From: a virus | Lineage: Duplodnaviria; Caudoviricetes | Strand: one strand, 5' to 3' | Virus record (IMG/VR): IMGVR_UViG_3300043775_000604 | Coordinates: 1 to 61,529 of that record | DNA: 61,529 nucleotides | Shown: piece after piece, positions 1 through 61,529 of the stretch | Position numbering within the stretch: the stretch's first letter is position 1 | Layout of the letters: each line of letters opens with the position of its first letter | Notes under the pieces: generated by a model | What the model was told of the DNA's origin: nothing | Database searches by the model: none | What the model saw: only the letters and a program-made list of their open reading frames with translations | Translations under genes and position numbers: made by a program

Positions 1-127
1 TTTTACATCCAAATACAGAACAATACAATGCTTTAAATGGGTACACAAATGGTGCTTGTAGATTAGAGTTTGTAAAAGATGGAGCAGGTAAATGGTTTAT
101 GACACTTGATGCACTTACATACGAACC
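1..127. repeat. Terminal direct repeat, copy 1 (identical to 61403-61529); most likely assembler k-mer overlap marking a circular/complete genome of 61402 bp
   Basis: Exact 127-nt identity with the window end; 127 is a common assembler k; an ORF reads through the join. Confidence 0.95.
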
Positions 128-200
128 GTTTCAGCCAATCCACAACCAATTAAACGAGTTAGAAAGGATTGAATATACACCAATTAAAGAAGAAGAATAA

Positions 201-1178
201 ATGGCAATAATATATAGTTACCCAAAACAAACATCATTACAAAGCACAGACTTGTTAATCAGCACTAGGTTCAGTACAGAGCCTGGTGTTGTACCAAGGT
301 CTATAAGTTTTTCATTAGAAACATTGACAGAATATATAAATGCGGCTGCTCCTATTCCAACGTTAGATCAAGTATTAGCATCAGGTGATATATCTTTACA
401 AACGGCTGGTATCGGGGAATTAGGTTTATGGGACATCCCAAATGGTGGTTATGCTACTATAGCGGTTAGCGATTCCGAATTTACTTTTTATGATTATATA
501 GGCAATATAGTGGCTTATATAAGTAATTCAGGTATAGGTATAAAAGCAAATTCATTTACGGGGGTGTTTGTTACTTCGAATTTCACAGCAAATAGACAAT
601 ACACAATGCCTAATAAATCTGGAACTATAGCTTTAACAAATGATATGCCAAGTAATATTAATTATGGTTTGTTTACACAGACAGCAAATAGTGCAATTAT
701 AGTTAATACAAATAGCGAATTAAGTCTTATTGGGACTGGATTGGGCTCTTTATCTGTACCAGCTTATGGTTTTAATATTGGGGATTCTTTTAGAGCATCA
801 CTAATGGGGCATATATCTTGTCTTGGGTCAGCCACTTTAAGAATACTAGTTAAAGCTTGGAATGGTTTTTCTTATAGTATATTAGGAGACACCGGTGAGA
901 TAGATTTAGATGCTGTTACGGATCAGCATTGGAATCTTGATGTTGATTTTACTATAAGGGCATTAGGAGGAGCAGAGGACGCTAGTATAGTTAGCGGAGG
1001 TAGTTTTTATTATAATAAAAGCAATGGTAATATAGATTTAAGAAACTTTGTATCAGAGAACAATACTGATTTTGATACAGAATCTAACAATGAAATAGTT
1101 ATTACTGCTCAGTTTAATAACGCTAGTACTTCAAATAGTATTTACTCTAATTTATTCACATTAACAAAAACATACTAA
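201..1178 (+). CDS. Putative tail fibre / structural protein
   Basis: 325 aa, S/T/N/G-rich beta character, PTLDQVLASG motif often seen in Bacteroidota phage fibres; next to other structural genes. Confidence 0.55.
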   Translation: MAIIYSYPKQTSLQSTDLLISTRFSTEPGVVPRSISFSLETLTEYINAAAPIPTLDQVLASGDISLQTAGIGELGLWDIPNGGYATIAVSDSEFTFYDYIGNIVAYISNSGIGIKANSFTGVFVTSNFTANRQYTMPNKSGTIALTNDMPSNINYGLFTQTANSAIIVNTNSELSLIGTGLGSLSVPAYGFNIGDSFRASLMGHISCLGSATLRILVKAWNGFSYSILGDTGEIDLDAVTDQHWNLDVDFTIRALGGAEDASIVSGGSFYYNKSNGNIDLRNFVSENNTDFDTESNNEIVITAQFNNASTSNSIYSNLFTLTKTY

Positions 1179-1375
1179 TGAGTAGAAAGGAAAGAATAGA
1201 CTTATTTTTATCTAAATGGGTAAGCAGAAAGCTAATGGCTTTTGTAATTGCGTCGGTAGCTTTATTTACATCGAACATAGATTCAGACAATTGGACAGTA
1301 GTAGCGGCAATATATATAGGGGCTCAAGCAGCTACCGAAATAGCAGAGCGTTTAATAAAAGCAAAAACGGTATGA
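1178..1375 (+). CDS. Putative holin
   Basis: 65 aa, two hydrophobic segments (SRKLMAFVIASVALF; WTVVAAIYIGAQAA), basic C-terminus, in the lysis cluster. Confidence 0.65.
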   Translation: MSRKERIDLFLSKWVSRKLMAFVIASVALFTSNIDSDNWTVVAAIYIGAQAATEIAERLIKAKTV

Positions 1376-1989
1376 CAAGAAATCATTTAAAAGTTTTATA
1401 TTCAATAATATTAACTTTAATAGTAGTCCTATTGTTACAAAGAAGTTGTAATAAAGCTGAATCAATAGAGGACACTGTAGAAGTAAAGACAGATACTATT
1501 TATAAACATGTACATGATACGGTGATTAAGAAAGTCACAGTATTCAAAAAACAATACATACATATAAACAAACCAGAATATAATTCTGGCGAAACTATAG
1601 ATACATGCAAGGCTAGATTCCAAAACCTTTTAAAAGAACACCTAGTTAGAACTGTGTATTCTGATACATTGAAATTAGACAGTCTTGGTACTATAGTAGT
1701 TAGAGATACTGTTTGGATAAATAAACTGTATGGTAAAAGATCTTATACTAAAAACTATAAGATTCCGCAAATTACAAAAACAATTACTATTACTAAACAA
1801 GAAGAACCTAAGAGACAATTGTACGTGGGGCTTAATGCTTTTGCTAATAGGAATGACATAACTGCTTTTAGTCCTGGATTTATATACAAAACAAAAAAGG
1901 ACCATATTTACCAAGCATCGGTAGGTGTTAGTTTTGATGGTACTATTACATACGGATTTGGTACATATTGGAAAATTAAAATCAAATAA
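1372..1989 (+). CDS. Membrane-anchored lysis-cluster protein, possible spanin-like (start corrected to ATG 1372)
   Basis: ATGA-type overlap with holin stop; N-terminal TM then Cys (LLLQRSC), repeated DT[IV] motifs, C-terminal amphipathic beta strands; between holin and endolysin. Confidence 0.55.
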   Translation: MTRNHLKVLYSIILTLIVVLLLQRSCNKAESIEDTVEVKTDTIYKHVHDTVIKKVTVFKKQYIHINKPEYNSGETIDTCKARFQNLLKEHLVRTVYSDTLKLDSLGTIVVRDTVWINKLYGKRSYTKNYKIPQITKTITITKQEEPKRQLYVGLNAFANRNDITAFSPGFIYKTKKDHIYQASVGVSFDGTITYGFGTYWKIKIK

Positions 1990-1991
1990 TA

Positions 1992-2426
1992 ATGGTTACA
2001 AGTGCAGAATGCTTAAAGAAATGGGGAGACCCAACTATAACTACGAATGAATTAAAGTATATGACGCTTTGGGATGTTCCAGCCCATTTAGAAGTTGGTG
2101 TTATACCGAAGAAGTTATACTGCAATAAAATATTAATAGGCCCACTAATGCAAGCGTTGTCTAATATAATAGATAGAGGACTTGTAGATGAATTAAAAAC
2201 ATGGGACGGTTGTTTCAATGTAAGAAAAAAAAGGGGGCTTAAATCATTATCTTTACATTCATGGGGAATTGCAATTGATATCAATGCTGCTTGGAATGGA
2301 TTAGGCAAGGAACCTACTATGTCCACTAAATTAGTAAAATGCTTCACTGATTGTGGATTTGAATGGGGTGGAGCATGGAGTAGAAAAGACGGAATGCATT
2401 TCCAACTAAGGAGCATAAACGCGTAA
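1992..2426 (+). CDS. Endolysin, peptidase M15 family
   Basis: SLHSWGIAIDIN (SxHxxGxAxD) and DGMHFQ zinc-ligand motifs. Confidence 0.85.
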   Translation: MVTSAECLKKWGDPTITTNELKYMTLWDVPAHLEVGVIPKKLYCNKILIGPLMQALSNIIDRGLVDELKTWDGCFNVRKKRGLKSLSLHSWGIAIDINAAWNGLGKEPTMSTKLVKCFTDCGFEWGGAWSRKDGMHFQLRSINA

Positions 2427-2440
2427 ATTCTGCTTAAAAC

Positions 2441-2454
2441 AGGTAATATATATA
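2441..2454 (+). promoter_or_regulatory. Class-2 (middle/late) promoter-like motif AGGTAATATATATA
   Basis: Intergenic, about 25 nt before groEL; similar motif at 6138, 17038, 22604/22624, 44549(-), 58550. Confidence 0.4.
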
Positions 2455-2476
2455 TTAAATTAAATTCAATTAAATT

Positions 2477-4039
2477 ATGACGAATGAAATCGTAAAGAAT
2501 CTTAGCTTTGGAGAAGAAGCTAGGAAGAATGTTTTTGCCGGTATAACAAAGTTAACCAAAGCAGTTAGTTCGACATTAGGAGCCGGTGGTAAATGCGTTA
2601 TGCTAGAAGATGGACAAGGTAGACCAATCATTACAAAAGATGGTGTAACTGTTGCTGATAGTATTATTTTATTGGATCCTGTAGAAAACATGGGGGCAAG
2701 ACTATTAAAAGAAGCAGCTAGAAAAACGGTTAAGGAAGCGGGTGATGGCACAACTACTGCTACATTATTAGCTTACTCGATTTTAAAAGAAGCATACGCA
2801 ATACAAAATACAATAAGTCAAAGAGACTTAAAAACAGGTATCGAAGACACTGTTGAAAGAGTTATAGAATATCTTGAATCTATTAAAGTGCCAGTTACAG
2901 GGGATATGATAGATCACATTGCAACTATCTCTACAAACAATGATCCTGTGCTTGGTAAAATTATTGCCGATGCATTTAGAGCTGTTGGGGAAACAGGTAT
3001 TGTTATGATGGAATCATCAGCAAATGCAGAAACAGAAATAGAAATTATTGACGGTGTTCAATATGATAAAGGTTTAGTAAATTCACATTTCATTACTAAC
3101 CCAAATAAAAGAGTTGCAGAATTAGACAATCCATTAGTATTGCTTATTGAATCACCAGTTGAAACAATTAGGCAGATACAATCGATTTTAGAATATGTTA
3201 TAAAAGCAAAAAGATCGTTGCTTATTATTGCAGACATGGAACAAACAGTTCTAGCCGCTCTAGCAATGAACAAAGTAAAAGGTAATATTAAAGTAAATGT
3301 TATAAATGCACCAACATACGGTATCAATAAAAAAGATACATTATCTGATTTAGCATTATTAACAGGAGCCACTATTATAAACGAAGATTTAGGAGATGAT
3401 ATGGATCTTATTGATCCTGAATGTTTAGGTAGTTGTTTAAAAGCAATAACAGACGATACAGAAACTATATTACAAGTAGGGGAAGTTACTGCTGAAGTTC
3501 AAGAGCTTATTGATGACTTGAAACAACAGTTAGAAGGAAACTTACCTCCAGGAGAAGTAATTAGATTAGAGAAGAGACTTGCTAGATTATCTGCTAAAGT
3601 AGCGGTAGTAAAAGTAGGCGCTGGATCTGATATTGAATTAAAAGAAAAAGCTGATAGAGTTGAAGATGCAATTTGTGCAACTAAAGCAGCCATCAAAGAA
3701 GGAATTGTTCCTGGTGGAGGAATTGCATTACTAGATGCCTCTGTAACAATATCGGGATCCAATAGTGGCGAAGGGGCTTTGCTTGATGCAATAAAAGCAC
3801 CATTTAACACGATATTATCTAATGCTGGTATTGACGTACCAAATATGACTTCTGTACGTTTAAAAGGAACCGGAATCAATGCTGTTACAGGAAAGACTGT
3901 GAATATGATTGAAGCGGGTATTATTGATCCTTTGTCGGTTACAAAAAGTGCATTAAGAAACGCAGCATCTGTAGCTATCACTATATTGTCAACTGATTGT
4001 GTAATTAATAATTTAAGAATCAATGAAGGCAATAGGTAA
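2477..4039 (+). CDS. groEL: Phage chaperonin GroEL (Cpn60)
   Basis: ITKDGVTVA, GDGTTTAT, EGIVPGGG, GIIDP motifs; lacks the GGM tail. Confidence 0.97.
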   Translation: MTNEIVKNLSFGEEARKNVFAGITKLTKAVSSTLGAGGKCVMLEDGQGRPIITKDGVTVADSIILLDPVENMGARLLKEAARKTVKEAGDGTTTATLLAYSILKEAYAIQNTISQRDLKTGIEDTVERVIEYLESIKVPVTGDMIDHIATISTNNDPVLGKIIADAFRAVGETGIVMMESSANAETEIEIIDGVQYDKGLVNSHFITNPNKRVAELDNPLVLLIESPVETIRQIQSILEYVIKAKRSLLIIADMEQTVLAALAMNKVKGNIKVNVINAPTYGINKKDTLSDLALLTGATIINEDLGDDMDLIDPECLGSCLKAITDDTETILQVGEVTAEVQELIDDLKQQLEGNLPPGEVIRLEKRLARLSAKVAVVKVGAGSDIELKEKADRVEDAICATKAAIKEGIVPGGGIALLDASVTISGSNSGEGALLDAIKAPFNTILSNAGIDVPNMTSVRLKGTGINAVTGKTVNMIEAGIIDPLSVTKSALRNAASVAITILSTDCVINNLRINEGNR

Positions 4040-4283
4040 TAATATAGTAATCTCTCCAAAGAAGGTGGGATTATCAAAAACAGAAAACGGTTTATTATTA
4101 AAAGAAAAAGATAAAGAAAACATTAGATATAAAGAAGCTATTGTTGTTTCGGTTAGTGATGATATTACCTGCTTAAAACAAGCTGATGTTATTTATTACG
4201 ATAAAGCAGCCGGGCATGGTATTGAATTTGATGGTCAAGATTATCAAGTTATCAGACTACAAGATGTTGTGATAGTTTTATGA
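4023..4283 (+). CDS. groES: Co-chaperonin GroES (Cpn10)
   Basis: 86 aa, KTENGLLL mobile-loop-like segment, C-terminal VIRLQDVVIVL; overlaps the groEL end. Confidence 0.85.
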   Translation: MKAIGNNIVISPKKVGLSKTENGLLLKEKDKENIRYKEAIVVSVSDDITCLKQADVIYYDKAAGHGIEFDGQDYQVIRLQDVVIVL

Positions 4284-4726
4284 GGAAGATAGAAGCTAAG
4301 GATATAAAAGATCTAAACTTATTAAAGCATTATAGATTAATCCGCCGATGGGCTTGTCGAAATTATGATCTTAACGACGCTGATTTAGAGTTATTAATAT
4401 ATTTTGATTGCATGGATTTTTTTACCAAGCAAGATTATAAAATAGGTACATACGCATATAGTTGGGATAATAAGCGCTGGAACAATTTGTTAAAACAAGG
4501 ATGGATAGTGGTATGGCGAAATAGAAACCATACAACCCAGAAATATAACATATATAAAGTTTCATTCAAGTGCAAGCAACTAATACATAGGATGTATCGA
4601 ATTATGCTTGGAGAGGAAGATATACCTACAACAGCTAGAAGCAACAAAATAATGAAGAATAACACGTATACAGATATTGTGTTACGTTCAGCAATACATA
4701 ATTTAAACAAAGACAAAACAAGATGA
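4280..4726 (+). CDS. Hypothetical protein, possible winged-helix DNA-binding fold
   Basis: 148 aa, LNDADLELLIY...LLKQGWI...YKVSFK pattern. Confidence 0.45.
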   Translation: MRKIEAKDIKDLNLLKHYRLIRRWACRNYDLNDADLELLIYFDCMDFFTKQDYKIGTYAYSWDNKRWNNLLKQGWIVVWRNRNHTTQKYNIYKVSFKCKQLIHRMYRIMLGEEDIPTTARSNKIMKNNTYTDIVLRSAIHNLNKDKTR

Positions 4727-4983
4727 GATACAACAGTAAATTAGGATCTGCTCCGGCTAATCCAGGTATGTTGCCTAGTGAAGCGGTTACTACTGATATG
4801 AGTTTAACAGGAACACCTACACAACAACCACCGATAGTATCAGAGCCTAGAACATTTAATCCAGGTATAAAAGCTACAGGAGCTCCAGTTCCATTCAGTC
4901 CAAAAGCACAGTCTGCAATGACAGGTGCATTTGGTATGCCAGCGGATGGTTCTTATGATAGAACTATGGGTACAATGGTATAA
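4723..4983 (+). CDS. Hypothetical Pro/Gly-rich small protein
   Basis: ATGA overlap with upstream gene; 86 aa. Confidence 0.6.
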   Translation: MRYNSKLGSAPANPGMLPSEAVTTDMSLTGTPTQQPPIVSEPRTFNPGIKATGAPVPFSPKAQSAMTGAFGMPADGSYDRTMGTMV

Positions 4984-5012
4984 TCGTTAATAGATAATAA
5001 TAAATATAAGGT

Positions 5013-5216
5013 ATGAGAAAAGTAACACCAGCCGTTAAGAGAATAGAAAACGACGGCATAACGGGAGCTAACGCTTTATGGAATGGTCCATTAGATATAG
5101 ATGGCTTTCCTATGGGCAAAGGAGTTAGCAATGGTAAAGATGGAATGCAGGTAAAGAAATCGCCTGTTATGTATAATTCAGCGCCAATTACTCAGCGTGC
5201 TAAATGTAAATTTTAA
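5013..5216 (+). CDS. Hypothetical small protein
   Basis: 67 aa ORF in operon context. Confidence 0.6.
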   Translation: MRKVTPAVKRIENDGITGANALWNGPLDIDGFPMGKGVSNGKDGMQVKKSPVMYNSAPITQRAKCKF

Positions 5217-5386
5217 TGGGTTACACTGATATAAAACTATATGCATTAAATTCATTAGCTCTGTTTGTTTCTTTAACAGATTTAGAGCCTATATTGAAAA
5301 TAATTCTTCTTATGCTTTCTATTGGTTATACTGCTATTAGAATATACAGCTACTTTGAAGACAAAAATAAAAACAAAAATAAATAA
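5216..5386 (+). CDS. Small membrane protein, holin-like (56 aa, absent from ORF track)
   Basis: TAATG overlap; MGYTDIKLYALNSLALFVSLTDLEPILKIILLMLSIGYTAIRIYSYFEDKNKNKNK, two hydrophobic stretches and basic tail. Confidence 0.7.
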   Translation: MGYTDIKLYALNSLALFVSLTDLEPILKIILLMLSIGYTAIRIYSYFEDKNKNKNK

Positions 5387-5417
5387 TTAACAACCAACTA
5401 AAACTAAAACAAACAAA

Positions 5418-5753
5418 ATGGCAAAATTTATTACCATCACATCGACTGACACAGGTTACGCTACAGCTACAGATCCTAATGGAGGGCCTATTAACTTACC
5501 TGTAGATTTAATTTTTGATGTAAAACAAACAGCAGCTACAACTACTGTTATTTACTTCCAAAACACATTATCAGCTGGTCAGCAAACACTTACTTTGACG
5601 CATACTACTACTGCGGCTGCTGGTACAACTCCTGTTGTTGCTAATGCAATTTATTCAGCGATGAATGTTGCTCCAGGCGGAGTATTTGTTCCTGTAACAA
5701 TGCCTATCGTTGCTGGTGTCCAAATTTTGGTTACTGCTGCAGTTTACGCATAA
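5418..5753 (+). CDS. Hypothetical (probable virion) protein
   Basis: 111 aa, T/A-rich, strong A-rich leader, followed by hairpin. Confidence 0.6.
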   Translation: MAKFITITSTDTGYATATDPNGGPINLPVDLIFDVKQTAATTTVIYFQNTLSAGQQTLTLTHTTTAAAGTTPVVANAIYSAMNVAPGGVFVPVTMPIVAGVQILVTAAVYA

Positions 5754-5763
5754 TACATTTTAG

Positions 5764-5793
5764 ATTCCCTATAGATATACATTTATAGGGAAT
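5764..5793 (+). terminator. Intergenic hairpin, possible terminator or processing site
   Basis: ATTCCCTATAGAT / ATTTATAGGGAAT inverted repeat. Confidence 0.5.
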
Positions 5794-5818
5794 TTAATAA
5801 CTTTTAAACTATATACAC

Positions 5819-6133
5819 ATGGCTTTTAAAATGACCGGTCCTCCTTATAATATTGATAATACACCAATTTACAGTAAAGATATGGATGAGAACATACTAG
5901 GTATGGCTCAGTCAAACGGAACAATACTTGTAAACAAAGATGTATCGCCATTAGATTTAAAGAAGAACAAAACGGTTGAGCATGAAATGATACATATCAA
6001 CCAGATGAAAAGAGGTGATTTAGATTATGATCAAAAGAACGTGTATTGGAAGGGAAAAAGATATCCTCGTTCTAAAATGAATGAAGGTGCAAAAAATCTT
6101 CCATGGGAAGTAGAAGCTTATAAAAAGCAATAA
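5819..6133 (+). CDS. Small zincin-like metallopeptidase
   Basis: EHEMIHINQ (HExxH) plus downstream PWEVEAY third-ligand motif. Confidence 0.7.
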   Translation: MAFKMTGPPYNIDNTPIYSKDMDENILGMAQSNGTILVNKDVSPLDLKKNKTVEHEMIHINQMKRGDLDYDQKNVYWKGKRYPRSKMNEGAKNLPWEVEAYKKQ

Positions 6134-6174
6134 ATGCGCGTGATAATAATAATATAACTTTAATTTAATTTATT

Positions 6175-6540
6175 ATGAGAAATTTATTATTAGCAATCGT
6201 GGCTATTTTAGCAAGTGTACAAGTTAATGCTCAAAAAATGTCTATGGAATTCTTGGAAGGTACATGGATTCCAGAAACGCCAGCGTCTTATCTTGAATTT
6301 TCTGGATTAACAAAAAAAGATTTTAATATAAAAATGACATCAACAGACGAAGGAAATTATGAGCTCGATATTATATCATATAATTTTAATAAAAATAATT
6401 TTTATTTAGAATCATTTTACGAGCCTAATAACTGGAAATGTATTGGAAGATTTATAATAATTGATAAAAATACAATTGCTGTAGATTATGTTAGCGACGC
6501 CGCAGCTGTTGTGATATATAGAAGAAAACTAATGAATTAA
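6175..6540 (+). CDS. Exported protein with signal peptide
   Basis: MRNLLLAIVAILASVQVNA|Q, Bacteroidota-type SPI cleavage leaving N-terminal Gln. Confidence 0.7.
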   Translation: MRNLLLAIVAILASVQVNAQKMSMEFLEGTWIPETPASYLEFSGLTKKDFNIKMTSTDEGNYELDIISYNFNKNNFYLESFYEPNNWKCIGRFIIIDKNTIAVDYVSDAAAVVIYRRKLMN

Positions 6541-6556
6541 AACTAAAACAAACAAA

Positions 6557-7219
6557 ATGGCTTACAAACAATCACCAGGCAGACAAGCAATGCCTAAAAC
6601 AGGTAGAGGTCTTTCTCCGGTACTTATGAGCGGATGCGGATCACCAATGAAACAACAAGTTTCTAAAAAACCAAAAAATCCAACAACAGGTAATGAAGCG
6701 CCAGCTTATCATCCAGGTGAAGTCGGCGGTAATTTTGCTTATGAAGAAGGCAATAGAACAACATATAACCCTAATTCAAGGAGATTTCAACCTAAACCTG
6801 TTGGTGCCACTTATAATGCTACCACTGGTAATTATGAACCAAATAAAGCTAAATCTTTTGAAATAGTAAAAGATAAAGGTCAAACAAATGTTGTAAAAAG
6901 AGGAGGCAAGGTTATTATGAGAAATACATCGCATAATGGCACCGGTAAAAACAACTTTGATGAAGATGTTAAAATAGCTAGAGGATCACATGTTAGAGAT
7001 TCATTAAATACAGCTCACGCAAACGAAAGACGAGCAAGAGAGTATAACGCTAGAAAATCTGGTTCAGCTCCTGAAAGTAAAGAATCTAAAGAAGCGTTTT
7101 CAAAATGGCAAGCCACAAAAGCAAAAAAAGTCATTGATGATCAAACAAAAAGAAAGCTTATAAAAACCGGTTCTGGTGATGCGAAATCGCAAAAACTAAA
7201 TAAATTAGGTAGAAGCTAA
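6557..7219 (+). CDS. Basic hypothetical protein (possible internal virion protein)
   Basis: 220 aa, K/R-rich, MAYKQSP...GSPMKQ N-terminus. Confidence 0.6.
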   Translation: MAYKQSPGRQAMPKTGRGLSPVLMSGCGSPMKQQVSKKPKNPTTGNEAPAYHPGEVGGNFAYEEGNRTTYNPNSRRFQPKPVGATYNATTGNYEPNKAKSFEIVKDKGQTNVVKRGGKVIMRNTSHNGTGKNNFDEDVKIARGSHVRDSLNTAHANERRAREYNARKSGSAPESKESKEAFSKWQATKAKKVIDDQTKRKLIKTGSGDAKSQKLNKLGRS

Positions 7220-7229
7220 AAAAATAATT

Positions 7230-7466
7230 ATGAATATATCTAGAACAGGCTATAAAAAAAATAGCAAAGACAAAAACAAACCATATAATGTAATACCTAG
7301 TGGTGATATAACTATGAAAGATGTTGAGTTTGAGGTTTTAGGTATAGACAATTTAGGTAATAAAAAATTAATGAAGCCAGGGAAAGATTATACTTTTCCT
7401 GGTGACATTGTTTTAGAAGTGCCTATGAAAAAACAAAGCCTATACAATAGGTTGTTTAAAAAATAG
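7230..7466 (+). CDS. Hypothetical protein
   Basis: 78 aa ORF in operon context. Confidence 0.6.
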   Translation: MNISRTGYKKNSKDKNKPYNVIPSGDITMKDVEFEVLGIDNLGNKKLMKPGKDYTFPGDIVLEVPMKKQSLYNRLFKK

Positions 7467-7537
7467 CAGGTGGGAGGTAAGGTATCTCACGGGTCTCATA
7501 AGCCCGCTTAACTGAGTTCGACTCTCAGACGTTGCTA
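7465..7537 (+). tRNA. tRNA with CAT anticodon (Met or Ile2)
   Basis: D-stem GAGG/TCTC, anticodon arm CGGGT-CTCATAA-GCCCG, T-arm CTGAG-TTCGACT-CTCAG; acceptor stem imperfect (bulge); no encoded CCA. Confidence 0.8.
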
Positions 7538-7561
7538 CTAATAATAATCAAATTAAATATA

Positions 7562-7816
7562 ATGGAAGTAGTAAGACAAATTACAAAAGAACAATTAGAA
7601 ACTATCACTAAGCATCAAAAAGATTTAAGTGCATTGCTGTCTAATATTGGTTTATTAGAAACACAAAAACATGCGTTATTACATCAAGTTGCTGAAGTAA
7701 ATAGAAACTCAGAAGAATTCAAACTTGAATTGGAAAAAGAATACGGAGCAATCAATATCGATCTATCTGATGGATCATATACTGAGATTGAGCAAACACC
7801 AAATCAAGAGCAATAA
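7562..7816 (+). CDS. Coiled-coil hypothetical protein (start corrected to ATG 7562)
   Basis: MEVVRQITKEQL..., heptad pattern; the upstream extension overlaps the tRNA. Confidence 0.7.
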   Translation: MEVVRQITKEQLETITKHQKDLSALLSNIGLLETQKHALLHQVAEVNRNSEEFKLELEKEYGAINIDLSDGSYTEIEQTPNQEQ

Positions 7817-8043
7817 TGGATTCAATAGTTAGAAAAATAAGTATAGGAACTAATTATAAAGATGATGCAATGCATTACTCCGTAGGCCAAGAGGTTTACG
7901 GGGGGCATCGCATATCGCATATCTTATTAGATCAGACTGATAATTCATACAATATATATATTAAGAAAGAAGACGAAGTAATGCCTTGGAAGAAATTTAA
8001 TTCTAATATGGCAATCTCTGTTGAATATGACTTAGAATATTAA
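7816..8043 (+). CDS. Hypothetical protein
   Basis: 75 aa, TAATG coupling. Confidence 0.7.
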   Translation: MDSIVRKISIGTNYKDDAMHYSVGQEVYGGHRISHILLDQTDNSYNIYIKKEDEVMPWKKFNSNMAISVEYDLEY

Positions 8044-8044
8044 T

Positions 8045-8647
8045 ATGAGTATGACGGCTGTATTTGATTTTATAATTAAACCGGTAGGCTCTAGATACAA
8101 TAACACTACAGATGTTAATGGTAATCCATTAATATTAAATACTAAGATAGAAAGTTTTAAATCAGTTAATAAAATAGCAGAAGTGGTTTCAGTGCCATTA
8201 GCTATTAAAACAGATATAAAACCTGGTGATATTATAGTAATACACCATAATGTATTTAGACGCTTTTATGATATTAGAGGTAGACAAAAGAATAGTAGAT
8301 CATACTTTAAAGAAGATCTATACTTCTGTTCACCTGACCAAATTTATTTGTATAAAAGAGATAGCGGATGGATTTCCTACGGAGATCGTTGCTTCGTTAA
8401 ACCTATAAAGAATACGAATCAATTTAAGCTAGATAAAGAGCGTAAACATATTGGAATACTAAAATATGGAAACGACTCCTTAAACAAGCTCGGAATCAAT
8501 CCTGGCGACCTAGTTGGATATAAACCTTACGGGGAATTTGAGTTCATCATAGACGATCAGAGATTATATTGTATGAAATCTAATGATATTGTAATTAAAT
8601 ATGGATATAAAGGAGACGAAGAGGAATATAATAGCCGCTGGTCATAA
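8045..8647 (+). CDS. GroES-like protein with two tandem GroES-fold halves
   Basis: FIIKP...AEVVSVP...IKPGDIIVIHH and CFVKP...GILKYG...INPGDLVGY...FIIDDQRLYCMKSNDI. Confidence 0.6.
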   Translation: MSMTAVFDFIIKPVGSRYNNTTDVNGNPLILNTKIESFKSVNKIAEVVSVPLAIKTDIKPGDIIVIHHNVFRRFYDIRGRQKNSRSYFKEDLYFCSPDQIYLYKRDSGWISYGDRCFVKPIKNTNQFKLDKERKHIGILKYGNDSLNKLGINPGDLVGYKPYGEFEFIIDDQRLYCMKSNDIVIKYGYKGDEEEYNSRWS

Positions 8648-8876
8648 AGCAGTGCTAGAGTTAATCAAAGTAGCCGAAGAAGCTATCCTTGAAAATGGAG
8701 AAGACGATTTAAGTGCTGATAAATTAAAGAACGCTGCAGCTACAAAGAAGCTTGCCATTTTCGATGCATTTGAAATATTAGGTCGTATTCAAGACGAAGA
8801 ACGAATGATGGATGAAGCAGAGAATACCACTGAAACAAAAGTTTTCAAAGGTTTTGCAGAAGGGAGGTCTAAATAA
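8601..8876 (+). CDS. Putative terminase small subunit
   Basis: 91 aa helical protein immediately upstream of and coupled to terL. Confidence 0.5.
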   Translation: MDIKETKRNIIAAGHKAVLELIKVAEEAILENGEDDLSADKLKNAAATKKLAIFDAFEILGRIQDEERMMDEAENTTETKVFKGFAEGRSK

Positions 8877-11098
8877 TGTACGAACAAACTTTATATAAAG
8901 AGATCAACGATCATATTAGACCAAACATAATAAAGCAAAAGAATAGACACAATAAATGGGAGTATGGTTATAACAAAGAATTTGATGTTGTTGTTATAAG
9001 CCGCACTGGTAAAATCGGAGAGATATACGAAATACAGAATCTTAAGATTGCATTACCATTAATTGAAAGCTCTTATAAAAGATCGAATAAACAAGAAGAT
9101 CAATATTGGGAACAGTTAAATATACCAAAGGAGATCTCGAAAATAAAAAATGTTTTTGATTGGAACAAATATCCGGATGCTTTTAAGGAACGCTGGTATG
9201 ACTACATCGATCAAGAATTTAAACACAGAGAAGAAGGATTTTCATTTTATAATAATGGTAAACCTACTTATATAACAGGTACACATTATATGTACTTGCA
9301 ATGGAGCAAGATAGACGTTGGGGCTCCCGATTTCAGGGAATCTAATAGATTGTTCTTCATATTTTGGGAAGCATGTAAAGCTGATAATAGATGTTATGGT
9401 ATGTCTTATTTAAAGAATAGACGTTCTGGATTTTCATTTATGTCTTCAGCTGAGCTAGTTAATCAAGCAACTATATCAAGTGATTCTAGATATGGTATAT
9501 TATCAAAGTCTGGGGCAGATGCTAAAAAGATGTTTACAGATAAGGTTGTGCCTATATCAATAAATTATCCATTCTTTTTCAAACCTATCCAGGACGGTAT
9601 GGATAGACCTAAAACAGAATTAGCTTATAGAATACCTGCATCAAAACTTACGCGTAAGAAACTTGATACAAATGAAAAGCTAGAAGAGCTCGACGGTTTA
9701 GATACTACTATTGACTGGAAGAATACCGGTGATAACTCTTATGATGGTGAAAAACTAAAACTATTAGTACACGACGAGAGTGGTAAATGGGAAAGACCAG
9801 ACAATATATTAAATAACTGGAGGGTTACAAAAACCTGTTTGCGTTTAGGGGCTAGGATCATTGGTAAATGTATGATGGGTTCTACTTCGAACGCTTTAGA
9901 TAAAGGAGGAGAAAACTTTAAAAAACTTTATTATGATTCAGACGTTACGAAAAGAAACCGCAATGGACAGACTGCTTCAGGATTATATAGTTTGTTCATA
10001 CCTATGGAATGGTCGTACGAGGGATTCATTGATACTTATGGGTTACCTGTATTCGATACTCCAAAAAAACCAGTAAAAGGAGTTGATGGTAGGCTTATTG
10101 AAATGGGGGTAATAGAGCATTGGCAGAATGAAGTTGAAGGTTTAAAAAACAACTCAGATGCTTTAAATGAATATTATAGACAGTTCCCACGTACAGAGCA
10201 ACATGCTTTTAGAGATGAAGCTAAACAATCATTATTCAATCTTACTAAGATATACGAACAGATAGATTATAACGATGATCTAAGAAATACAAACGTTATC
10301 ACACGCGGTAGTTTTCAATGGGAGAACGGTATACAAGATTCAAAAGTAATGTTTTATCCAAATAAAGACGGTAGATTTTTAATTAGCTGGATTCCCGATA
10401 AATACTTACAAAACCGCGTAATAATAAAAGATGGGATTAAATACCCAGGAAATGAACACTGTGGAGCATTTGGCTGCGATAGTTATGATATATCAGGAAC
10501 AGTGGATTCTAGAGGTTCTAACGGGGCTTTACATGGCTTAACTAAGTTTTCAATGGAAAACATACCTCCTAATCATTTCTTTTTAGAATATGTAGCTAGA
10601 CCGCAAACTGCTGAGATATTCTTTGAAGAAGTTCTAATGGCTTGTGTCTTTTACGGTATGCCAATATTAGCAGAAAATAATAAAGCTAGATTACTATATT
10701 ATTTTAAGAGAAGAGGGTATAGAGGATTTTCCATGAATAGACCTGATAAAGTTTGGAATAAATTATCACCAACAGAGAAAGAGATTGGTGGTATACCTAA
10801 CTCAGGGCAGGATATTATACAAGCTCATGCAGCAGCCATTGAAACCTATATAGAGAACCACGTTGGTATACAAGGAGATAATCACGGTGATATGTACTTT
10901 CAAAGAACATTAAATGATTGGGCAAGATTTAATATAAACGATAGAACGAAGCATGATGCTTCTATTAGTTCTGGTTTGGCTATTATGGCTTGCAATAGAC
11001 ACATGTATTCTCCTGTTTATGAAACAGCTAAACGACAAGTTCCGTTGAATTTCAAGAAATATAATAATAGTGGAAATACTTCAAAAATAATACAATAA
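8876..11098 (+). CDS. terL: Terminase large subunit
   Basis: LKNRRSGFS Walker A variant, LLVHDESGKW Walker B, FGCDSYD nuclease Asp, C-terminal HDASISSGLA. Confidence 0.92.
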   Translation: MYEQTLYKEINDHIRPNIIKQKNRHNKWEYGYNKEFDVVVISRTGKIGEIYEIQNLKIALPLIESSYKRSNKQEDQYWEQLNIPKEISKIKNVFDWNKYPDAFKERWYDYIDQEFKHREEGFSFYNNGKPTYITGTHYMYLQWSKIDVGAPDFRESNRLFFIFWEACKADNRCYGMSYLKNRRSGFSFMSSAELVNQATISSDSRYGILSKSGADAKKMFTDKVVPISINYPFFFKPIQDGMDRPKTELAYRIPASKLTRKKLDTNEKLEELDGLDTTIDWKNTGDNSYDGEKLKLLVHDESGKWERPDNILNNWRVTKTCLRLGARIIGKCMMGSTSNALDKGGENFKKLYYDSDVTKRNRNGQTASGLYSLFIPMEWSYEGFIDTYGLPVFDTPKKPVKGVDGRLIEMGVIEHWQNEVEGLKNNSDALNEYYRQFPRTEQHAFRDEAKQSLFNLTKIYEQIDYNDDLRNTNVITRGSFQWENGIQDSKVMFYPNKDGRFLISWIPDKYLQNRVIIKDGIKYPGNEHCGAFGCDSYDISGTVDSRGSNGALHGLTKFSMENIPPNHFFLEYVARPQTAEIFFEEVLMACVFYGMPILAENNKARLLYYFKRRGYRGFSMNRPDKVWNKLSPTEKEIGGIPNSGQDIIQAHAAAIETYIENHVGIQGDNHGDMYFQRTLNDWARFNINDRTKHDASISSGLAIMACNRHMYSPVYETAKRQVPLNFKKYNNSGNTSKIIQ

Positions 11099-13501
11099 AT
11101 GATTTATACTAATAGCAATAGTTCTTTTCCAAGTCAGGTAGTACCTGATCAAGTGAAACAAACATTAGAATACGGAGCACTTGTTGGAAGAGCTATAGAA
11201 AACGAATGGTTTAGAGGAGACCGTGTTGGAGGAGCTGGTAACGATAGATTCGGTTCTAACTGGCAAAACTTTCATAGGTTAAGACTTTATGCAAGGGGAG
11301 AACAGCCTATACAAAAATACAAAGATGAATTATCTATAAACGGTGATTTATCTTATTTGAATTTAGATTGGAAACCTATTCCTATTTTACCTAAATTCGT
11401 TGATATTGTTGTTAATGGTATATCTAACAAAAGCTATAGTATAAAAGCTTATGCACAAGATCCAGCGTCTACAAAAGCTAAAACAGATTATGCTGCTAGT
11501 ATAATAAGAGACATGATGGCTCGTGATTTCTTAGATGAAATACAAACTAAATTAGGTGTAAACTTATATAATACAAACGATCCTAAAAACTTACCAGAGT
11601 CTACTGAAGAATTAGAAATGAGACTTCAGCTTGACTATAAACCATCTATTGAGATTGCAGAGGAAGAAGTTATAAACCAAGTATTAGCTACTAATAAATA
11701 TGATTTAATCGCAAAGAGACTTAATTATGATCTAACTGTTATTGGTATTGCATGTGCTAAGACCTCGTGGAATCCAGCTAATGGTATAGTTATTGATTAC
11801 GTTGATCCAGCTAACTTGGTATACTCTTATACAGAGGATCCAAACTTTGAGGATGTATATTATGTTGGTGAAGTAAAAGCGATAAGCCTAGAAGAATTAA
11901 AAAAGCAATTTCCTTATTTGTCTAATGATGAATTAAAAGAGATTGAAAAATATCCTGGAGATATGAATTACATTCGTAACTATCCAGGGCAAAGTATGGA
12001 CAATACAACTGTGCAGGTTTTATATTTCGAATACAAGACATATTCAAATCAAGTATTTAAAATAAAACAAACAGAACAAGGGATGGAAAAAGCTATTGAG
12101 AAAGATGATAGCTTTGATCCGCCAGAAAGTGATAACTTCAAAAGAGTATCAAGAAGCATCGAAGTTTTATACACAGGAGCTAAAATCCTTGGGTATGAGA
12201 AAATGCTAGAATGGAAGTTAGCTGAGAATATGACGCGCCCATTTGCTGATACGACTAAAGTGCAGATGAATTATAATATCTGTGCGCCTAGAATGTATAA
12301 AGGTAGAATTGAATCATTAGTAAGTAGAACTACTACTTTTGCTGATATGATCCAGTTAACACACCTTAAGTTACAACAGGTATTAGCTAGAATGGTTCCA
12401 GATGGAGTATTCGTTGATGTCGATGGTTTAGCTGAAGTTGATTTAGGTAATGGAACAAATTACAATCCAGCAGAAGCGCTTAATATGTATTTCCAAACGG
12501 GTAGTATCGTTGGTAGATCCATGTCACAAGATGGTGGAGTTAACCAAGGTAAAGTGCCAATTCAAGAATTACAAACATCAAACGGTAACGCTAAGATACA
12601 AGCGCTTATAGGTACATACCAGTACTACTTACAAATGATCCGTGATGTTACCGGATTGAATGAAGCTAGAGATGGAAGTACGCCTGATAAAGATGCTTTA
12701 GTTGGATTACAGAAAATGGCAGCTGCTAATTCTAATACAGCTACACGTCACATAAAAGATGCTAGTTTATATTTAACATTGAGAACATGTGAAAATATAT
12801 CATTGAGAATATCTGATTCACTTAATTTCCCATTGACAAGACAATCTTTAATAGAGAGTATATCTTTGTTCAATGTGGAAACATTAAAAGAGATTGAGAA
12901 TTTGAACATCCACGATTTTGGCATCTTCTTAGAGCTAGAACCAGAAGAAGAGGAAAGAGCAGCCTTCGAAAGAAATGTGCAAATAGCTTTACAAGCGGGT
13001 AATATAGATCTTGAAGATGTTATTGACTTGAATCAGATAAGTAACATTGGATTAGCTAATCAAGCTTTAAAATTCAAGAAGAAGAAAAAGCAAGAAAGAG
13101 ATCAAGCTAATCAACAAGAAATGATTAGAGCACAAAGCGAAGCGCAAGCACAAGCATCAGAAGCAGCTGCAATGGCGGAGGTACAGAAAAGAGAAGCTTT
13201 AGCGCAAACAGAAATACAAGTATTACAATCTAAGTCTCAATTTGAGATGCAAAGAATGATGCAAGAAATGTCTATAAAGAAACAACTTATGGCAGAACAA
13301 TTCAAATATGATTTGGAGCTTGCAAAACTTCAAGTAGATATTGCTAATAAAAAATTACAACAAGCAGAAGATCGTAAAGATCAAAGAACTAAGATACAAG
13401 CAACACAGCAATCAGAATTAATTGAGCAAAGAAAGAATAATACGATGCCAAAAGATTTTGAGAACTCAGGAGTAGATACACTCGACTTAGGTCTTATGTA
13501 A
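11099..13501 (+). CDS. Portal protein
   Basis: 800 aa right after terL; PILPKFVDIVVNG, RDVTGLNEARDG; C-terminal Q/E-rich coiled coil. Confidence 0.85.
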   Translation: MIYTNSNSSFPSQVVPDQVKQTLEYGALVGRAIENEWFRGDRVGGAGNDRFGSNWQNFHRLRLYARGEQPIQKYKDELSINGDLSYLNLDWKPIPILPKFVDIVVNGISNKSYSIKAYAQDPASTKAKTDYAASIIRDMMARDFLDEIQTKLGVNLYNTNDPKNLPESTEELEMRLQLDYKPSIEIAEEEVINQVLATNKYDLIAKRLNYDLTVIGIACAKTSWNPANGIVIDYVDPANLVYSYTEDPNFEDVYYVGEVKAISLEELKKQFPYLSNDELKEIEKYPGDMNYIRNYPGQSMDNTTVQVLYFEYKTYSNQVFKIKQTEQGMEKAIEKDDSFDPPESDNFKRVSRSIEVLYTGAKILGYEKMLEWKLAENMTRPFADTTKVQMNYNICAPRMYKGRIESLVSRTTTFADMIQLTHLKLQQVLARMVPDGVFVDVDGLAEVDLGNGTNYNPAEALNMYFQTGSIVGRSMSQDGGVNQGKVPIQELQTSNGNAKIQALIGTYQYYLQMIRDVTGLNEARDGSTPDKDALVGLQKMAAANSNTATRHIKDASLYLTLRTCENISLRISDSLNFPLTRQSLIESISLFNVETLKEIENLNIHDFGIFLELEPEEEERAAFERNVQIALQAGNIDLEDVIDLNQISNIGLANQALKFKKKKKQERDQANQQEMIRAQSEAQAQASEAAAMAEVQKREALAQTEIQVLQSKSQFEMQRMMQEMSIKKQLMAEQFKYDLELAKLQVDIANKKLQQAEDRKDQRTKIQATQQSELIEQRKNNTMPKDFENSGVDTLDLGLM

Positions 13502-13531
13502 AAATATTAACCAATTATATATTATTATATT

Positions 13532-14722
13532 ATGTCAGAACAAGTAAAACAAGAAGGAAGTTTTAAAATGCAAAAACCAAAACCCGCTGCTAGAAAGTTA
13601 AATAAACCTGCAGTGGTTACAAAAGTTGATTTACAAACTAAACCAGAAGATAATGCCATTCAAGAGCAAAACACAAATGCAGGCGTGCTGGGCAATGAAG
13701 TCACCAAAGTGGAATTGCCAAAAGTGGATGAAAGAAACACCGAACCCGCAATCATTACCCAAAGCATTGAAGCGCCAGCCGAAGAAGTAACTCATATTAA
13801 TGTAATCCAAGAGATTTCAGAAGAAGAGGTTATTGCTAGTTCAAAAGAATTAGAACAAGAAGCAGCTGCAGCTGTTAGTGTGGCAGAAAGCACTGGTAAG
13901 CAATTACCAGAGAACATTGAGAAGTTGATTTCATTTATGGAAGATACTGGAGGAACAGTTGAGGACTATGTTAGATTGAATGCTGATTACTCAAATGTTA
14001 ACAATGAATTATTATTAAAAGAATACTATAAAAAAACAAGACCTCATCTTAACGAGGAAGAAATTGATTTCCTAATGGATGATCGATTTGCATACGATGA
14101 AGACGAGGACGATGAACGCGATATCCGTAAAAAGAAATTAGCGTTTAAAGAAGAAGTTGCAAAAGCTAAGGGGTTTCTTGAAGATCTTAAAGAAAAATAC
14201 TACGAGGAAGTAAAGTTACGACCAAGTGTAAATAAGGATCAACAAAAAGCACTTGACTTTTTCAATAGATATCAAAAAGAGCAAGAAGTTGTGGAAGATC
14301 AACATTTAAAGTTTAAGAACGACACAAAGAGTTTTTTCTCACAAGATTTCAAAGGTTTTGATTTCAAATTAGGTGAAAAGAATTTTAGATATGGAGTTCA
14401 GAACACAGATGTTGTAGCAGATAAGCAATCGAATATTACTAACTTAGTCAAGAAGTTCTTGAATGATAAAGGAGAAGTAACAGATTTGAAAGGTTATCAC
14501 AAAGCAATGTATGCTGCAGAAAACGTAGATACTTTGGCTAATCATTTTTATGAACAAGGCAAAGCAGATGCTATTAAAGAAATTACTGCAAAATCAAATA
14601 ATATTACGACCGCTCCAAGGCAAACTGCAAGTGGTGAAATATTTGTAAATGGTTTTAAAGTTAAAGCAATTAATGGTGTGGACTCTACAAAATTAAAAAT
14701 AAAGAGTAAATTTAACAACTAA
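13532..14722 (+). CDS. Putative capsid scaffolding protein
   Basis: Acidic, coiled-coil, between portal and capsid genes. Confidence 0.6.
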   Translation: MSEQVKQEGSFKMQKPKPAARKLNKPAVVTKVDLQTKPEDNAIQEQNTNAGVLGNEVTKVELPKVDERNTEPAIITQSIEAPAEEVTHINVIQEISEEEVIASSKELEQEAAAAVSVAESTGKQLPENIEKLISFMEDTGGTVEDYVRLNADYSNVNNELLLKEYYKKTRPHLNEEEIDFLMDDRFAYDEDEDDERDIRKKKLAFKEEVAKAKGFLEDLKEKYYEEVKLRPSVNKDQQKALDFFNRYQKEQEVVEDQHLKFKNDTKSFFSQDFKGFDFKLGEKNFRYGVQNTDVVADKQSNITNLVKKFLNDKGEVTDLKGYHKAMYAAENVDTLANHFYEQGKADAIKEITAKSNNITTAPRQTASGEIFVNGFKVKAINGVDSTKLKIKSKFNN

Positions 14723-14734
14723 AATTAAAAAACT

Positions 14735-16186
14735 ATGGCAAATATCACGCCTAACTTTGGGACCATTAAACCGTCTCAGAAGCAACAAGCTTTAGAAACA
14801 AACTATTTAAACTTTACGGATCCTAATAATGCGGATTTCGTATCTTTCGCACAACAATATTTACCTGAAATCTACGAACAAGAAGTAGAGCGTTATGGTA
14901 ATAGAACATTATCAGGATTCTTACGCATGGTAGGAGCTGAGATGCCAATGGCTTCAGATCAGGTTATTTGGTCAGAACAAAATAGATTACACATTGCTTA
15001 TACAGGAGTTGATGTAACAAGTGCCGCCGCTAATACATTACTTATCCCTGTAAATTTAACGCCATCTGATCCTAAAGATTTCGTACAAAACGTTATTTCT
15101 ATTAATCAGACTATCGTTATTATGAATCCTGATACAGGATTAGAGGTTAAAGCTATTGTTACTGCTAGTAACGTTACTACTGGCGCATTAACCGTTGCTC
15201 CTTATACTGCTGCTACATTAGCCGCTGCTGGTTTTACAGATTCTATGGACGATTTGAAAATCTTTGTTTATGGTTCTGAATACAAAAAAGGATCTACATT
15301 AACAGGAGACAACTATACAAGCATCGAACCAAGCTTTACTCAATTTTCTAACTCACCTATCATTATCCGTAACAAATATGTTGTTAATGGATCTGATACA
15401 GCTCAAATTGGATGGGTAGAGATTGCTACTGAAGATGGTGCTGGTGGATTCATGTGGTATTTAAAAGCAGAATCTGAAACAAGATTACGTTTCGAAGACT
15501 ACCTAGAAATGTCTGTTGTTGAAGGTGAATTAGCTGCTGCTGGATCAGCTGCTTTGGCTGCTGGTAAAAAAGGTACACAAGGTCTTTTTGCTGCTGTAGA
15601 AGAAAGAGGTAATGTATTAAACAACTTCTCTGCTGCTGCTGGTTTAACTGAGTTTGATTCAATCTTAAGAAACTTAGATACTCAAGGAGCTATTGAAGAG
15701 AACATGTTATTCTTAAACCGCCAAACTTCATTAGATTTTGATGATATGTTAGCTGCTTTATCTTCTGGTGCTGCTGGAGGTGTTGCTTACGGTTTATTCG
15801 AAAACTCTGAAGAGATGGCATTAAACTTAGGATTTGCAGGTTTCCGTAGAGGATCTTATGATTTCTACAAAACTGACTGGAAATACTTAAATGATGCATC
15901 GACTCGTGGAGGTATGCTTAAATCTGCAATTGATGGAGTTTTAGTTCCAGCTGGTACTTCAACTGTTTACGATCAAATCTTAGGAACAAACATTCGTAGA
16001 CCATTCTTACACGTTCGTTATAGAGCTTCACAAGCTGATGACCGTAGAATGAAATCTTGGGTGCTTGGATCTGTTGGTGGCGCTTACACTTCTGACTTAG
16101 ATGCAATGGAGGTAAACTTCTTATCAGAAAGATGTTTATGTGTTCAAGGTGCTAATAACTTCGTGTTATTCACATCTATCGGATAA
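14735..16186 (+). CDS. Major capsid protein
   Basis: 483 aa, position after scaffold, biased codon usage (GCT/GGT/TCT), followed by strong hairpin. Confidence 0.85.
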   Translation: MANITPNFGTIKPSQKQQALETNYLNFTDPNNADFVSFAQQYLPEIYEQEVERYGNRTLSGFLRMVGAEMPMASDQVIWSEQNRLHIAYTGVDVTSAAANTLLIPVNLTPSDPKDFVQNVISINQTIVIMNPDTGLEVKAIVTASNVTTGALTVAPYTAATLAAAGFTDSMDDLKIFVYGSEYKKGSTLTGDNYTSIEPSFTQFSNSPIIIRNKYVVNGSDTAQIGWVEIATEDGAGGFMWYLKAESETRLRFEDYLEMSVVEGELAAAGSAALAAGKKGTQGLFAAVEERGNVLNNFSAAAGLTEFDSILRNLDTQGAIEENMLFLNRQTSLDFDDMLAALSSGAAGGVAYGLFENSEEMALNLGFAGFRRGSYDFYKTDWKYLNDASTRGGMLKSAIDGVLVPAGTSTVYDQILGTNIRRPFLHVRYRASQADDRRMKSWVLGSVGGAYTSDLDAMEVNFLSERCLCVQGANNFVLFTSIG

Positions 16187-16200
16187 TCCAAATAAATACT

Positions 16201-16246
16201 GTAAATTTTACCCCTGTTGTACATACGGGGGTAATCTTTACCTTTT
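16201..16246 (+). terminator. Rho-independent terminator after capsid gene
   Basis: TTACCCCTGT / ACGGGGGTAA stem, extended by GTAAA/TTTAC, then T-rich tract. Confidence 0.7.
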
Positions 16247-16271
16247 ACAAATTAACTAATTATATTATATC

Positions 16272-17036
16272 ATGTCAAAACAAACAAAAACAGAACCTCA
16301 AGTATGGGAGGTAAAAGATAGAACATATTTATTAATGGGACCACATAGTCCATTAACATACACAATTTCGTCAAGACATTCAAGGAGATTTCCTTTATTA
16401 TGGTTTGATGAAGATAAAAAAGAACAAAGAGAATTAAGATATGCAACTAATCAGAACTCACCATTTGTAGATGAACAAAAAGGAGAAGCAACATTAGGGC
16501 ATATTATGTTCAAGGACGGAGTATTAACCGTTCCAAAAGACAAGCAAAATTTACAAAAGTTATTATCACTTTATCATCCGATGCTAAATAGAAAGTACAA
16601 AGAATTTGATTCCGTACTTATAGCAGTTGATGAACTTGATTCATTAGAAACAGAACTAGAAGCAATGAATGCAGCGCAATCAATGGACATTGATCAAGCT
16701 GAATCAATCTTGAGAGTAGAGATTGGATCTAAGGTGTCTAAGATGACTTCTAAGGAGATAAAAAGAGACTTAATGATATTTGCTAAAAGAAACCCATATT
16801 TATTCTTAGATTTGGTTAATGACGAAAATATTCAGCTACGCAATTTTGCTATTAAAGCATGTGAAGCTAACATTATAAAGTTGTCAGATGATCAGCGTGA
16901 TTTTAAATGGTCGTCAAACGGCAAGAAGCTAATGACAGTACCTTTTGATGAAAATCCGTATTCGGCTATGGCAGCATTTTTTAAGACAGACGAGGGTATA
17001 GAGATCTTTCAGTCTATTGAGAAAAAACTTCAATAA
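16272..17036 (+). CDS. Conserved hypothetical protein of the head module
   Basis: 254 aa after MCP. Confidence 0.7.
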   Translation: MSKQTKTEPQVWEVKDRTYLLMGPHSPLTYTISSRHSRRFPLLWFDEDKKEQRELRYATNQNSPFVDEQKGEATLGHIMFKDGVLTVPKDKQNLQKLLSLYHPMLNRKYKEFDSVLIAVDELDSLETELEAMNAAQSMDIDQAESILRVEIGSKVSKMTSKEIKRDLMIFAKRNPYLFLDLVNDENIQLRNFAIKACEANIIKLSDDQRDFKWSSNGKKLMTVPFDENPYSAMAAFFKTDEGIEIFQSIEKKLQ

Positions 17037-17113
17037 CACGTAATACTAATATATGGGCGGCTATTGCGTAGATAAACGTGGTAGCTGCCTAAATATTATA
17101 ATAAAAACAAACA

Positions 17114-17866
17114 ATGGCAATAAACGTAGATACAGTTTACAAGACAGTACTTTCTATTCTTAATAAAGAGCAGAGAGGCTATATGACTCCAGATGAGTTT
17201 AACAAAGTAGCAACACAGGTTCAATTAGAGATATTTGAATCTTATTTTGATGATTTAAACCAACAATTAAGGATTCCTCAATCTAATACGGAATATGCCG
17301 ATAGACAAAAGAATATAGACAGTATGTTATCTATATTCAAAACATTTGGTTCCTGCACTAAACCTATGGGAGCAGACTATTTTGTGGTGCCTTCTAATCT
17401 ACACAAGTTAGGTACCGTTATATATAAAGATGAAATAGAAATAGAAAGGGTTCAAAAAGATCAATTAATATATCTTAATTTATCACCTCTTACAAAGCCA
17501 ACAAAACAATTTCCAGTATACTTATACGAGAACGCTACATTAGGGGTTGCAGGTACAGCAGCAACATTACCTCGTATATATGTTCATCCAAGAGATATAA
17601 CATTAGCCGCGGATATAAGTGTTTCTTATATTAGAAAACCGGTAGATGTTGTGTGGGGTTATACTGGTATAGGAGGAGTCACTTGGACAAATGGACCATA
17701 CATATATTCTGCTAGTAATTCTGTTCAATTTGACTTAGATGCAGCAGAACAAACTAATGTTATAACTAAGATATTATTATATGCTGGTGTTATAGTAAGA
17801 GACCCTGAGATTGTACAAATAGCAGCTCAGAAATCACAACAAGAAGAAAATAACTCTAAAAACTAA
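17114..17866 (+). CDS. Putative tail ring / head-tail adaptor protein
   Basis: ILNKEQRGYMTPDEFN...Q and SYIRKP motifs recalled from crAss-like ring proteins. Confidence 0.65.
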   Translation: MAINVDTVYKTVLSILNKEQRGYMTPDEFNKVATQVQLEIFESYFDDLNQQLRIPQSNTEYADRQKNIDSMLSIFKTFGSCTKPMGADYFVVPSNLHKLGTVIYKDEIEIERVQKDQLIYLNLSPLTKPTKQFPVYLYENATLGVAGTAATLPRIYVHPRDITLAADISVSYIRKPVDVVWGYTGIGGVTWTNGPYIYSASNSVQFDLDAAEQTNVITKILLYAGVIVRDPEIVQIAAQKSQQEENNSKN

Positions 17867-17871
17867 AATAT

Positions 17872-19104
17872 ATGCCAATGCCTAATGGCGGTTTAATTAC
17901 CGAAACAAATAGACAATATTACGAAGGAGCACAAGGCTTTATAACTGTAGATGAGGCCACCGAATATGTTACTACTTTTAATACCAACTTGGTTTTTGGC
18001 AGTTGGGATCCCGATAATATAAATTACGCTTTAAATAATTTTAAATTATACACTAGTCCTACTGGATCGCCAGGAACTTTTGAAGAGTACACGTCATCTT
18101 ATAACGTTATTAATAACACAATTATATTTTCGCTTGCTCCAAGTGATGGAACTTATATAGTTGTTCAATTAAAAATATTAGATGGGGGTAATTACGGCGA
18201 CGAAGATGCTTTTGGAAATATTGTAGAGGAGAACTATGGAGGATACCAATACACAAAGTTAAGCGATGTAATAAATAGTTTTATTGTTGCTTACGTTGGT
18301 AATGGCAAATTAATACCAGATGTAAAAAGAACAGATGTAATATTCCATGCTAAGCGAGCTATGCAGGAATTTAGTTATGATACATTGAAAAGTATCAAAT
18401 CACAAGAGTTAACTATCCCTCATTCTTTGAGCGTTGTACTACCACAGGATTATGTAAACTATGTAGGTGTTTATTGGATCGATAGACAAGGCGTAAAGCA
18501 TCCAATTTATCCAGCTAATAACTTAACCTCTAATCCATCAGAAGCTCCTTTACAGGACGATAGAGGAGTTCCTACGCAGGACCAATTTAATAACAACATC
18601 GAAACTGAACCAATAATAGAGGAAAGATGGAGAAGAGCCGATACGGAATTATTAAATGGTACATACCTAGCTAATGGTTGGGGAGCAGATAATGATTTTG
18701 GTGGTTGGTATTATGGAATGGATAATTTCGGAGCTGTAGGTAGACAATATGGATTAGACCCACAATATGCACAAGGCAACGGATGGTTTACTATAAATGA
18801 TAGAGAGGGTAAAATGTCTTTTTCTAGCAATCTACATAAGATGATAATTACATTGGATTATATATCAGATGGATTAGCGTATGATTTAGACTCTAGAGTA
18901 CCTAAAATGGCAGAAGAAGCAATGTATGCTTATATACTGCACGCAATAGTATCTACAAGAAGAGATTCACCAGAATATCTTGTGCAAAGATTGAATAGAG
19001 AAAAGTTTGCTAAATTAAGAAATGCTAAAATACGTTTATCTAATATCAAGTTACATGAGATTGTACAGGTTATGAGAGGTAAATCAAAATGGATTAAACA
19101 CTAA
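17872..19104 (+). CDS. Putative tail ring / tubular protein
   Basis: AKRAMQEFSYD, LPQDYVNYV, LDYISDG, VPKMAEEAMYAYI. Confidence 0.65.
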   Translation: MPMPNGGLITETNRQYYEGAQGFITVDEATEYVTTFNTNLVFGSWDPDNINYALNNFKLYTSPTGSPGTFEEYTSSYNVINNTIIFSLAPSDGTYIVVQLKILDGGNYGDEDAFGNIVEENYGGYQYTKLSDVINSFIVAYVGNGKLIPDVKRTDVIFHAKRAMQEFSYDTLKSIKSQELTIPHSLSVVLPQDYVNYVGVYWIDRQGVKHPIYPANNLTSNPSEAPLQDDRGVPTQDQFNNNIETEPIIEERWRRADTELLNGTYLANGWGADNDFGGWYYGMDNFGAVGRQYGLDPQYAQGNGWFTINDREGKMSFSSNLHKMIITLDYISDGLAYDLDSRVPKMAEEAMYAYILHAIVSTRRDSPEYLVQRLNREKFAKLRNAKIRLSNIKLHEIVQVMRGKSKWIKH

Positions 19105-19110
19105 AATATA

Positions 19111-22100
19111 ATGGCAGAAATTAAAAATAATTTTACTGGAGGAAAAATGAATAAAGATCTCGATGACAGGTTAGTTCCTGAAAACGAGTATCGAAATGCT
19201 GTAAATTTGCAAATAAGTAAATCGGAAAATTCAGATGTAGGTACGATGCAAACCGTACTAGGCAATAGTTTATTGGTTGATTTCAATGAGTTGGCCGATG
19301 AGGAAGACTTAGATTGTATTGGGCAATTTATAGATCTATCTAATAACGTTGGCTACTTTTTCTTAACAGATTATATCGATACTACAGGAACAAATCTATA
19401 TTCTCCAACTGCCAAGAATTATATATATACTTATAATTTTGGAACTAATATTGCGACTAAATTAGTGTCTGGAGCTTTCCTAAACTTTTCAGTAACAAGT
19501 CCTATAATCGGTGTAAATTTATTAGAGAATTTATTATTCTGGACCGACAATAGAAACCAGCCAAGAAAGATAAATGTAGACACGGCTTTTAGTACCCCAA
19601 ATTATTATATAACTGAAGACACTATATCTGTTGCAAAATATTATCCATATAAAGCAATAGAACTTTGGCAAGAAAGCGAAGAAGCTCCTGGAAGTTATGA
19701 AACAACAATGAAAGATGTTTCCTCATTATATTATCCAAATGGAGGTGAATGTTTTACAGCTGAAGCAACTACTGCGGATGCCACTTTCTTAGTTAAAGGT
19801 ATAACAGGTATTATTACGCAAGGTGTAGATGTTGGATATATTGGAAGCGACGGGGGGATTGTTCCACTAGGGTTAACAGTTGATAGTTATGATGACTCCG
19901 GTCCATCAATTACTTTATCGGGACCAATAACTTTACCAGACGAAACATCGTTGGTATTTTCAATTAACCCTTATTATGACCCTGCATTCCCTGGCGATCC
20001 TGATTATTTAAAAGATAAATTTGTAAGATTTTCTTATAGATTTAGGTTTGATGACGGAGAATATTCTTTAATGGCTCCGTTTACTCAAATAGCATTTATA
20101 CCACAACAAGACGGTTACTTTACATATAATTCTGATTTTAATGTTAATGATGAGGAAGCAACATACAGAAGTACTGTTGTTGCTTTTATGCAAAATAAGG
20201 TAACACAAATAAAATTAGTAATACCTCTACCTATCGGTAAAGCGCTGCTTAAAGGAGATTTGAAGATTACTGAGTTAGACATTCTGTATAAAGAGTCCGA
20301 TAGCCTAGCGGTTAAGGTTTTAGATACTATAACAATAGAAGAGATAGAGGATCAAGTTGAAGGAGGAGAGGATTATTTCTTATATAATTACAATTCTAGA
20401 AAACCATATAAAACATTACCCACAACGGAAGTTACTAGAGTATATGATATAGTGCCTGTAAGAGCTCTTGCTCAAGAAGTAGTGAGTAATAGAATTGTTT
20501 ATGGTAATTATCAAGATAAACATACTCCATTGCCTTCTAATGTTAGTTTGAATTACAATGTAGCTGTGTCCACAAAGTACGACTTTGATACTGTTAATGG
20601 TTTTACAAGCTCAATCGAATACCCCAATCATAGTTTAAAAGGAAACAGAAGTTATCAAGTAGGGGTTGTGCTAGCAGATAAATTTGGTAGACAATCAACT
20701 GTATTGTTGTCAAGAAATACAAGTTCTGTAGTTACTGAGGGACAAGCTTTTTCTGGATCTACAGTATATGCAGGATATATAAATAGTACGATTGATCAGA
20801 TGAGTTGGCCTGGAAGTTCTTTAAAACTTATATTTAATGATCTTATACCGCCTGATAGACAAGTATCAACAGCTTATCCGGGTGTATATAATGGTGATCC
20901 AGAAGTGCCTGAATATAATCCGCTAGGTTGGTATTCTTATAAGATAGTTGTAAAACAAACAGAACAAGATTATTACAATGTGTACCTGCCCGGAGTGATG
21001 GCCGCATATCCTGACGATGCTGAAAAAGAAATAGGCAAAACATCCCATGTTGTATTAATAAATGATAACATAAATAAAGTGCCGCGAGATTTATCGGAGG
21101 TTGGTCCATTACAAAAGCAATTCAGGAGCAGTGTTAAGCTGTACAATAGAGTTAACACATTGGACAGACCGTTTGGACCGTATGCGGGGAATATACAGTA
21201 CTACCCAGGCAGAACAGCAATGATAGTTAGTACAATTGCTGATAACTTAGAGATGTTTAATGGCGATGGGTCTATATCAGGTTATACCCCATCTACTCGC
21301 TTTTATAATGTTGAATCCAATCCATTAATAGGCAGAATATCTACAGTAAAACAGTTTGGAATAACAGCAGATAGACCTATAGACAGATGGTTCAATCTTG
21401 GAGTAGCCGAGACAGCGCCGTCTAATTCGTTATTAGATATATTCTGGGAAACAACTACCGCTGGGTCTGTCGTTGAATTAAACGAAGCAATAGAAGATGG
21501 AGCAGGTGGAGCTGTTCGCTTAAGCGAATGGAATACAAATAGTTTTGATGAAGCTATGACTATAGGAGAAGATGTTGTGAAAGGTACATTACCCGGTAGC
21601 GAAGGATTTGTTTTGGTTAATGCTTTTAATGTAGCTATTAATAATAGTCCAATAATAATTACGGGCATGACAATGACCTCCGTATATACTCTTGGACCTT
21701 ACGGAACAGACGTAACCTCGTATTTCGAATTAGTGCCTGATCCATCGAATCCAATAACATCACCTTACCCAAGATGGTTTATAAGGGTCACTGAAGATTT
21801 TTATAACAATGTATATTTCAGGGGTGGTCCTGAATTTGAATTAAATAATTTTGTATTCAACTTTGTAGCTGTAGTTAGTGGATTAGATAGAATATTATCT
21901 AGAACAATTACGTTAAATAATATCGATCCAATAATATCTGATCTGCCAGTGCCTGGTGAAATAATAGCCAGTAATCCTACGGCCGCAGTACACACAAGTT
22001 TGTCTGGTACAAACGGATGCGGTAATATTGCTTTAGCAAATGATCCTCCTCTTGAATGGTCCCTTCTAAGTGCTAAAAATTTAGGCGGTACTCCTGTTGA

Positions 22101-22599
22101 TTATTTTTCAGTATCAACTGAGATAGCTGGAACTTCAGCAAAGGGTTTCTTAAACAACAATTATTTACCTCTTATAACGCCAATAGGCCCTTTTGAAATA
22201 ACTATGAGGTTAACCGATGCTGGCGGAGCTGGTGATGCAGCTGATGCAACCTTTCTACTTAGATTAGGATTTGTACCAGGGCCAGATCGAGTTACAGAGT
22301 ATTCTTTCACTTCTGGTGGTGTTCAAAAGTATTTTGTGGTAATACAAGTGCCTTCTGATAGTGACCCGTATGTTCCTGGATATTATTCATATATAGGTAG
22401 CTGGAATGATTTGAGAAGTGGAACTAGTGTTATTCTTATACCGAGCACTGGATATGCTTGCGCTCCGGGGGGATGGCTATATAGTAGCGATATTGATGTA
22501 ATAAAAGATGACTCAGTATCATGTATTGATAACTCGTATACCGGTTTACTAACAGAACGTTTTCCGGGAACATCAGGATATACATTCTCTTTCTCTTAA
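19111..22599 (+). CDS. Tail stabilisation (muzzle/nozzle-like) protein, N-terminal part with appended beta-rich domains
   Basis: FTGGKMNKDLDDRLVP..YRNAVN start, LFWTDNRNQPRKIN, RFSYRFRFDDGEYS, YQVGVVLADKFGR. Confidence 0.75.
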   Translation: MAEIKNNFTGGKMNKDLDDRLVPENEYRNAVNLQISKSENSDVGTMQTVLGNSLLVDFNELADEEDLDCIGQFIDLSNNVGYFFLTDYIDTTGTNLYSPTAKNYIYTYNFGTNIATKLVSGAFLNFSVTSPIIGVNLLENLLFWTDNRNQPRKINVDTAFSTPNYYITEDTISVAKYYPYKAIELWQESEEAPGSYETTMKDVSSLYYPNGGECFTAEATTADATFLVKGITGIITQGVDVGYIGSDGGIVPLGLTVDSYDDSGPSITLSGPITLPDETSLVFSINPYYDPAFPGDPDYLKDKFVRFSYRFRFDDGEYSLMAPFTQIAFIPQQDGYFTYNSDFNVNDEEATYRSTVVAFMQNKVTQIKLVIPLPIGKALLKGDLKITELDILYKESDSLAVKVLDTITIEEIEDQVEGGEDYFLYNYNSRKPYKTLPTTEVTRVYDIVPVRALAQEVVSNRIVYGNYQDKHTPLPSNVSLNYNVAVSTKYDFDTVNGFTSSIEYPNHSLKGNRSYQVGVVLADKFGRQSTVLLSRNTSSVVTEGQAFSGSTVYAGYINSTIDQMSWPGSSLKLIFNDLIPPDRQVSTAYPGVYNGDPEVPEYNPLGWYSYKIVVKQTEQDYYNVYLPGVMAAYPDDAEKEIGKTSHVVLINDNINKVPRDLSEVGPLQKQFRSSVKLYNRVNTLDRPFGPYAGNIQYYPGRTAMIVSTIADNLEMFNGDGSISGYTPSTRFYNVESNPLIGRISTVKQFGITADRPIDRWFNLGVAETAPSNSLLDIFWETTTAGSVVELNEAIEDGAGGAVRLSEWNTNSFDEAMTIGEDVVKGTLPGSEGFVLVNAFNVAINNSPIIITGMTMTSVYTLGPYGTDVTSYFELVPDPSNPITSPYPRWFIRVTEDFYNNVYFRGGPEFELNNFVFNFVAVVSGLDRILSRTITLNNIDPIISDLPVPGEIIASNPTAAVHTSLSGTNGCGNIALANDPPLEWSLLSAKNLGGTPVDYFSVSTEIAGTSAKGFLNNNYLPLITPIGPFEITMRLTDAGGAGDAADATFLLRLGFVPGPDRVTEYSFTSGGVQKYFVVIQVPSDSDPYVPGYYSYIGSWNDLRSGTSVILIPSTGYACAPGGWLYSSDIDVIKDDSVSCIDNSYTGLLTERFPGTSGYTFSFS

Positions 22600-22639
22600 T
22601 AATAGGTAATTTATATAAAAATCAAGTAATAATAACTAT

Positions 22640-24082
22640 ATGGGAGCAATAATAGAGGTAAAATATTTCAATACTTTTTTACTAAAGAAAACTACAAATT
22701 CAGATTATGAAGGAGAATGGAATGGTTCTCTTGGTATTCCTGAAAGTTTAGGTGGTTACCCAGGCCCAGTAACTCCTTTCACACAAGAAGACTATAACTG
22801 GGTAATTGAGGAAGCTAGAATAACGGGGGGATATAACAATACCTCCGTTGATTTTGGAGTAAGGGCTTATTTAGTAGAAGAAGAACCTAATGCAAGCGTT
22901 AGAGGTAACTCTTTAATATATTCTGGTATATTTAATTCTAGAACAGGTGTAAACAATACAAATGTATTTTCTATAGGAGATGAGATAACTAGAAGTCTGG
23001 ATCCGGCGAGTGGATCAATTCAAAAGTTATATGCAGAAGATACCAACTTAATAATCTTTCAAGAGAATAAAGTAAGTAGATCTTTAATAGAAAAAGACGC
23101 TATATATTCAGCCGAAGGAGGAGGTGCAGTTACTTCGTCAAATGTTGTAATTGGACAAAATATTCCTTATGCTGGTAATTATGGAATAAGTAAAGATCCA
23201 CTTAGTTTTGCAGCATATGGTTATAGAAAATACTTTACAGATAGATATAGAAATAGTGTTTTAAGATTGTCTCAAGACGGAATTACAGAAATATCAGAAT
23301 ATGGTATGACAGATTTCTTTAGAGATACATTTACTAACATAAGTTCAGCTAATTACGGTCAAGGTAATATAATAGGCAGCTGGGATGCTTATAATAAGCA
23401 ATACATGGTTTCGTTACAAACAAGCGAAGCTAATCCAACCCAGTCTTATGCGACATTGAATTTTGATGATACAATAAACGGATTCACTAGTTTCTTTTCT
23501 TTTAAGCCAACTAGAATGTTCAGTGTTAGAAGCAGTTTCTATTCAATAAAGGATGGTGCGTTGTGGGAGCATTACGCTAAAAATGCATCTGCAGGAACTT
23601 TTTATGGTACGCAAACAAAATCATCGATCACATTGATATTCAATAAAGATGTTGGTATAAGTAAAAACTTTAAGACTGTAAACTACGAAGGTGATAATGG
23701 TTGGCAAGTAGATAGCTTTATAGGTGATGTGCAAAAATATGATTTTGGAAGTGTCTTCTACAACTTTGGAACAAGCAATGATACGACCGCACAGATACCA
23801 AGTTATATTGGTGGAGCATATGACGCGACCGGAGCTACATACCCTACACTTTTAACTCCTCCTATATATAGATATGGGTTTGAAAGAAAAGAGAACAAAT
23901 ACTATGCTAACCTAGTTAACAATAGTGCTCCATTTAGCGGAGAGGTTTTGTTTGGAGAACAGATGTCGGGTATAAAAGGGAGATTCGCAACAGTTACTTT
24001 ATCTACTGATAATATTACAGATGTGAATGGTCTTAAGGAATTATGGAGTGTTGGTACACAATATGTGATGTCAAGCTATTAA
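22640..24082 (+). CDS. Tail stabilisation protein, C-terminal-like part
   Basis: GSIQKLYAEDTNLIIFQENKV, YGISKDPLSFA, LRLSQDGITEIS, KNFKTVNYEG. Confidence 0.7.
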   Translation: MGAIIEVKYFNTFLLKKTTNSDYEGEWNGSLGIPESLGGYPGPVTPFTQEDYNWVIEEARITGGYNNTSVDFGVRAYLVEEEPNASVRGNSLIYSGIFNSRTGVNNTNVFSIGDEITRSLDPASGSIQKLYAEDTNLIIFQENKVSRSLIEKDAIYSAEGGGAVTSSNVVIGQNIPYAGNYGISKDPLSFAAYGYRKYFTDRYRNSVLRLSQDGITEISEYGMTDFFRDTFTNISSANYGQGNIIGSWDAYNKQYMVSLQTSEANPTQSYATLNFDDTINGFTSFFSFKPTRMFSVRSSFYSIKDGALWEHYAKNASAGTFYGTQTKSSITLIFNKDVGISKNFKTVNYEGDNGWQVDSFIGDVQKYDFGSVFYNFGTSNDTTAQIPSYIGGAYDATGATYPTLLTPPIYRYGFERKENKYYANLVNNSAPFSGEVLFGEQMSGIKGRFATVTLSTDNITDVNGLKELWSVGTQYVMSSY

Positions 24083-24086
24083 ATAT

Positions 24087-24560
24087 ATGGAAAATAAAAT
24101 TCAATTAAATCAAGAGCATCGGTTAATAAATACCGAGTTCATCAATAAGGTAGAACAGTTAGAATCCTCTATGCTGGCAATGGATAGCCCATTAATAGCA
24201 AAGGGGAATTCTGATATGTTTCCATTAAAGCATTCATTTTCTGAAGGAGTTTACATTAGAGAAATGTTTATGCAAAAAGACGGATTTGTAATTGGTAAAC
24301 TTTATAAAATATCACATACATGGTTTTTATTAAAAGGAGAGATTACAGTGGCTACTGACGAAGGAGTGAGTAATTATATTGCTCCTTGTTATGTACATGC
24401 TCCTGAAGGAACAAAAAGGGTTATACACGCTATAGAAGATACTATATTTGTAAATGTATATCCAAACCCTGACAATATAACAGACATTGAAACATTGGAG
24501 AACATGTTAACATGTAAATCCTACGAAGAATATAAAGAATATAAACTTTTAAACGAATAG
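24087..24560 (+). CDS. Cupin-like protein
   Basis: HSFSEGVYIREMFM...SHTWFLLKG...APCY...GTKRVIHAIEDT. Confidence 0.65.
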   Translation: MENKIQLNQEHRLINTEFINKVEQLESSMLAMDSPLIAKGNSDMFPLKHSFSEGVYIREMFMQKDGFVIGKLYKISHTWFLLKGEITVATDEGVSNYIAPCYVHAPEGTKRVIHAIEDTIFVNVYPNPDNITDIETLENMLTCKSYEEYKEYKLLNE

Positions 24561-24563
24561 AGT

Positions 24564-25475
24564 ATGAGTATGGTAGTAGCAGGAGCTATTGGAGGTGGAG
24601 CTTCCATAGTTACTGGAATTATTGGCATGGGAGGCGCTAAAAAAGCTAGACGTCGAGCAGAAGCGGAGGCTAGAGCGAGAGCAGCTGAACTTGCTAAATT
24701 AGAAAGATCTAGGCAAGCGATTATTAATCCTTATGCTGGTGTTAAAGACGTTAGTTCTATGGCATCAAATCCATTTGCTAGTTTAGGAGTAGCTACTCAA
24801 GCAGCGGAATTCCAAGCTGAGCAAGCGGATATGTCGTTAGCTAATACATTAGACACATTAAAACAAACTGGAGCAAGTGCTGGTGGAGCAACCGCTTTAG
24901 CGCAGGCTGCACTACAAAGTAAGAAAGAGATTTCTGCAAACATAGAACAACAAGAGGCCGCTAATGAAAAACTTAGAGCTCAAGGAGAACAAGAATTACA
25001 ATCTATAAAAATGGCTGAAGCAGCTAGGGTTCAACAAGCGGAAGCTGCTGGTAAGCAATTTATGTTTGAAGCACGTGAATCTCGTGAACAAGGAAAAATT
25101 GATAGAGTTGCCGGCCAACTTGCAGGAGCACAAGCGCAGGCAGCGCAAGCAAGAGCAGATCAAATGGGGGCTTTAACCGGTATGATTGGAGGTATAACTT
25201 CATCTATTGGATCAATGGCTTCAAGTGGTGCATTCAGCAAAGGAGGCACAACCGCTACTTCAGACAGAAGATTAAAAACAGATATAAAGAAAATAGGAGT
25301 TTCCCCAAGCGGTTTAAATATATACTCTTTTAAATATAAAGATGATAAATTTGGTGAAGGAGTTTGGCAAGGAGTTATGGCTGATGAAGTTCCTGCTTTT
25401 GCTGTATCAAATAATAATGATGGTTATAGTCAAGTTGATTACTCTTTAATCGACGTAGAATTCAAACAAATATAA
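24564..25475 (+). CDS. DNA ejection/pilot-like protein with C-terminal peptidase S74 intramolecular chaperone domain
   Basis: Gly/Ala hydrophobic ends around an Ala/Gln coiled coil; SDRRLKTDI...GVMADEV...VDYS. Confidence 0.75.
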   Translation: MSMVVAGAIGGGASIVTGIIGMGGAKKARRRAEAEARARAAELAKLERSRQAIINPYAGVKDVSSMASNPFASLGVATQAAEFQAEQADMSLANTLDTLKQTGASAGGATALAQAALQSKKEISANIEQQEAANEKLRAQGEQELQSIKMAEAARVQQAEAAGKQFMFEARESREQGKIDRVAGQLAGAQAQAAQARADQMGALTGMIGGITSSIGSMASSGAFSKGGTTATSDRRLKTDIKKIGVSPSGLNIYSFKYKDDKFGEGVWQGVMADEVPAFAVSNNNDGYSQVDYSLIDVEFKQI

Positions 25476-25478
25476 TAT

Positions 25479-26894
25479 ATGGGAGCATACAGTAATCCAG
25501 AGATAATAGTCGATACACAAACGGGACAACATTTTAGAAATCTACAAGAGTCAATATCAGGTACGATTGCTAATGTTGCACAAAATTATAGTATTAGGCA
25601 GAAAGAAATACAAAGAAAGTTAGAGGAAAATCAAAAAAAATTAGAAGATATTAATAAAGAGGTAGACGAATACTCTTATGCTTTAAGAGCTTCCGTGGGT
25701 AAATTAAAATCATCCGATGATAAAATAAATATGGCCGAAACATTTGAGCCATTAATACAGCAGGCCGTTACATTAAAGTCAGGATTATTAAATAATACAA
25801 TAACGGGGCAGGATAGACAGAAAGCTATGCAGACATTATCGGATATAAATGCAACTATATCTGGCAACTTTTCCAATAGCTTATCTGAATTATCAGTTTA
25901 TGCGAATGATGTTGATGGAGCTTTAATCAAACCAATTGGCGATCCAGGAGGATTAGCAATAGATATGGACCCTAGTGACGTGAAAGCTTTACGCATAATG
26001 CAAGGTAAATTAGGCGGTACAAAAAAAGCTGTATATAAAGATGCAGATCCAAATAATTTAGTTTGGGAAATATACGACGAAGAAGGGAACCTAGTTAAAG
26101 AATATGCAGCTTCTAAATTAAAGCAAATAGGCGATCTTGGTAATGAGTATGTGAAGATAGTACCAGATAGAACAAAGGATAATGAAAAATTAAAGGCTAA
26201 TAGTAAAACAGTATTTGAAACGAAACCGGTTGATCCAAAAGACCCAAGCAAAGGAGATCAAGCTACGGATAGAATACAAGATGATTTTTTAGAAAAGAAT
26301 CCTGACGGTAGCATTAAAGTTGAGAAGAAATATCTACCTGAGTCAAACGTATTTAAACTGGTAGCAAAACCTGATTTAGCAAAAATAGAAGCATCTATTG
26401 CTACTCAATTAGATGCCCAAATAGCTGGTATGACAGACGAAGAATTAATGTTACATACCAACAATACTGTAAACAAATATAGAAAGCAGGCTGGATTAAA
26501 ACCTATTTATTTTGATTCTGATAGCACGTTAGATAGCCTAGAGAAAGCTGAAGCTATTGCAGCATACAAAAATCATTTCCTAAATACACAGATAAAAAGA
26601 GAACAAGATATTTTAAAAGAGGATTCTAGTGTATTCCTTCAAGAAGATCCTAAACCAGCAAAGCCTAAGGCTGCTAAAACACCTAAAGAGAAAGCTAAGA
26701 AAGTTACTTTTGATGAATTGGCTAAGTTAGTATATGCTCAAGAACCTGGTTCAATAAACGATTTTACTTGGGGTAATAAAAAAGTAAGTTTTGATGGTAC
26801 AGATTTTATGGTAGCTTCCGGTAATAATCAATTCACTACTTTTAAAACTAAAAAAGAAGTTGTGGAATATTTGAAAACAGGTAAAATTAAATAA
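25479..26894 (+). CDS. Putative internal virion / ejection protein
   Basis: 471 aa helical protein between pilot protein and giant protein. Confidence 0.55.
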   Translation: MGAYSNPEIIVDTQTGQHFRNLQESISGTIANVAQNYSIRQKEIQRKLEENQKKLEDINKEVDEYSYALRASVGKLKSSDDKINMAETFEPLIQQAVTLKSGLLNNTITGQDRQKAMQTLSDINATISGNFSNSLSELSVYANDVDGALIKPIGDPGGLAIDMDPSDVKALRIMQGKLGGTKKAVYKDADPNNLVWEIYDEEGNLVKEYAASKLKQIGDLGNEYVKIVPDRTKDNEKLKANSKTVFETKPVDPKDPSKGDQATDRIQDDFLEKNPDGSIKVEKKYLPESNVFKLVAKPDLAKIEASIATQLDAQIAGMTDEELMLHTNNTVNKYRKQAGLKPIYFDSDSTLDSLEKAEAIAAYKNHFLNTQIKREQDILKEDSSVFLQEDPKPAKPKAAKTPKEKAKKVTFDELAKLVYAQEPGSINDFTWGNKKVSFDGTDFMVASGNNQFTTFKTKKEVVEYLKTGKIK

Positions 26895-26910
26895 ACTAAA
26901 ATAAGGATTT

Positions 26911-29900
26911 ATGTTTGAATACATCGATGCCTCTGGGCAAATATATACAGAAGATCAAATCAACAAAATGGCAGCCGAGCAAAAAACCTCGGCTAATGCC
27001 ATTATAAAAGACAAAGGATTAAAAAGAAAATCTTCAATGGTTTCAGCTTCTGCAAAGCCAGCTAAAAAAACATATCCTTGGAGTGATCAAACAAAAGAAA
27101 AAAAATCAGAAGGCGATTTTCTTGGCACATTCAAAAAAGCTCAGAAGAATAAAAAAGCAAATATAAAGAAGAGCACTGAGGAAGTATCAGCATTTGTAGG
27201 TAAACAAAATGATTATTCGTTTTACCAAAAAGATCCTATACAAGACATTTTAAATCCAACTAGCGAATTTGAAAAAGCTATTGCAAATATTCCAATTAAA
27301 AAGGAATTTGAGATACTAGAAGAGAAGGAAGCAGAAGTAATGAATTATATAAAGAGCAAGCCTATTGACTATGCCTCTATTGATAAATTATATGCAGATG
27401 AGGTTAACGATTCTCAAACAATAGATTACATTAGAGAAGGTGCAAAAGGGTTCCTTAATGATGTTATATTAAGCCCAGTATCTATGGTAGGGCAAGTTTT
27501 AGGCGCTGATATAGATATGACTATATCTCCATACAAGCCATTAGAGACACAAAAAAAGAAAGCTATAGATATATTATCAAAGAAAGCTAAAAAAGGCCAG
27601 AAAATAAACGCTGCAGATGTTGATGCGTTAGCTAAGGAGATATTTTATAAAGAGCAAGTATTAATACAAGAGGGCAAAGCTGCGGAAGAATATTGGGATG
27701 ATCAACCTTTATACATCGGAGAAGTAGCTGCACAGAAAGAAAAATTAAAAATAAGAGCAGTACAAGATGTATTGGTATCTTCTGATTTAGCTAGACAACA
27801 AACTATATTAGCTAAAACATATAACAGCCAATTATCTTCATTTGAAAAGTATGCAAATCTTTTTAAAGACAAATATACTAAAGGGGAAGTTACAGAAGAA
27901 GAAATAGCTACTTACGAAACAAGAAGAGAAGATGCTAGAAAGGCTATGGATAACCTTAAAGGTATTGCAGATAATTATCCTGCTTATGTTGATAAAATAA
28001 AAACAGACGAAGAGAAATTAGAGTATTTCAAATATAATTATGATGATGTAACCGCTAATCTATCCAAGTTTATTGGTACTGGTATAAATATATTAGGTGG
28101 AGCTACAAAGTTAATTGGATCTACAATTGAATATGCTGAAGGAGACGAAAAAGGATTAGGTGGATTTTTAGGAGAAGTTGGTACTGCTAATATAGAAATG
28201 GGTAATAAAATAAAAGAAGATGCTAAGAATATATCATTTGATAATGTTAATTCTTTTGGTGACTTTGGTAAATATTTTGCTGGACTAGTTTCAGAACAAT
28301 TACCTATTTATGCAGCAATGTATTTTGGTGGGAATTATGGATTGGCCGCTGTATCAATGGGAGCTGGTGGGCAGAAGATCCAAGAAATGGAAGATGAGAT
28401 TGGTTCTGATTATGATCTTGGTACAAAGCTTTTAGCTGGGTATGGGTTTGCTCTTTCAGAGTTTATACCTGAAAAATTAGGTACACTAAGGATGTTTGAG
28501 AACATGAAGAAAACAATGTCCGCGGTCAGCAAACAGCAAAGACAGCTATTCAAAGATAGCTTTATAAAGTCTAGTCTAAAAACAGCTGGTACTATTGGTT
28601 TTGAAAGTCAAATAGAAGGAGCAACTGAAGTTGTTACCGAAGGATTAAACATGCTTTTAGACGAGCATTTATTAGGCCAGCCAGTTTCTCCAACAGATAG
28701 AGTCAAAAGATTTAAAGAGGCTTATGCTGGAGGCGCATTTATGGGAGGAGGAGCTCAATTTGCAGGTGGTGTATCAACTTTAGTGGCTAAAGAATTAAAG
28801 AACTACGCCACAGATAAAGAGTTAGCTGCTAGTAAAGCAATAATGGAACGTATTGACTTTTTGCAAAATGAATTACAAACTAACCCTAGATTATCTGGAA
28901 AAGAAAGTGAAGAAATAATAACTGAAATAAAAAAGCTCAGTAATGAAGCTGTTAAAGTTATTGAAAATTCAGAAGACAGAGTGTATGACATGTCAAAGGA
29001 AGACATGGTTGATGTTCTACTTATAAACAAACAACAACAAGATCTTAGAGACGCTTACGTTGAATTATCTCAGTCAAACTTTTCGCCAGAGATTAAGAAA
29101 GAAAAAGTAGCAGAATTAAAAAAGCAATTTGGCGAGCTAGAGAATAAAAGAGAATACTTATTAACCGGTAAGTATGCTGAAATAAATAAAATAATAGGTA
29201 ACAGAACTATTATTAATAGCGGAGCCGATAATATAAGAAAAATTGTAGCTTCATTAGGTGAAGAAAATATTGAGAATAGAATAGGTGGTCAAGGATCAAT
29301 CGCTGTATTTGAAGATATCGACTCACTTAAAAAAGCTTACAAAGAATGGTTAACAACCGAAAATAATACTATTAAAAAGAAGATTGCTGATGGCGAACTT
29401 CCTGCTAATACAAAAATAAAATCAGAAGATGAAATAACTAATGATGTAAATGAAGCTGCAAAAAACGATGGATTTGCATTGCCAAATGGTCAATCTGTTA
29501 TTAATCTTAGTGTAGCTTCAAGAACTGGAGCTATTAACGTTGCGCAGCATGAGTTTTTGCATAAAGTATTAGCTAAAGCCCTCAGTAACCCAGTAGAAAG
29601 AAAAAAAATTGTTAATGGGTTTTTAGCTACATTGACGAATAAAGAAAGAGCTGCTGTTCAAAAACGTATTGATGAAAACTATTTAAACCCTGAAACAGGT
29701 AAGATAGACGACGAGAACCTTGAAGAATATTTTACAGCGTTTATTGATGCTATTGCTTACGGAGAAATAGGTAATAGAAATCAAGTTAAAGATGTATTAA
29801 GAAGAGCTGCTCGTCCAGTATTAAAAGTATTACAGAAATTAGGATTCTCTAACGCTAAATTTAGCGAAGGAAGAGATTTCTATGACTTCTTAAAAGAATA

Positions 29901-32900
29901 TCAATCTAACGCTAGTAAGGGCAGAATAAGTAACAGAGCTAAAGCTTTATTAGATGGAGCATCTGTAGCTAGACCTATTAGATACTCAAAGTCAATTGAA
30001 GAACGCATGGACGATTTGGATGAGCAACTTAATGATGGCGAAATTGACTACGACACTTACGAGAAGAAAATGGTTGCTCTGGAAAAAGAGGAAGCTGAAA
30101 TGAAACGTAAAGAATACGAAGAAAAGAAAGCAGAAACGGGTAAGGAGCCAGAAGTTAAGAAAGCAGACAAAAAAGCTACAAAGCAAAAAGAGCCGAAATC
30201 AAAAGAGGAAATAGAGATAAGTGAAGTTGCCGCTAAAGCTAAAGCTAAGCTTGATGCTATTGGTAATGATCCAAGAGGTTACAATCCAAATAATCCAACC
30301 ATATATGATGAGTTAGCTAAAATGGTTAAAGTAAAATCGCGAAACTGGAGAACAAACAAAGGAACTGTTATAGATTTTACAAATAAAGATAAGGGCGGAT
30401 TAGACGGTTTTAGTTTAGAGGAAATGGTGAGTTATGTTAGAACATCGATGATACCATATATTGCTAAATTTGATCCCTCTAAAAATAATAGTTTATACGG
30501 ATATATAAATGCTCAGTATATAAACCGTATGCGCGGCGCATTAAAAAGCGGGGAAGTTGCTGATGTGGTATTTACTGAGGATGTTACTGAAATGACAAAA
30601 CTATCTGCGGAGGATGTTGAGCCAACAAAACCATCTTTACCGGAAAGAAAACGTTTTCAAAATATATTAGAATCTGGTGTATTCAGCCCTGATGTTATTG
30701 AAAATATACAAGCAAAAATATTACCAGTTGTAAGAACTTTAAGAGCTAATATCAACGAGAAAACATCTTTGAATAGAACTGTAGCTCCAATTATTAGTGA
30801 GATACGTGATGAGATGGGTAAGCAAGCTGACATTGATATTAAAAAAGCAATGGGTGGAAAAGAAAATCAAGAATTACAGAATTGGTTAATCACTAATAAA
30901 AAGACTATTCTTGAGAACATGACAACAACATGGCTTATGGGTAAAGACATGGGCGATAAAGTTGCTGGTGGTATGCCGTTTGCCATACAAAAAAGAGTAG
31001 ATGGCCGATGGCTTAATTACCCTGCTTGGGTTGGTAAAAAGATAGATAGAGAATCTGTAGACGTTGACTTAGCTGGTAGAACAGCTGGTCACGAGATGGC
31101 AAGAAGATTACCTGAGGTGAATAGAAATGTTGAAACAATGGAATATTTATCTTCAATTATAGATTTAGAAACGGGTAATCCAATTAGAGGTAGGAAAGAA
31201 TCTTTAGCTAAAGCATTAGCAGAGGAGGTATCATTTGATATTATATCTGATGACTTATCTTCTAACGGCCCTATTGCACAAGCATTAAATAGAAACCAAC
31301 AATTAAAAGGAGCTGTAGTTGAAGACATAATAGTTGAAGAGTTTAATAGATTAGCAGAAAGAGGAAATGTTAAATTTTCTATATCTAATACAAACATCGA
31401 CTTAAATGCAGCTGCTAGATTTATGATAGACTCTAAAGGCAATATGGATGTCATAAATGCAGCAATAAACAATAAGTCTAAAAATTACAATATAAATGAA
31501 TTCCAAAAACTATACAAGTATATAACTAAGTATGGTGTAACAGATGAGGACTTAAAGTATCTAATGGATAAATACAGTGATGTATCTAACGAAGTTGCTG
31601 GTCCTCTTATGAATGACAAAGAAGTTAAATTCTCTAAATCATTGGAGAATAATTTGAATTCATATAATAAATCCGATAAGGGTATTACATTAGTCTCTGA
31701 TTATATTGCTGAAAACAATATTAAGAGAATAGATGCGGAAACCGCTTTCGATGTCTTAAACGATCTTAATAAGTCAATTGAAGATTGGTGGAGTGTCGTT
31801 GAAAATAAAACAATAGAAGGCATGATGAGTTCTGTTGATTATGCGTTTGATGTAATCGAAGATCGTGAGAACGAAGGCGGACCTATGATGGCCGCTGTAA
31901 ACAATGCTCTTAATTTAGAGACAATTAAGTTTGCTGAGAAGCAATTAAACGATTGGATTAGTAACGACACTAAGTGGAAAGCAAGACCTAAATTTAGTAA
32001 GTCATTATCCACTCTTTCACAATTTAATGATATAAGTAAATCTGAAAAAGAATTTATTGATATTTCTGAGAAGTTTGTTAAAGATGTGATGAATAAAAGC
32101 GGGTTGAATAGAAAAGCTATACAGCTTGAGACATTAACTATAAAAGAGGATAATGAGCTATATAATTTTGATCAGGAATATCAAGAGCTATATGATAAAG
32201 ATTATGACGGCACAATAACAGAAGCTGAGAGGGCAAGGATGGAGGAAATATATAAAAGTAATGTATTAGCTAAACAGGTTAATAAGATACTTGAAATATA
32301 TACTAAAGCAAAGATTAACAGCAATAATAATGATATAGTAAATGCTGTTGAAAGTTCAATGCCTAAAAAAGCTTTAACTACTACAAAATTTAGTAGATCA
32401 GGAGGGCCTCTTTCTTCTGTTGAAGAAACCTCTAAAGCTGTAACAGGAGTCATTGACAATATAGACCTGCGTAGCTTTCCTTTTGAAGATCAATCTGCAG
32501 TACAAGCTTTTATCGATGTAGTTAATAACATAAATAAACTAGGTTATAACGTAAGTGATATAAAAACATTTAAAGACTATTTTGACTTTGTAAACCAGAA
32601 CGAGGTAATTAAAGAATATCTAGAAGCTGTAGGCGAAATCGAAGGATTAAATGATATATACAATACTCATGTAGAGAACGTATCAATATATGAAATGGAA
32701 CCGGTTGTATATGGAATAGATACAGATGCTTCAAGAAATAATACCTACATATTAGCCTCTGATGTAATAGACCCTAATTCAGGTGAAATTATTGCTAAAG
32801 CAGGAAGTAAAATAAATGAGGGTATCATTGAAGAAATAAACACTAAAGGTAAAGGATCTATAAAAGAAGTTGAAGTATTTATAGGTAAAATGGCTATGGA

Positions 32901-35448
32901 TAGTAAAATTCCTAACAAGGATTTATTAAAACTAAAAGACAGCATTGCAGATCTTTCTTTAGCGTCAAAAAGAAAAGTAGCTGAAGCAATTTCAGAGAAG
33001 TATCATAAAGCAAAGAGTAAAGGAGATACGGAAGTTGAAAACGCTAGAACATTGACAAAAAAAGAAAGGACAGAGGCTATAGCTAAACTTACGGACTCTC
33101 AGAAAGAGGACTTATTCGTAATAGATGTAGTAGAGAATGTTGTTCCTAAAGATAATGGATCTAGACCTGGTAAATCTTTAGATTATGAATTTAATGACAT
33201 GCTTGAACGTAATAAAGGTGTACCATCATACGAAAAAATATCTGATATTGTTGCGAAAAGGAAAGGGGCAAAAGTAAATAGATTTTCTTTCTATATTCCT
33301 CCTTCAGCTGATGATTTTATTGGACTGACTTCATATATGTTTGCAGGCAAAGGCAAGCAGGGAGAATTAGACCAACAGTTTTTTACGCGTTACTTAATTA
33401 TACCTTATGTAAAAGGAATAAATACACTAGATACAGTAAGACAATCTATAAAGAAATCATACAAAGAACTATTATCAAGTTTTCCTGAAATAAAATCTAA
33501 GTTAGAGAAACTTATTCCTGATAAGTCATTTACATACGATCAAGCTATTAGGGTTTATTTATGGGCAAAGAATGATATAGATATACCGGGTTTAGATAGA
33601 AAAGATAAAAATAAGCTAGTATACATAGTAAAAAATGATCCAGACTTAATTGCATTTGCTGAAGCTTTATCTATTGCTGGTAGGCAAGACGGCGGTTGGT
33701 GGAAACCGTCTACTACATGGGATAGTGAAACTATTATATCGGATCTACACAACATTACAGAAGGCGATGGTAGAAAAATGTGGCTAGAGGAGTTTATAGA
33801 AAACGCTAACACAATATTTTCTAAAGAAAACCTAAACAAAATTCAATCTATATATGGTACCAGTGTAAGAGAGGCTTTGGAAGACGCATTATATAGAATG
33901 AAAAACGGGAAAAATAGACCTGAAGGCACGGATGCGTTAACCAACAGATGGATGAATTGGATAAACGGATCCACTGCTGCGATCATGTTTTTCAATTTAC
34001 GTTCCGCTATTTTACAAACGATATCTACTACAAACTATTTGAATTGGAGTGATAACAATCCTTTAATGGCAGCAAAAGCGTTTGCAAATCAAAAACAATA
34101 TTGGGCGGATTTCGCTATGATTATTAATTCTGATAAATTAAAAGAAAGAAGATCTGGATTGAAAGCTGATGTTACGCAATCTGAAATTGCAAATGCGGCT
34201 AATAATGCAAAAGATAAAGCAAGAGGTGTTCTATCTTATCTACAGAAAATAGGGTTTACGCCTACACAAGCAGCTGATAGTTTTGCGATTGCATTAGGAG
34301 GATCTACTTTCTATAGAAATAGAGTTAATACCTATTTGAATAAAGCAGACGAAGACGGGAACTTGATATATACAGAAAAAGAAGCAGAAGATTTAGCTTG
34401 GCTTGATTTTTCAAGAGCAACTGACCAGTCAATGCAATCTGCTGATCCATTGTATGTTTCAAAACAACAAACAACTTCATTAGGGCGCCTTGTACTAGCT
34501 TTTGCTAATACTCCTATGCAATATAATAGATTAATTAAAAAAGCTTCATTAGACTTAGTTAATAGGCGTGGCGATTGGAAAACAAATATATCAAAAATAG
34601 TATATTATGGAGCCTTACAAAATATTATATTTTCAGCATTACAAGCAGCTTTATTCTTACCATTTGATGACGAGGAAGAAGATATTGCCAATATGACTAA
34701 AGAGCAGAAAAAAGAATATGAAAAGTTAAAAAAGAAAGAAGACGATAAAGCTATTAATATTTTAAATGGGATGGCTGATACATTGTTAAGAGGATCTGGT
34801 ATTACAGGTGCATTAATATCTACTATTAAAAATGTTTACATGGAATATAATAAGCAAGAACAAAGGGAGATGTTTGCGGACCATGCTTATACTATATTAG
34901 CTGCTGCGGGTATATCTCCACCTATAAGTTCCAAGGCTAGAAAATTATACGGAGCGCATCGTACAAAAAAATTCGATAAAGATGTAATAGCTGAACGCGG
35001 ATGGGAAATAACAAAAGACGGTAAGCTTAATCTTAGTCCTAATTATCAAATAGTCGGTAATATAGCTGTAGCAACTACAAATATTCCTCTAGATAGGGTT
35101 GTTGAAAAAGTAAATAATGTATCTGAAGCATTAGATTCTCGTAATACAAAACTACAAAGAACAGCATTAATGCTTGGATGGAAAGCGTGGGAATTGAATG
35201 TTAAAAACGAAGAAAGCGAAGCAATCAAAGCAAAAGCTAAAGAAGTAAGAAATAAAGAAGGGGTAGAAAAAGCTATAGAAACTAGAGAAAGAAAGACAGA
35301 TTCAATAAAGCAAATGATAAAAGAAATGCCTAGTGCTGAAAGAAGTGCTTACCTTAGAAAGCAAAAGCTAGAAAGAAGAGAGAAGACTATTGAAAAAAGA
35401 AAGAAAGCTATAGCTAAAAAGAATAAAAGAAGAATGGGCGGTGATTAA
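26911..35448 (+). CDS. Giant (2845 aa) internal virion polyvalent protein with zincin protease, sigma-region-2-like and RpoB/RpoC-insert-like modules
   Basis: Last gene of the ejection cluster; HEFLH at aa 880 plus downstream EE; repeated [KR][FY]S[KRI]S; see findings. Confidence 0.75.
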   Translation: MFEYIDASGQIYTEDQINKMAAEQKTSANAIIKDKGLKRKSSMVSASAKPAKKTYPWSDQTKEKKSEGDFLGTFKKAQKNKKANIKKSTEEVSAFVGKQNDYSFYQKDPIQDILNPTSEFEKAIANIPIKKEFEILEEKEAEVMNYIKSKPIDYASIDKLYADEVNDSQTIDYIREGAKGFLNDVILSPVSMVGQVLGADIDMTISPYKPLETQKKKAIDILSKKAKKGQKINAADVDALAKEIFYKEQVLIQEGKAAEEYWDDQPLYIGEVAAQKEKLKIRAVQDVLVSSDLARQQTILAKTYNSQLSSFEKYANLFKDKYTKGEVTEEEIATYETRREDARKAMDNLKGIADNYPAYVDKIKTDEEKLEYFKYNYDDVTANLSKFIGTGINILGGATKLIGSTIEYAEGDEKGLGGFLGEVGTANIEMGNKIKEDAKNISFDNVNSFGDFGKYFAGLVSEQLPIYAAMYFGGNYGLAAVSMGAGGQKIQEMEDEIGSDYDLGTKLLAGYGFALSEFIPEKLGTLRMFENMKKTMSAVSKQQRQLFKDSFIKSSLKTAGTIGFESQIEGATEVVTEGLNMLLDEHLLGQPVSPTDRVKRFKEAYAGGAFMGGGAQFAGGVSTLVAKELKNYATDKELAASKAIMERIDFLQNELQTNPRLSGKESEEIITEIKKLSNEAVKVIENSEDRVYDMSKEDMVDVLLINKQQQDLRDAYVELSQSNFSPEIKKEKVAELKKQFGELENKREYLLTGKYAEINKIIGNRTIINSGADNIRKIVASLGEENIENRIGGQGSIAVFEDIDSLKKAYKEWLTTENNTIKKKIADGELPANTKIKSEDEITNDVNEAAKNDGFALPNGQSVINLSVASRTGAINVAQHEFLHKVLAKALSNPVERKKIVNGFLATLTNKERAAVQKRIDENYLNPETGKIDDENLEEYFTAFIDAIAYGEIGNRNQVKDVLRRAARPVLKVLQKLGFSNAKFSEGRDFYDFLKEYQSNASKGRISNRAKALLDGASVARPIRYSKSIEERMDDLDEQLNDGEIDYDTYEKKMVALEKEEAEMKRKEYEEKKAETGKEPEVKKADKKATKQKEPKSKEEIEISEVAAKAKAKLDAIGNDPRGYNPNNPTIYDELAKMVKVKSRNWRTNKGTVIDFTNKDKGGLDGFSLEEMVSYVRTSMIPYIAKFDPSKNNSLYGYINAQYINRMRGALKSGEVADVVFTEDVTEMTKLSAEDVEPTKPSLPERKRFQNILESGVFSPDVIENIQAKILPVVRTLRANINEKTSLNRTVAPIISEIRDEMGKQADIDIKKAMGGKENQELQNWLITNKKTILENMTTTWLMGKDMGDKVAGGMPFAIQKRVDGRWLNYPAWVGKKIDRESVDVDLAGRTAGHEMARRLPEVNRNVETMEYLSSIIDLETGNPIRGRKESLAKALAEEVSFDIISDDLSSNGPIAQALNRNQQLKGAVVEDIIVEEFNRLAERGNVKFSISNTNIDLNAAARFMIDSKGNMDVINAAINNKSKNYNINEFQKLYKYITKYGVTDEDLKYLMDKYSDVSNEVAGPLMNDKEVKFSKSLENNLNSYNKSDKGITLVSDYIAENNIKRIDAETAFDVLNDLNKSIEDWWSVVENKTIEGMMSSVDYAFDVIEDRENEGGPMMAAVNNALNLETIKFAEKQLNDWISNDTKWKARPKFSKSLSTLSQFNDISKSEKEFIDISEKFVKDVMNKSGLNRKAIQLETLTIKEDNELYNFDQEYQELYDKDYDGTITEAERARMEEIYKSNVLAKQVNKILEIYTKAKINSNNNDIVNAVESSMPKKALTTTKFSRSGGPLSSVEETSKAVTGVIDNIDLRSFPFEDQSAVQAFIDVVNNINKLGYNVSDIKTFKDYFDFVNQNEVIKEYLEAVGEIEGLNDIYNTHVENVSIYEMEPVVYGIDTDASRNNTYILASDVIDPNSGEIIAKAGSKINEGIIEEINTKGKGSIKEVEVFIGKMAMDSKIPNKDLLKLKDSIADLSLASKRKVAEAISEKYHKAKSKGDTEVENARTLTKKERTEAIAKLTDSQKEDLFVIDVVENVVPKDNGSRPGKSLDYEFNDMLERNKGVPSYEKISDIVAKRKGAKVNRFSFYIPPSADDFIGLTSYMFAGKGKQGELDQQFFTRYLIIPYVKGINTLDTVRQSIKKSYKELLSSFPEIKSKLEKLIPDKSFTYDQAIRVYLWAKNDIDIPGLDRKDKNKLVYIVKNDPDLIAFAEALSIAGRQDGGWWKPSTTWDSETIISDLHNITEGDGRKMWLEEFIENANTIFSKENLNKIQSIYGTSVREALEDALYRMKNGKNRPEGTDALTNRWMNWINGSTAAIMFFNLRSAILQTISTTNYLNWSDNNPLMAAKAFANQKQYWADFAMIINSDKLKERRSGLKADVTQSEIANAANNAKDKARGVLSYLQKIGFTPTQAADSFAIALGGSTFYRNRVNTYLNKADEDGNLIYTEKEAEDLAWLDFSRATDQSMQSADPLYVSKQQTTSLGRLVLAFANTPMQYNRLIKKASLDLVNRRGDWKTNISKIVYYGALQNIIFSALQAALFLPFDDEEEDIANMTKEQKKEYEKLKKKEDDKAINILNGMADTLLRGSGITGALISTIKNVYMEYNKQEQREMFADHAYTILAAAGISPPISSKARKLYGAHRTKKFDKDVIAERGWEITKDGKLNLSPNYQIVGNIAVATTNIPLDRVVEKVNNVSEALDSRNTKLQRTALMLGWKAWELNVKNEESEAIKAKAKEVRNKEGVEKAIETRERKTDSIKQMIKEMPSAERSAYLRKQKLERREKTIEKRKKAIAKKNKRRMGGD

Positions 35449-35495
35449 AAGGAATGAATATAAATAGGCACCATACCTAAATATTCCTATAACCG

Positions 35496-35532
35496 AAAAA
35501 AGGGGACTCGTGATAATTCGCGGTCCCCTTTT
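35496..35532. terminator. Bidirectional terminator where the two arms converge
   Basis: AAAAAAGGGGAC...GTCCCCTTTT with A and T tracts on both sides. Confidence 0.85.
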
Positions 35533-35549
35533 CCAATTAATAAAGTAAA

Positions 35550-35765
35550 CTAAATTTCAAGCTTTGGAACTTCTTCTTGTTCCTGCTCTTTTGTTCTTTC
35601 GGTAATTTCCTTGATTGCATCGTCATAACCAGGCATCAACTTAATTGTTTCCATCATGCCGATAGAAAGTGTCCGCAAATTATCCTGTTCGTAAATCAAT
35701 TGTTGAAGCACTCTAGTAATTGCTTCAACCTTATTTTTCATTTCAACCAGTGTTTGTTCTTTCAT
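35550..35765 (-). CDS. Hypothetical protein
   Basis: 71 aa, last gene of the minus arm. Confidence 0.65.
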   Translation of the reverse strand: MKEQTLVEMKNKVEAITRVLQQLIYEQDNLRTLSIGMMETIKLMPGYDDAIKEITERTKEQEQEEVPKLEI

Positions 35766-35813
35766 ATTTTATTTAAGTATAAAGTGTAAATCCAACATTT
35801 TGTTCCAAGGTAA

Positions 35814-37682
35814 CTATACAATCTCACAGTTACCTCCTCCACAAGCTGCTGAATCAACAAAGTTAGTATTGTCTTGAACTTCAATTACTTTTGATAGATC
35901 AACATTCTTTAATGTAGACATCATCTCCTCGTAAACTTCTTTGGTACAATCTTCAAATGGAGTTTGTTTGTATGTTCCGCCATTATATGGTAAAACAGAT
36001 AATCCATTATAGTACTCTTTATTTGCCCACATCCATTCACCAATGATTTTCCATTCATCATCTCTGACAGAAACAGTGCAAGATACGTTATGAGTATTGT
36101 TGCCTTTATCGTGACCTGTCTTAACCCAATCCTTAGATATAAGTTTTACTCTTTCTAATAGATCTAATGTAGACTCATGTCGTGTTATAGCTCCGTCTGG
36201 AGCCTTCTGAGGAACAGAAATGACTGACTGTAATGTTGGATTAAAATATTCATCTTCTAACAGTTCTGGATGATTTATTGCAAGATATGAATATATTGCT
36301 TCATTCTTACCTAGTCTCATTCTTCGAATATAATAATCATTATGCCAAGCATGTATACCAGAAGAAGTACCAAGCACAAGACTAGTAGTACCTGCTGGCT
36401 TAACTGCTGTAGTTCTAGCAGCTTTATTAATATTAAGAGCAGCAGAAATAATACTATTTGTTTCTTTAACAACTTTAGACGCCTCTTCATAATTTAATTC
36501 TAAGTTAGATTTTGATGCAATACCGGTCATTGACACTCCAAGCAATGCATCTTTTTCTGTATTCTTTCTCCATATATCACGTAAGTAATGGAAGTCTGAA
36601 TACGATGCCTGTAATGTTCCTAAGAACGATGCAGCTGATGCTCTAGCGTTGAAATCTTCTTGATTCTCAATATCAGCCATATTAATTTCCGTTAAATTAC
36701 AGAATTGATAGGGTCTTAACGCAATTTCGCAACAAGGATTAGTTCCCCAATCTTTATCATTAGTAAGATAAATACCAGGTTCACCAGATCCAGACGCTTC
36801 AATACGTTCCCATACTTTGTCGAAGGTTTTCTTGTCAATCTTATGGCGTAATAAAACTACAGAGTTATTAGCTCTACCTCTTTGTGGATTCTCTTCCCAC
36901 CAATTTCCAGCTTTACAATTCAACATTGCGGTACTATCAAGATCAAATAATGAAATCATCGCAGCTCTACGAATTCCCCCAGCTAAAACAGCATCGGCAA
37001 TATGACACTGAATATCGTGACACTCAATATCTGTTAATTTAGATCTATCTTCTTTCTCTCTTAAGATAGCTTCAACCTTCACTAAAGCTAATCTCAATGG
37101 CTCTGGACCTGGTGCTTTTCCGCCTGCTGTAACAAGCAATGCTCCTTTGTGGCGAATATCTGAAAGATCAAATTCAATATGTGAGGTAAGCTCACCTGTA
37201 TAAGATTTAAACAATGTTTTAATTGCATCTGCCCATCCAATTATACTGTCTTGAACAACGTATCTTTTCTTACGATCATAATTAGGTTTTCTTATTTCCG
37301 GTAATTTATCAATGTTGTGATTTTGTACCGAATATCCAACGCCAGTTCCTCCAAGTAATAAAAACATAGTCTCGGAGAAGCTACGAATATTATCAATAGG
37401 TAGAAAAGCGCAGTTATAAATACGAGCATTATTAAGCTCAATAGCTTTACCACCAAACTGTAAGCTTCGCATCGATGGTAAAACTTTTTTAGTGAACACA
37501 AAATCTTTGTATATCTGCTCAATTTGTTCTTTCATTTGCGGAAATTTGGCTTTGTGCATATCCATATTCCTGGTTACTAATTCTTCCCACGTTTCTCTTC
37601 GTTCTTTTGATGGAATATACTTTGCATACTTGGTGTATACGGTTATATCTGACAAGATCTGCTTATCTAAACTAAGACTCAT
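35814..37682 (-). CDS. nrdJ: Class II (adenosylcobalamin-dependent) ribonucleotide reductase
   Basis: LPSMRSLQFGG, NCAF, GGIRRAAMI, TNPCCEI, VKPAGT, C-terminal CGGGNC; no nrdB/nrdG in the genome. Confidence 0.85.
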   Translation of the reverse strand: MSLSLDKQILSDITVYTKYAKYIPSKERRETWEELVTRNMDMHKAKFPQMKEQIEQIYKDFVFTKKVLPSMRSLQFGGKAIELNNARIYNCAFLPIDNIRSFSETMFLLLGGTGVGYSVQNHNIDKLPEIRKPNYDRKKRYVVQDSIIGWADAIKTLFKSYTGELTSHIEFDLSDIRHKGALLVTAGGKAPGPEPLRLALVKVEAILREKEDRSKLTDIECHDIQCHIADAVLAGGIRRAAMISLFDLDSTAMLNCKAGNWWEENPQRGRANNSVVLLRHKIDKKTFDKVWERIEASGSGEPGIYLTNDKDWGTNPCCEIALRPYQFCNLTEINMADIENQEDFNARASAASFLGTLQASYSDFHYLRDIWRKNTEKDALLGVSMTGIASKSNLELNYEEASKVVKETNSIISAALNINKAARTTAVKPAGTTSLVLGTSSGIHAWHNDYYIRRMRLGKNEAIYSYLAINHPELLEDEYFNPTLQSVISVPQKAPDGAITRHESTLDLLERVKLISKDWVKTGHDKGNNTHNVSCTVSVRDDEWKIIGEWMWANKEYYNGLSVLPYNGGTYKQTPFEDCTKEVYEEMMSTLKNVDLSKVIEVQDNTNFVDSAACGGGNCEIV

Positions 37683-37699
37683 ATTTATTTATTTGGTTT

Positions 37700-37849
37700 T
37701 TAATTATCAATTTCTAATGCAATATCTATAAACGGTAAGTAAAACACATAAGTTGTATAATACTCTTCTACGTAGGCTCTGAAACCGAATAGTATTCCAG
37801 AATATATCCCAAGAGATATTGACCAGTTCTTTTCACTAAATTTATTCAT
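37700..37849 (-). CDS. Small hypothetical protein (49 aa, absent from ORF track)
   Basis: MNKFSEKNWSISLGIYSGILFGFRAYVEEYYTTYVFYLPFIDIALEIDN exactly fills the gap between two genes. Confidence 0.6.
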   Translation of the reverse strand: MNKFSEKNWSISLGIYSGILFGFRAYVEEYYTTYVFYLPFIDIALEIDN

Positions 37850-38296
37850 CTATTTTTTGTTTTGGTTAGCTAATATTAATTCTATTGTTTTAAGGCACTC
37901 CGGTTGATTTTGTGGTTTGTATAAAGTTCTTCTGTCATCATTGTCCATCATCCACTTTTTAAACATCTTCCAACGCAAGGGAAACGAGTCATTAGCTCTT
38001 CCCTTAGTTTCGATTATGAATGTTTCGCTAATAAAGTCAGGAGTGTATTTAAGATTTAATACCTTTTTTAATCCTCTATCAATAAAATCTCCTTTTCCGT
38101 TTGATTGTCTTTCTATTGATGAGTTTTCAAATGTAAAAGAGGGTAACAATTCAAACGTTACCCCCTCATATTTAAAATCTATATTAGCATCTTTCAAAGC
38201 TTTATACATATACTTCTCAAGACCTGACTTAAACGTAATACCATCATATATTATTTTCTTTGACACTACTGGCCCTTTCTTTCTACTCTTTGCCAT
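37850..38296 (-). CDS. T7 endonuclease I-like Holliday junction resolvase (PD-(D/E)xK)
   Basis: FKSGLE...YEG...YTPDF...IIETKG. Confidence 0.75.
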   Translation of the reverse strand: MAKSRKKGPVVSKKIIYDGITFKSGLEKYMYKALKDANIDFKYEGVTFELLPSFTFENSSIERQSNGKGDFIDRGLKKVLNLKYTPDFISETFIIETKGRANDSFPLRWKMFKKWMMDNDDRRTLYKPQNQPECLKTIELILANQNKK

Positions 38297-38726
38297 TCAT
38301 ACAACAGTTAGTACAACAATGACTCCATTCAATATCGTCATCTATAGTAAAAGAATATGTATCACCTCTGCGCACTTTATAAGCTTCTTTTTTCTTTTTT
38401 TTCTTTTTCTTTTTTGGTTCAGCAAGAATTTCAAATCCTTTAAACGGAGAGACAAATTCTGGATCTTCAACTTCAATAAAATTTGCCTTAGAACGTTCAA
38501 TCCATAAATCTTCTAATACATCTTCAATCTCAATCTTTAATCTTTGGATATATAATGTAGCATCCATCAATTCTTCTTGAACATGATTAAGCCAAACTTT
38601 AATATCAGACTTGTCATCAATCATTGTTTTGCCATATTTAGCAAAGCCTACATCAGATCTTGATACAAACTTATTTACTACTTGTTGTACAACTGGGTCT
38701 CTAAATTCAATTTCTTGTTTCTTCAT
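38283..38726 (-). CDS. All-alpha nucleotide pyrophosphatase-like protein (MazG-related)
   Basis: GFAKYG...WLNHVQEELMDATLY (EExxD); poly-Lys tail. Confidence 0.45.
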   Translation of the reverse strand: MKKQEIEFRDPVVQQVVNKFVSRSDVGFAKYGKTMIDDKSDIKVWLNHVQEELMDATLYIQRLKIEIEDVLEDLWIERSKANFIEVEDPEFVSPFKGFEILAEPKKKKKKKKKEAYKVRRGDTYSFTIDDDIEWSHCCTNCCMNGKE

Positions 38727-38727
38727 A

Positions 38728-39549
38728 TTATAAAGTTGATTTTACAAAAGTTCCATTCTCCATTTTACCTTTTCTATTCTTAATTACATCATAAGCTGAT
38801 GTAACACAATCTTCAATTTTTAATCCTTCTAATGCAGCCAGATTAGTTAATACAACAACTGCATCACCAATAGCATCAATCAATTCAGCTCTATCATTTT
38901 TTAATATGGCTCTAGCAAGTTCTCCTGTTTCTTCTTGAAGTTTAATAAACTGAGTTTTAGCATCTCCAGATCTATATATACCTTTATTATCAGCCCATTG
39001 TCTAATTAGATCATATACATTTGGAACTTCTTTATTAACTTCTTCAGGGTAATTTTTATATTCCAATGTTGTTGATTTTTTACCTCTAGACATTTGAAAT
39101 TCGTTTAAAGCTTTATTGTACACATAAGATCTTGAAATATTGAACATTGATGTTTTAGCATTATCAATAATCCATCTGGCTAATTCTTCATCTACAATAT
39201 ATTTGCCAAATGATGTTTCAATTTTTAATCCTAAGTTGTCCATTAAATTACCTTTTAATTTGTTAACAGGACAAGGAAATGTTGTCGTCTGTTCAGTTAC
39301 ATTTAATACCATAGTGTTTTTCTTTTGTTTAGTTTTATTTATTATTAAATCTTTATATGAATCACGATCTACTTTATAGCCATGCCTTAACTGTAATTCA
39401 GCTTCTCTTTTGGAGACATAGTTTATATTATCACTGCATTCAAGCACCTCGTATTCTCCAGGCAAATAGCCTTGTTCTATTGTAACTCTCTTATTAAGAT
39501 TACGCGTTACGCCAATCTTTTTACCAAAAACATGATAGATAAAATACAT
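38728..39549 (-). CDS. MazG-like NTP pyrophosphohydrolase with GIY-YIG-like N-terminal domain
   Basis: C-terminal KLQEETGELA...DAIGDAVVVL; N-terminal YFIYH..KKIGVTRNLNKRV. Confidence 0.75.
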   Translation of the reverse strand: MYFIYHVFGKKIGVTRNLNKRVTIEQGYLPGEYEVLECSDNINYVSKREAELQLRHGYKVDRDSYKDLIINKTKQKKNTMVLNVTEQTTTFPCPVNKLKGNLMDNLGLKIETSFGKYIVDEELARWIIDNAKTSMFNISRSYVYNKALNEFQMSRGKKSTTLEYKNYPEEVNKEVPNVYDLIRQWADNKGIYRSGDAKTQFIKLQEETGELARAILKNDRAELIDAIGDAVVVLTNLAALEGLKIEDCVTSAYDVIKNRKGKMENGTFVKSTL

Positions 39550-39557
39550 AATTTAGA

Positions 39558-40343
39558 TTAAATGGCCACTTTTGCCGTAATTACTGGACCGTGTTTATAA
39601 TTTATTAAGGATAATGCTCCGTTTTCATAAATATAGTTGGGAGATTCAAAAGTCTCTTGCCCGAAATATTCACGTATAGCATCATGTTGGTTGTTATATA
39701 TGTGAGCATCCACAATCTGTATATCAATATAGTTTGCTTTGAGGTTTGTTTTTTCAGCCACATATAAAAGTATTTTAGAAAACAACGCAACATCATAAGG
39801 TATACCTAAGAATAGATCTCCAGATCTTTGTACTACAAACATATTAAGATAGTCTTTTTCAACAAAGAATTGGAAATACAAATAGCACGGAGGCAAGCGC
39901 ATTTGATCTAGCTGACAAGGATTCCACAAGCTTATAATATGTCTACGGCTATCTGGATTGGCTATTAATTGTTCAATAAGCGTTTGCATTTGATCAATAT
40001 TTTGATCGTTAAAATTGCGCATTTGATGTCCGTATACTGGCCCAAGATCTCCATTCTCATCTGCCCAAGCATCCCATATTTTTACGCCCGCATCTCTGAA
40101 TCTTTGTATATTAGTTTCGCCATTCATAAACCATTCGAACTCTGTATCAAATGTTTTTTGAAACATTTTTCTACCTGTTATTAATGGGAATTGTTTGTGA
40201 ATATTAATTCTTAAACTAGCATTGAATATAGACTTACAACCAACGCCAGTACGATCGTCTCTATCTACTCCTTGAGCAAGTGCTTTCCATAATAATGATT
40301 TGTATTGATCCTCGTATGTATGTGACTTAAAATAGTTGTTCAT
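39558..40343 (-). CDS. thyA: Thymidylate synthase family protein (Asp at the dUMP/dCMP specificity site)
   Basis: DRTGVG, IWDAWAD, LGPVYG, PDSRRHI, LPPC, QRSGDLFLGIPYD, DAHIY. Confidence 0.9.
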   Translation of the reverse strand: MNNYFKSHTYEDQYKSLLWKALAQGVDRDDRTGVGCKSIFNASLRINIHKQFPLITGRKMFQKTFDTEFEWFMNGETNIQRFRDAGVKIWDAWADENGDLGPVYGHQMRNFNDQNIDQMQTLIEQLIANPDSRRHIISLWNPCQLDQMRLPPCYLYFQFFVEKDYLNMFVVQRSGDLFLGIPYDVALFSKILLYVAEKTNLKANYIDIQIVDAHIYNNQHDAIREYFGQETFESPNYIYENGALSLINYKHGPVITAKVAI

Positions 40344-40677
40344 TTATTATTTGTTTTGGTTTTTGTTTAGCTGGTTCTTCTTTTATATATTTCTTTGGTT
40401 GAACTTCTTTTATAACTTTTACGCCACTGTGCTTATCATAGTAATACGTATAAAACTTATAAATTTCTTTCCATATTTCAATCTTCTCATAAGCTAATGG
40501 GCTTTGTGTAACTTTACCGTTTAAAGTAATACATATATACCATTCAGTCGTACTCTTAGCTTTAGGAGCAATAAATATATTATTATGTATGCACCAAGCG
40601 TAAGCCGCTTGCTCTCTGTCTTTGGCTACATAATTACCCATATCTATTGCTTTGCTTTTCTTAGATCCACTACCCAT
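40327..40677 (-). CDS. Hypothetical protein
   Basis: ORF in operon context; probable start MGSGSKK. Confidence 0.6.
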   Translation of the reverse strand: MGSGSKKSKAIDMGNYVAKDREQAAYAWCIHNNIFIAPKAKSTTEWYICITLNGKVTQSPLAYEKIEIWKEIYKFYTYYYDKHSGVKVIKEVQPKKYIKEEPAKQKPKQIINEQLF

Positions 40678-40873
40678 TATCAATTAATTTTAATCCATAA
40701 TGTTTGTCTTTTATTCTTATGGTAAAACATGAATACTCAGGAATTTTTATAAACATGGTATCTATTGAATTATGCCCTATGTCCTCATATTCTTCCCCGT
40801 ATATTAAAAATTTTGGATATGGAGGTGTTTCTATTAGTTCATATTCTTTACCTTTAAATATTAATTTATCCAT
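40670..40873 (-). CDS. Hypothetical protein
   Basis: 67 aa, overlaps next gene start. Confidence 0.55.
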   Translation of the reverse strand: MDKLIFKGKEYELIETPPYPKFLIYGEEYEDIGHNSIDTMFIKIPEYSCFTIRIKDKHYGLKLIDNG

Positions 40874-40990
40874 ATTTTTTAATTATCAATTTAGCAATTT
40901 TTTTGATAAGTAGTTCACATGATTCACATTTATCGCCTTCCTCGTCAACGCGAATAAATTGACAGCATCTACATTTTGGTTTTGATTTAT

Positions 40991-42718
40991 CTATTCCCAT
41001 GGCAACTTATCTCCTGAAGCATTGACTGGAACATGAGGAATAAAACATCCTGACTTTGGTTCCCAAACAAAATGACATTCAGCACCATTCTCACCAAGAT
41101 TTTGAAACTTAACCTTTAGTACTTTTACTTTTACAGTTTTCTCTTCGTAGTTTCTATGCACTAATAAACCGTGATAGGATGCATCATACCACTCGCCTCC
41201 GCCCTTAATATTATACATGGTTGGTTCTTCAATTTTACCATCGGAGCCTTTATACATTTTAGTTGGATGCGCAACAACCATTACTAGAACATCGTATTTC
41301 TTAGCAAAGATTTCAATCTTACTTAAGTATTCCAATGTATATACATTAACATCACCTGAAGCATCATTATCTCTAACTTTATTGAATGGATCTATAACTA
41401 AGCATTTAATACCTTTACGCTTTACTAGTTCGCCTGCTTTCTTTAACACAGCATCTAATGTATATCTTTCCATGTCAATGAAAAAGAAATTGTCGTTAAC
41501 ATGATTAGCAACTTGATTCCATCTCTCAGAATAAATATCTGCTTCTGTTGGCATACCTTCCCAAACTTTACGCATTAACTTATGAGCATGTAAATAAGTA
41601 GGTGTATTCTCAGGTGAAGCATAAGCTGTTTTCCAACCATAGTTTTTATTATAGCCTACAACCATTTGATCAACGAAATCAGACTTACCCGAACTAGGCA
41701 CACCAGTAACAGTAATAAACTGACCAGTATAAGTGCTGAATATATCATCGAAATTAGGTAATCCAATTTGGAAGCCAGGTTTGAAACCATTCCTAACAAA
41801 GTCCGTAATCTCATCTTCTATATCTTTAAATGTTGTAACGTTTTCTAATGGTACAGGTTTTGCTTTTCCAATTCTTTGCGCTAAAGCTTCTTTACCATAT
41901 TTCAATAAATACTCATTAGCATCTTTACAATCCTCAAACGTGGCTATATAACAAACTTCAGATCCTAATCTTCTAATCAATTCAGATTGTAATGCTTGAC
42001 CAGCTTCATCTGAATCTACCGCAATGATTATTCTATTCTTATCATCGAAGTAATCAATACAGTTATCTAAGTATTCAAGGTTGTTTGTATGTAGTGTTGC
42101 GCCATTAGGTACTGAAATAGCATTTGTTATTCCTGCTTCTGCAAGGGCTAATACATCCATCTCTCCTTCTACTAGTATGCAGTAATCCCAACCTACGATG
42201 CTGTTGATATTATAGAATACTTTTTCTGCTCCTTTGTAAAGCTTAAAGTTTTTACGGCCATCTCTGTATTTTATATTAACAAGATCATCGCCTATAAAGT
42301 AATTAAACTTTATTACGCTTTCTGTTTTAGCTGTTTGAGGCATGAACTCTGATCCGTCTGTAACTTTTAACTCTTCTAATGTGTTTCTTGATATGCCTCG
42401 TGTTGCAAACCATTCCACTACCTTATCAGATAAAGGATAAGTTAAACCTGAATCAAGAACAGTATCTCTCTCTGGTTTTACATATACTTTTTGCGTTTCG
42501 CCTTTTCTTTTATAAGTATGTAATTGAAATGACTTACTACAATTGTGGCAAGTACCAATTCCTCTTTCCCAATCATAAGAGGCACATTTTGCTTTCTTGT
42601 GTTCACCTTTTCTGTCAGCTGAACATAATGGACAAATACCTTGGGTTTTTTCTTCCAATCCATATTGATTAAAAGAATCTATTTGGAATCCATTTATTTC
42701 GGTTTTGTTTACTTGCAT
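40991..42718 (-). CDS. Primase-helicase (T7 gp4/Twinkle-like)
   Basis: CPLC...CHNC zinc finger, TOPRIM EGEMD and DSDEAG, Walker A GVPSSGKS, VIDP, VAHPTK. Confidence 0.92.
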   Translation of the reverse strand: MQVNKTEINGFQIDSFNQYGLEEKTQGICPLCSADRKGEHKKAKCASYDWERGIGTCHNCSKSFQLHTYKRKGETQKVYVKPERDTVLDSGLTYPLSDKVVEWFATRGISRNTLEELKVTDGSEFMPQTAKTESVIKFNYFIGDDLVNIKYRDGRKNFKLYKGAEKVFYNINSIVGWDYCILVEGEMDVLALAEAGITNAISVPNGATLHTNNLEYLDNCIDYFDDKNRIIIAVDSDEAGQALQSELIRRLGSEVCYIATFEDCKDANEYLLKYGKEALAQRIGKAKPVPLENVTTFKDIEDEITDFVRNGFKPGFQIGLPNFDDIFSTYTGQFITVTGVPSSGKSDFVDQMVVGYNKNYGWKTAYASPENTPTYLHAHKLMRKVWEGMPTEADIYSERWNQVANHVNDNFFFIDMERYTLDAVLKKAGELVKRKGIKCLVIDPFNKVRDNDASGDVNVYTLEYLSKIEIFAKKYDVLVMVVAHPTKMYKGSDGKIEEPTMYNIKGGGEWYDASYHGLLVHRNYEEKTVKVKVLKVKFQNLGENGAECHFVWEPKSGCFIPHVPVNASGDKLPWE

Positions 42719-42750
42719 TGTATATAATTAAATTGTTACTAATTGTAGAT

Positions 42751-42775
42751 AGAAAGACCCCAATTAATGGGGTCT
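42751..42775 (-). terminator. Hairpin/terminator between ssb and primase-helicase
   Basis: AGACCCCA / TGGGGTCT stem followed by T-rich bases on the minus strand. Confidence 0.6.
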
Positions 42776-42830
42776 AAACTACTAAAGCGTTCTATTAAAA
42801 TTGGAAGTTATTGCGCCTATACCTGATAAA

Positions 42831-43157
42831 CTAAAACGGTAAATCGTCCGCTTGTGGTGTGAATGAAGCTGCATTAGATTGGCTAGGTGCTGGTGCACTA
42901 CCATCTGTTCTTGGAGCGGCAGCAACATTAGTGCCGTTTGTCCATACAACTTTTACATTACCAAGGTAAACCTTAGCTGCTTTTGATTCTCTTTCTTCCT
43001 TTGATTGTTCTACCATGATTGGTCCTTGATTTCCAAATTGATCAAACTCATCATTAAGTGTAATTGTAATAGGAAGGTATTTTCCTTTCTTGCCATCGAT
43101 GATTTTGTGTTTAGGAATCTCGTTTAAATTGATGCTTGCTTTAATAATTGAAGCCAT
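42831..43157 (-). CDS. ssb: Single-stranded DNA-binding protein (Bacteroidota phage type)
   Basis: GKKGKYL...DQFGN...YLGN, acidic tail DDLPF. Confidence 0.75.
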   Translation of the reverse strand: MASIIKASINLNEIPKHKIIDGKKGKYLPITITLNDEFDQFGNQGPIMVEQSKEERESKAAKVYLGNVKVVWTNGTNVAAAPRTDGSAPAPSQSNAASFTPQADDLPF

Positions 43158-43186
43158 AGTTTTTTATTTGTTTTAGTTAATAATTC

Positions 43187-43927
43187 TTAAAGTGTTTCTG
43201 TTATACAATAATCTTTTAGACTGAAGTTCTCATCTTTAAAGAACAGTCTATACGTTTCAACCGCTTTCTCTACTTTGAATTTACCGGATTCTAAGAACTG
43301 AGGAGAGCAATCATATACGCCAATTTTCTTAGACGTTTTATCTATGGCTATAAATACCATGTCCATATTAAAATACTTAGAATAAATGTATGCTTGGCTA
43401 TCGTAGTTATATTCCTTAGCGGAGTATCTGAATTTATCTATATCAGATGTTGTTTTTAAATCTACTATTAAACCTTGTGTATTATTCTTAATATCTGCTT
43501 TTAATTTGAACCACTCATCTTCTAATTGTATTAGGCCTGGTACTTCATAGTCTACATCTATGTCTCTAATTAGATCACGTGTAATTGAATTTTCTAACAC
43601 AGCATCTCTTAATAACGCTATTGAGTCGGCTTCGTGTTGCAATAAACACATTTCACCATTTGACAGCTCTTTGTACTTAGTAGTATTACGTGTTGTCGTA
43701 TCAATGATTCTGATCTTGTCAAGCTTATCTGGTTCTAATATCAATGTATGGAAGTATGATCCTTTAATTAAATTAGGATTGCCAACTATTGGTTGCTTGA
43801 ATGTTAATGGATCTTTTAGCAATGCTCTTATGTCTGAATTAGATAAGAACTGTTTGCCAAATTCACCATAATAATCTTCATCATTCTCTAATCTTTTTAA
43901 TACACTTTTGATTTGTTCGTCTGTCAT
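43187..43927 (-). CDS. RecE/ExoVIII-like PD-(D/E)xK exonuclease
   Basis: LSNS, GSYFHTLILEP, KADI...VDLKTT, YDSQAYIY. Confidence 0.85.
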   Translation of the reverse strand: MTDEQIKSVLKRLENDEDYYGEFGKQFLSNSDIRALLKDPLTFKQPIVGNPNLIKGSYFHTLILEPDKLDKIRIIDTTTRNTTKYKELSNGEMCLLQHEADSIALLRDAVLENSITRDLIRDIDVDYEVPGLIQLEDEWFKLKADIKNNTQGLIVDLKTTSDIDKFRYSAKEYNYDSQAYIYSKYFNMDMVFIAIDKTSKKIGVYDCSPQFLESGKFKVEKAVETYRLFFKDENFSLKDYCITETL

Positions 43928-43931
43928 ATAG

Positions 43932-44504
43932 TTATAGTGTTAATTCTTTTAATGCAGCAGCCGTTAAATCATACTTTGTTTTTATTGCATCTAATGAACC
44001 TCCACTAGCAATGAATGCTTTTGCTTTTTCAAATGCTGCGTCACCAACATCAAGCTTACTTTTAGTTATTGTAGCTGATGCTTTACCGTGTGTATTAGTT
44101 GCATCGGCATCTTGTGTGTCATCAATCAAAAGTAGATTACCTAATGCATACTTCTTGCCATAAGAGGATGCTGATCCAAATGCTTGTGGTGTTTGCATAC
44201 CTTTCTGAACTAGGTCAACACCTACGACAGCTGTAGCTTCAATAGAATCTGTTCCGTTAACATCATAAATTGTAGCGCTTGATAACATAATAGGCAATGA
44301 TCCATTATATGTTACGTGTTCTTTAACTACAAAATAAACGCCATACTTTTCATTAAAAGGTTTTAATGCTTCTAATATGTCTTCTGCGGATCTAAAATTG
44401 TACTTACCAAATGAATTGTACTTACTTTTATTAGCCTTAAATTCTACTTGAATCTTGGATAACTTTTCGTGCAAAGACATTGTTTGTTCTTCTTTTTTTG
44501 CCAT
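43932..44504 (-). CDS. erf: ERF-family single-strand annealing protein
   Basis: NSFGKYNFRSAEDILEALKP, QAFGSASSYGKKYALGNLLLIDD..DAD. Confidence 0.9.
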   Translation of the reverse strand: MAKKEEQTMSLHEKLSKIQVEFKANKSKYNSFGKYNFRSAEDILEALKPFNEKYGVYFVVKEHVTYNGSLPIMLSSATIYDVNGTDSIEATAVVGVDLVQKGMQTPQAFGSASSYGKKYALGNLLLIDDTQDADATNTHGKASATITKSKLDVGDAAFEKAKAFIASGGSLDAIKTKYDLTAAALKELTL

Positions 44505-44535
44505 ATAATAAAGTTTAATTGTTTAATTTTTATAT

Positions 44536-44549
44536 TATTATAATTACGT
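44536..44549 (-). promoter_or_regulatory. Class-2 promoter-like motif ACGTAATTATAATA heading the recombination/replication operon
   Basis: Intergenic between sigma gene and erf. Confidence 0.4.
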
Positions 44550-44596
44550 ATTTTGTCCCATATTTAGTATATTTTTGGGACGGATTTTAATTTAAC

Positions 44597-45364
44597 TTAT
44601 AGGTAATCAAGGACTTGCGAGGAATCAACGTTCGCAACTAGTTTAGCTATCGCTTGCTTTTTTATCTCAGAAATTCTAACATAAGCACTTGCTCCTTCAA
44701 TACCTAAATAGTCTGCTATTGCATTTGCTGGATGCTTATCGCAGTCTAAACCGTAACTTAATCTCAATACATCGTTTTCTGTTTGTGTTAAATGTTTACT
44801 TAATAAATCTACTAAGTATTTATTCATTAAGTTTATATTGTAAGGCTCAGCTCTATCAGGGATCTGATACAACATATTGTCATCATCATCATCATCACTC
44901 ATTTGTTCATCGATGCTAAGGAATATTGAATTGAAGAACATTGATACCATTGCATGATCCTGACCATTATCCTTCCTAATTTCATTTAGTTTATGTTCTG
45001 GGATCTTAATAGCGCCTCTATTGATATCTATAGCTCTTCTAATCGAGCCTTTTATTCTTTTTGATAGAAACGACTTGATTGTTTTTTCTTGATCAACAGA
45101 CGAGCTTATTGTCTTCCATTCTATTTTATCAACAGCTAATATTAAACCAATTGATCCGTATTGAATAAGGTCTGTAATATCTAGTACACCGCAAGCTTGG
45201 GTTGTAGTTGAAAACTTTTTAGCTATGTTTTCTACTAATGGTAGAAACTTACTTATAAGTTGATCTCTAGAATAAGATTCAAAGTTAACTTCGTTGTTGT
45301 TTTTATTAACACGAGCTATATCTTCTTTGTATCTAATGTAATTTGGTATGTTGTAGCTTTTCAT
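44597..45364 (-). CDS. Phage RNA polymerase sigma-70 family factor
   Basis: Region 2 LPLVENIAKKF...DLIQYGSIGLILAVDK...KRIKGSIRRAI, IKIP, region 4 LTQTENDVLRLSYGL...IADYLG...RISEIKKQAIAKL. Confidence 0.9.
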   Translation of the reverse strand: MKSYNIPNYIRYKEDIARVNKNNNEVNFESYSRDQLISKFLPLVENIAKKFSTTTQACGVLDITDLIQYGSIGLILAVDKIEWKTISSSVDQEKTIKSFLSKRIKGSIRRAIDINRGAIKIPEHKLNEIRKDNGQDHAMVSMFFNSIFLSIDEQMSDDDDDDNMLYQIPDRAEPYNINLMNKYLVDLLSKHLTQTENDVLRLSYGLDCDKHPANAIADYLGIEGASAYVRISEIKKQAIAKLVANVDSSQVLDYL

Positions 45365-45366
45365 AA

Positions 45367-45567
45367 TTAATTTCTATTTTGTTTTAAGTTGTTTTTCCAT
45401 TCAATCCAGAAGCCAATTGCTACTAGAATATTCATTCCAAATGATGTTATTATTTCGTGTATATCTTGATAGACATTTAAAGTTAAATGTACATGGCCTA
45501 TAACCCAAAATGGTACAGATAAATTACTAGCTACCCAAGTTATAAAGAATATTATAAATTGTTTCAT
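45367..45567 (-). CDS. Small membrane protein
   Basis: 66 aa with two hydrophobic segments. Confidence 0.55.
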   Translation of the reverse strand: MKQFIIFFITWVASNLSVPFWVIGHVHLTLNVYQDIHEIITSFGMNILVAIGFWIEWKNNLKQNRN

Positions 45568-45785
45568 AAACCTTTTTCTATTTTAAATATCTCTAATAAT
45601 TCTTTTGACGTTTTGCCGATATATTTTTTATCCATTATTGAACTTATACTAATATACCAGTTTAAAAATTCAACAGCGTAATCGTCTGATATTCTCTCAA
45701 TAGCATTAGCAGTAGGTGTGTAAATTTTAGAGTAATCGCTAAGTTTACCACTATGTGCTTTTTGTATTTTATCTATTAATTTCAT
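45564..45785 (-). CDS. Hypothetical protein
   Basis: 73 aa, ATGA overlaps on both sides. Confidence 0.6.
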   Translation of the reverse strand: MKLIDKIQKAHSGKLSDYSKIYTPTANAIERISDDYAVEFLNWYISISSIMDKKYIGKTSKELLEIFKIEKGL

Positions 45786-46405
45786 AAACTATTATTTAGT
45801 ATTTCTTTTTCTTTTTTAAGTTCGTTACTCATATTCCGATGTATTGTTCTAATTGTGCAACCAAAATGCTCCGCAATCTTTTTAATGGTTATTTTTTGGT
45901 TTAGGTCATGCATGTATAGCATTACGTCGTAGATATCAGATTCAGTTACTTTTCTAGTTCTACCAATCATTTGCCCTACGATGCTCAACTTCTCGGTTAA
46001 TGTTAAACCACTGTTATCTTTGAATATAATCTTTCTGGTCTTATTATAAGGTGGTTCTTCAAGATCTTTTAAAGACACATCGTACATCATGCTTTGCAAT
46101 AATTGTTCACTAACTGTGAATGTTACAAATCCATTTTTCTTATCACATACATATCTTACGATGCCCTCAAATGCGTTTTGATCAAGACTGTCATTTAGAT
46201 ACCAAAGAACATACAAGTGCCATCTTAAGGACTTATATGTAGTTATCTTTGCACTACTACGAAATAACTCGTAACATTCTTTTGTGCCTTCTTTGTAATA
46301 ACTACCCCAACTAAATTCTTCTGTTGGTTTATCGCTTATTGGTCCTCTTCTATATATCACTCTTTTTTTATTTAAGTATTCTAAGTTTCTATCTGATGAT
46401 GACAT
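45782..46405 (-). CDS. HTH DNA-binding protein, possible replication initiator/origin-binding protein
   Basis: C-terminal ITIKKIAEHFGCTIRTIHRNM helix-turn-helix; palindromic element overlaps its start codon. Confidence 0.6.
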   Translation of the reverse strand: MSSSDRNLEYLNKKRVIYRRGPISDKPTEEFSWGSYYKEGTKECYELFRSSAKITTYKSLRWHLYVLWYLNDSLDQNAFEGIVRYVCDKKNGFVTFTVSEQLLQSMMYDVSLKDLEEPPYNKTRKIIFKDNSGLTLTEKLSIVGQMIGRTRKVTESDIYDVMLYMHDLNQKITIKKIAEHFGCTIRTIHRNMSNELKKEKEILNNSL

Positions 46406-46444
46406 TAGCCTGCTATTTTTAGTATATTAATTAGCTGACGTCAC
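46399..46444. promoter_or_regulatory. Palindromic operator-like element, copy A
   Basis: TGACATTAGC...GCTGACGTCAC; reverse complement aligns with copies at 55395 and 58465. Confidence 0.65.
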
Positions 46445-46454
46445 TATTTGTCAA

Positions 46455-46712
46455 CTACTCATTTTGTTTTAGTTTGTTATTCAACAATTCAATTGTTTTT
46501 TGTATTTCTCCTGCCATATAATATTCTTCTGCTTCAACATATTGTTTTAACAACATTTCAGATACCGCCAATTGTGTTGCAATATGTACAGAGTCAGGTA
46601 TTTCTATCTCTGTATATATATCTCTATTAAATTTTTCATCCCATTCATTTTGTTTTGCTAAAAGCTTTTGGAAAACTAATTCAGCTAATCTTTCAATTTG
46701 TTCGTCTGTCAT
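46455..46712 (-). CDS. Hypothetical protein with UVR-like coiled motif
   Basis: LLKQYVEAEEYYMAGEIQKTI. Confidence 0.55.
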   Translation of the reverse strand: MTDEQIERLAELVFQKLLAKQNEWDEKFNRDIYTEIEIPDSVHIATQLAVSEMLLKQYVEAEEYYMAGEIQKTIELLNNKLKQNE

Positions 46713-46714
46713 AA

Positions 46715-47020
46715 TTATTTTTTATTATAATATTCGTTAATTAATAAATCATATAAACTTCTTAAATCATAGGCTATTTCGTTTTTATCAGCATCCCAAG
46801 CTTTCATATCAGCACGTTTACCAAATTCTTTTTCATAAATAAACCATTCTATCCAGTCTTTACCTTCTTTAGTAAATACTAATCCTAATAAGTCTTCTAT
46901 TATACCATGCAAATGATCCATCACATCTGTTATATCAACCCCATGCCTATATAATAAATTAGTGTTATCATTAGACTTTTGTAATTTAGTCATGATATCT
47001 TCGAACTGTTCGTATGTCAT
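46715..47020 (-). CDS. Hypothetical protein
   Basis: 101 aa, DWIEWFIYE. Confidence 0.65.
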   Translation of the reverse strand: MTYEQFEDIMTKLQKSNDNTNLLYRHGVDITDVMDHLHGIIEDLLGLVFTKEGKDWIEWFIYEKEFGKRADMKAWDADKNEIAYDLRSLYDLLINEYYNKK

Positions 47021-47180
47021 AATTAATTTTTTATGGTGTAGTGATATTTATTTTTAGCTGATAAGTACATTTTACCATTAGTAGTTTGTACGTATGGTCT
47101 GTTGTTTGAATCTATTAATACATCATCTTGTACATCAATGTATTTAGATCTGATCTCTTCTAATTGTTCTTGTGTTGGTT

Positions 47181-47711
47181 TCATAGTTTATTTTTTTTGA
47201 TTATACTTTTTAATGTTGAACTGTAACTTGATCCTTCAGCGTATGTTTGATCTAAGTAAGAAAAGTATTCTTCTCTTGATAGTTTAGACATATACCTTGC
47301 ATCGTATAAAGCTCTGTCTGTTACGCAATATTTCCAGTTATCATAATAAGCATGGTTTAAATTAGTACCATTCGCCGTTGTTATTCTAATCATAGCTTCA
47401 CGCATACCAAACATATTATTGTTTTGAATAAACACAGGAGCTTTAAAATGGCCACTCTCTAGTATTGCCTGGGCTTTAATTATATCCGGATATTTAAAAG
47501 AATATTTATCTATCTCAATGAATAACTTCTCTTTAGAAAAGCTATTGTCATGCTTTATTGTTATTTCTTTTTCTGCACGGATTATAACAACTTCTTTTAA
47601 AATAACTGATACAATGCTGATTATTACCACTAATAAAAGTAATAATACTATAAAGTATTTAGTTAAATTTATTTTTTCGTAGGCTAGTTTTTCTGAATTA
47701 AATCTATACAT
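47181..47711 (-). CDS. Membrane-anchored glucosaminidase/muramidase (GH73-like)
   Basis: N-terminal TM helix; AQAILESG, NNMFGM, YAEGSSY. Confidence 0.75.
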   Translation of the reverse strand: MYRFNSEKLAYEKINLTKYFIVLLLLLVVIISIVSVILKEVVIIRAEKEITIKHDNSFSKEKLFIEIDKYSFKYPDIIKAQAILESGHFKAPVFIQNNNMFGMREAMIRITTANGTNLNHAYYDNWKYCVTDRALYDARYMSKLSREEYFSYLDQTYAEGSSYSSTLKSIIKKNKL

Positions 47712-47713
47712 AG

Positions 47714-47923
47714 TTAATAATGATTTTTTTGTTTTGATTCGAAATATTCCAGATCTTTTAATTCATCAGCACGCTCTATAATAAATTCACGAATACTTGA
47801 TTGACTAAATGTAGCTTGCACAAGTAAACCTTCAAATGCTTCAAAATATTCCTCTAAAGGGACATCATCATTTTCTGTTTCAAATGTCATTGTTTTTCCG
47901 TATGAGTTAAGTTGTAATTTCAT
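47714..47923 (-). CDS. Hypothetical protein
   Basis: 69 aa in packed operon. Confidence 0.6.
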   Translation of the reverse strand: MKLQLNSYGKTMTFETENDDVPLEEYFEAFEGLLVQATFSQSSIREFIIERADELKDLEYFESKQKNHY

Positions 47924-48105
47924 AATTTATCATCTATGTGGTTTAATTCTTTCCTAAGTAGATCCATGTAGAAGTCACTAAGATCCCAGTCATCAATTAA
48001 GACAACTTTAATTCTTTTTAACTTGTCAGCTAATAGTGTGCTATCTGAAGATTCCAGTATATATATAATAGAATCTAGTTCCTCAATTATCTGTGGCTTG
48101 TTCAT
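47920..48105 (-). CDS. Hypothetical protein
   Basis: 61 aa in packed operon. Confidence 0.55.
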   Translation of the reverse strand: MNKPQIIEELDSIIYILESSDSTLLADKLKRIKVVLIDDWDLSDFYMDLLRKELNHIDDKL

Positions 48106-48361
48106 ATTTATAACAATCTATTTTAATTATTAAGTTATCATCAGTTTCTAATTCTAATACAGGCGTTGCCCAATAGCTTCTATTAATTCCAGCTATTTCA
48201 GTTTTATCATTAATCCGTCTTGTATACTTTCCGTCTAACCATATATCCTCAGCTGTCCAGTTCCAATCTTCAGCCATACCTAAACAAGCGCGTATTAAAC
48301 CTCTATTTTTTTTGTATTCGCCAATAAGTTTTTTTGCTTTGTCGTAATCGTAGTATTTCAT
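48083..48361 (-). CDS. Hypothetical protein
   Basis: 92 aa, LGMAEDWNWTA...SYWATP. Confidence 0.6.
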   Translation of the reverse strand: MKYYDYDKAKKLIGEYKKNRGLIRACLGMAEDWNWTAEDIWLDGKYTRRINDKTEIAGINRSYWATPVLELETDDNLIIKIDCYKYEQATDN

Positions 48362-48362
48362 A

Positions 48363-48800
48363 TTATTTATCTTTTAAGTGAGCTTTTCCAAATTCGTAAT
48401 ACTTTTGATACCCATGTATAGCATCCGCCATTTTATATTCGTCTGGCATACACTGCGGAGGATCACAGAAGTCTTCTGCTTTGATATTTACTGGTATGTT
48501 AGATAGAATATCTCTACACTTCTTAATAGTCAAATGTGTGCGTCCGTATCGCTTAGTGTATTCAGATCCTAATGCTAACATATATTCGTAGCACCATAAG
48601 TAATTAGCTTTTGATGATCGTACCCATACGGCTGATGGATGATTCATGTGTGTTTTTTTGTATGGTACATTACCATTGCCTGATAAGTGATGCGCAGTAC
48701 AAAGTAATTGTGCAGCTTCTAATACCATTTTTACCACGTGTTTCCCGTAATGCATCTCAGCTGCTTTGTAGGGGTCTCTATCTAAATAAAATATATTCAT
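48363..48800 (-). CDS. Pyrimidine-dimer DNA glycosylase (DenV)-family protein
   Basis: MNIFYLD...KHVVKMVLEAAQLL...HMNHPSAVW...EYTKRYG..H...PQCMPDEYK. Confidence 0.7.
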   Translation of the reverse strand: MNIFYLDRDPYKAAEMHYGKHVVKMVLEAAQLLCTAHHLSGNGNVPYKKTHMNHPSAVWVRSSKANYLWCYEYMLALGSEYTKRYGRTHLTIKKCRDILSNIPVNIKAEDFCDPPQCMPDEYKMADAIHGYQKYYEFGKAHLKDK

Positions 48801-48825
48801 AGTTAATTAATTTTGGTTACATTAA

Positions 48826-48857
48826 TATTATCTATTGTTATTCGTGTCCAGTTTGTA
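48826..48857 (-). promoter_or_regulatory. Class-1 early promoter motif 1
   Basis: + strand TATTATC-N10-CGTGTC-N5-TGTA, 25 nt upstream of ATG 48800. Confidence 0.7.
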
Positions 48858-49068
48858 AGCAATCATTTTTTTCTTTATATCCTTTTTTTAGTTTCATTAA
48901 TTTTTTAGATCTTTCTTTAGCATCCTCCCAATAATGTTCACATTCGCCATTTTTAATTGGAGGTTCAGTGAAGTAGGATTGTCTATATTCGCTAGGGTGA
49001 GCAGTATATCTATAGCATGTTAAAGCTAATTCACAGTTATTTCCGTTACACATTGTTATATCAGCCAT
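48838..49068 (-). CDS. Small Cys-rich hypothetical protein
   Basis: MADITMC...C...CYRY...QSYF...CEHYW. Confidence 0.6.
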   Translation of the reverse strand: MADITMCNGNNCELALTCYRYTAHPSEYRQSYFTEPPIKNGECEHYWEDAKERSKKLMKLKKGYKEKNDCLQTGHE

Positions 49069-49253
49069 ATCTTATTTCTTTTTATTTTATTGATTTTAAA
49101 CTATCATTTTTTCTATAAGCCATTACATCAAATGTAACACCTGATTCTGAATTGTCTATTCTTGTTTTATGAATTAATTTACCGTTAATATAAATGTAAC
49201 ATTCGTTTCCTGATATTACTTTGTATGTCATGTCTTATTTCTTTTTAAATTAT

Positions 49254-49616
49254 TTAATATAAACTTGCAACATATTTGTTAATACCATAGTCAAGTAAGA
49301 TGTATTCTTTACCATCCATTCCCCAATTTTTAGAATTATGTAAATCACAATTATCAAAATCAAACTCTTTAACTATTGATTTAATACGTCTAACAACTAT
49401 ATTTGGTACTACTAATAACTCTGTGTCGTATTTTTTCTGACAAACAATGCCCATAAACATCCATTTCAGTTCTGCTAAATACGCTACACTATTATACTTA
49501 TCCCAAATCTTCTTTTCATTGAGTCCTTGTAGATAACCTTTTCTGTTTATAGGTATTTTAATAACTATATTTTTTAATATGATTACTAATCTTGTTGAGT
49601 ACTTAAATGAAATCAT
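49254..49616 (-). CDS. Minimal protein-kinase-like protein
   Basis: STRLV...VIKIP...NE...DLHNSKNWG...LLDYG. Confidence 0.5.
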   Translation of the reverse strand: MISFKYSTRLVIILKNIVIKIPINRKGYLQGLNEKKIWDKYNSVAYLAELKWMFMGIVCQKKYDTELLVVPNIVVRRIKSIVKEFDFDNCDLHNSKNWGMDGKEYILLDYGINKYVASLY

Positions 49617-49619
49617 ATC

Positions 49620-49892
49620 TTATTTCTTTTTAATTTGTTCAAACCACAACTCTTTCATTTCTGCTTTAGTCTTATCAGCATAAATATGTTTATAAAACTT
49701 TTCAATAGTTTGTTCTGTTATTTTTTTAACTTCTTCTTCACTATACTTATTCTTATCTTGTTCTTGTTGCCATTTAGCACCCTTAATAAAAGTATCTTGT
49801 TTTATAATATTAATAATATCTTTTGATTTAACTCCATAATCTGTTGGATATAGTCTTTCAGCAACTTCTTCAAGTGTTTCTTTATTTTTCAT
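49620..49892 (-). CDS. Hypothetical protein (start corrected to ATG 49892)
   Basis: MKNKETLEEVAE...FIKGAKWQQE; longer track start overlaps the tRNA-like gene. Confidence 0.65.
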   Translation of the reverse strand: MKNKETLEEVAERLYPTDYGVKSKDIINIIKQDTFIKGAKWQQEQDKNKYSEEEVKKITEQTIEKFYKHIYADKTKAEMKELWFEQIKKK

Positions 49893-49909
49893 AGTTTTAA
49901 TTTGTTTAG

Positions 49910-49982
49910 TAGTCAGGACAGGATTCGAACCTGCATCTTCCCGTTGCCTGAACGGGCTCGTTACCATTTACGCCACCTGACT
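49910..49982 (-). tRNA. tRNA-like gene with atypical anticodon loop (TCAGGCA, nominal AGG)
   Basis: Perfect acceptor stem AGTCAGG/CCTGACT, T-arm GCAGG-TTCGAAT-CCTGT, anticodon stem CCCGT/ACGGG; C instead of U at 33. Confidence 0.7.
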
Positions 49983-50149
49983 TAGCTTCTAACGGATTAT
50001 CAGTTCCGACGCTTTTCACAGCTTAGCTATTTTATTTTAAGGCTGAATGAACTACCATTTAACTTATTCCTGATACTGCCGAATACCGACAGCGACAAGC
50101 ACCTTGTTTAATTATTTTACACAGTGTATAGCACTCGTAGTGCCACACA

Positions 50150-50755
50150 TTAATGGAATATTAATCCAATTTTATTATTAACATTAAACCACTTAGTTGC
50201 ATACAAATCGATCTCGCTAGCATTTACATAGCCGGCTGTTTCAAGATCGCTTTTAGACGAGAATATTTTAGTGTGTCGGTCATTGATTACGTCAATTAAA
50301 TTCTTTTGTTTACCTGAGTCACTAAATATTACGTCAAAGTTAGATGGCAATGTAACTTCTTTTAACATTGCCACAGAGTTAGTGTAGCTATAGAACTTAA
50401 TTTCTGGGAATAAATTAGCAATATCAATCCACTTTTGTAGGTATACTTTACTATAATAATCACCAGAATCATGGATTCTTACATAGTCAGGACGCTTCTT
50501 AAATAATTCGTCTGACATTTTACCAACAAACTCAGTAGTTCGTGTCAACTCATATCGCTTTTCAAATGCAGGTTTAACATTAGACCAGATATATGCGCCT
50601 TTCTGTGCATAACAGAATTTAATACATTCATCAGCGAATGGGCAGGTTAATTTACCGCTGGCAGATTTATATGCTGGTATACCAAAGTTAAATACTTTTA
50701 CACCAAGTAGCTTACTAGTTTTACGAAGCTTAGAGTTTTGCGTTAGTAAATTCAT
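50150..50755 (-). CDS. GP88-family radical-SAM-like protein
   Basis: NSKL, TCPFADECIKFCYA, RIHDSGDY, FYSYT. Confidence 0.7.
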   Translation of the reverse strand: MNLLTQNSKLRKTSKLLGVKVFNFGIPAYKSASGKLTCPFADECIKFCYAQKGAYIWSNVKPAFEKRYELTRTTEFVGKMSDELFKKRPDYVRIHDSGDYYSKVYLQKWIDIANLFPEIKFYSYTNSVAMLKEVTLPSNFDVIFSDSGKQKNLIDVINDRHTKIFSSKSDLETAGYVNASEIDLYATKWFNVNNKIGLIFH

Positions 50756-50772
50756 TTTGTTTATCTTTAATT

Positions 50773-50804
50773 TATTATCAGTTACTATTCGTGTTATGTT
50801 TGTA
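50773..50804 (-). promoter_or_regulatory. Class-1 early promoter motif 2
   Basis: TATTATC-N10-CGTGTT-N5-TGTA upstream of ATG 50755. Confidence 0.75.
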
Positions 50805-50805
50805 G

Positions 50806-51081
50806 CTACCCTACTTGGATAGTAGTATTAAAAGCTTTTACTCTTAATAATCTGTCGATGTTAATAGTACGGTATGCTCCATCTTGCATTGAGAATACTA
50901 TAATATTATTACGTGATGCTGGATTATAAAGTGTGCTACCACCTTTAAGATAGCTTGATACACCTAATCTTGCAACCATTTTACGTTCAGATCCATCTAA
51001 TTTGCGGAATGTTACGCTAAATAACTTACCATCATTGCCAACAAATTTTCTAAAGTCTTCTACTGTTTTAATCGTATTCAT
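50806..51081 (-). CDS. SH3/WYL-like small beta-barrel protein
   Basis: FSVTFRKLDGSERKM...YRTINID. Confidence 0.6.
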   Translation of the reverse strand: MNTIKTVEDFRKFVGNDGKLFSVTFRKLDGSERKMVARLGVSSYLKGGSTLYNPASRNNIIVFSMQDGAYRTINIDRLLRVKAFNTTIQVG

Positions 51082-51085
51082 ATAT

Positions 51086-51340
51086 TTATTTTTTATCGTA
51101 TTTATAATAGTTGTATTGCATTGTTTCTATAAGTTCTCTACCGTACGCCGTGTGAAATCCATAACTATGTGTATAACCTAATATAGGCTTGTTTTCTAGC
51201 AATAAGTATAGCATGTCAAATTCGTCTTGATCAAATTGTTTACTTGTTTTAGTTATAGACTTTGCCAAAGCACTACAATTATGCCTTGGCGTTTGATCAA
51301 GTATGTTTTCTATATAATCTTTTACTTGTGATGCTTTCAT
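51086..51340 (-). CDS. Hypothetical protein
   Basis: 84 aa early-arm ORF. Confidence 0.6.
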   Translation of the reverse strand: MKASQVKDYIENILDQTPRHNCSALAKSITKTSKQFDQDEFDMLYLLLENKPILGYTHSYGFHTAYGRELIETMQYNYYKYDKK

Positions 51341-51349
51341 TATTCTGGT

Positions 51350-51688
51350 TTAGAAAGTTAATCTAGCGGCTATGCCATCATTTAATTCGTCCAAGAAATT
51401 TCTGGTAAATTCTCTTTCGGAAAAGTTAGTATTCATTTCTAAAGTAAAGCTAGAGCCATATCCGCCATTAAGCTCAGGTTCAATTTCAATAAATGCATCA
51501 TAGTCGCAATTTTCTAATACCTCGGTTACAATATTAGTTACATCTTCAACTGATAAACTACTAGGCTGGTCTACACGTTTGAATAGCTCTAACGCATCTT
51601 CAATAGTTATCAATGTTAATCCGGTTTCTTTATAAGATGTTAATCTATCGATCACATCAGTTACTGTAATTTTTACTTCATCACTCAT
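51350..51688 (-). CDS. Acidic hypothetical protein
   Basis: 112 aa, directly below promoter motif 3. Confidence 0.65.
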   Translation of the reverse strand: MSDEVKITVTDVIDRLTSYKETGLTLITIEDALELFKRVDQPSSLSVEDVTNIVTEVLENCDYDAFIEIEPELNGGYGSSFTLEMNTNFSEREFTRNFLDELNDGIAARLTF

Positions 51689-51715
51689 TTTATTTATGTT
51701 TTTTAGTTACACTTA

Positions 51716-51747
51716 TATTATCAATTTGTTATCGTATTAGTTTTGTA
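51716..51747 (-). promoter_or_regulatory. Class-1 early promoter motif 3
   Basis: TATTATC-N10-CGTATT-N5-TGTA. Confidence 0.8.
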
Positions 51748-51961
51748 TTACTCTTTTTTCTAAGAAATATACACCTTCACTAAGAGGAAAGGCTATTGTA
51801 CCGTCTTGTTCTTGTATATATCCGCCATTGCTTTCAGATATTATAGTAAAATAGATTGTATTATTAACTATTCTATCCAATATTACTTCGCAATCTTCGG
51901 TCGTGTCAGGATAATATACCACATTTTTTTTTACATGTTTTAAGTCTACCTGTTTACCCAT
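51737..51961 (-). CDS. Hypothetical protein
   Basis: 74 aa. Confidence 0.55.
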   Translation of the reverse strand: MGKQVDLKHVKKNVVYYPDTTEDCEVILDRIVNNTIYFTIISESNGGYIQEQDGTIAFPLSEGVYFLEKRVIQN

Positions 51962-52131
51962 ATATTTATGGTTTTATAATATAGGTTAAACCTTTGAAAT
52001 TGAACCATTTAGTTATACCGTCTTGTTCTTTGTCATCATTGAATATGAATCCAAAACTTTGCGGTAGATCACCGACCATATATGGAGTGTATAGCACGCC
52101 ATTTAGGCTAATCAAGTTGTTCTTTAAGAAT

Positions 52132-52347
52132 TTAATTTTTTTCATTTGTAGTTATTTTAAGTATGTATTCCCAAATTTCATATTCACGTTGAGCAGAGCG
52201 TAAACAACTTTGTAATTGCTCTGTAGATAAAGGACCGTTGCCTTTGTCCCATCTTAAATCTTCCTTACATCTATCGATATCAAATCGTAAGGTTGTCACT
52301 TTAGCTAACGCTTTTAAGTGTGTCCGGTTGTTTATAGTTTCTCCCAT
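52132..52347 (-). CDS. Hypothetical protein
   Basis: 71 aa. Confidence 0.55.
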   Translation of the reverse strand: MGETINNRTHLKALAKVTTLRFDIDRCKEDLRWDKGNGPLSTEQLQSCLRSAQREYEIWEYILKITTNEKN

Positions 52348-52468
52348 CTTTATTTATCATTGAGTTAAAGGCTTCCATCATTTTTTCGTTGTCCGAGTAG
52401 TAATAACTTTTTACTACATTACGCATCCATTCGTTAAATTTTTCTGCTTTTTCCATGTTATATCTATT

Positions 52469-52681
52469 TTAACAATATTCTAATTTAGCAATTAATTTAT
52501 CATATATTTCTTCAATATCATCTTCACTTAAGATATTAAATATACTTATACCCTTATAGAATACGTCTTCAATAATATATTCAGGGTACTCTGCAGGTTG
52601 CCAATGCGTTTGTGGTATATATTCTCCTTCAACACGGAAATCAACCTCAACAACTTCGCTACGATATGTTACACTTTCCAT
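52469..52681 (-). CDS. Acidic hypothetical protein
   Basis: 70 aa, PQTHWQPAEYPE. Confidence 0.6.
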   Translation of the reverse strand: MESVTYRSEVVEVDFRVEGEYIPQTHWQPAEYPEYIIEDVFYKGISIFNILSEDDIEEIYDKLIAKLEYC

Positions 52682-52686
52682 AATTA

Positions 52687-52929
52687 TTATTTGTTATCTT
52701 TAATTCTTATTAACTCACCATCTTCTAGTATTCTAACTTCTAATGTATTTCTCCCTATGTCTTCCCAATGGTTGCCATACGTTAATCCAATAGCTACCAT
52801 GATATTATTAAATCTTTGCACTATTCTACCGTTATAATCACCATTTTCAATTATAATTGCTATCTGGCCATCTCTAAGGTCTCTAGCTAATACTCTATTT
52901 TTTCTTTCATTACCAATTAATTCTACCAT
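52687..52929 (-). CDS. Hypothetical protein
   Basis: 80 aa, directly below promoter motif 4. Confidence 0.65.
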   Translation of the reverse strand: MVELIGNERKNRVLARDLRDGQIAIIIENGDYNGRIVQRFNNIMVAIGLTYGNHWEDIGRNTLEVRILEDGELIRIKDNK

Positions 52930-52955
52930 AATTATTATTTTTTTAGTTACATTAA

Positions 52956-52987
52956 TATTATCAATTCACGGTCGTATTTAGATTGTA
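52956..52987 (-). promoter_or_regulatory. Class-1 early promoter motif 4
   Basis: TATTATC-N10-CGTATT-N5-TGTA. Confidence 0.8.
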
Positions 52988-53086
52988 AACCCATCTTCGT
53001 CGAACTCTTCTTCAAAATCGGAATGCTCTAAACAATCGGCACAAAGTTCACTAAATATGTGATGTCTTGGTGCACCACAACAATTA

Positions 53087-53227
53087 CTATATTCTTCCAT
53101 TGTATTTATTTTCTTTTTTGTTTATAATTTTCGTTAACATATCGTGTATAAAGGCCACCAAAAAAACGATCGATGCTAAGATGATAGCGATAAATAATAC
53201 GCTAAATAAGTTTTGTGTTGTTTCCAT
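53087..53227 (-). CDS. Small single-TM protein (start corrected to 53227)
   Basis: METTQNLFSVLFIAIILASIVFLVAFIH... Confidence 0.55.
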   Translation of the reverse strand: METTQNLFSVLFIAIILASIVFLVAFIHDMLTKIINKKENKYNGRI

Positions 53228-53228
53228 A

Positions 53229-53546
53229 TTAGTCTTTGTATATATAAGTTTCATTACCATCCCAAACATCATTACCTAAATACCATACAAAATTCTTTTG
53301 ACGTATTTGCAATGGAGAATTGTACGTGTATAGCAGGTAGTTCAACCGCTCTTTAGTTGTTTTAGTTTCCCAACCGCAATTGCTAATATAAACTTTGCCA
53401 TCGTATTTTGACCGGTATGCGATAGTATTACCATGCAATTTTAAATACACATTATAATCATTAACTTCAATACTCATGTTTTCTCTTCGAAACGGTTTAC
53501 CGGCTATAAAGGCATGTACCGAATCCATTGTTATGTTATTTGCCAT
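53229..53546 (-). CDS. Hypothetical protein
   Basis: 105 aa, LHGNTIA...CGWETKTTKERLN. Confidence 0.65.
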   Translation of the reverse strand: MANNITMDSVHAFIAGKPFRRENMSIEVNDYNVYLKLHGNTIAYRSKYDGKVYISNCGWETKTTKERLNYLLYTYNSPLQIRQKNFVWYLGNDVWDGNETYIYKD

Positions 53547-53547
53547 A

Positions 53548-53739
53548 TTAATCTCTATTTACAATTTCAAATTCTACATCAAAGAAATCATCGCTATCTA
53601 ATACCAATTCCGCGTTATTATAGTCGTACATTACAAACTCTACGGCTTGCTCTTCACTCGTTGCTTCAACGGTTACTATTCTAATAAGTGTTTCAACAAC
53701 TTCAACACTATATTCTTTTGTTACTGGATATACACTCAT
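53548..53739 (-). CDS. DpnD/PcfM-like protein
   Basis: YSVEVVETLIRIVTVEATSEEQA...Y...ELVLDSDDF. Confidence 0.65.
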   Translation of the reverse strand: MSVYPVTKEYSVEVVETLIRIVTVEATSEEQAVEFVMYDYNNAELVLDSDDFFDVEFEIVNRD

Positions 53740-53740
53740 A

Positions 53741-53944
53741 TTACTTTGTTTTATGTAAGTTTAATTGATACTCTATTTCCTCATGGATTTCCTTAATACT
53801 ACGTTGTATATGGTATGACATTTGAACTTGTTCGTTGTCTCCGGTTCGTATAGCATCCGCTAATATATCCGTGTGGTCATCATACAAATGGTCAATAGCC
53901 ACTTGAATTACATTTGCTTCGCTAGTTGTTATGTTTATTATCAT
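53741..53944 (-). CDS. Hypothetical protein
   Basis: 67 aa. Confidence 0.55.
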   Translation of the reverse strand: MIINITTSEANVIQVAIDHLYDDHTDILADAIRTGDNEQVQMSYHIQRSIKEIHEEIEYQLNLHKTK

Positions 53945-54236
53945 TGTATTTATAGTTATCGTTATAGTTAAAATGTGCCCATATTACTTCATTGATTAAT
54001 TCAATTTCCGTCAAGTCTCTACCCTTAGATAAGTATTTTACACTATGGTAGAAGTCGGTTAAATCTTTATCCGGTTTACCCCACGTTTGTAAGAATTCAT
54101 CTAAAGCGAGAGTCTTATCTTGGGCATAGTTAATACCGGTGATAGCACTATATTCCTTAAAGACTATCACTACTCTATCGTCACTACTACAACGATATAT
54201 TTGCGTACTTTGTACTAAAACATTATCTTTCTCCAT
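53922..54236 (-). CDS. Hypothetical protein
   Basis: 104 aa. Confidence 0.6.
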   Translation of the reverse strand: MEKDNVLVQSTQIYRCSSDDRVVIVFKEYSAITGINYAQDKTLALDEFLQTWGKPDKDLTDFYHSVKYLSKGRDLTEIELINEVIWAHFNYNDNYKYNDNKHNN

Positions 54237-54237
54237 A

Positions 54238-54429
54238 TTACTTTTCTTTTAAGGTTAAACTTTTTAATTTCTCTAAGGCATCACGCTCAAGCATACGAAC
54301 ATAACCCGCGGTCATGAGAGGCCGTCTACCATCTTTTTCCGCATTAACAATGTCATTGATAATTTCGGTAATATACATTTTTAAACCTTGCTCAATTAAG
54401 TGAGCTTCGAACCCGTTAAACTTTTTCAT
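54238..54429 (-). CDS. Hypothetical protein
   Basis: 63 aa. Confidence 0.6.
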   Translation of the reverse strand: MKKFNGFEAHLIEQGLKMYITEIINDIVNAEKDGRRPLMTAGYVRMLERDALEKLKSLTLKEK

Positions 54430-54430
54430 A

Positions 54431-54643
54431 TTAGTTTTCTTTACTTAATAATTCATACTTTAATTCTACCCAATAACCACCACCTCGTTTGGAAGTTGCA
54501 AAGTCAAACCAACCGTATACATCGTAACTTTCATCAGCGATCAAATACGCTAAGAATGCAGGACCATAATTAGGTTGTGTTAATACTTCATCTATCGCTT
54601 CAACTTGTTGAGCTCTACTCAATTTTCTAAAATCTAAATTCAT
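54431..54643 (-). CDS. Hypothetical protein
   Basis: 70 aa, directly below promoter motif 5. Confidence 0.6.
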   Translation of the reverse strand: MNLDFRKLSRAQQVEAIDEVLTQPNYGPAFLAYLIADESYDVYGWFDFATSKRGGGYWVELKYELLSKEN

Positions 54644-54671
54644 ATCACTATATTTTTATTTGTTACACTTA

Positions 54672-54703
54672 TATTATCAACACTCTATCGTATTATGTTT
54701 GTA
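54672..54703 (-). promoter_or_regulatory. Class-1 early promoter motif 5
   Basis: TATTATC-N10-CGTATT-N5-TGTA. Confidence 0.8.
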
Positions 54704-54709
54704 AACACA

Positions 54710-54925
54710 TTAATCTATCGGTACATTGTTGTGGTTCCACAATCTCGTAAATGCATGGGTCTTACCCTTACGAAATACCGACTTACCTCGAGTAACTACC
54801 TTACTACTCTCTTTCGCCGTAAAGCCACGGATTTCACCATAAGTCGATCGAACCAACTCTAAATGTGCATTATTCCTAAATTTACGGGTACGTTCTTTGT
54901 ACTCACAAGCTTCTTGCATCGTCAT
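54710..54925 (-). CDS. Basic hypothetical protein
   Basis: 71 aa. Confidence 0.55.
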   Translation of the reverse strand: MTMQEACEYKERTRKFRNNAHLELVRSTYGEIRGFTAKESSKVVTRGKSVFRKGKTHAFTRLWNHNNVPID

Positions 54926-54950
54926 ATTACTATCTTTTAGGGGTTAAACA

Positions 54951-55049
54951 TTATCTTCTTAGTACATAAGAGGCACTTTTCGCCGCTTCTAAGAACTCAA
55001 ATTTCAATCTTAATACTACAAGCCTAAAGGCACTAGAATAATTCGCCAT
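54951..55049 (-). CDS. Micro-ORF (32 aa) below promoter motif 6
   Basis: MANYSSAFRLVVLRLKFEFLEAAKSASYVLRR with A/T-rich leader. Confidence 0.45.
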   Translation of the reverse strand: MANYSSAFRLVVLRLKFEFLEAAKSASYVLRR

Positions 55050-55083
55050 AATCGTTTAAATTTAATTGTTATACTTACATTTA

Positions 55084-55115
55084 TATTATCAATACACTAT
55101 CGTATTAGTCTTGTA
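55084..55115 (-). promoter_or_regulatory. Class-1 early promoter motif 6
   Basis: TATTATC-N10-CGTATT-N5-TGTA. Confidence 0.8.
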
Positions 55116-55188
55116 AAAGGGTATACTTCATTTATAAGAAATAAAAGTACTTATATGGTAATACCCTATCTCTCTACAAGAAACGTAG

Positions 55189-55266
55189 TCATACCAAGCC
55201 TTCGTTGAAGTCGTTGATAAAATTTAGGTACTCAATGTACTCTTCGGTGGTTACTACTTTGTCCAT
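55189..55266 (-). CDS. Micro-ORF (25 aa, acidic) below promoter motif 7
   Basis: MDKVVTTEEYIEYLNFINDFNEGLV with AATTATG start context. Confidence 0.45.
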   Translation of the reverse strand: MDKVVTTEEYIEYLNFINDFNEGLV

Positions 55267-55296
55267 AATTAGTTATTTATTCGTTTGTTACACATA

Positions 55297-55328
55297 TATT
55301 ATCAATGGGGTCTCGTGTTAGTCTTGTA
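55297..55328 (-). promoter_or_regulatory. Class-1 early promoter motif 7
   Basis: TATTATC-N10-CGTGTT-N5-TGTA. Confidence 0.8.
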
Positions 55329-55394
55329 TGCTATACGCTTCGCGGGTAAGTTACGAGGAAAAAGTACCGTGGCGCCCCGAATATCCGGAAAAAG

Positions 55395-55438
55395 GTGACA
55401 TTAGGGGCTTAAGTTAATATATAGTGGGCTAACGTCAC
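55395..55438. promoter_or_regulatory. Palindromic operator-like element, copy B
   Basis: GTGACATTAG-N24-CTAACGTCAC. Confidence 0.65.
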
Positions 55439-55467
55439 ACTTTTTATGTTACATAAATATAGTGTAG

Positions 55468-55507
55468 GACGGAGTCTACTCTTCCGACGCTATTTCAAAG
55501 TCAGGCC
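55468..55507. repeat. 40-bp dispersed repeat, copy 1 (copy 2 at 57273-57312)
   Basis: GACGGAGTCTACTCTTCCGACGCTATTTCAAAGTCAGGCC, 32/40 identical without gaps. Confidence 0.8.
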
Positions 55508-55587
55508 CGTATGTATTATCAGTAAAAAACCGTATTACCTCTGTATGCTATACCCTCTCCGAGGGTGTTTGCGATGGTTAATGGTCG

Positions 55588-55959
55588 TTATTCGTTGTCA
55601 TCATTTATTAATTTTTCTAGTTGTCCTTCTATTTTAACCGTTCCAACGTATCGATCGAAATCTTGTACGCTAATTGAGTCATCCGTAACCGTGAATTGGT
55701 ATTGTGCATCATCATGCTCAGGATCTGGACCTAAATAGATCGTATCGCCGTCGGTATCTTCGATTCGGATCGTTGCACCATCTCTTGGTATTGATTCCTC
55801 ATCATCATTCCACACAAAATGTGTGCGTTGTGAGCCATTTTCGAGACGTGTGATCTCATTTTCCATTGTTGTTACAGTAGTTATACCGATTGTTACTATT
55901 ACGCCTCCAAAGAAGCTTAAAACGCTTAATGTTACGATGTCTTCTTGTAGTTTTGTCAT
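55588..55959 (-). CDS. Membrane-anchored acidic hypothetical protein
   Basis: N-terminal TM segment; below promoter motif 8. Confidence 0.65.
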   Translation of the reverse strand: MTKLQEDIVTLSVLSFFGGVIVTIGITTVTTMENEITRLENGSQRTHFVWNDDEESIPRDGATIRIEDTDGDTIYLGPDPEHDDAQYQFTVTDDSISVQDFDRYVGTVKIEGQLEKLINDDNE

Positions 55960-55984
55960 GGTTACTTTATTTTAGTTACATTAA

Positions 55985-56016
55985 TATTATCATTTGTTCG
56001 CCGTATTTATCCCGTA
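55985..56016 (-). promoter_or_regulatory. Class-1 early promoter motif 8
   Basis: TATTATC-N10-CGTATT-N5-CGTA. Confidence 0.75.
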
Positions 56017-56031
56017 TGTATAGCAATTCCG

Positions 56032-56322
56032 CTATAAGGTAAATATCCTATCTAAATGTTCCTCTTTTAAAGAATCTTTGTAGGTTTCTACAAATTGTTC
56101 TTTTATACTAGCATCAAGGTTATTATCCCATTCAAGACCTAATTCTTCCAAGGCATGTTGTATTTTGTATAACTTTCTTAATTGTACATCAAGTTTGTCT
56201 ATTAAATCATTGTAATCCGTTCTATCAACATAACAATGTTGGTTGATATATCTTAGTAATTCTTCTTTTGATAAAGAACCTAAATTGCCTAAATAAGCGC
56301 TAGCTTTAACTAAATTTTTCAT
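56032..56322 (-). CDS. Hypothetical protein
   Basis: 96 aa, below promoter motif 9. Confidence 0.65.
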   Translation of the reverse strand: MKNLVKASAYLGNLGSLSKEELLRYINQHCYVDRTDYNDLIDKLDVQLRKLYKIQHALEELGLEWDNNLDASIKEQFVETYKDSLKEEHLDRIFTL

Positions 56323-56357
56323 AATTATAAAGTTTAAATTGTTATTAATTTCATATA

Positions 56358-56389
56358 TATTATCATTTGAACGTCGTATTCGGTTTGTA
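56358..56389 (-). promoter_or_regulatory. Class-1 early promoter motif 9
   Basis: TATTATC-N10-CGTATT-N5-TGTA. Confidence 0.8.
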
Positions 56390-56417
56390 TGTATAGCACC
56401 CGTTAGGGTCTAGAAAC

Positions 56418-56789
56418 CTACTTTTCAGTAGGCTCTAGATTTTCAATAGTCGCTAAGTGTCTAACATTAGCCGGCATATCCGTTGATTGTGACCAATATT
56501 CGCGCTTAATCCAACATGGCATGATAGATAACTTTGGCAACATTACATTCAATACATCGTCGTGATTGTAAGTTATTCGTTGATTCTTGTTGTTAACGAA
56601 TGTTATTATTTGATTACGACCTAACCATGACTTACGGACTACAAAGTTGGCTCGTTCGATCGGTGGATAGATTAGAGCCAACTGCTCTGGACTTAACGAT
56701 GCGATTGCATCCGCTATTAATTCTTTGCTAGTTTTAGCAACTACTACTTCTTCTACTTGTACTTCTTGTACTTTACTTGACTTTGCCAT
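56418..56789 (-). CDS. Hypothetical protein
   Basis: 123 aa, below promoter motif 10. Confidence 0.7.
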   Translation of the reverse strand: MAKSSKVQEVQVEEVVVAKTSKELIADAIASLSPEQLALIYPPIERANFVVRKSWLGRNQIITFVNNKNQRITYNHDDVLNVMLPKLSIMPCWIKREYWSQSTDMPANVRHLATIENLEPTEK

Positions 56790-56828
56790 AATTTTATTAT
56801 TTAGATTGTTATTATTTATTTACACTTA

Positions 56829-56860
56829 TATTATCATTAACTCGTCGTATTTATTCTGTA
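56829..56860 (-). promoter_or_regulatory. Class-1 early promoter motif 10
   Basis: TATTATC-N10-CGTATT-N5-TGTA. Confidence 0.8.
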
Positions 56861-56982
56861 AACTCGTCATTATAATATTCTAATTCTTCTTCTAAGACTT
56901 CGCTTAATGGATATCCATTTGTTTCACAAAAGTCACGTAATTCTTCAATTCTTCTTAGTAATTCTTTGTCTAAACTTTTCAT
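56851..56982 (-). CDS. Micro-ORF (43 aa, very acidic) below promoter motif 11
   Basis: MKSLDKELLRRIEELRDFCETNGYPLSEVLEEELEYYNDEFTE. Confidence 0.55.
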   Translation of the reverse strand: MKSLDKELLRRIEELRDFCETNGYPLSEVLEEELEYYNDEFTE

Positions 56983-57027
56983 AATTTTATTTATTTAGTT
57001 ATTATTATTATTATTTATCTTCATTAT

Positions 57028-57059
57028 TATTATCATTTACTTGTCGTATTAGTCTTGTA
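57028..57059 (-). promoter_or_regulatory. Class-1 early promoter motif 11
   Basis: TATTATC-N10-CGTATT-N5-TGTA. Confidence 0.8.
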
Positions 57060-57113
57060 AGACTACTTTAATTATTTTATTTATTAGTATTTATTACTTT
57101 TTAACTTCATATA

Positions 57114-57145
57114 TATTATCATTTACTCTCCGTATTAGGTCTGTA
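57114..57145 (-). promoter_or_regulatory. Class-1 early promoter motif 12
   Basis: TATTATC-N10-CGTATT-N5-TGTA. Confidence 0.8.
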
Positions 57146-57184
57146 TGCTATACGCGGGGAAAAATTAAAAAAAGTGTTTTTCTA

Positions 57185-57216
57185 TATTATCAGAAGCACC
57201 TCGTATTCGTTCTGTA
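57185..57216 (-). promoter_or_regulatory. Class-1 early promoter motif 13
   Basis: TATTATC-N10-CGTATT-N5-TGTA. Confidence 0.8.
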
Positions 57217-57272
57217 TGCTATACGCTCCGCTCCGCTCCGCGCTATTATGGGGATCGTTGGCATATAGCCGT

Positions 57273-57312
57273 GACGGAGTCCACTCTTCCGGTCTTATTT
57301 CAGAACCAGGCC
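57273..57312. repeat. 40-bp dispersed repeat, copy 2
   Basis: GACGGAGTCCACTCTTCCGGTCTTATTTCAGAACCAGGCC. Confidence 0.8.
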
Positions 57313-57350
57313 ACACGTATAGCAATTAGCTATTGGAAAGGAATTAAGGG

Positions 57351-57605
57351 TTATATATTAACCCCTAATCCTGATCCTGCTAAGTAAGCATTTGTGATTG
57401 CTTTCATTTGTTGATCTTTATTTTTACATCGGTTGATTGCATCAATCCATTTGCTTCTTGTCGCATCTGACATATTAACTTCATCATCAACAAGTATTGT
57501 TAAAAATTTAGTTCTTATTGTACTAACATCCATTGATGACATTGTTGATATTAATGGTTCAAGTGCAAATGTTAATGTTCCTTTGTGTTTTGATAAATCT
57601 CTCAT
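57351..57605 (-). CDS. Hypothetical protein
   Basis: 84 aa. Confidence 0.65.
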   Translation of the reverse strand: MRDLSKHKGTLTFALEPLISTMSSMDVSTIRTKFLTILVDDEVNMSDATRSKWIDAINRCKNKDQQMKAITNAYLAGSGLGVNI

Positions 57606-57660
57606 GGTAATTAAATTTAATTGTTATTTATTATTTTAGTTGTTTTTTTAAAGGATAAGG

Positions 57661-57885
57661 TCATAAGACCTCATCCCATTTACTGTCATCAAAGTAGTAG
57701 TCATAGATTCTGAATAAATAATCCACATGGGTCTCATCATCTAATATTAATAATCCGGCGATGTCTTCAATAAAGGATAAGACCTCATCATTAACCGTGA
57801 TATTAATAAGACCATAGTTACTTCTGTGAATTTCTTCCATTAATAAACTGTACATTTCCTCGTGAAATAAATCTCTTGTTTCCAT
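57661..57885 (-). CDS. Acidic hypothetical protein, first gene of the early arm
   Basis: 74 aa, D/E-rich, below promoter motifs 14-15. Confidence 0.6.
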   Translation of the reverse strand: METRDLFHEEMYSLLMEEIHRSNYGLINITVNDEVLSFIEDIAGLLILDDETHVDYLFRIYDYYFDDSKWDEVL

Positions 57886-58010
57886 AATTATTTAATTTAA
57901 AGGTTATTATTATTATTTATTATTATTATTTATTATTATTATTATTATTTATTTATTATTTATTATTTAATATTTAATATTTAATATTTATTACTTTCTG
58001 ATTTCATATA

Positions 58011-58042
58011 TATTATCATTATATCCCCGTATTTATCTTGTA
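58011..58042 (-). promoter_or_regulatory. Class-1 early promoter motif 14
   Basis: TATTATC-N10-CGTATT-N5-TGTA. Confidence 0.8.
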
Positions 58043-58091
58043 AATAATATATATAAATATAAAAAATAAATTTAAAAAAAGTGTTTTATTA

Positions 58092-58123
58092 TACTATCAA
58101 TATATCTCCGTGTTTATACTGTA
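58092..58123 (-). promoter_or_regulatory. Class-1 early promoter motif 15
   Basis: TACTATC-N10-CGTGTT-N5-TGTA. Confidence 0.7.
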
Positions 58124-58171
58124 TGCTATACGCTCCGCTTCGCTCCGCTTGTATGTACTATAACCATAATC

Positions 58172-58216
58172 CATAACAAACACACATCATCTAATCATAA
58201 CAAACACACATCATCT
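58172..58216. repeat. Tandem 21-bp direct repeat (period 24)
   Basis: CATAACAAACACACATCATCT at 58172 and 58196. Confidence 0.9.
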
Positions 58217-58464
58217 GTTAACTAGCAAGCATAATACACACATAAGTACTAGTAATACATGGATATCTAGATACTTTACGATGTACCACAGGAAAAGGCA
58301 AAACTTTTTCATCAATTTCAAAATCACATACCCGGGGGCTAAAAATCAGATTCATTTTCTTTTTAAAAAGTAAAGTTCAATTGTAGTATATAACCCCTTA
58401 GTCCTTTATATCTAACAATACATTTTTTATTCCACTGGTAATATAATATAAAATTATATACAGT

Positions 58465-58508
58465 GTGACGTTAGCTGATTAAGTTAATAAATAGTAGGCT
58501 ATTGTCAC
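58465..58508. promoter_or_regulatory. Palindromic operator-like element, copy C
   Basis: GTGACGTTAG-N24-CTATTGTCAC. Confidence 0.65.
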
Positions 58509-58584
58509 TATTTTGTTATTAGTTATGCACCGTAAAATTACTTGTCGATGCGTAATAGTATATACTATATTAAAGTGTAAAATT

Positions 58585-58860
58585 ATGTTTCAATTAAGAT
58601 CGCAATCACCGTTGTTAAAACAGAAGTTATCTCCTAAGGCTGCTAAGGCTAAAGCCGAGAGAGATCTTGCTTATGCTAAGACTGATCAACGTAAGGCTAA
58701 GAAGGCTGATGCACAGAGAAGACGTAGAGCTAATCCTGGTGCTGCTAAAGGAATGGATTGGGACCATAAGAATCAGAGATGGGAATCACCTGCTCAGAAT
58801 AGAGGTAACGATGGTTTAGGCACCAAATCAGAGAGTGGCAAACAATATAGAACAAGATAA
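58585..58860 (+). CDS. Small basic protein with degenerate HNH-like tail (start corrected to 58585)
   Basis: MFQLRSQSPLLKQ...GMDWDHKNQRWESPAQNRG. Confidence 0.6.
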   Translation: MFQLRSQSPLLKQKLSPKAAKAKAERDLAYAKTDQRKAKKADAQRRRRANPGAAKGMDWDHKNQRWESPAQNRGNDGLGTKSESGKQYRTR

Positions 58861-58861
58861 C

Positions 58862-59461
58862 ATGGCATTTAAACTAAGATCACAGTCTCCACTGAGACAG
58901 AAAAACGGTAAAACTCAATCTTTCGAAGAATATACTAAGAAAAGATTTGGGGAACAAAAAGGATATAAAGAGACTCCTACGCTAAGCCCCTCTGGTAAAA
59001 CTAGTTATAAGGTAACAAAAAACGGTAAAGATATAACTGGGTCAAAAGATTCTCAAAAATATAAGGCCAAGCAAAAAATGGAAAATTTAGAGAAGGTACA
59101 AGATTATGAAACTACAAATAAGCCAAACGTATATATGGCAGATCCAACAGGAATGTCAAGCTGGGGAGATGCAAAGAGAGGATTTCAACATATAGGGATG
59201 ATGGCTTCAACAGGGGATTGGAAAAAAGATAGATTACTTAAAGATGCTTTGGATATTGCTTCAGCCGTTCCTTTAGTTGGTAAAGCTTCTGCAGTAAAAA
59301 CCGGTCTTAACCTTGTTAAGAAAGCCGCTCCGAAAGCGTCTAAAGTATCTAAAGTTGTTAAAGCTGTTAAAAATTCTAAATTAACCCCAGCTGCTGCAAC
59401 AGCGGCAGGAGATCAGGTTAGTGAAGCTATATCTAATAAAAATAAAAATAAAAAAAGATAA
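58862..59461 (+). CDS. Basic hypothetical protein (start corrected to 58862)
   Basis: MAFKLRSQSPLRQ; ADPTG...ALDIASAVPLVGK segment reminiscent of pre-toxin/TG-type linkers. Confidence 0.65.
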   Translation: MAFKLRSQSPLRQKNGKTQSFEEYTKKRFGEQKGYKETPTLSPSGKTSYKVTKNGKDITGSKDSQKYKAKQKMENLEKVQDYETTNKPNVYMADPTGMSSWGDAKRGFQHIGMMASTGDWKKDRLLKDALDIASAVPLVGKASAVKTGLNLVKKAAPKASKVSKVVKAVKNSKLTPAAATAAGDQVSEAISNKNKNKKR

Positions 59462-59463
59462 CT

Positions 59464-59724
59464 ATGGCCACGCAAATGTTTCAAGGGAGAGGTCAATTGA
59501 TTGATAGATTAATAGCCCAGGTTGGTAGCAGAGGATTAGCTATAGGTATATTAAAGAAGAGGGGTGATTTGACGGATTCAGGTGAGCTAACGGCTAAGGG
59601 TAGAAAAAGAGATGCGATGACTGCTGAGGAGAGAGCTAAGGACCGTGCTTCTAAAGAAAGCGGTAGACCTGATGAAGACTTCGTTTATAATCCAGCTAAG
59701 AACAGTACAAGATTAAAAAAGTAA
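59464..59724 (+). CDS. Hypothetical protein
   Basis: 86 aa, AIGILKKRG...GELTAKGRKR. Confidence 0.65.
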   Translation: MATQMFQGRGQLIDRLIAQVGSRGLAIGILKKRGDLTDSGELTAKGRKRDAMTAEERAKDRASKESGRPDEDFVYNPAKNSTRLKK

Positions 59725-59748
59725 TGTATCATAAATAAAAGAAATAAT

Positions 59749-60285
59749 ATGGCATGTAAATGTAAAGGCAAATGCTATTGTGGAGCAATGGCTAAAAAAT
59801 CACCTGTTATGCAGGATAGAAAAGTAGCTACTAGAGAAATTAAAAAATACGCTGGCAGCGAAAAGGCGAAGAGCCAACCAAAAAAGCCTGTTGCAAAACC
59901 TGCAGCAAAGCCTAAACCTAAAAAGGTCGACAATCCGGTGGATATGTATAAAGGTCTTAAAGACGCTTGGGGTAAACCGGTTGGAGGAGAAGGCACAAGA
60001 CCTCCTTTCAGTCAAAAAAAAACAGCCGCTTGGGCGCGCAAAGAAGGTAAAGATCCTAAAGGTGGATTGAATGCTAAAGGCGTAGCTAGTTATAGAAGAG
60101 AGAATCCAGGATCTAAATTGCAAACGGCGGTTACTAAAAAACCATCGGAATTAAAACCGGGCAGTAAGGATGCTAAGAGACGTAAATCTTTTTGTGCTAG
60201 AATGTCCGGAATGCCAGGGCCTATGAAAAAACCCAATGGAGAACCAACAAGAAAGAAACTTGCGTTGGACAAATGGAATTGCTAA
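59749..60285 (+). CDS. Basic protein with DUF6321-like C-terminal domain
   Basis: AAWARKEGKDPKGGLNAKGVASY...RRKSFCARM...LALDKWNC. Confidence 0.65.
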   Translation: MACKCKGKCYCGAMAKKSPVMQDRKVATREIKKYAGSEKAKSQPKKPVAKPAAKPKPKKVDNPVDMYKGLKDAWGKPVGGEGTRPPFSQKKTAAWARKEGKDPKGGLNAKGVASYRRENPGSKLQTAVTKKPSELKPGSKDAKRRKSFCARMSGMPGPMKKPNGEPTRKKLALDKWNC

Positions 60286-60316
60286 AATAAATTAACAAAT
60301 AAAAAATAAATAAGAA

Positions 60317-60586
60317 ATGGGACAATACGGAAATCAACCAGATTTTGCAACACGAGTAGGTACTATATCTGCTTTTCCAACAACAGGTATACAATCAGCC
60401 GCGATATATATAGGTTCGGTAACAGACCCTAGTTTAACAACAACATCGATAACAGTGAGACCAGTTGGTAATAGCAGTGACGTTACTTTTACTGGTATAA
60501 CTAGTGGTAGCTTTTTACCTGTTATAGTTACATCAATAACATCAGCTGTTAACATACCTGCTAGCAGCGTATTATTAGTATACTAA
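60317..60586 (+). CDS. Small structural protein (beta-rich)
   Basis: AIYIG...VTFTGITSGSFLPVIV motif common in phage structural genes. Confidence 0.6.
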   Translation: MGQYGNQPDFATRVGTISAFPTTGIQSAAIYIGSVTDPSLTTTSITVRPVGNSSDVTFTGITSGSFLPVIVTSITSAVNIPASSVLLVY

Positions 60587-60587
60587 T

Positions 60588-61394
60588 ATGATAGGTCTAG
60601 GAATAGGGGTAGCGTGGAAGAATAACAATAAGCCTAGTGGTAGCAGTTTTGATGCAGATTATCAAGCTGTATTGACTAGAGCTAACAATCTTGGATATTC
60701 AGTACCTACGTATGCGCAACAAATAGTACAAAATAAATTAGTTTTAGATTTAAAAGCAGGTGGTGTTTGGACTAAATTGGATGTTTTTTATGTTTTTGCA
60801 ACTGGAACAAATGGTAACAGAGACTTCGCTACATTGAATTGGAAAACTCCCACGTCATATCAAGCAACGTTAAACAATCCATTAACTTTTAATACAAATA
60901 ATGGGCTTACAGCTTCTAGCACAGCGAACGTTTCAACCAACCTTAGTCCATCAACTAATATAGGAGAATATAAACTAAATGATGCGAGTAGGTTTGCTTG
61001 GATACACACTGCTGGTACAGGAACTATCGATGGTGTGGGTGGTAGCTCAGCGAATAGACTTACTTTTGATGGAACTCTACCGCAAAATATCAACAATGGA
61101 ACAGTAAGTAATGCTACTGGTGCTTTATCAGGAGCTGGTTTAAAATCAATTAACAGACCTGCAAGTAATCAAATAAGAGTCTTTCAAAATACAAATTTAA
61201 GTGTAAGTGGAACTAGTAATAGTTCATCATTAAGTACAACGCCTCAATTAGTTTTTAGGTCATTAACAAATTACGGAACTCACACAATTTCTGTTTACGG
61301 AATGGGAGCTTCTTTAGTCACTTCTGGAGGTGATGCAACTTTGAATACAAACTTATACAACGCAATTAATACTTATATGACAAATTTAGTTTAA
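60588..61394 (+). CDS. Putative tail-associated protein
   Basis: 268 aa, S/T/N/G-rich, LVLDLKAGGVWTKLDVFYVFA. Confidence 0.6.
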   Translation: MIGLGIGVAWKNNNKPSGSSFDADYQAVLTRANNLGYSVPTYAQQIVQNKLVLDLKAGGVWTKLDVFYVFATGTNGNRDFATLNWKTPTSYQATLNNPLTFNTNNGLTASSTANVSTNLSPSTNIGEYKLNDASRFAWIHTAGTGTIDGVGGSSANRLTFDGTLPQNINNGTVSNATGALSGAGLKSINRPASNQIRVFQNTNLSVSGTSNSSSLSTTPQLVFRSLTNYGTHTISVYGMGASLVTSGGDATLNTNLYNAINTYMTNLV

Positions 61395-61395
61395 T

Positions 61396-61529
61396 ATGAT
61401 AGTTTTACATCCAAATACAGAACAATACAATGCTTTAAATGGGTACACAAATGGTGCTTGTAGATTAGAGTTTGTAAAAGATGGAGCAGGTAAATGGTTT
61501 ATGACACTTGATGCACTTACATACGAACC
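61396..61529 (+). CDS. 68-aa hypothetical protein crossing the circular join (continues to TAA at 198-200)
   Basis: MIVLHPNTEQYNALNGYTNGACRLEFVKDGAGKWFMTLDALTYEPFQPIHNQLNELERIEYTPIKEEE; stop abuts ATG 201. Confidence 0.8.
   Translation, partial: MIVLHPNTEQYNALNGYTNGACRLEFVKDGAGKWFMTLDALTYE
61403..61529. repeat. Terminal direct repeat, copy 2
   Basis: Identical to 1-127. Confidence 0.95.

Follow-up and report, generated by a model that had tools for sequence, protein, structure and literature searches.

Zincin-like peptidases have been proposed to process polyvalent proteins (Iyer, Burroughs, Anand, de Souza, Aravind, J Bacteriol 2017), and in the literature searched no cleavage site is defined for the giant polyvalent proteins of phages and plasmids. 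According to the accessible part of a recent preprint, one such protein, the 2811-aa large polyvalent protein gp47 of phi24B, is present in podovirus virions, as seen by mass spectrometry (bioRxiv 10.64898/2026.04.10.717836). The virion RNA polymerase of coliphage N4 (gp50) contains an HExxH subdomain that has now been described structurally, and the accessible text of Iyer et al. (J Bacteriol 2017) gives this polymerase as packaged unprocessed. An HExxH signature in a giant ejected protein thus does not in itself imply processing.

The protein described here is encoded in a 61,529-nucleotide stretch of DNA, the whole of which we call the window. It comes from an uncultured, marine, tailed phage of roughly 61 kb that is probably a podovirus, like its only cultured relatives, and whose host is probably a member of the Bacteroidota. 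The open reading frame encodes a 320-kDa product, takes up 13.9% of the genome and is the last gene of the plus-strand structural module, downstream of terminase, portal, virion and tail-fibre genes. Its closest cultured relative is the 3694-aa giant "structural protein" of Flavobacterium phage vB_FspP_elemo (Elemovirus), likewise situated at the end of the structural module. Gene order and the "structural protein" label of this homologue suggest a location in the virion; the paper checked gives no proteomic basis for the label. The protein is very large, multidomain and encoded together with portal–terminase packaging genes and virion genes, as polyvalent proteins are. Judged by its sequence, it is a polyvalent protein of the phage type that carries a defined junction motif, and we place its family with the polyvalent proteins. 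The protease domain of this family occurs in at least 1483 protein clusters at 50% identity. The features of the protein, in window coordinates, are the following.

26911..35448, plus strand: giant open reading frame, 2845 aa
27358..29190, plus strand: N-terminal conserved domain N2 (aa 150-760), with Gly-rich segments, common to the elemo giant "structural protein"
29458..29979, plus strand: putative zincin-like metalloprotease domain (aa ~850-1023), with invariant HExxH and Glu, matched to elemo by hhalign
29548..29562, plus strand: HEFLH (aa 880-884), the HExxH signature
29725..29727, plus strand: Glu939, invariant in alignments, candidate third zinc ligand, 55 residues past H884
29980..29994, plus strand: junction 1, RYSKS (aa 1024), directly after the protease domain
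29986..30240, plus strand: highly charged K/E-rich linker (aa 1026-1110), charged fraction up to 0.65
30238..31371, plus strand: conserved domain D1 (aa 1110-1487), present in 191 of 191 family proteins
31372..31386, plus strand: junction 2, KFSIS (aa 1488), at the end of D1; R-G-N-x-K-x-S invariant
31378..31626, plus strand: module m1 (83 aa), in 36 of 191 family proteins; no Pfam match
31627..31641, plus strand: junction 3, KFSKS (aa 1573), between m1 and m2
31633..31989, plus strand: module m2 (119 aa), in 90 of 191 family proteins
31990..32004, plus strand: junction 4, KFSKS (aa 1694); the relative P0003 has an extra 305-aa ART-like module here
31996..32385, plus strand: module m3 (130 aa), in 5 of 191 family proteins; precisely deleted in relatives P0005-P0007
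32386..32400, plus strand: junction 5, KFSRS (aa 1826), composed of KFS of the old junction and RS of the inserted module
32392..33168, plus strand: module m4 (259 aa), in 1 of 191 family proteins, that is, within the family in this phage only
33163..33177, plus strand: RPGKS (aa 2085), degenerate right edge of the m4 insertion; KFSKS here in relatives
33172..35445, plus strand: C-terminal conserved domain (aa 2088-2845), in 191 of 191 family proteins, 56% mean column identity

N2 aligns with the elemo protein at 29% identity over 651 aa (E 5e-53), and tblastn finds matches to it in 68 phage records. D1 has many invariant residues in the family alignment; it gave no match in Pfam, NCBIfam or the PDB and was found in none of the cultured phages searched. 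Because of a suspected resemblance to sigma region 2 we considered D1 as a sigma-like factor and rejected the idea: Pfam Sigma70_r2 matches only another gene of the window (45113-45259, minus strand), profile A2, which holds D1, matches that gene with an hhalign probability of 0.08%, and NCBIfam sigma70-ECF matches one of 56 members at E 0.0067. The 758-aa C-terminal domain contains one strongly hydrophobic segment (aa 2563-2585) and had no match in a PDB sequence search. Neither D1 nor the C-terminal domain matched a named family. With the window protein as query, Pfam gave no model at E 0.1 or better (the weakest match listed is Tricorn_C1, E 0.18) and PHROGs, searched with the whole giant protein, returned nothing; PDB searches likewise found nothing, whether the query was the whole protein, P0003 or one of the profiles A2, A3 and A4.

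The putative protease domain combines HEFLH with a pair of glutamates at aa 938-939 (nt 29722). Alignments of 16, 56 and 56 sequences all show H880, E881, H884 and E939 unchanged, and these are the only invariant columns of the domain among 56 sequences whose mean column identity is 19%, which indicates selection for catalysis. E939 may act as the third zinc ligand, as in gluzincins. Exactly one HExxH is present in each of the 121 proteins inspected, and the domain matches the HEIFH region of the elemo protein with an hhalign probability of 95% (E 3.2e-8). No curated zincin family was matched, the window protein having no Pfam peptidase hit at E up to 1. For the 56 members of the protease domain, only weak matches appeared in Pfam (DUF3267, E 0.19) and NCBIfam (M6 domain, E 0.064), together concerning 2 of the 56, and neither sequence nor profile searches of the PDB returned a peptidase that could serve as a solved zincin. 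HExxH variants and motif variants were also compared for covariation, and no pattern emerged.

Five copies of [KR][FY]S[KRI]S lie downstream of this domain. A sequence-only reading of the same DNA had taken them for cleavage junctions between unrelated blocks of a self-processing polyprotein, and its positions for HEFLH, the glutamate pair, the five junctions and two weaker matches are all correct, as are its block sizes of 464, 85, 121, 132 and 260 aa. One of the weaker matches, KFSEG (aa 983, nt 29857), has to be given up as a junction: it lies inside a conserved block of the protease-associated domain, and its residues differ in other members. The other, RPGKS (aa 2085, nt 33163), is where it was said to be but is better described as the degenerate right edge left by the insertion of m4. 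Short patterns may recur by chance in a long protein rich in Lys and Ser, and this one was defined after inspection; we therefore cross-validated it with a matrix. In 20,000 shuffles of the protein the mean count is 0.029 and the maximum 2, so that the observed five copies are reached in none (0/20,000); KFSxS occurs four times compared to 0.045 expected from shuffles. The matrix covers six residues, was trained solely on the junction before the C-terminal domain and, at a cut-off of 11 bits or more, finds 458 matches in the 191 family proteins against 41 in shuffled copies, the family set being redundant and its counts not independent events. The motif is moreover conserved at orthologous junctions. 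Chance recurrence, contradicted by each of these results, can be regarded as refuted.

Away from the training site the matrix finds 307 matches, of which 304 lie between HExxH and the C-terminal domain, two N-terminal and one C-terminal. The looser pattern [FY]Sx[ST] shows the same distribution, with 2.55 copies per 1000 aa between protease and C-terminal domain, 0.63 N-terminal and 0.26 C-terminal. Downstream of the protease the junction consensus is (I/V/T)-K-[F/Y]-S-K-[S/T], usually leading into what looks like the beginning of a helix; after the second S/T come L/I, E/D, two variable residues, F/L/M and N/D, and the nine residues preceding the motif are less hydrophobic than average (0.29 vs 0.39). 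In the window the motif is absent from every other real open reading frame. Across 80 viral loci, at 13 bits or more, giant open reading frames hold 108 matches (4.95 per 10,000 aa) and all other frames of at least 100 aa hold five (0.14 per 10,000 aa), one of which is a piece of a split giant gene. The motif is therefore real and confined to the giant protein, where it stays on the downstream side of the protease. A self-processing polyprotein should have a short conserved motif at its module boundaries, and here the exceptions can be counted: at least one match is present in 184 of 202 HExxH-bearing giants and none in the other 18, an internal motif in the variable region is absent in 93 of 177 members, the strict motif at the C-terminal boundary is missing in about 50 of 207, and junction 1 weakens to x-S-K-[S/A/T] in distant members. 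As candidates for natural gene splits at the motif we inspected short zincin-bearing proteins (n=47) and short D1 proteins (13 of 35 matches); both sets look like contig-end or frameshift fragments, and we dropped the idea.

Comparison of near-identical relatives reveals what the motif delimits. Among five relatives at 94-99% identity there are three gains or losses of whole modules (305, 132 and 259 aa), in each case with both edges inside the motif. The motif thus forms the exact edges of modules gained or lost between near-identical phages, and the slot between D1 and the C-terminal domain takes up and loses accessory modules. This bears out the expectation that in an alignment of homologues indels of whole modules would fall at the motifs, and that the motifs separate independent modules. 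The proposal that the cassette can be extended by insertion at the motif also holds, since m4, with its 259 aa, interrupts KFS|KS precisely between the codons for Ser and Lys. For a broader sample, 30 insertion events delimited by BLAST segments have the motif at both edges in 12 cases, at one or both in 24 and at neither in six; 31% of BLAST segment ends and 16% of starts fall within 15 aa of a motif, compared to 4% of random positions.

None of m1-m4 of the window protein matched a known family. m4 is 30% identical to aa 1816-2019 of P0122, another giant protein, which carries LPD23. In the relative L025 a motif-bounded segment of 200 aa is a complete Zeta_toxin/AAA_33 domain that starts three residues past the motif (E 2.6e-15); this kinase occupies a motif-bounded slot, above the cut-off, in both L025 and L016. 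The extra 305-aa module of P0003 is ART-PolyVal-like at E 4.9e-5, below the Pfam cut-off. The kinase slot, the weak ART-PolyVal-like slot and the copy of m4 in the LPD23-bearing P0122 uphold the suggested kinship with polyvalent proteins. Of this mixture of effector domains the window protein itself shows the HExxH signature only; the kinase, the weak ART-PolyVal match and LPD23 occur in its relatives and P0122.

Module edges that coincide with a short motif could also arise if the motif were a DNA recombination signal or scar, for instance a microhomology or a duplicated target site, and the peptide as such had no function. Some observations fit such an origin: the elemo protein has a perfect 27-nt direct repeat around a 132-aa module, QEGQTQ flanks the m4-like module of P0122, and the breakpoint between the relatives L097 and L099 falls at the motif. 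The codons argue against it. The first Ser codons at aa 1024, 1488, 1573, 1694 and 1826 are TCA, TCT, TCT, AGT and AGT, that is, TCN at three sites and AGT at two, which agrees with the sequence-only reading that the copies differ in codons. At the C-terminal boundary, counted across loci, 50 of the 51 codons for the first Ser are AGY; at the end of D1, 41 of 48 are TCN and 7 are AGY. Between orthologous sites the wobble positions and the Ser codon family change but the peptide stays, and no motif site lies on any of the 20 largest of the 59 direct-repeat families. Since the copies use different serine codon families, the motif is selected at the peptide level and is not a DNA repeat; we consider an origin as a DNA scar very improbable.

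Two relatives, L099 and L101, lack HExxH, and hhalign gives a zincin a probability of 0.07% and 0.37%, respectively. Neither has a motif match anywhere. Over 680 aa, the C-terminal domains of L099 and the zincin-bearing L097 share 98.97% identity, which starts right after IKFSKS of L097; in place of that motif L099 has unrelated residues. As the motif is missing in front of a near-identical domain, it is not part of the C-domain fold. The joint absence of protease and motif comes from one or two related proteins in one metagenome bin. Pfam found nothing in L097, L099 or L101. A comparison between zincin presence called with the A3 HMM and the motif at the C-terminal boundary was discarded because this HMM misses divergent HExxH-bearing members; HExxH presence and hhalign were used instead.

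The joint absence in L099 and L101 also bears on whether the motif could be cut in trans, by a maturation protease of the phage or by a host enzyme. Head proteases of T4-like and phiKZ-like phages do process internal, injected proteins at short motifs, which counts in favor of such a scheme. These enzymes usually cut several virion proteins, whereas our motif occurs in no other phage protein, and the 20 window open reading frames scanned with PHROGs, six of them also with Pfam, yielded no protease. Together with the loss of motif and in-cis zincin from the same proteins, this makes a protease acting in trans improbable.

The best reading, one to which we give even weight for and against, is that the giant polyvalent protein would be processed at the motif by its own zincin. 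Its fixed parts are the N-terminal domain, the zincin-like metalloprotease, D1 and the 758-aa C-terminal domain, with the module slot between D1 and the last of these, and the motif would be both recognition and cleavage site. Thermolysin-type zincins generally prefer a hydrophobic P1' residue, which is why the scissile bond is probably just before or after the aromatic residue. The cut could take place after packaging or after ejection into the host. It would turn the 320-kDa chain into about six pieces of 1024, 464, 85, 121, 132 and 1019 aa, freeing D1 and the small modules from two large end pieces; if the bond cut is the one between K/R and F/Y, their masses would be 114.0, 52.4, 9.7, 13.8, 15.3 and 115.1 kDa. 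m4 would stay joined to the C-terminal domain because its right-hand site is degenerate. Of the sequence-only reading, the protease signature, the motif-bounded modules, the extensibility and the polyvalent kinship are retained, and KFSEG is not.

An uncut motif would serve as a structural joint, either an extended linker with a helix N-cap or a docking element for packaging or tail threading, and the zincin would then act elsewhere, for example on peptidoglycan peptide stems during ejection or on host proteins. The helix-like start after the motif, where a second Ser plus helix fits a pure linker, and the low hydrophobicity of the nine preceding residues are in keeping with a joint, and insertions tolerated only in linkers would also place their edges at the motif. 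For the metallopeptidase of phi24B, the accessible part of the preprint puts forward a role on peptidoglycan, and the N4 polymerase, by the available text on it, keeps its HExxH domain while packaged uncut. A generic linker, however, has no need to preserve K, an aromatic residue, S and K over 45-50% divergence and in both Ser codon families. The motif moreover occurs only downstream of the protease, and the two members that lack the protease lack the motif as well, one of them ahead of a C-terminal domain 99% identical to that of a protease-bearing relative. On this evidence we think an uncut joint rather unlikely, though a good deal less so than a scar or a cut in trans.

Returning to cleavage by the protein's own zincin, we suggest, with somewhat more doubt than confidence, a fuller picture for a widespread family in marine Bacteroidota phages. 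A virion protein of ~300 kDa would be ejected and would cut itself with its zincin at K-[F/Y]-S-K-[S/T], releasing D1 and a changing set of small effectors, new ones being inserted into existing sites. The effector set in this picture comprises a kinase, an ADP-ribosyltransferase-like module and unknown folds.

The protein resembles the polyvalent proteins of Iyer et al. (J Bacteriol 2017), as far as the available text describes them, in being a giant multidomain protein beside the portal–terminase module, with an HExxH + Glu peptidase as hub and with variable enzymatic modules, here ART, zeta-toxin-like kinase and LPD-type domains in relatives. It differs from that set in the specific motif that marks its junctions and its module turnover; no cleavage or junction motif is given in the accessible text of that paper, from which "linker" and "boundar" are absent (0 occurrences) and in which "cleavage site" appears once, in the reference list. 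The phi24B gp47 belongs to a short-tailed phage and is likewise a giant polyvalent protein that includes a metallopeptidase domain; packaging in the capsid and subsequent ejection are proposed for it (bioRxiv 10.64898/2026.04.10.717836). According to the same accessible part of the preprint, its domains are different (LPD5, LPD1, LPD38 and MuF-C), its peptidase is assigned to peptidoglycan degradation, and neither processing nor a junction motif is reported. N4 gp50, from what could be consulted, is likewise giant, at about 3500 aa; it is ejected, contains a conserved HExxH subdomain and includes an RNA polymerase, of which the window protein shows no sign. The elemo protein shares the N-terminal domain (29%) and the zincin domain (hhalign 95%) but has no D1, no C-terminal domain and no K-F-S-K-S junctions; it carries DUF3293, and one of its modules, of 132 aa, is flanked by a 27-nt DNA repeat. 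R[FQM]Q[AK] occurs three times in the elemo protein, a pattern that was defined post hoc and is given no weight.

The motif makes the older idea of self-cutting giant phage proteins directly testable. The candidate site in this family is concrete and five residues long, E881 is the predicted catalytic residue, fragment sizes are predicted, and natural controls exist in relatives that differ by single modules and in those that lack the protease. Should cleavage prove real, one could tell from the motif which mature products arise from thousands of giant phage proteins as yet uncharacterised; it would account for the exchange of injected effectors with the carrier left intact, and would give a compact pair of protease and site from which multi-cargo proteins could be built. 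Otherwise the motif would still be a conserved domain-boundary marker in proteins that have no other annotation.

The MARTX toxins of Vibrio are huge chains with exchangeable effectors that are cut at short inter-module sites by a protease in the chain after delivery. They use a cysteine protease activated by inositol phosphate and repeat regions for translocation, and are secreted bacterial toxins. The working principle proposed here is alike; there is no homology, and MARTX is a toxin and not a phage protein. If the giant protein does deliver effectors in the way suggested, it would be a phage analogue of MARTX toxins and viral polyproteins, and its motif would be the first defined cleavage code for polyvalent proteins.

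A conserved junction peptide, located downstream of a conserved catalytic signature, marks the edges of exchangeable modules in the giant protein. The window comprises a full virus record of 61,529 bp bearing direct terminal repeats, and the genes relevant to the placement of the giant protein are the following.

8876-11098, + strand, large terminase
11099-13501, + strand, portal
24087-25475, + strand, tail-fibre proteins (several virion proteins also lie in this + strand block)
26911-35448, + strand, giant ORF (2845 aa, 320 kDa, 13.9% of the genome), the final gene of the structural block

The giant ORF is followed by replication and nucleotide-metabolism genes on the - strand. We infer that the giant protein is located in the virion.

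A word-based search returned 2716 proteins at E ≤0.001 among 8000 candidates, and a profile search with the protease domain returned 1483 cluster representatives, of which 519 had E ≤1e-30. The working set of 191 proteins, which is redundant, comprises 120 database proteins and 71 ORFs from IMG/VR loci. The D1 domain (aa 1110-1487) and the C domain (aa 2088-2845) are found in all 191, and the accessory modules between them are much rarer (m1 in 36, m2 in 90, m3 in 5 and m4 in 1). Many relatives have a similar N-terminus of ~20 residues, M-x-E-Y-x-D-x-x-G-x-x-Y-T-E-x-x-I (26911-26985 in the window), which may be a packaging or portal-binding signal.

All five motif positions proposed in the sequence-only reading are present in the window protein, namely RYSKS at aa 1024, KFSIS at 1488, KFSKS at 1573 and 1694, and KFSRS at 1826. 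HEFLH (aa 880), the downstream EE (aa 938-939) and the weaker KFSEG and RPGKS (aa 2085) are likewise found where they had been placed. The pattern [KR][FY]S[KRI]S thus occurs five times against 0.029 expected, and none of 20,000 shuffles reaches five. Since the pattern was picked after inspection, it was cross-checked with a six-residue matrix trained solely on the junction before the C-terminal domain (65 distinct hexamers). At ≥11 bits the matrix gives 458 hits in the 191 family proteins, whereas shuffled copies give 41. Leaving out the training site, 307 hits remain; 304 are located between HExxH and the C domain, two are N-terminal and one is C-terminal. After refinement the motif reads (I/V/T)-K-[F/Y]-S-K-[S/T], and [L/I]-[E/D]-x-x-[F/L/M]-[N/D] often comes next. 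Chance recurrence is hardly credible, since the shuffles and the conservation of the motif at orthologous junctions contradict it. KFSEG (aa 983), previously listed as a weaker match, is no junction: it falls within a conserved stretch of the protease-associated domain, and its residues differ in other members.

The motif is confined to the giant protein. No other real ORF in the window contains it, and at ≥13 bits 80 viral loci yield 108 hits in giant ORFs compared to five in all other ORFs of at least 100 aa, one of the five being a split piece of a giant gene. This confinement speaks against a protease that cuts the motif in trans, and PHROGs and Pfam found no such enzyme among the window ORFs scanned; we consider this explanation unlikely.

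Alignment of the window protein with five relatives, 94–99% identical outside indels, shows whole modules gained or lost exactly at the motifs; this comparison had been proposed as a check in the sequence-only reading. P0003 has an extra module of 305 aa that starts with KFSVS and ends directly before KFSKS, and P0005, P0006 and P0007 lack the 132-aa m3, the gap spanning one KFSKS to the next. The 259-aa m4 is absent from all five relatives, in which KFS/KS leads directly to the C domain. In the DNA, m4 lies precisely between the Ser and Lys codons of KFS/KS, and for this reason its right edge carries the degenerate RPGKS. More broadly, 31% of BLAST segment ends and 16% of starts fall within 15 aa of a motif, compared to 4% of random positions. 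In 30 insertion events with flanks of at least 60% identity, a motif is present at both edges in 12, at one or both in 24 and at neither in 6.

In locus L025 a motif-bounded segment of 200 aa is a complete Zeta_toxin/AAA_33 kinase domain (E 2.6e-15) that begins three residues past the motif. A weak resemblance to ART-PolyVal (E 4.9e-5, below cut-off) is seen for the extra P0003 module, and m4 shares 30% identity with a module of the otherwise unrelated P0122 (3238 aa), which carries LPD23 and two HExxH motifs. These three links place the giant-protein family among the polyvalent proteins of Iyer et al. 2017. For the window's own m1–m4, no known-family match was found. In P0122, a metagenomic protein, QEGQTQ occurs on both sides of the m4-homologous module, at aa 1808 and 2036; short repeats flanking modules may be common in polyvalent proteins.

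Judging from the codons, selection acts on the motif peptide and not on the DNA. The copies in the window use different codons, as had been claimed, with TCA, TCT, TCT, AGT and AGT for the first Ser. When loci are compared, 50 of 51 codons for the first Ser at the C boundary are AGY, with variation at wobble positions; at the end of D1, 41 of 48 are TCN and 7 are AGY. No direct repeats fall on motif sites among the 20 largest of 59 repeat families. That the motif is a DNA-level signal is contradicted by the codon data and is very improbable.

Exactly one HExxH is present in each of 121 proteins inspected. Only H880, E881, H884 and E939 are invariant in the protease domain (56 sequences, 19% mean column identity), which by alignment is the pattern expected of a catalytically active gluzincin. 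The domain has no match at a meaningful level in Pfam, NCBIfam, PHROGs or PDB. By profile comparison, the HEIFH region in the giant protein of Flavobacterium phage elemo is a homologue of the putative zincin domain (hhalign probability 95%, E 3.2e-8).

HExxH is lacking in L099 (2025 aa) and L101 (1841 aa), both complete members of the family that come from a single Flavobacteriaceae bin; hhalign did not find a zincin in either (probability 0.07% and 0.37%, respectively). Both have no motif hits, compared to at least one in 184 of 202 HExxH-bearing giants and none in the remaining 18; this co-absence represents one or two related cases and carries no statistic. Over 680 aa, the C domain of L099 matches that of the zincin-bearing L097 from the same bin at 98.97% identity. 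The identity begins directly past the IKFSKS of L097, where L099 and L101 carry unrelated residues. Near-identical C domains with and without the upstream motif argue that the motif is no integral part of the C-domain fold and travels with the protease-bearing half. The strict motif is missing at the C-domain boundary in ~50 of 207 proteins, and the variable region has no internal motif in 93 of 177. L094, L097, L099 and L101, all from this bin, represent four C-domain copies on three contigs; two of them share one 117-kb contig, both without the protease. It seems that recombination among phages occurring together exchanges the entire N-terminal half, with the crossover at the C-domain boundary.

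We put the chances at about even that the zincin cuts its own chain at the motif junctions. Cutting would take place after packaging or after ejection, and would release D1 and the small modules from two large end pieces, with predicted pieces of 1024, 464, 85, 121, 132 and 1019 aa. Thermolysin-like zincins have a P1' preference, and the scissile bond is for this reason predicted to adjoin the aromatic residue of the motif. The main alternative, possible but less likely, is that the motif is an uncut structural or docking joint and that the zincin acts on peptidoglycan or host proteins. A preprint proposes such a role for the metallopeptidase of phi24B gp47 (bioRxiv 10.64898/2026.04.10.717836), and N4 vRNAP is described as keeping an HExxH domain yet being packaged unprocessed.

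Cultured-phage matches to the giant protein are limited to Flavobacterium phage elemo (66 records) and a Tenacibaculum phage (2 records), and to aa 150-759. A scan of prokaryote genome bins for the C-terminal domain gave 25 loci, all in metagenome-assembled genomes and 16 in bins labelled Bacteroidota. From these labels and the cultured-phage matches, the host is probably a marine member of Bacteroidota. Elsewhere in the window, a GroEL-like chaperonin of 520 aa (2477-4039, +; phrog_5725, E 8.7e-130) might, as a thought only, help to fold the giant multidomain virion protein. The 396-aa ORF between the portal and a capsid-like gene (13532-14722, +) has no match in PHROGs or Pfam, and its position suggests a scaffolding protein. 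The 255-aa ORF at 44597-45364 (-) matches Sigma70_r2 (22.8 bits; 26.4 with neighbouring matches) and is a predicted phage sigma-like factor; kinship with D1 was ruled out, the two being unrelated. One tRNA-Pro with anticodon AGG (49909-49982, -) was found by both ARAGORN and Rfam.

The polyvalent-protein class and the idea of processing by a zincin are already in print (Iyer et al. 2017). Neither 'linker' nor 'boundar' appears in that article, and its one use of 'cleavage site' is within the reference list. Within the literature searched (outside supplementary files and subscription journals), we found no defined junction or cleavage motif for polyvalent or ejected phage proteins, and no phage context for KFSKS. 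Relative to that literature the defined junction motif is new, and it turns the processing proposal into a precisely testable one with natural controls. The elemo giant protein has its N-terminal domain in common with the window protein, but the C domain has no counterpart there. In elemoC (L001:11386-22470), a perfect 27-nt direct repeat encoding QEDAVQKQ at aa 1087 and 1219 brackets a 132-aa module and suggests a scar left by recent insertion or duplication. The elemo module lies between identical DNA repeats, whereas the modules of the window family are edged by a codon-diverse peptide motif.

Follow-up and report, generated by a model that had tools for sequence, protein, structure and literature searches.

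A BBM2-like RNA polymerase repeat module within a variable cassette of a phage giant protein

Introduction

Why should a gene in the virion block of a phage encode a short stretch that reads like a surface repeat of bacterial RNA polymerase (RNAP), and is the likeness one of descent, of function or of chance? The repeat concerned, BBM2 (beta-beta' module 2), is a hairpin–helix–strand unit of about 45 residues, from which surface inserts of the RNAP beta and beta' subunits, such as beta-i4 (SI1) and beta-i5, are built. As described in PMC2939025, BBM2 occurs in one to six tandem copies, and the units are packed in tandem within beta-i4. The function of these inserts is presented as largely undefined (PMC2939025; bioRxiv 10.1101/2022.01.17.476619; PMC6970531), apart from the docking of regulators such as TraR, which contacts the beta lobe–Si1 region, with Si1 contributing 77% of that interface (PMC6970531).

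The window analyzed here, 61,529 nucleotides in length, is the complete virus record IMGVR_UViG_3300043775_000604 (~61.5 kb), and derives from a phage distantly related to podophages of Flavobacterium and Tenacibaculum. A first-pass annotation, made from the letters of the sequence and its open reading frames (ORFs), had read positions 32749 to 32880 as a captured RNAP surface module, a mimic or decoy for RNAP-binding or defence proteins, that closely follows an RpoB/RpoC repeat pattern within a giant protein showing no RNAP catalytic domain. It had counted this stretch, next to a sigma-like fragment, as the second one with a link to transcription.

Results

Genomic setting of the giant protein

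The giant ORF (26911–35448, + strand; 2845 aa) is, according to the ORF list, the last gene of a virion-gene block, and is preceded by genes for TerL, the portal, virion proteins, and muzzle-like and fibre-like proteins; a crAss-type muzzle N-domain (crAss_MUZ, E = 2.6e-12) is encoded upstream of it at 19111–22599. The 44 residues that the first-pass annotation had quoted are the exact translation of 32749–32880 and correspond to aa 1947–1990 of this ORF. A sigma-like protein is encoded by a separate ORF on the opposite strand (44597–45364, −), and no member of the rpoB family was found in the complete 61.5-kb record; the phage thus depends on the host core polymerase. The idea that the module accompanies a sigma-like fragment found no support: the sigma-like ORF is separate, and no Pfam sigma family was detected in the giant protein (E ≤ 1).

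Homologues of the giant protein are numerous (2716 of 8000 scored candidates have E ≤ 0.001), and its aa 150–759 are 28.6% identical to a product of 3694 aa annotated as a "structural protein" in Elemovirus phages of Flavobacterium. Its conserved N-terminal part contains the sequence HEFLH (29548–29562, +; aa 880–884), which together with Glu939 (29725–29727) makes up a zincin-type HExxH...E signature; His880, Glu881, His884, and Glu939 are invariant across 51 aligned giants. No Pfam peptidase was found in the giant protein, and kinship to the peptidase region of N4 gp50 (aa 2130–2448) found no support, the hhalign value being 0.16%. Matches above the curated Pfam cut-off were obtained for none of the 33 giants scanned, PHROGs gave no match for the giant protein, and a nucleotide-level comparison of the gene with the phage collection gave none either. 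Transmembrane segments in the C-terminal part were also considered and rejected, there being no 19-residue stretch that reaches a Kyte–Doolittle mean of 1.4.

The catalytic core of the crassvirus virion RNAP is a double-psi beta-barrel that bears an Asp triad. That the giant protein might itself be a virion RNAP was rejected, given that it has no DxDxD triad and no match in PDB, Pfam, or PHROGs: the sole DxDx[DE] that it contains, at aa 1762, falls in an alignment column consisting mostly of gaps in the family, and the family profile retrieved only coiled-coil noise from the solved structures in the PDB. The earlier remark that no RNAP catalytic domain surrounds the module was therefore correct, with rpoB missing from the record, Pfam empty for the giant protein, and no conserved DxDxD triad in it.

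A hypervariable slot with KFS-type junctions

Downstream of the conserved part, a hypervariable slot occupies aa 1491–2087 (31381–33171, +), and across it the BLAST coverage falls from 119 to 1 of the 120 homologues. The slot, whose length ranges from 206 to 861 aa among 118 homologues, consists in this protein of four cassettes (aa 1491–1575, 1576–1696, 1697–1828, and 1829–2087). A junction motif, KFSIS, lies at 31372–31386 (+; aa 1488–1492), in which Lys1488 and Ser1490 are invariant in the family, and further KFS-type copies are found on the same strand at nt 29980–29994, 31627–31641, 31990–32004, and 32386–32400 (aa 1024, 1573, 1694, and 1826, respectively). The pattern [KR][FY]S[KRI]S was observed 5 times in the giant protein against an expectation of 0.036, and none of 2000 shuffles attained 5. 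The KFS junctions may serve as processing sites, as recombination joints, or as both, and the slot may represent a bay of exchangeable, host-directed accessory modules. The first-pass annotation had missed this setting of the module, in a strain-specific and dispensable cassette of the slot.

A sister protein (P0003), 99% identical over aa 1–1698, possesses an extra cassette of its own in the same slot, two junctions upstream of the last cassette of our protein. The start of this extra cassette, immediately following KFS, matches ART-PolyVal with an E value of 4.9e-5 and a score of 24.6 bits, under the 31.2 cut-off; it probably carries an ADP-ribosyltransferase. The only recognizable contents of the slot are this below-cut-off ART-PolyVal match in P0003 and the BBM2-like unit described below.

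Cassette 4, the carrier of the module

The last of the four KFS(K/R)S-bounded cassettes (cassette 4; 32395–33171, +; aa 1829–2087, 259 aa) contains helical flanks around the module, which are of no recognized fold or family. It is absent from the other 119 of the 120 listed homologues, the present protein being counted among the latter. A region search over 2303 candidates returned only this protein itself (P0002), by which the sharing of cassette 4 elsewhere in the family was rejected, and a search with aa 1831–2083 against 1.84 billion representatives yielded 0 matches at E ≤ 0.001. Only 2 recorded contigs encode this same giant protein exactly. Close sisters that are 94–96% identical (P0004 to P0007) are devoid of cassette 4, and in the 96% identical one (P0004) KFSKS runs straight into LDYEF at the corresponding position. 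These comparisons show cassette 4 to be unique among the listed relatives, strain-specific, and dispensable. Its GC and GC3 contents (0.329 and 0.20) are close to those of the entire gene (0.333 and 0.22), and the DNA repeats flanking it are only short, chance-like pairs, the junction signal being found at the protein level.

A larger resemblance, of the whole cassette to a captured beta lobe, was rejected at the sequence level, where the alignments obtained with a lobe HMM and with hhalign are confined to the BBM2 part of ~40 residues; Pfam detected no Rpb2_2. For the 259-aa cassette, all 30 of 30 ESM feature matches were clusters of the RpoB lobe (PF04561) at 0.96, the recognition value of 1744 lying below the mark of 2300, and Foldseek on a low-confidence model of cassette 4 gave only helical-bundle noise. 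The lobe signal in the ESM features is probably driven by the module.

The cassette could be a neutral filler or spacer, in which the BBM2-like unit is merely a stable small fold having no specific partner, as would suit its absence from close sisters, its presence on 2 contigs only, its flanks belonging to no recognizable family, and the range of slot lengths (206–861 aa). Set against this are the 259 codons that have been kept open, in frame, and gene-like in composition, and the probable enzyme carried by the sister's cassette in the same slot; we regard such a functionless passenger as conceivable, though on the whole doubtful.

Likeness of the module to BBM2

The predicted elements of the 44-residue module (aa 1947–1990) are, in order, a beta-hairpin, a helix, and a terminal strand. 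A profile HMM was derived from the beta-i4 inserts (E. coli type, with two BBM2 repeats) of 81 gammaproteobacterial RpoB proteins, with no phage sequence in the input. When the 467 six-frame pieces of the window were compared with this HMM, the giant ORF was the sole match (full-sequence E = 3.1e-5), the runner-up piece standing at E = 0.37. The matched domain places aa 1947–1985 on model positions 72–110, which are those of BBM2b (i-E = 2.6e-4), so that the alignment spans the whole BBM2b unit with its helix and goes beyond the turn alone. The 62-aa segment around the module scored 24.6 bits, compared with a maximum of 14.3 for its shuffles (0/5000 as high), and 0.8 bits when reversed. For the positive controls, the BBM2 of a distant RpoB (P0122) scored 14.8 bits, and the beta' modules listed for Gammaproteobacteria ranged from 14 to 22 bits, the corresponding value of the phage domain being 16.0. 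Using hhalign, cassette 4 was aligned with the lobe alignment over 40 columns at a probability of 85.6%, and ESM feature searches retrieved RpoB lobe clusters. As judged from these sequence comparisons, the resemblance of the module to the RNAP repeat module is confirmed to exceed chance. The beta-i4 HMM found no second BBM2 domain above noise in the giant protein, which accordingly has one copy, and no BBM2 match among the 119 other listed giants (best E = 0.42).

A phmmer search of the PDB with the same 62-aa segment returned 6 matches at E ≤ 10, four of them from RNAP beta or beta' subunits. The best were 7l7b_C (residues 316–349, E = 0.011) and 8syi_Z (residues 250–288, E = 0.013), and the RNAP regions matched are BBM2 inserts as described in PMC2939025 and bioRxiv 10.1101/2022.01.17.476619. 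The weak matches outside RNAP were dihydrolipoamide dehydrogenase (E = 0.28) and a TCR chain (E = 2.1), and 8dkc, the sole Bacteroidota RNAP in the PDB, was not among the 6. Identity to individual gammaproteobacterial rows is 13–28%, and the best single RpoB match has 18 of 41 residues identical (44%). A word-index search of 5.8 billion proteins (39 candidates) gave one RpoB as the only match (27 bits, E = 1.9), which is the best and a non-significant value for any single match to the module in the billion-protein libraries. The extent of the match to RNAP is only ~40 residues; the flanks match nothing and are not lobe-like.

With these results at hand, the earlier proposals can be put more exactly. 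The RpoB/RpoC repeat pattern was rightly recognized, as the HMM, the shuffles, and hhalign all place the likeness beyond chance, but "closely follows" was an overstatement at identities of 13–44%. The expectation that RpoB or RpoC would head the matches was borne out in the PDB (4/6 being RNAP), and hhalign pointed the same way (85.6%); in the large libraries no match was significant. The term "captured RNAP surface module" is acceptable insofar as the module is BBM2-like by its residues; of a recent capture nothing is evident, there being no donor and the cassette having the composition of the gene. Recent capture from a host found no support on the same grounds (0 matches in the representatives, one RpoB at 27 bits, GC and GC3 contents like those of the gene), in a donor comparison whose scanned RpoB genomes were those of Gammaproteobacteria.

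Predicted structure of the module

The single-sequence AF2 model of aa 1831–2083 was poor, with pLDDT values of 23–40 in the module. When the prediction was guided by an RpoB alignment, pLDDT rose to 74–79 over aa 1945–1974, covering the hairpin and the helix, with a mean of 59 and low confidence in the last strand of the module. All of the top 50 Foldseek rows for this model (50/50) were RNAP beta or beta' subunits, the best with E = 0.021, a result that is partly circular because the model was built with the RpoB alignment. The rmsd was 1.2–2.6 Å in most of these 50 rows, among which the Bacteroidota RNAP 8dkc ranked 36th with 30% identity, and no row reached E ≤ 0.001. The MSA-guided model is compatible with the BBM2 fold.

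A generic supersecondary motif of hairpin, helix, and strand, its turn reading D-x-x-(S/T)-G-E, could have arisen apart from the RNAP modules by convergence or chance; this would account for the shortness of the match (~40 aa), the non-significant library-wide E values, the appearance of dihydrolipoamide dehydrogenase and a TCR chain among the weak PDB matches, and the unconfident single-sequence fold. Such an origin is nevertheless unlikely in our estimate, considering that an independent profile recognizes the module at E = 2.6e-4 over backgrounds of 0.37 (window) and 0.42 (119 other giants), that 0/5000 shuffles equaled the real score, that the entire BBM2b unit is matched with the helix included, and that the ESM features agree with the RNAP likeness.

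Discussion

The results described above are best explained by a single BBM2 copy, which most likely shares common ancestry with the RNAP modules, has been carried in phage DNA for a long time, and forms part of an accessory cassette of a virion-block giant protein; we hold this reading to be probable, if well short of certain. From its context, the giant protein may be a virion cargo of the "polyvalent" kind that would enter the host together with the DNA. The slot would then supply swappable accessory modules directed at the host, in which the BBM2 unit could offer a small protein-docking surface for the target of the cassette, and the KFS junctions might be cut, recombined, or both.

The module shares with the BBM2 units of RNAP (e.g., E. 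coli beta-i4/SI1, PDB 3LTI, and Clostridioides difficile beta-i5, PDB 7L7B) the pattern of hairpin, helix, and last strand within ~40–45 residues, including the acidic-x-x-T/S-G-E hairpin turn, the amphipathic helix, and the terminal strand; it is recognized by a profile of true repeats, with an HMM score within the range of true units. Unlike these units, it does not reside inside a polymerase subunit but in a giant protein of the virion block, and, unlike beta-i4, it is present in one copy instead of two, with flanks unrelated to the beta lobe and 13–44% identity.

The carrier is worth comparing with several known systems. Polyvalent proteins with HExxH peptidases occur among virion genes, as reported by Iyer et al. 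in 2017 (PMC5512222), and the phage protein resembles them (e.g., N4 gp50) in being giant, composed of multiple parts, encoded with virion genes, and equipped with HExxH and a downstream Glu, and also in the variable fused modules of its family, including the probable ART-PolyVal in the sister. It differs from them in that none of 33 giants has a Pfam polyvalent family above the cut-off and in the hhalign value of 0.16% with the N4 gp50 peptidase. Neither "BBM" nor "decoy" occurs in the main text of PMC5512222, its supplement aside. In crassviruses, giant cargo proteins are encoded after the tail genes (gp45–gp50 of PhicrAss001) and are expected to be ejected (PMC10172136); the phage gene is likewise very large and placed after tail genes, with the crAss-type muzzle N-domain encoded upstream. 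In contrast to the crassvirus cargo and virion RNAP, however, the phage giant has no conserved DxDxD triad, and its genome is 61.5 kb rather than ~100 kb. Finally, vB_FspP_elemo (Elemovirus, NC_062743), a podophage with a genome of ~60 kb, also has a giant gene as the last one after the virion genes (gp20, 3694 aa). The deposited label of this homologue, "structural protein", is an indirect hint of packaging in the virion, but its product covers only 21% of the query, with the slot and the module left unmatched.

An RNAP-directed mimic or adaptor, a more specific form of the first-pass proposal, in which the ejected BBM2 unit would either titrate a factor docking on an RNAP BBM2 insert or pair with the insert and thereby tether the helical flanks to the polymerase, could draw on the RNAP likeness of the module (PDB phmmer, HMM, shuffles, and hhalign), the tandem packing of BBM2 units in beta-i4 (PMC2939025), the docking of TraR on beta-Si1 (PMC6970531), the reliance on the host core polymerase that follows from a sigma-like protein encoded beside no rpoB, and the probable ADP-ribosyltransferase in the sister's slot, by analogy to the T4 virion-borne enzymes of that kind that modify RNAP (PMC5512222), but it is quite improbable given that the Bacteroidota RNAP 8dkc is absent from the sequence matches and only 36th in Foldseek at 30% identity, that there is no close donor, and that cassette 4 is dispensable. 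It would be a long shot to suppose that the phage delivers a free-standing RNAP surface module as mimicry, either serving as a decoy for a BBM2-reading regulator or defence sensor or parking an effector on the polymerase via a host BBM2 insert, with the KFS slot acting as a plug-in bay whose modules are freed by the protein's own HExxH peptidase.

Returning to a long-resident BBM2 copy of common ancestry with the RNAP modules, this would, if true, be the first BBM2 module outside a polymerase encountered in the literature searched, the defining BBM2 paper aside; where BBM2 units are treated in PMC2939025 and bioRxiv 10.1101/2022.01.17.476619, they are described only within RNAP inserts. A free-standing copy may also be of use as a bait for binders of RNAP inserts. 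The carrier may outweigh the module: it comes from a family of more than 2700 giant proteins with a hypervariable slot and KFS(K/R)S-bounded cassettes, and this family may offer a natural means of exchanging modules borne by the virion. As for the module, it is a singleton, present on 2 contigs.

Similarity of the stretch to an RNA polymerase module

The 44 residues likened by the first-pass annotation to a repeat module of RpoB and RpoC are the exact translation of 32749-32880 (+), corresponding to aa 1947-1990 of the giant protein (2845 aa; 26911-35448, +). Their likeness to an RNA polymerase module is confirmed by HMM, shuffled sequences, hhalign and PDB searches, although the match is modest rather than close, with an identity of 13-28% to single gammaproteobacterial rows and 44% at best, and billion-protein searches returned no significant match for the stretch. 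The HMM was designed to avoid circularity, being built from 81 sequences (E. coli rpoB and 80 gammaproteobacterial rpoB loci) over the region aligned to E. coli residues 225-343, that is, the β-i4 insert, which is described in the accessible text of PMC2939025 as two β-β′ module 2 (BBM2) motifs in tandem, with one to six repeats predicted in β-i4 inserts. Run unfiltered on the 467 six-frame pieces of the window, the HMM matched the giant ORF only (full-sequence E 3.1e-5; runner-up piece, E 0.37), the best domain (i-E 2.6e-4) aligning model positions 72-110, in the second BBM2, with aa 1947-1985. The 62-aa segment around the stretch scored 24.6 bits on its own, a value reached by none of 5000 shuffles (maximum 14.3, mean -0.4), and 0.8 bits when reversed. 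As positive controls, a BBM2 from a distant RpoB (P0122) scored 14.8 bits, alongside 16.0 bits for the phage domain, and the listed gammaproteobacterial β′ modules scored 14-22 bits (residues ~830-913 in the RpoC ORFs of loci L021, L025, L035, L036, L055, L070 and L073), these RpoC matches illustrating that BBM2 is common to β and β′.

RNA polymerase β or β′ accounts for four of the six PDB matches of the 62-aa query at E<=10, including the two best, 7l7b_C (316-349, E 0.011) and 8syi_Z (250-288, E 0.013), followed by 6j9e_C (302-331) and 7ye1_C (304-342); the same two leaders were obtained with a 167-aa query. The whole giant protein has no match in PHROGs or the PDB, and none in Pfam (only Tricorn_C1, E 0.18). 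Alignment by hhalign of cassette 4, the exchangeable segment that contains the stretch, with the lobe alignment gave a probability of 85.6% over 40 columns. ESM-Atlas features of 70 aa gave top clusters at 0.97, with PF04561 in 19% of the members of one cluster, and those of the whole 259-aa cassette gave RpoB lobe (PF04561) clusters in 30 of 30 matches (0.96); both serve as leads only, and recognition of the cassette fell under the mark of reliability. Altogether, the RNA polymerase-like signal is real and well controlled.

Without an alignment, AF2 modeled aa 1831-2083 poorly (mean pLDDT 50; 23-40 in the module). With 50 RpoB β-i4 rows, aa 1945-1974 formed a hairpin and a helix at pLDDT 74-79, within a model of mean pLDDT 59 whose last strand is unconfident. 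All 50 top Foldseek rows for this model against the PDB are RNA polymerase β or β′ (among them 3lti, 7l7b_C and P. gingivalis 8dkc_D; best E 0.021, none at E<=0.001), with rmsd of 1.2-2.6 Å over 35-47 columns in 47 and above 5 Å in the other three; because the alignment used was derived from RpoB, this result indicates compatibility with the BBM2 fold, not independent proof.

The polymerase-like part of cassette 4 comprises only ~40 residues, beyond which, in the helical flanks, the lobe HMM and hhalign aligned nothing. Pfam finds no Rpb2 domain, no DxDxD triad is conserved in the giant-protein family, and rpoB is absent from the complete virus genome; the earlier statement that no RNA polymerase catalytic domain lies nearby was therefore right. 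The sigma-like fragment that it had also placed within the giant protein finds no support in Pfam, the sigma-like protein being encoded by a separate ORF (44597-45364, -; PHROG 351, E 2.2e-21; Sigma70_r2, E 1.1e-4, at 22.3 bits just below the cut-off of 24). The phage probably redirects the host core RNA polymerase. In the searched literature, BBM2 appears only as a part of RNA polymerase, and the accessible text of the polyvalent-protein paper (PMC5512222) makes no mention of it.

Cassettes in the carrier protein family

Of 8000 candidates scored, 2716 are homologues of the giant protein at E<=0.001. Lengths among the 120 listed range from 2031 to 3196 aa, and many of these proteins lie on contigs of roughly 60-65 kb. 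In BLAST, 114-120 of the 120 cover aa ~850-1450 and ~2100-2800, but only one, the query itself, covers aa 1901-2000. The latter range lies in a hypervariable slot (aa 1491-2087; 206-861 aa in 118 homologues), which is preceded by an invariant G-N-x-K-F-S (aa 1485-1490) and extends as far as S-K-S-L-D-x-E-F. The giant protein itself contains five copies of the motif [KR][FY]S[KRI]S against 0.036 expected (shuffles reaching five, 0 of 2000), namely RYSKS at aa 1024 (29980-29994), KFSIS at aa 1488 (31372-31386), KFSKS at aa 1573 (31627-31641) and 1694 (31990-32004), and KFSRS at aa 1826 (32386-32400), all on the plus strand, and the last four copies bound cassettes 1-4 (aa 1491-1575, 1576-1696, 1697-1828 and 1829-2087).

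In sister proteins, cassette gain or loss falls exactly after KFS. P0005, P0006 and P0007 (94-96% identical to the query) have KFSKS at aa ~1697 joined straight to LDYEF, without cassettes 3 and 4; P0004 (96%) has cassette 3 and lacks cassette 4; and P0003 (99% over aa 1-1698) lacks cassette 4 and carries an extra cassette of ~300 aa that follows KFS immediately and separates cassette 2 from cassette 3. At its start, this extra cassette (P0003 aa 1702-1998) gives sub-threshold matches to ART-PolyVal (PF18760; E 4.9e-5; 24.6 bits, cut-off 31.2) and DUF3990, and it is a probable virion-borne ADP-ribosyltransferase. Cleavage by a protease, recombination, or both may take place at the KFS-type motif. 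No other protein with cassette 4 (32395-33171, +), which holds the BBM2-like module, turned up in BLAST against the 120 listed giants, in a region search of 2303 candidates or among 1.84 billion representatives; the GC (0.329) and GC3 (0.20) of this cassette match the gene's 0.333 and 0.22.

Nature of the giant protein

H880, E881, H884 and E939, invariant in 51 aligned members, constitute a zincin-type HExxH-plus-Glu signature (HEFLH, 29548-29562; E939, 29725-29727; both +). The pattern is that of the metallopeptidases of polyvalent proteins, which PMC5512222 describes as very large proteins with several domains, found in phages and plasmids, whose genes lie among those of the virion and which are thought to enter with the DNA and sometimes to be auto-processed. 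Over aa 150-759, the giant protein is 28.6% identical to a 'structural protein' (3694 aa) of the Elemovirus phages of Flavobacterium, and Tenacibaculum phages also give matches. The virion of PhicrAss001 stores giant cargo proteins whose genes follow those of the tail, and their ejection is expected (PMC10172136); in parallel, an ORF with a crAss muzzle N-domain (19111-22599, +; 1162 aa) lies upstream of the giant ORF, and the match of its N-terminal 160 aa to PF25731 (Crassvirus muzzle; E 2.6e-12, 46.1 bits, above the cut-off of 27) is a hint that this 61.5-kb phage has a tail element of the crAss type. Since the 33 giants scanned gave no Pfam match above cut-off, HEFLH/E939 matches no metallopeptidase family in Pfam, the family profile has coiled-coil matches only in the PDB, hhalign to the N4 gp50 peptidase region gave no match (0.16%), and no strongly hydrophobic segment was found, it is from context that we infer that the giant protein works like a polyvalent or cargo protein, short of established membership.

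Possible origin and role of the module

On the reading that we consider fairly probable, the stretch is a genuine unit of the BBM2 type that is homologous to the RNA polymerase modules and has long resided in phage DNA; it would act as a small docking domain inside a cassette that is accessory and exchangeable within a virion-borne giant protein, with the KFS junctions serving as processing sites, recombination joints, or both. Homology to the polymerase modules would also fit a passenger devoid of function, a reading that we regard as possible but rather unlikely, and convergence of the stretch on a BBM2-like pattern appears less likely again. Attractive as it is, the proposal of RNA polymerase, or a ligand of it, as the putative target is the most doubtful, even with BBM2 inserts being docking surfaces (77% of the TraR lobe-Si1 interface is with Si1, according to the accessible text of PMC6970531), BBM2 units stacking on each other in tandem (PMC2939025, likewise), and the phage relying on the host core polymerase. 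The module is a singleton of ~40 residues with a putative role as a docking domain, and the arrangement of slot and cassettes in the carrier family may prove more useful to follow.

Genomic context

The virus record (61,529 bases) is complete and carries direct repeats at its termini. A plus-strand block encodes GroEL-like (2477-4039, +; PHROG 5725, E 8.7e-130) and GroES-like (8045-8647, +; PHROG 13932, E 1.3e-23) proteins, the large terminase, portal, several virion proteins, the crAss-type muzzle N-domain protein and fibre-like proteins, with the giant ORF as its final gene. The minus-strand block that follows encodes ribonucleotide reductase, thymidylate synthase, MazG, primase-helicase, Erf, exonuclease and the sigma-like protein. 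The sole tRNA of the genome is a tRNA-Pro with anticodon AGG (49909-49982, -).

What the first reader, a model, noticed from the sequence alone, without database searches (positions are those of the whole stretch)
39558..40343. ThyA homologue with Asp at the specificity site: possible dCMP methylase and 5-methylcytosine DNA pathway
Seen: QRSGDLFLGIPYD (Asp codon 39792-39794) where thymidylate synthases have QRSxDxxLGxPFN, and PCY in place of PCH, with the catalytic Cys kept. Known: Asn177 of E. coli ThyA selects dUMP, N177D shifts the enzyme toward dCMP, and T4 dCMP hydroxymethylase has Asp here. The next two genes are MazG-type pyrophosphatases that could remove dCTP. Inference: the phage may make 5-methyl- or hydroxymethyl-dCMP to modify its DNA against restriction, using host kinase and polymerase since none is encoded, or may reach dTMP through m5dCMP.
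Basis: partly seen in the sequence, partly recalled or inferred. Interest (0 to 1): 0.78.

Follow-up and report, generated by a model that had tools for sequence, protein, structure and literature searches.

The report
Phage dCMP methylase for 5-methylcytosine DNA
This lake-water phage's only "thymidylate synthase" has the active-site marks of an enzyme that methylates dCMP, and it travels with one pyrophosphatase gene as a swappable two-gene kit that most likely fills the phage DNA with 5-methylcytosine to escape host restriction enzymes, a trick already known from other phages.

Summary
The core observation holds. ORF 39558-40343 (minus strand, 261 aa) is a full ThyA-family protein with Asp at E. 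coli position 177 and Tyr at 147, and the catalytic Cys is kept. All 120 close relatives listed share these residues, and both Asp codons occur among relatives.

Published signatures predict a folate-dependent dCMP 5-methyltransferase. It is not a hydroxymethylase, because it has Leu rather than Asp/Glu three residues before the Cys, no Ser-x-Tyr, and keeps Trp83 and the C-terminal tail. It is not a 5-hydroxy-dCMP synthase, because Asp169 is kept.

Only one neighbour is a MazG enzyme: 38728-39549, a three-domain fusion. The second gene (38283-38726) has no MazG support.

Across 221 related viral loci:
- The synthase and the long MazG occur together (200 of 205 loci) and are absent together (0 of 7).
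- The same slot holds two methylase-like types or a T4 gp42-like hydroxymethylase type.
- Relatives lacking the kit have purged G/C-containing 4-bp palindromes (6 of 7 loci). Carriers have not (3 of 198).

This indirectly supports modified cytosine in virion DNA. No phage kinase, polymerase, deaminase or DHFR was found.

The kind of system is already known (phage Xp12, MetaGPA viromes), and this scan has noted it before on other DNA. Nothing here is biochemically shown.

The parts
39558..40343 (-). ThyA-family gene, predicted dCMP C5-methyltransferase (5-methyl-dCMP synthase), 'type A' of this phage family
   Evidence: Pfam PF00303 E 2.8e-74. 39% identical to E. coli ThyA, 24% to the Xp12 enzyme and 24% to T4 gp42. 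Residues by E. coli numbering: R21, E58, W80, W83, Y94, R126, R127, L143, C146, Y147, R166, D169, Y176, D177, H207, Y209. The C-terminus ...ITAKVAI is like E. coli ...IKAPVAI.
39792..39794 (-). Asp codon (GAT) at the position of E. coli Asn177, the pyrimidine-specificity residue
   Evidence: Asp in 120 of 120 close relatives. GAT 43 and GAC 9 among 52 unique type A genes.
39882..39896 (-). Leu-Pro-Pro-Cys-Tyr: Leu143 (39894-39896), catalytic Cys146 (39885-39887), Tyr in place of His147 (39882-39884)
   Evidence: sequence; motif xLPPCY in 52 of 52 type A genes. Leu three residues before the Cys is the thymidylate-synthase state. Hydroxymethylases have Asp/Glu there (PMC6400193 passages; PMC13326640 section 24).
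38728..39549 (-). Three-domain MazG fusion ('MazG1', 273 aa), cassette partner of the synthase and candidate dCTP pyrophosphatase. N-terminal T5orf172/MUG113-like domain (about 39355-39549), conserved middle domain of unknown fold, C-terminal MazG domain (about 38740-39027)
   Evidence: Pfam MazG E 2.4e-7 and PRA-PH E 1.9e-5. PHROG MazG-like families. Model pLDDT 88. Top 14 VIA-align hits are all MazG/PRA-PH-type pyrophosphatases, Z 9.8-7.5. Acidic residues E206, E207, E210, D225, D229 are invariant in 27 orthologues. T5orf172 hit in 9 of 27 and MUG113 in 10 of 27 orthologues, weakly. Present in 200 of 205 loci with an Asp177 synthase and 0 of 7 without.
38283..38726 (-). Gene of unknown function ('g2', 147 aa). 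Not part of the cassette and not a demonstrable MazG
   Evidence: No Pfam, NCBIfam or PDB match. hhalign against the MazG domain gave probability 0.9%. It is retained in relatives that lack both the synthase and MazG1 (L108, L116, L117).

Best explanation
The gene encodes a folate-dependent deoxycytidylate C5-methyltransferase. It is a ThyA-derived enzyme that uses the normal thymidylate-synthase chemistry (Cys146 attack at C6, methylene transfer from methylene-tetrahydrofolate, hydride transfer giving dihydrofolate), but on dCMP instead of dUMP, because Asp replaces Asn177.

It works as a two-gene cassette with the adjacent MazG fusion. That partner most likely hydrolyses dCTP to dCMP, which both feeds the methylase and keeps plain dCTP out of replication. 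5-methyl-dCMP is then phosphorylated by host kinases and built into phage DNA by the host polymerase. The virion DNA then carries 5-methylcytosine in place of much or all of its cytosine and resists cytosine-sensitive restriction enzymes.

Shown here: the residues, their conservation, the cassette's joint presence and absence, and the restriction-site contrast. Inferred: substrate, product, dCTPase specificity, use of host kinase and polymerase, and the extent of replacement.
For: (1) Active site. Asp at 177 and Tyr at 147, with every other dUMP/folate-site residue checked kept.

(2) Literature (passages read):
- N177D switches thymidylate synthase to dCMP, and positions 177 and 147 are the top two discriminators between cytosine-modified and unmodified virome contigs (PMC8670742).
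- In vivo, the Xp12 enzyme and 5 of 7 metagenomic Asp177 homologues made 5mdC (bioRxiv 10.1101/2024.12.05.627091).

(3) Product rules:
- Leu three residues before the Cys and P-V-Y instead of S-x-Y. Trp83 and the C-terminal tail I-x-A-x-V-A-I are kept, which seal the site for hydride transfer (PMC6400193).
- Asp169 is kept, so it is not a 5-hydroxy-dCMP synthase (PMC13326640 section 28).

(4) Selection. Asp in 120 of 120 relatives, with both Asp codons in use.

(5) Cassette, among 221 unique related loci:
- The long MazG accompanies an Asp177 synthase in 200 of 205. The 5 misses are loci that end within 1.8 kb after the primase-helicase gene.
- It is absent in 0 of 7 loci without such a synthase.
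- The same slot holds T4 gp42-like genes with the full hydroxymethylase signature (D-T-P-C, S-N-Y-G, no tail) in 101 loci.
- So the slot's job is cytosine C5 modification, not dTMP supply.

(6) Restriction-site test (G/C-containing 4-bp palindromes with at least 8 expected and observed/expected 0.1 or less, loci of 10 kb or more):
- Carriers: 3 of 198 loci.
- Non-carriers: 6 of 7 loci. The seventh has CGCG 0 and GGCC 0 at 7.9 expected.
- Fisher p = 6e-9, not corrected for relatedness.
- The window itself: CCGG 55 observed / 47 expected, CGCG 27/47, GGCC 37/47, GATC 208/189.

(7) PRA-PH/MazG domains co-occur with thymidylate-synthase domains on modified contigs (PMC8670742).
Against: - No biochemical or DNA-chemistry datum exists for this protein or phage.
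- No phage dNMP kinase, DNA polymerase, DHFR or deaminase was found. Xp12 has DHFR and a deaminase beside its enzyme, and the published in vivo assays co-expressed T4 dNMP kinase. Entry of 5mdCMP into the dNTP pool therefore rests on unknown host kinases.
- 2 of 7 Asp177 homologues tested in the preprint did not give 5mdC, so the rule is not perfect.
- Xp12's proven methylase has Asn or Lys, not Leu, three residues before the Cys in my alignments. 'Leu means methyl' is thus only the absence of the hydroxymethylase mark.
- Tyr147 is untested biochemically.
- The protein still passes NCBIfam's thymidylate-synthase model TIGR03284 (206.7 bits against a cut-off of 108.35).
- The restriction-site contrast rests on about five independent cassette-less lineages. 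Different hosts or another linked anti-restriction gene could explain it.
- MazG specificity cannot be read from sequence. The MazG fusion shows no sequence likeness to T4 dCTPase gp56. Elemovirus phages and locus L121 carry short MazG genes without an Asp177 synthase.
Confidence: 0.6

Rival explanations
1. The enzyme makes 5-methyl-dCMP (or keeps some dUMP activity) only as a route to dTMP. A host dCMP or dCTP deaminase converts the methylated nucleotide to thymidylate, shifting the pool towards T for a 33% G+C genome, and the virion DNA carries ordinary cytosine.
For: Xp12-type phages make dTTP by deaminating 5mdCTP (discussion passage of bioRxiv 10.1101/2024.12.05.627091). No phage kinase for 5mdCMP was found. 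The genome is AT-rich (33.3% G+C).
Against: No deaminase is encoded. A normal Asn177 ThyA would give dTMP more directly, yet Asp is kept in 120 of 120 relatives. The same slot is filled in 101 related loci by gp42-like hydroxymethylases, which cannot lead to dTMP. Cassette carriers lack restriction-site purging (3 of 198) while non-carriers show it (6 of 7).
Confidence: 0.15
2. The product is another C5 group, such as 5-hydroxymethyl-dCMP, or a methyl group that is later elaborated on the DNA.
For: Asp177 alone does not fix the product. Tyr147 is uncharacterised. 2 of 7 Asp177 homologues did not yield 5mdC in vivo.
Against: The hydroxymethylase signature is absent: Leu rather than Asp/Glu three residues before the Cys, P-V-Y rather than S-x-Y, and Trp83 and the C-terminal tail present. 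Asp169 is not Asn. No glycosyl-, carbamoyl- or other transferase and no TET-like gene was found in the window. True gp42-like genes exist in sister phages and look quite different (24-30% identity).
Confidence: 0.12
3. It is an ordinary thymidylate synthase, and the Asp and Tyr substitutions are tolerated variants without a change of substrate.
For: 45-50% identity to bacterial ThyA and a pass on NCBIfam TIGR03284. Public sources name relatives 'thymidylate synthase'.
Against: Mutagenesis literature as quoted in PMC8670742 shows N177D changes specificity. Positions 177 and 147 separate modified from unmodified contigs. Among 150 representatives, 105 have His/Asn and 40 have Asp with His, Tyr or Pro. 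This is a discrete class, not scatter. The protein falls below the cut-offs of the seven other NCBIfam thymidylate-synthase equivalog models that it hits; for the best of them it scores 255.6 against 327.
Confidence: 0.03

Closest known systems
Deoxycytidylate 5-methyltransferase (ThyA homologue) of Xanthomonas phage Xp12 and relatives (PaMx74, AXL1 group), whose DNA has 5mC in place of C
   Same: ThyA-family fold, catalytic Cys, Asp at 177 with Tyr at 176 ('PYD'), Asp169 and non-His at 147. The predicted reaction is the same. A nucleotide-pool partner gene sits beside it.
   Different: Only 24% identical. The Xp12 enzyme has Pro147, Phe83 and no ThyA-like C-terminal tail. Xp12's cassette has DHFR, a dCMP-deaminase-family gene and a HAD hydrolase, and the phage has its own replication enzymes. 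Here the partner is a MazG fusion, and no DHFR, deaminase, kinase or polymerase was found.
Asp177 thymidylate-synthase homologues of cytosine-modified virome contigs (MetaGPA: eLife 2021, PMC8670742; bioRxiv 10.1101/2024.12.05.627091)
   Same: The same diagnostic positions (177 and 147). PRA-PH/MazG domains co-occur. ThyA-like enzymes from uncultured phages, of which 5 of 7 tested made 5mdC.
   Different: The tested enzymes were chosen for a linked deaminase, and this phage has none.
E. coli ThyA N177D and L. casei TS N229D engineered dCMP methylases (Hardy & Nalivaika 1992; Liu & Santi 1992, as cited in PMC8670742; original papers not read)
   Same: An otherwise canonical ThyA scaffold with the single specificity switch. 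The query is 39% identical to E. coli ThyA, with the rest of the site kept.
   Different: This is a natural enzyme with further co-varying changes (His147 to Tyr, Phe176 to Tyr, Glu82 to Ala) conserved in the clade.
T4 dCMP hydroxymethylase gp42 with dCTPase gp56
   Same: The same logic: a pyrophosphatase makes dCMP and removes dCTP, and a ThyA homologue with Asp at the specificity site modifies C5. Sister phages of this family carry gp42-like genes in the same slot.
   Different: The query lacks the hydroxymethylase signature and keeps the C-terminal tail. MazG1 shows no sequence similarity to gp56. No dNMP kinase or glucosyltransferase was found.

Membership tests
Thymidylate synthase / dCMP hydroxymethylase superfamily (Pfam PF00303) | Full-length profile match above the curated cut-off | tested here: met
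   250.1 bits against a cut-off of 24.3; profile positions 2-265 of 266.
Thymidylate synthase / dCMP hydroxymethylase superfamily (Pfam PF00303) | Catalytic Cys146; phosphate-binding Arg21, Arg126, Arg127, Arg166; Glu58, Tyr94, His207, Tyr209 | tested here: met
   All are present in alignments with E. coli ThyA.
Canonical thymidylate synthase ThyA (dUMP to dTMP) | Asn at position 177 (reads the uracil O4/N3) | tested here: not met
   Asp, codon GAT at 39792-39794.
Canonical thymidylate synthase ThyA (dUMP to dTMP) | His147 in the water network to O4 | tested here: not met
   Tyr.
Canonical thymidylate synthase ThyA (dUMP to dTMP) | Score above NCBIfam equivalog cut-offs | tested here: inconclusive
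   Below cut-off for NF002497 (255.6 against 327) and six other models, but above it for TIGR03284 (206.7 against 108.35).
dCMP C5-methyltransferase (5-methyl-dCMP synthase, Xp12 type and MetaGPA type) | Asp at 177 with the catalytic Cys kept | tested here: met
dCMP C5-methyltransferase (5-methyl-dCMP synthase, Xp12 type and MetaGPA type) | No acidic residue three positions before the Cys, and Asp169 kept (folate-dependent reductive methylation) | tested here: met
   L-P-P-C; QRSGD. Rules taken.
dCMP C5-methyltransferase (5-methyl-dCMP synthase, Xp12 type and MetaGPA type) | Product is 5-methyl-dCMP with dihydrofolate released | not testable with these tools
   Needs an enzyme assay or in vivo LC-MS.
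dCMP C5-methyltransferase (5-methyl-dCMP synthase, Xp12 type and MetaGPA type) | Xp12-type cassette partners (deaminase-family gene, DHFR) | tested here: not met
   None in the window. Xp12 layout.
dCMP hydroxymethylase (T4 gp42 type) | Asp/Glu three residues before the catalytic Cys | tested here: not met
   Leu. Signature from PMC6400193.
dCMP hydroxymethylase (T4 gp42 type) | Ser/Thr two residues before the catalytic Tyr; no C-terminal tail; Trp83 replaced | tested here: not met
   G-P-V-Y-G; tail ...AKVAI present; Trp83 kept.
5-hydroxy-dCMP synthase (RB69 gp48 type) | Asn in place of Asp169 | tested here: not met
   Asp169 kept. Rule from PMC13326640 section 28.
MazG / all-alpha NTP pyrophosphatase (for neighbour 38728-39549) | Profile match, fold and acidic metal-binding motifs | tested here: met
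   PF03819 31.4 bits against a cut-off of 22. Z 9.8, rmsd 3.2, 81 residues aligned to 1vmg. E206, E207, E210, D225, D229 invariant.
MazG / all-alpha NTP pyrophosphatase (for neighbour 38728-39549) | dCTP-specific hydrolysis (dCTPase role) | not testable with these tools
   DCTPP1 and RS21-C6 are among the fold hits but rank no higher than other MazG proteins.
MazG (for second neighbour 38283-38726) | Any profile, sequence or fold match to MazG | tested here: inconclusive
   No match. The model was too poor to search (pLDDT 58).

The most novel reading that the evidence does not exclude
A minimal, swappable two-gene cytosine-modification cassette suffices to rewrite the cytosines of a 60-kb phage using only host kinases and the host replisome. 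It consists of an Asp177 ThyA homologue plus a T5orf172(GIY-YIG-like)-MazG fusion.

In this widespread aquatic phage family the synthase module has been exchanged at least about 26 times between two methylase-like types and a gp42-like hydroxymethylase type, or lost altogether. The likely driver is an arms race between ordinary restriction enzymes and modification-dependent ones.

The GIY-YIG-like N-terminal domain of the MazG fusion might play the part of T4 endonuclease II, nicking unmodified DNA to feed the pathway.
Probability: 0.3. Interest if true: 0.7.

Novelty: new member of a known kind. Interest (0 to 1): 0.45.

Why it matters
If the prediction holds, a large and abundant family of uncultured freshwater and marine phages carries fully or largely C5-modified cytosine, though every database calls the gene 'thymidylate synthase'. 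The family has hundreds of contigs of about 60-67 kb in public viromes.

That would bias restriction-, bisulfite- and nanopore-based virome work. It would also mislabel a defence-evasion gene as a metabolic helper.

The family offers a natural experiment. Near-isogenic backbones carry a methylase-type cassette, a hydroxymethylase-type cassette or none, and the restriction-site avoidance tracks the cassette. It would also show that no phage kinase or polymerase is needed for such replacement.

The enzyme is a ThyA-like natural dCMP methylase, and so a convenient scaffold for making 5-methyl-dCMP.

Tried and rejected
- **Close phage relatives.** A search of the phage collection with the protein gave only matches under 60% identity, so no close cultured relative was seen. 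A nucleotide search found only about 600 bases at 89% to Flavobacterium Elemovirus phages.
- **Second neighbour gene (38283-38726) as MazG.** Pfam, NCBIfam and PHROGs, PDB sequence and profile searches, hhalign, ESM Atlas (best score 0.85, unnamed clusters) and an AlphaFold model (pLDDT 58, not searched) all failed to show MazG. I dropped the claim.
- **MazG1 against T4 dCTPase gp56.** No similarity by BLASTP.
- **N-terminal and middle domains of MazG1.** Foldseek against the PDB gave no hit at E of 0.001 or better for the whole model. The wide structural search was filled by the MazG domain, so these two domains remain structurally untested.
- **Sequencing runs.** All 24 listed runs are kept as contigs without library detail. 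They cannot show base modification. I used them only to check the Asp codon.
- **Base-change counts.** C>T and T>C are about equal, so there is no methylcytosine decay signal.
- **TCGA.** It is the one G/C-containing palindrome that is often low in type A loci (20 of 53). From memory, TaqI-type enzymes ignore 5mC, which would fit. But TCGA is low by base composition in all groups, so I do not count it as evidence.
- **Vsr-like gene.** One sits beside the synthase in a single locus (L052). That is too isolated to use.
- **Earlier notes on this genome.** None exist.
- **Technical.** timed out and was rerun faster. One search failed on a wrong coordinate and was resent without it. One search stopped with an error after printing types A to C.
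Full report
**What is there.** The window is 61,529 bases at 33.3% G+C and carries about 86 ORFs. It looks like a whole tailed-phage genome.
- It encodes a large terminase, portal, virion proteins, GroEL/GroES and a 2,845-aa ORF on the plus strand.
- A replication and nucleotide block lies on the minus strand.
- Only about 600 bases match cultured phages, at 89% to Flavobacterium Elemovirus phages. Those phages share the gene order.
- Public runs holding the DNA are lake, freshwater, aquatic and estuary metagenomes.

The finding is ORF 39558-40343 on the minus strand, 261 aa.

**Check of the observation.**
- The ORF matches Pfam Thymidylat_synt end to end (E 2.8e-74) and solved bacterial ThyA structures (E 1e-60 to 1e-54).
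- In those alignments, and in an alignment with E. coli ThyA taken from NC_000913, Asp (GAT, 39792-39794) sits at Asn177 and Tyr (39882-39884) at His147. The catalytic Cys146 is kept (39885-39887).
- R21, E58, W80, W83, Y94, R126, R127, L143, R166, D169, H207 and Y209 are all kept.
- All 120 of the closest 120 database relatives listed (77-97% identity) have Asp and PCY.
- Among 52 unique genes of this type, the Asp codon is GAT 43 times and GAC 9 times. The residue is therefore held by selection.
- Contigs from two other runs cover the codon without any difference.
- The claim of two MazG genes is only half right, as set out below.

**What the residues predict.** I read passages of four papers.
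- The MetaGPA study reports that N177D turns a thymidylate synthase into a dCMP enzyme. It also reports that positions 177 and 147 best separate cytosine-modified from unmodified virome contigs, and that PRA-PH/MazG domains co-occur with the synthase on modified contigs (PMC8670742).
- A preprint reports that the Xp12 enzyme and 5 of 7 metagenomic Asp177 homologues gave 5mdC in E. coli when co-expressed with T4 dNMP kinase (10.1101/2024.12.05.627091).
- The T4 gp42 structure paper defines the hydroxymethylase signature as Asp/Glu three residues before the Cys, plus Ser/Thr two residues before the catalytic Tyr. It notes the missing C-terminal tail and the replacement of Trp83 (PMC6400193).
- A 2026 paper gives D169N as the mark of 5-hydroxy-dCMP synthases and L143D/E as the mark of hydroxymethylation (PMC13326640 sections 24 and 28).

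The query has L-P-P-C, G-P-V-Y-G, Trp83, Asp169 and a tail ...ITAKVAI that matches E. coli ...IKAPVAI. By these rules it is a dCMP methylase that keeps reductive thymidylate-synthase chemistry.

It is 39% identical to E. coli ThyA but only 24% to the Xp12 enzyme and to gp42, so it is a separate, ThyA-like lineage. Among 150 representatives of the wider family, 105 are His/Asn and 40 carry Asp with His (17), Tyr (13), Pro (8) or a gap (2) at 147. On a quick tree, the Tyr/Asp and many His/Asp forms cluster around the query.

**Neighbours.**
- Gene 38728-39549 (273 aa) has a C-terminal MazG domain. Support: Pfam E 2.4e-7; profile against PDB 1vmg, E 6.8e-8; model pLDDT 88; the top 14 structural hits are all MazG/PRA-PH-type enzymes, Z 9.8-7.5.
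- Its acidic motif residues are invariant.
- Its N-terminal 65 residues give weak but repeated hits to T5orf172 (9 of 27 orthologues) and MUG113 (10 of 27). From memory, both belong to the GIY-YIG superfamily.
- A conserved middle domain is unassigned.
- Gene 38283-38726 gave no MazG signal in any test.
- No DNA polymerase, dNMP kinase, deaminase, DHFR, ThyX, DNA methyltransferase or glycosyltransferase was found. I scanned 57 ORFs with Pfam and 71 with PHROGs.

**Family-wide evidence.** I fetched 250 loci from the viral contig collection, using the synthase and three primase-helicase queries. After removing overlaps, 221 loci were unique.

The gene order is conserved: primase-helicase, small ORF, synthase, MazG fusion, g2, DUF1064, ribonucleotide reductase.

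The synthase slot holds three very different genes, all with Asp177:
- **Type A** (the query's type): 52 loci.
- **Type B:** L-P-P-C-H, P-Y-D, Trp83 replaced by Asp/Asn. 52 loci.
- **Type C:** 212-274 aa, D-T-P-C-T, S-N-Y-G, C-N-D, no tail. This is the full gp42 signature. 101 loci.

One locus has a canonical Asn177 ThyA elsewhere plus a short 104-aa MazG.

The long MazG fusion is present in 200 of 205 loci with an Asp177 synthase. The five exceptions end within 1.8 kb after the primase-helicase gene. It is present in none of 6 cassette-less loci, nor in the Elemovirus locus. g2 stays in place in the cassette-less loci.

On a primase-helicase tree of 197 leaves, the slot's state changes at least 26 times, against a mean of 84 for shuffled labels. 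The synthase and the MazG fusion are therefore a mobile two-gene unit. Its common denominator is C5 modification of dCMP, not dTMP synthesis.

**Restriction-site test.** For each unique locus of 10 kb or more, I counted the G/C-containing 4-bp palindromes with at least 8 expected from base composition and observed/expected of 0.1 or less.
- Carriers of an Asp177 synthase: 3 of 198 loci have any such site (A 1 of 45, B 0 of 52, C 2 of 101).
- Loci without one: 6 of 7. Examples:
  - Elemovirus: CATG 0/118, CCGG 0/25, CGCG 0/25, GGCC 0/25.
  - L115: CCGG 0/18, GATC 3/66.
  - L209: CCGG 0/20, CGCG 0/20.
  - L108: CGCG 0/13, GGCC 0/13.
  - The Asn177 locus: CGCG 0/17.
- The seventh (L138) has CGCG 0 and GGCC 0 at 7.9 expected.
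- Fisher p = 6e-9. This ignores relatedness, and there are only about five independent cassette-less lineages.
- The window itself shows no purge.

This is what one expects if carriers' DNA is shielded at cytosines. It does not say which modification is present. Host differences or a linked anti-restriction gene are not excluded.

**Mechanism proposed.**
1. MazG1 hydrolyses dCTP to dCMP (inferred).
2. The synthase methylates dCMP with methylene-tetrahydrofolate, releasing dihydrofolate that host DHFR recycles (inferred from the residues).
3. Host kinases and the host polymerase put 5-methyl-dCTP into phage DNA (inferred; this is the weakest step).
4. The DNA resists restriction (indirectly supported).

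**Rivals and standing.** The rivals are a pure dTMP route, another C5 product, and an ordinary ThyA. I rate them at 0.15, 0.12 and 0.03.

The kind of system is known from Xp12 and the MetaGPA work. Earlier notes of this scan describe the same switch in other phages, so I class this as a new member of a known kind.

My literature searches found no paper linking Flavobacterium-type phages to this cassette. Those searches cover only the held library.

Noticed in passing
window 38728-39549 (-): The MazG gene is a three-domain fusion. It has an N-terminal T5orf172/MUG113-like domain (weak hits in 9-10 of 27 orthologues), a well-conserved middle domain (about residues 80-155) with no family or fold assigned, and a C-terminal MazG domain. 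Relatives without an Asp177 synthase have no such long form.
   Followed up: partly
loci L059-L132 and others (type C), e.g. L060 11898-12605: Sister phages with primase-helicase 66-84% identical to the window's carry, in the same slot, a short T4 gp42-like gene with the full hydroxymethylase signature (D-T-P-C, S-N-Y-G). A third 'type B' synthase has Trp83 replaced by Asp/Asn. The slot's state changes at least 26 times on the primase-helicase tree.
   Followed up: partly
L002 (Flavobacterium phage elemoD, NC_055855 3784-44381), L108, L115, L116, L209, L199: Relatives without the cassette have completely or almost completely lost some 4-bp palindromes: CATG, CCGG, CGCG, GGCC and/or GATC. This is a strong restriction-avoidance signature that differs between lineages.
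   Followed up: yes
type A loci generally; window TCGA 87 observed / 189 expected: TCGA is the only G/C-containing 4-bp palindrome that is often strongly low in type A loci (20 of 53 at observed/expected 0.25 or less). It is also low by base composition in the other groups, so the cause is unclear.
   Followed up: partly
L052 7813-8265 (+): A Vsr-like T:G mismatch endonuclease gene (Pfam Vsr E 1e-31) lies directly upstream of the Asp177 synthase in one distant relative. It is found in this one locus only.
   Followed up: partly
window 35814-37682 (-) and relatives: The ribonucleotide reductase is a B12-type (class II-like) single gene here. In many relatives it is replaced at the same place by a class I pair (about 322 + 573 aa). 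This is another swappable nucleotide-metabolism module.
   Followed up: no
e.g. L034 5894-6469; between the reductase and the 71-aa ORF in relatives: A 187-191-aa ORF with a weak DUF6445 match occurs in 13 type A loci, 12 type C loci and the Elemovirus locus, but is absent from the window. Its presence does not follow the synthase type.
   Followed up: partly
window 26911-35448 (+) and 2477-4283 (+): A 2,845-aa ORF has no Pfam or PHROG match (the Elemovirus counterpart is annotated as a structural protein). The phage also encodes its own GroEL and GroES.
   Followed up: no
window 40327-40683 (-): A 118-aa ORF of unknown function overlaps the start of the synthase gene by 17 bases. It is kept in relatives that lack the cassette, so it is not part of it.
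   Followed up: partly
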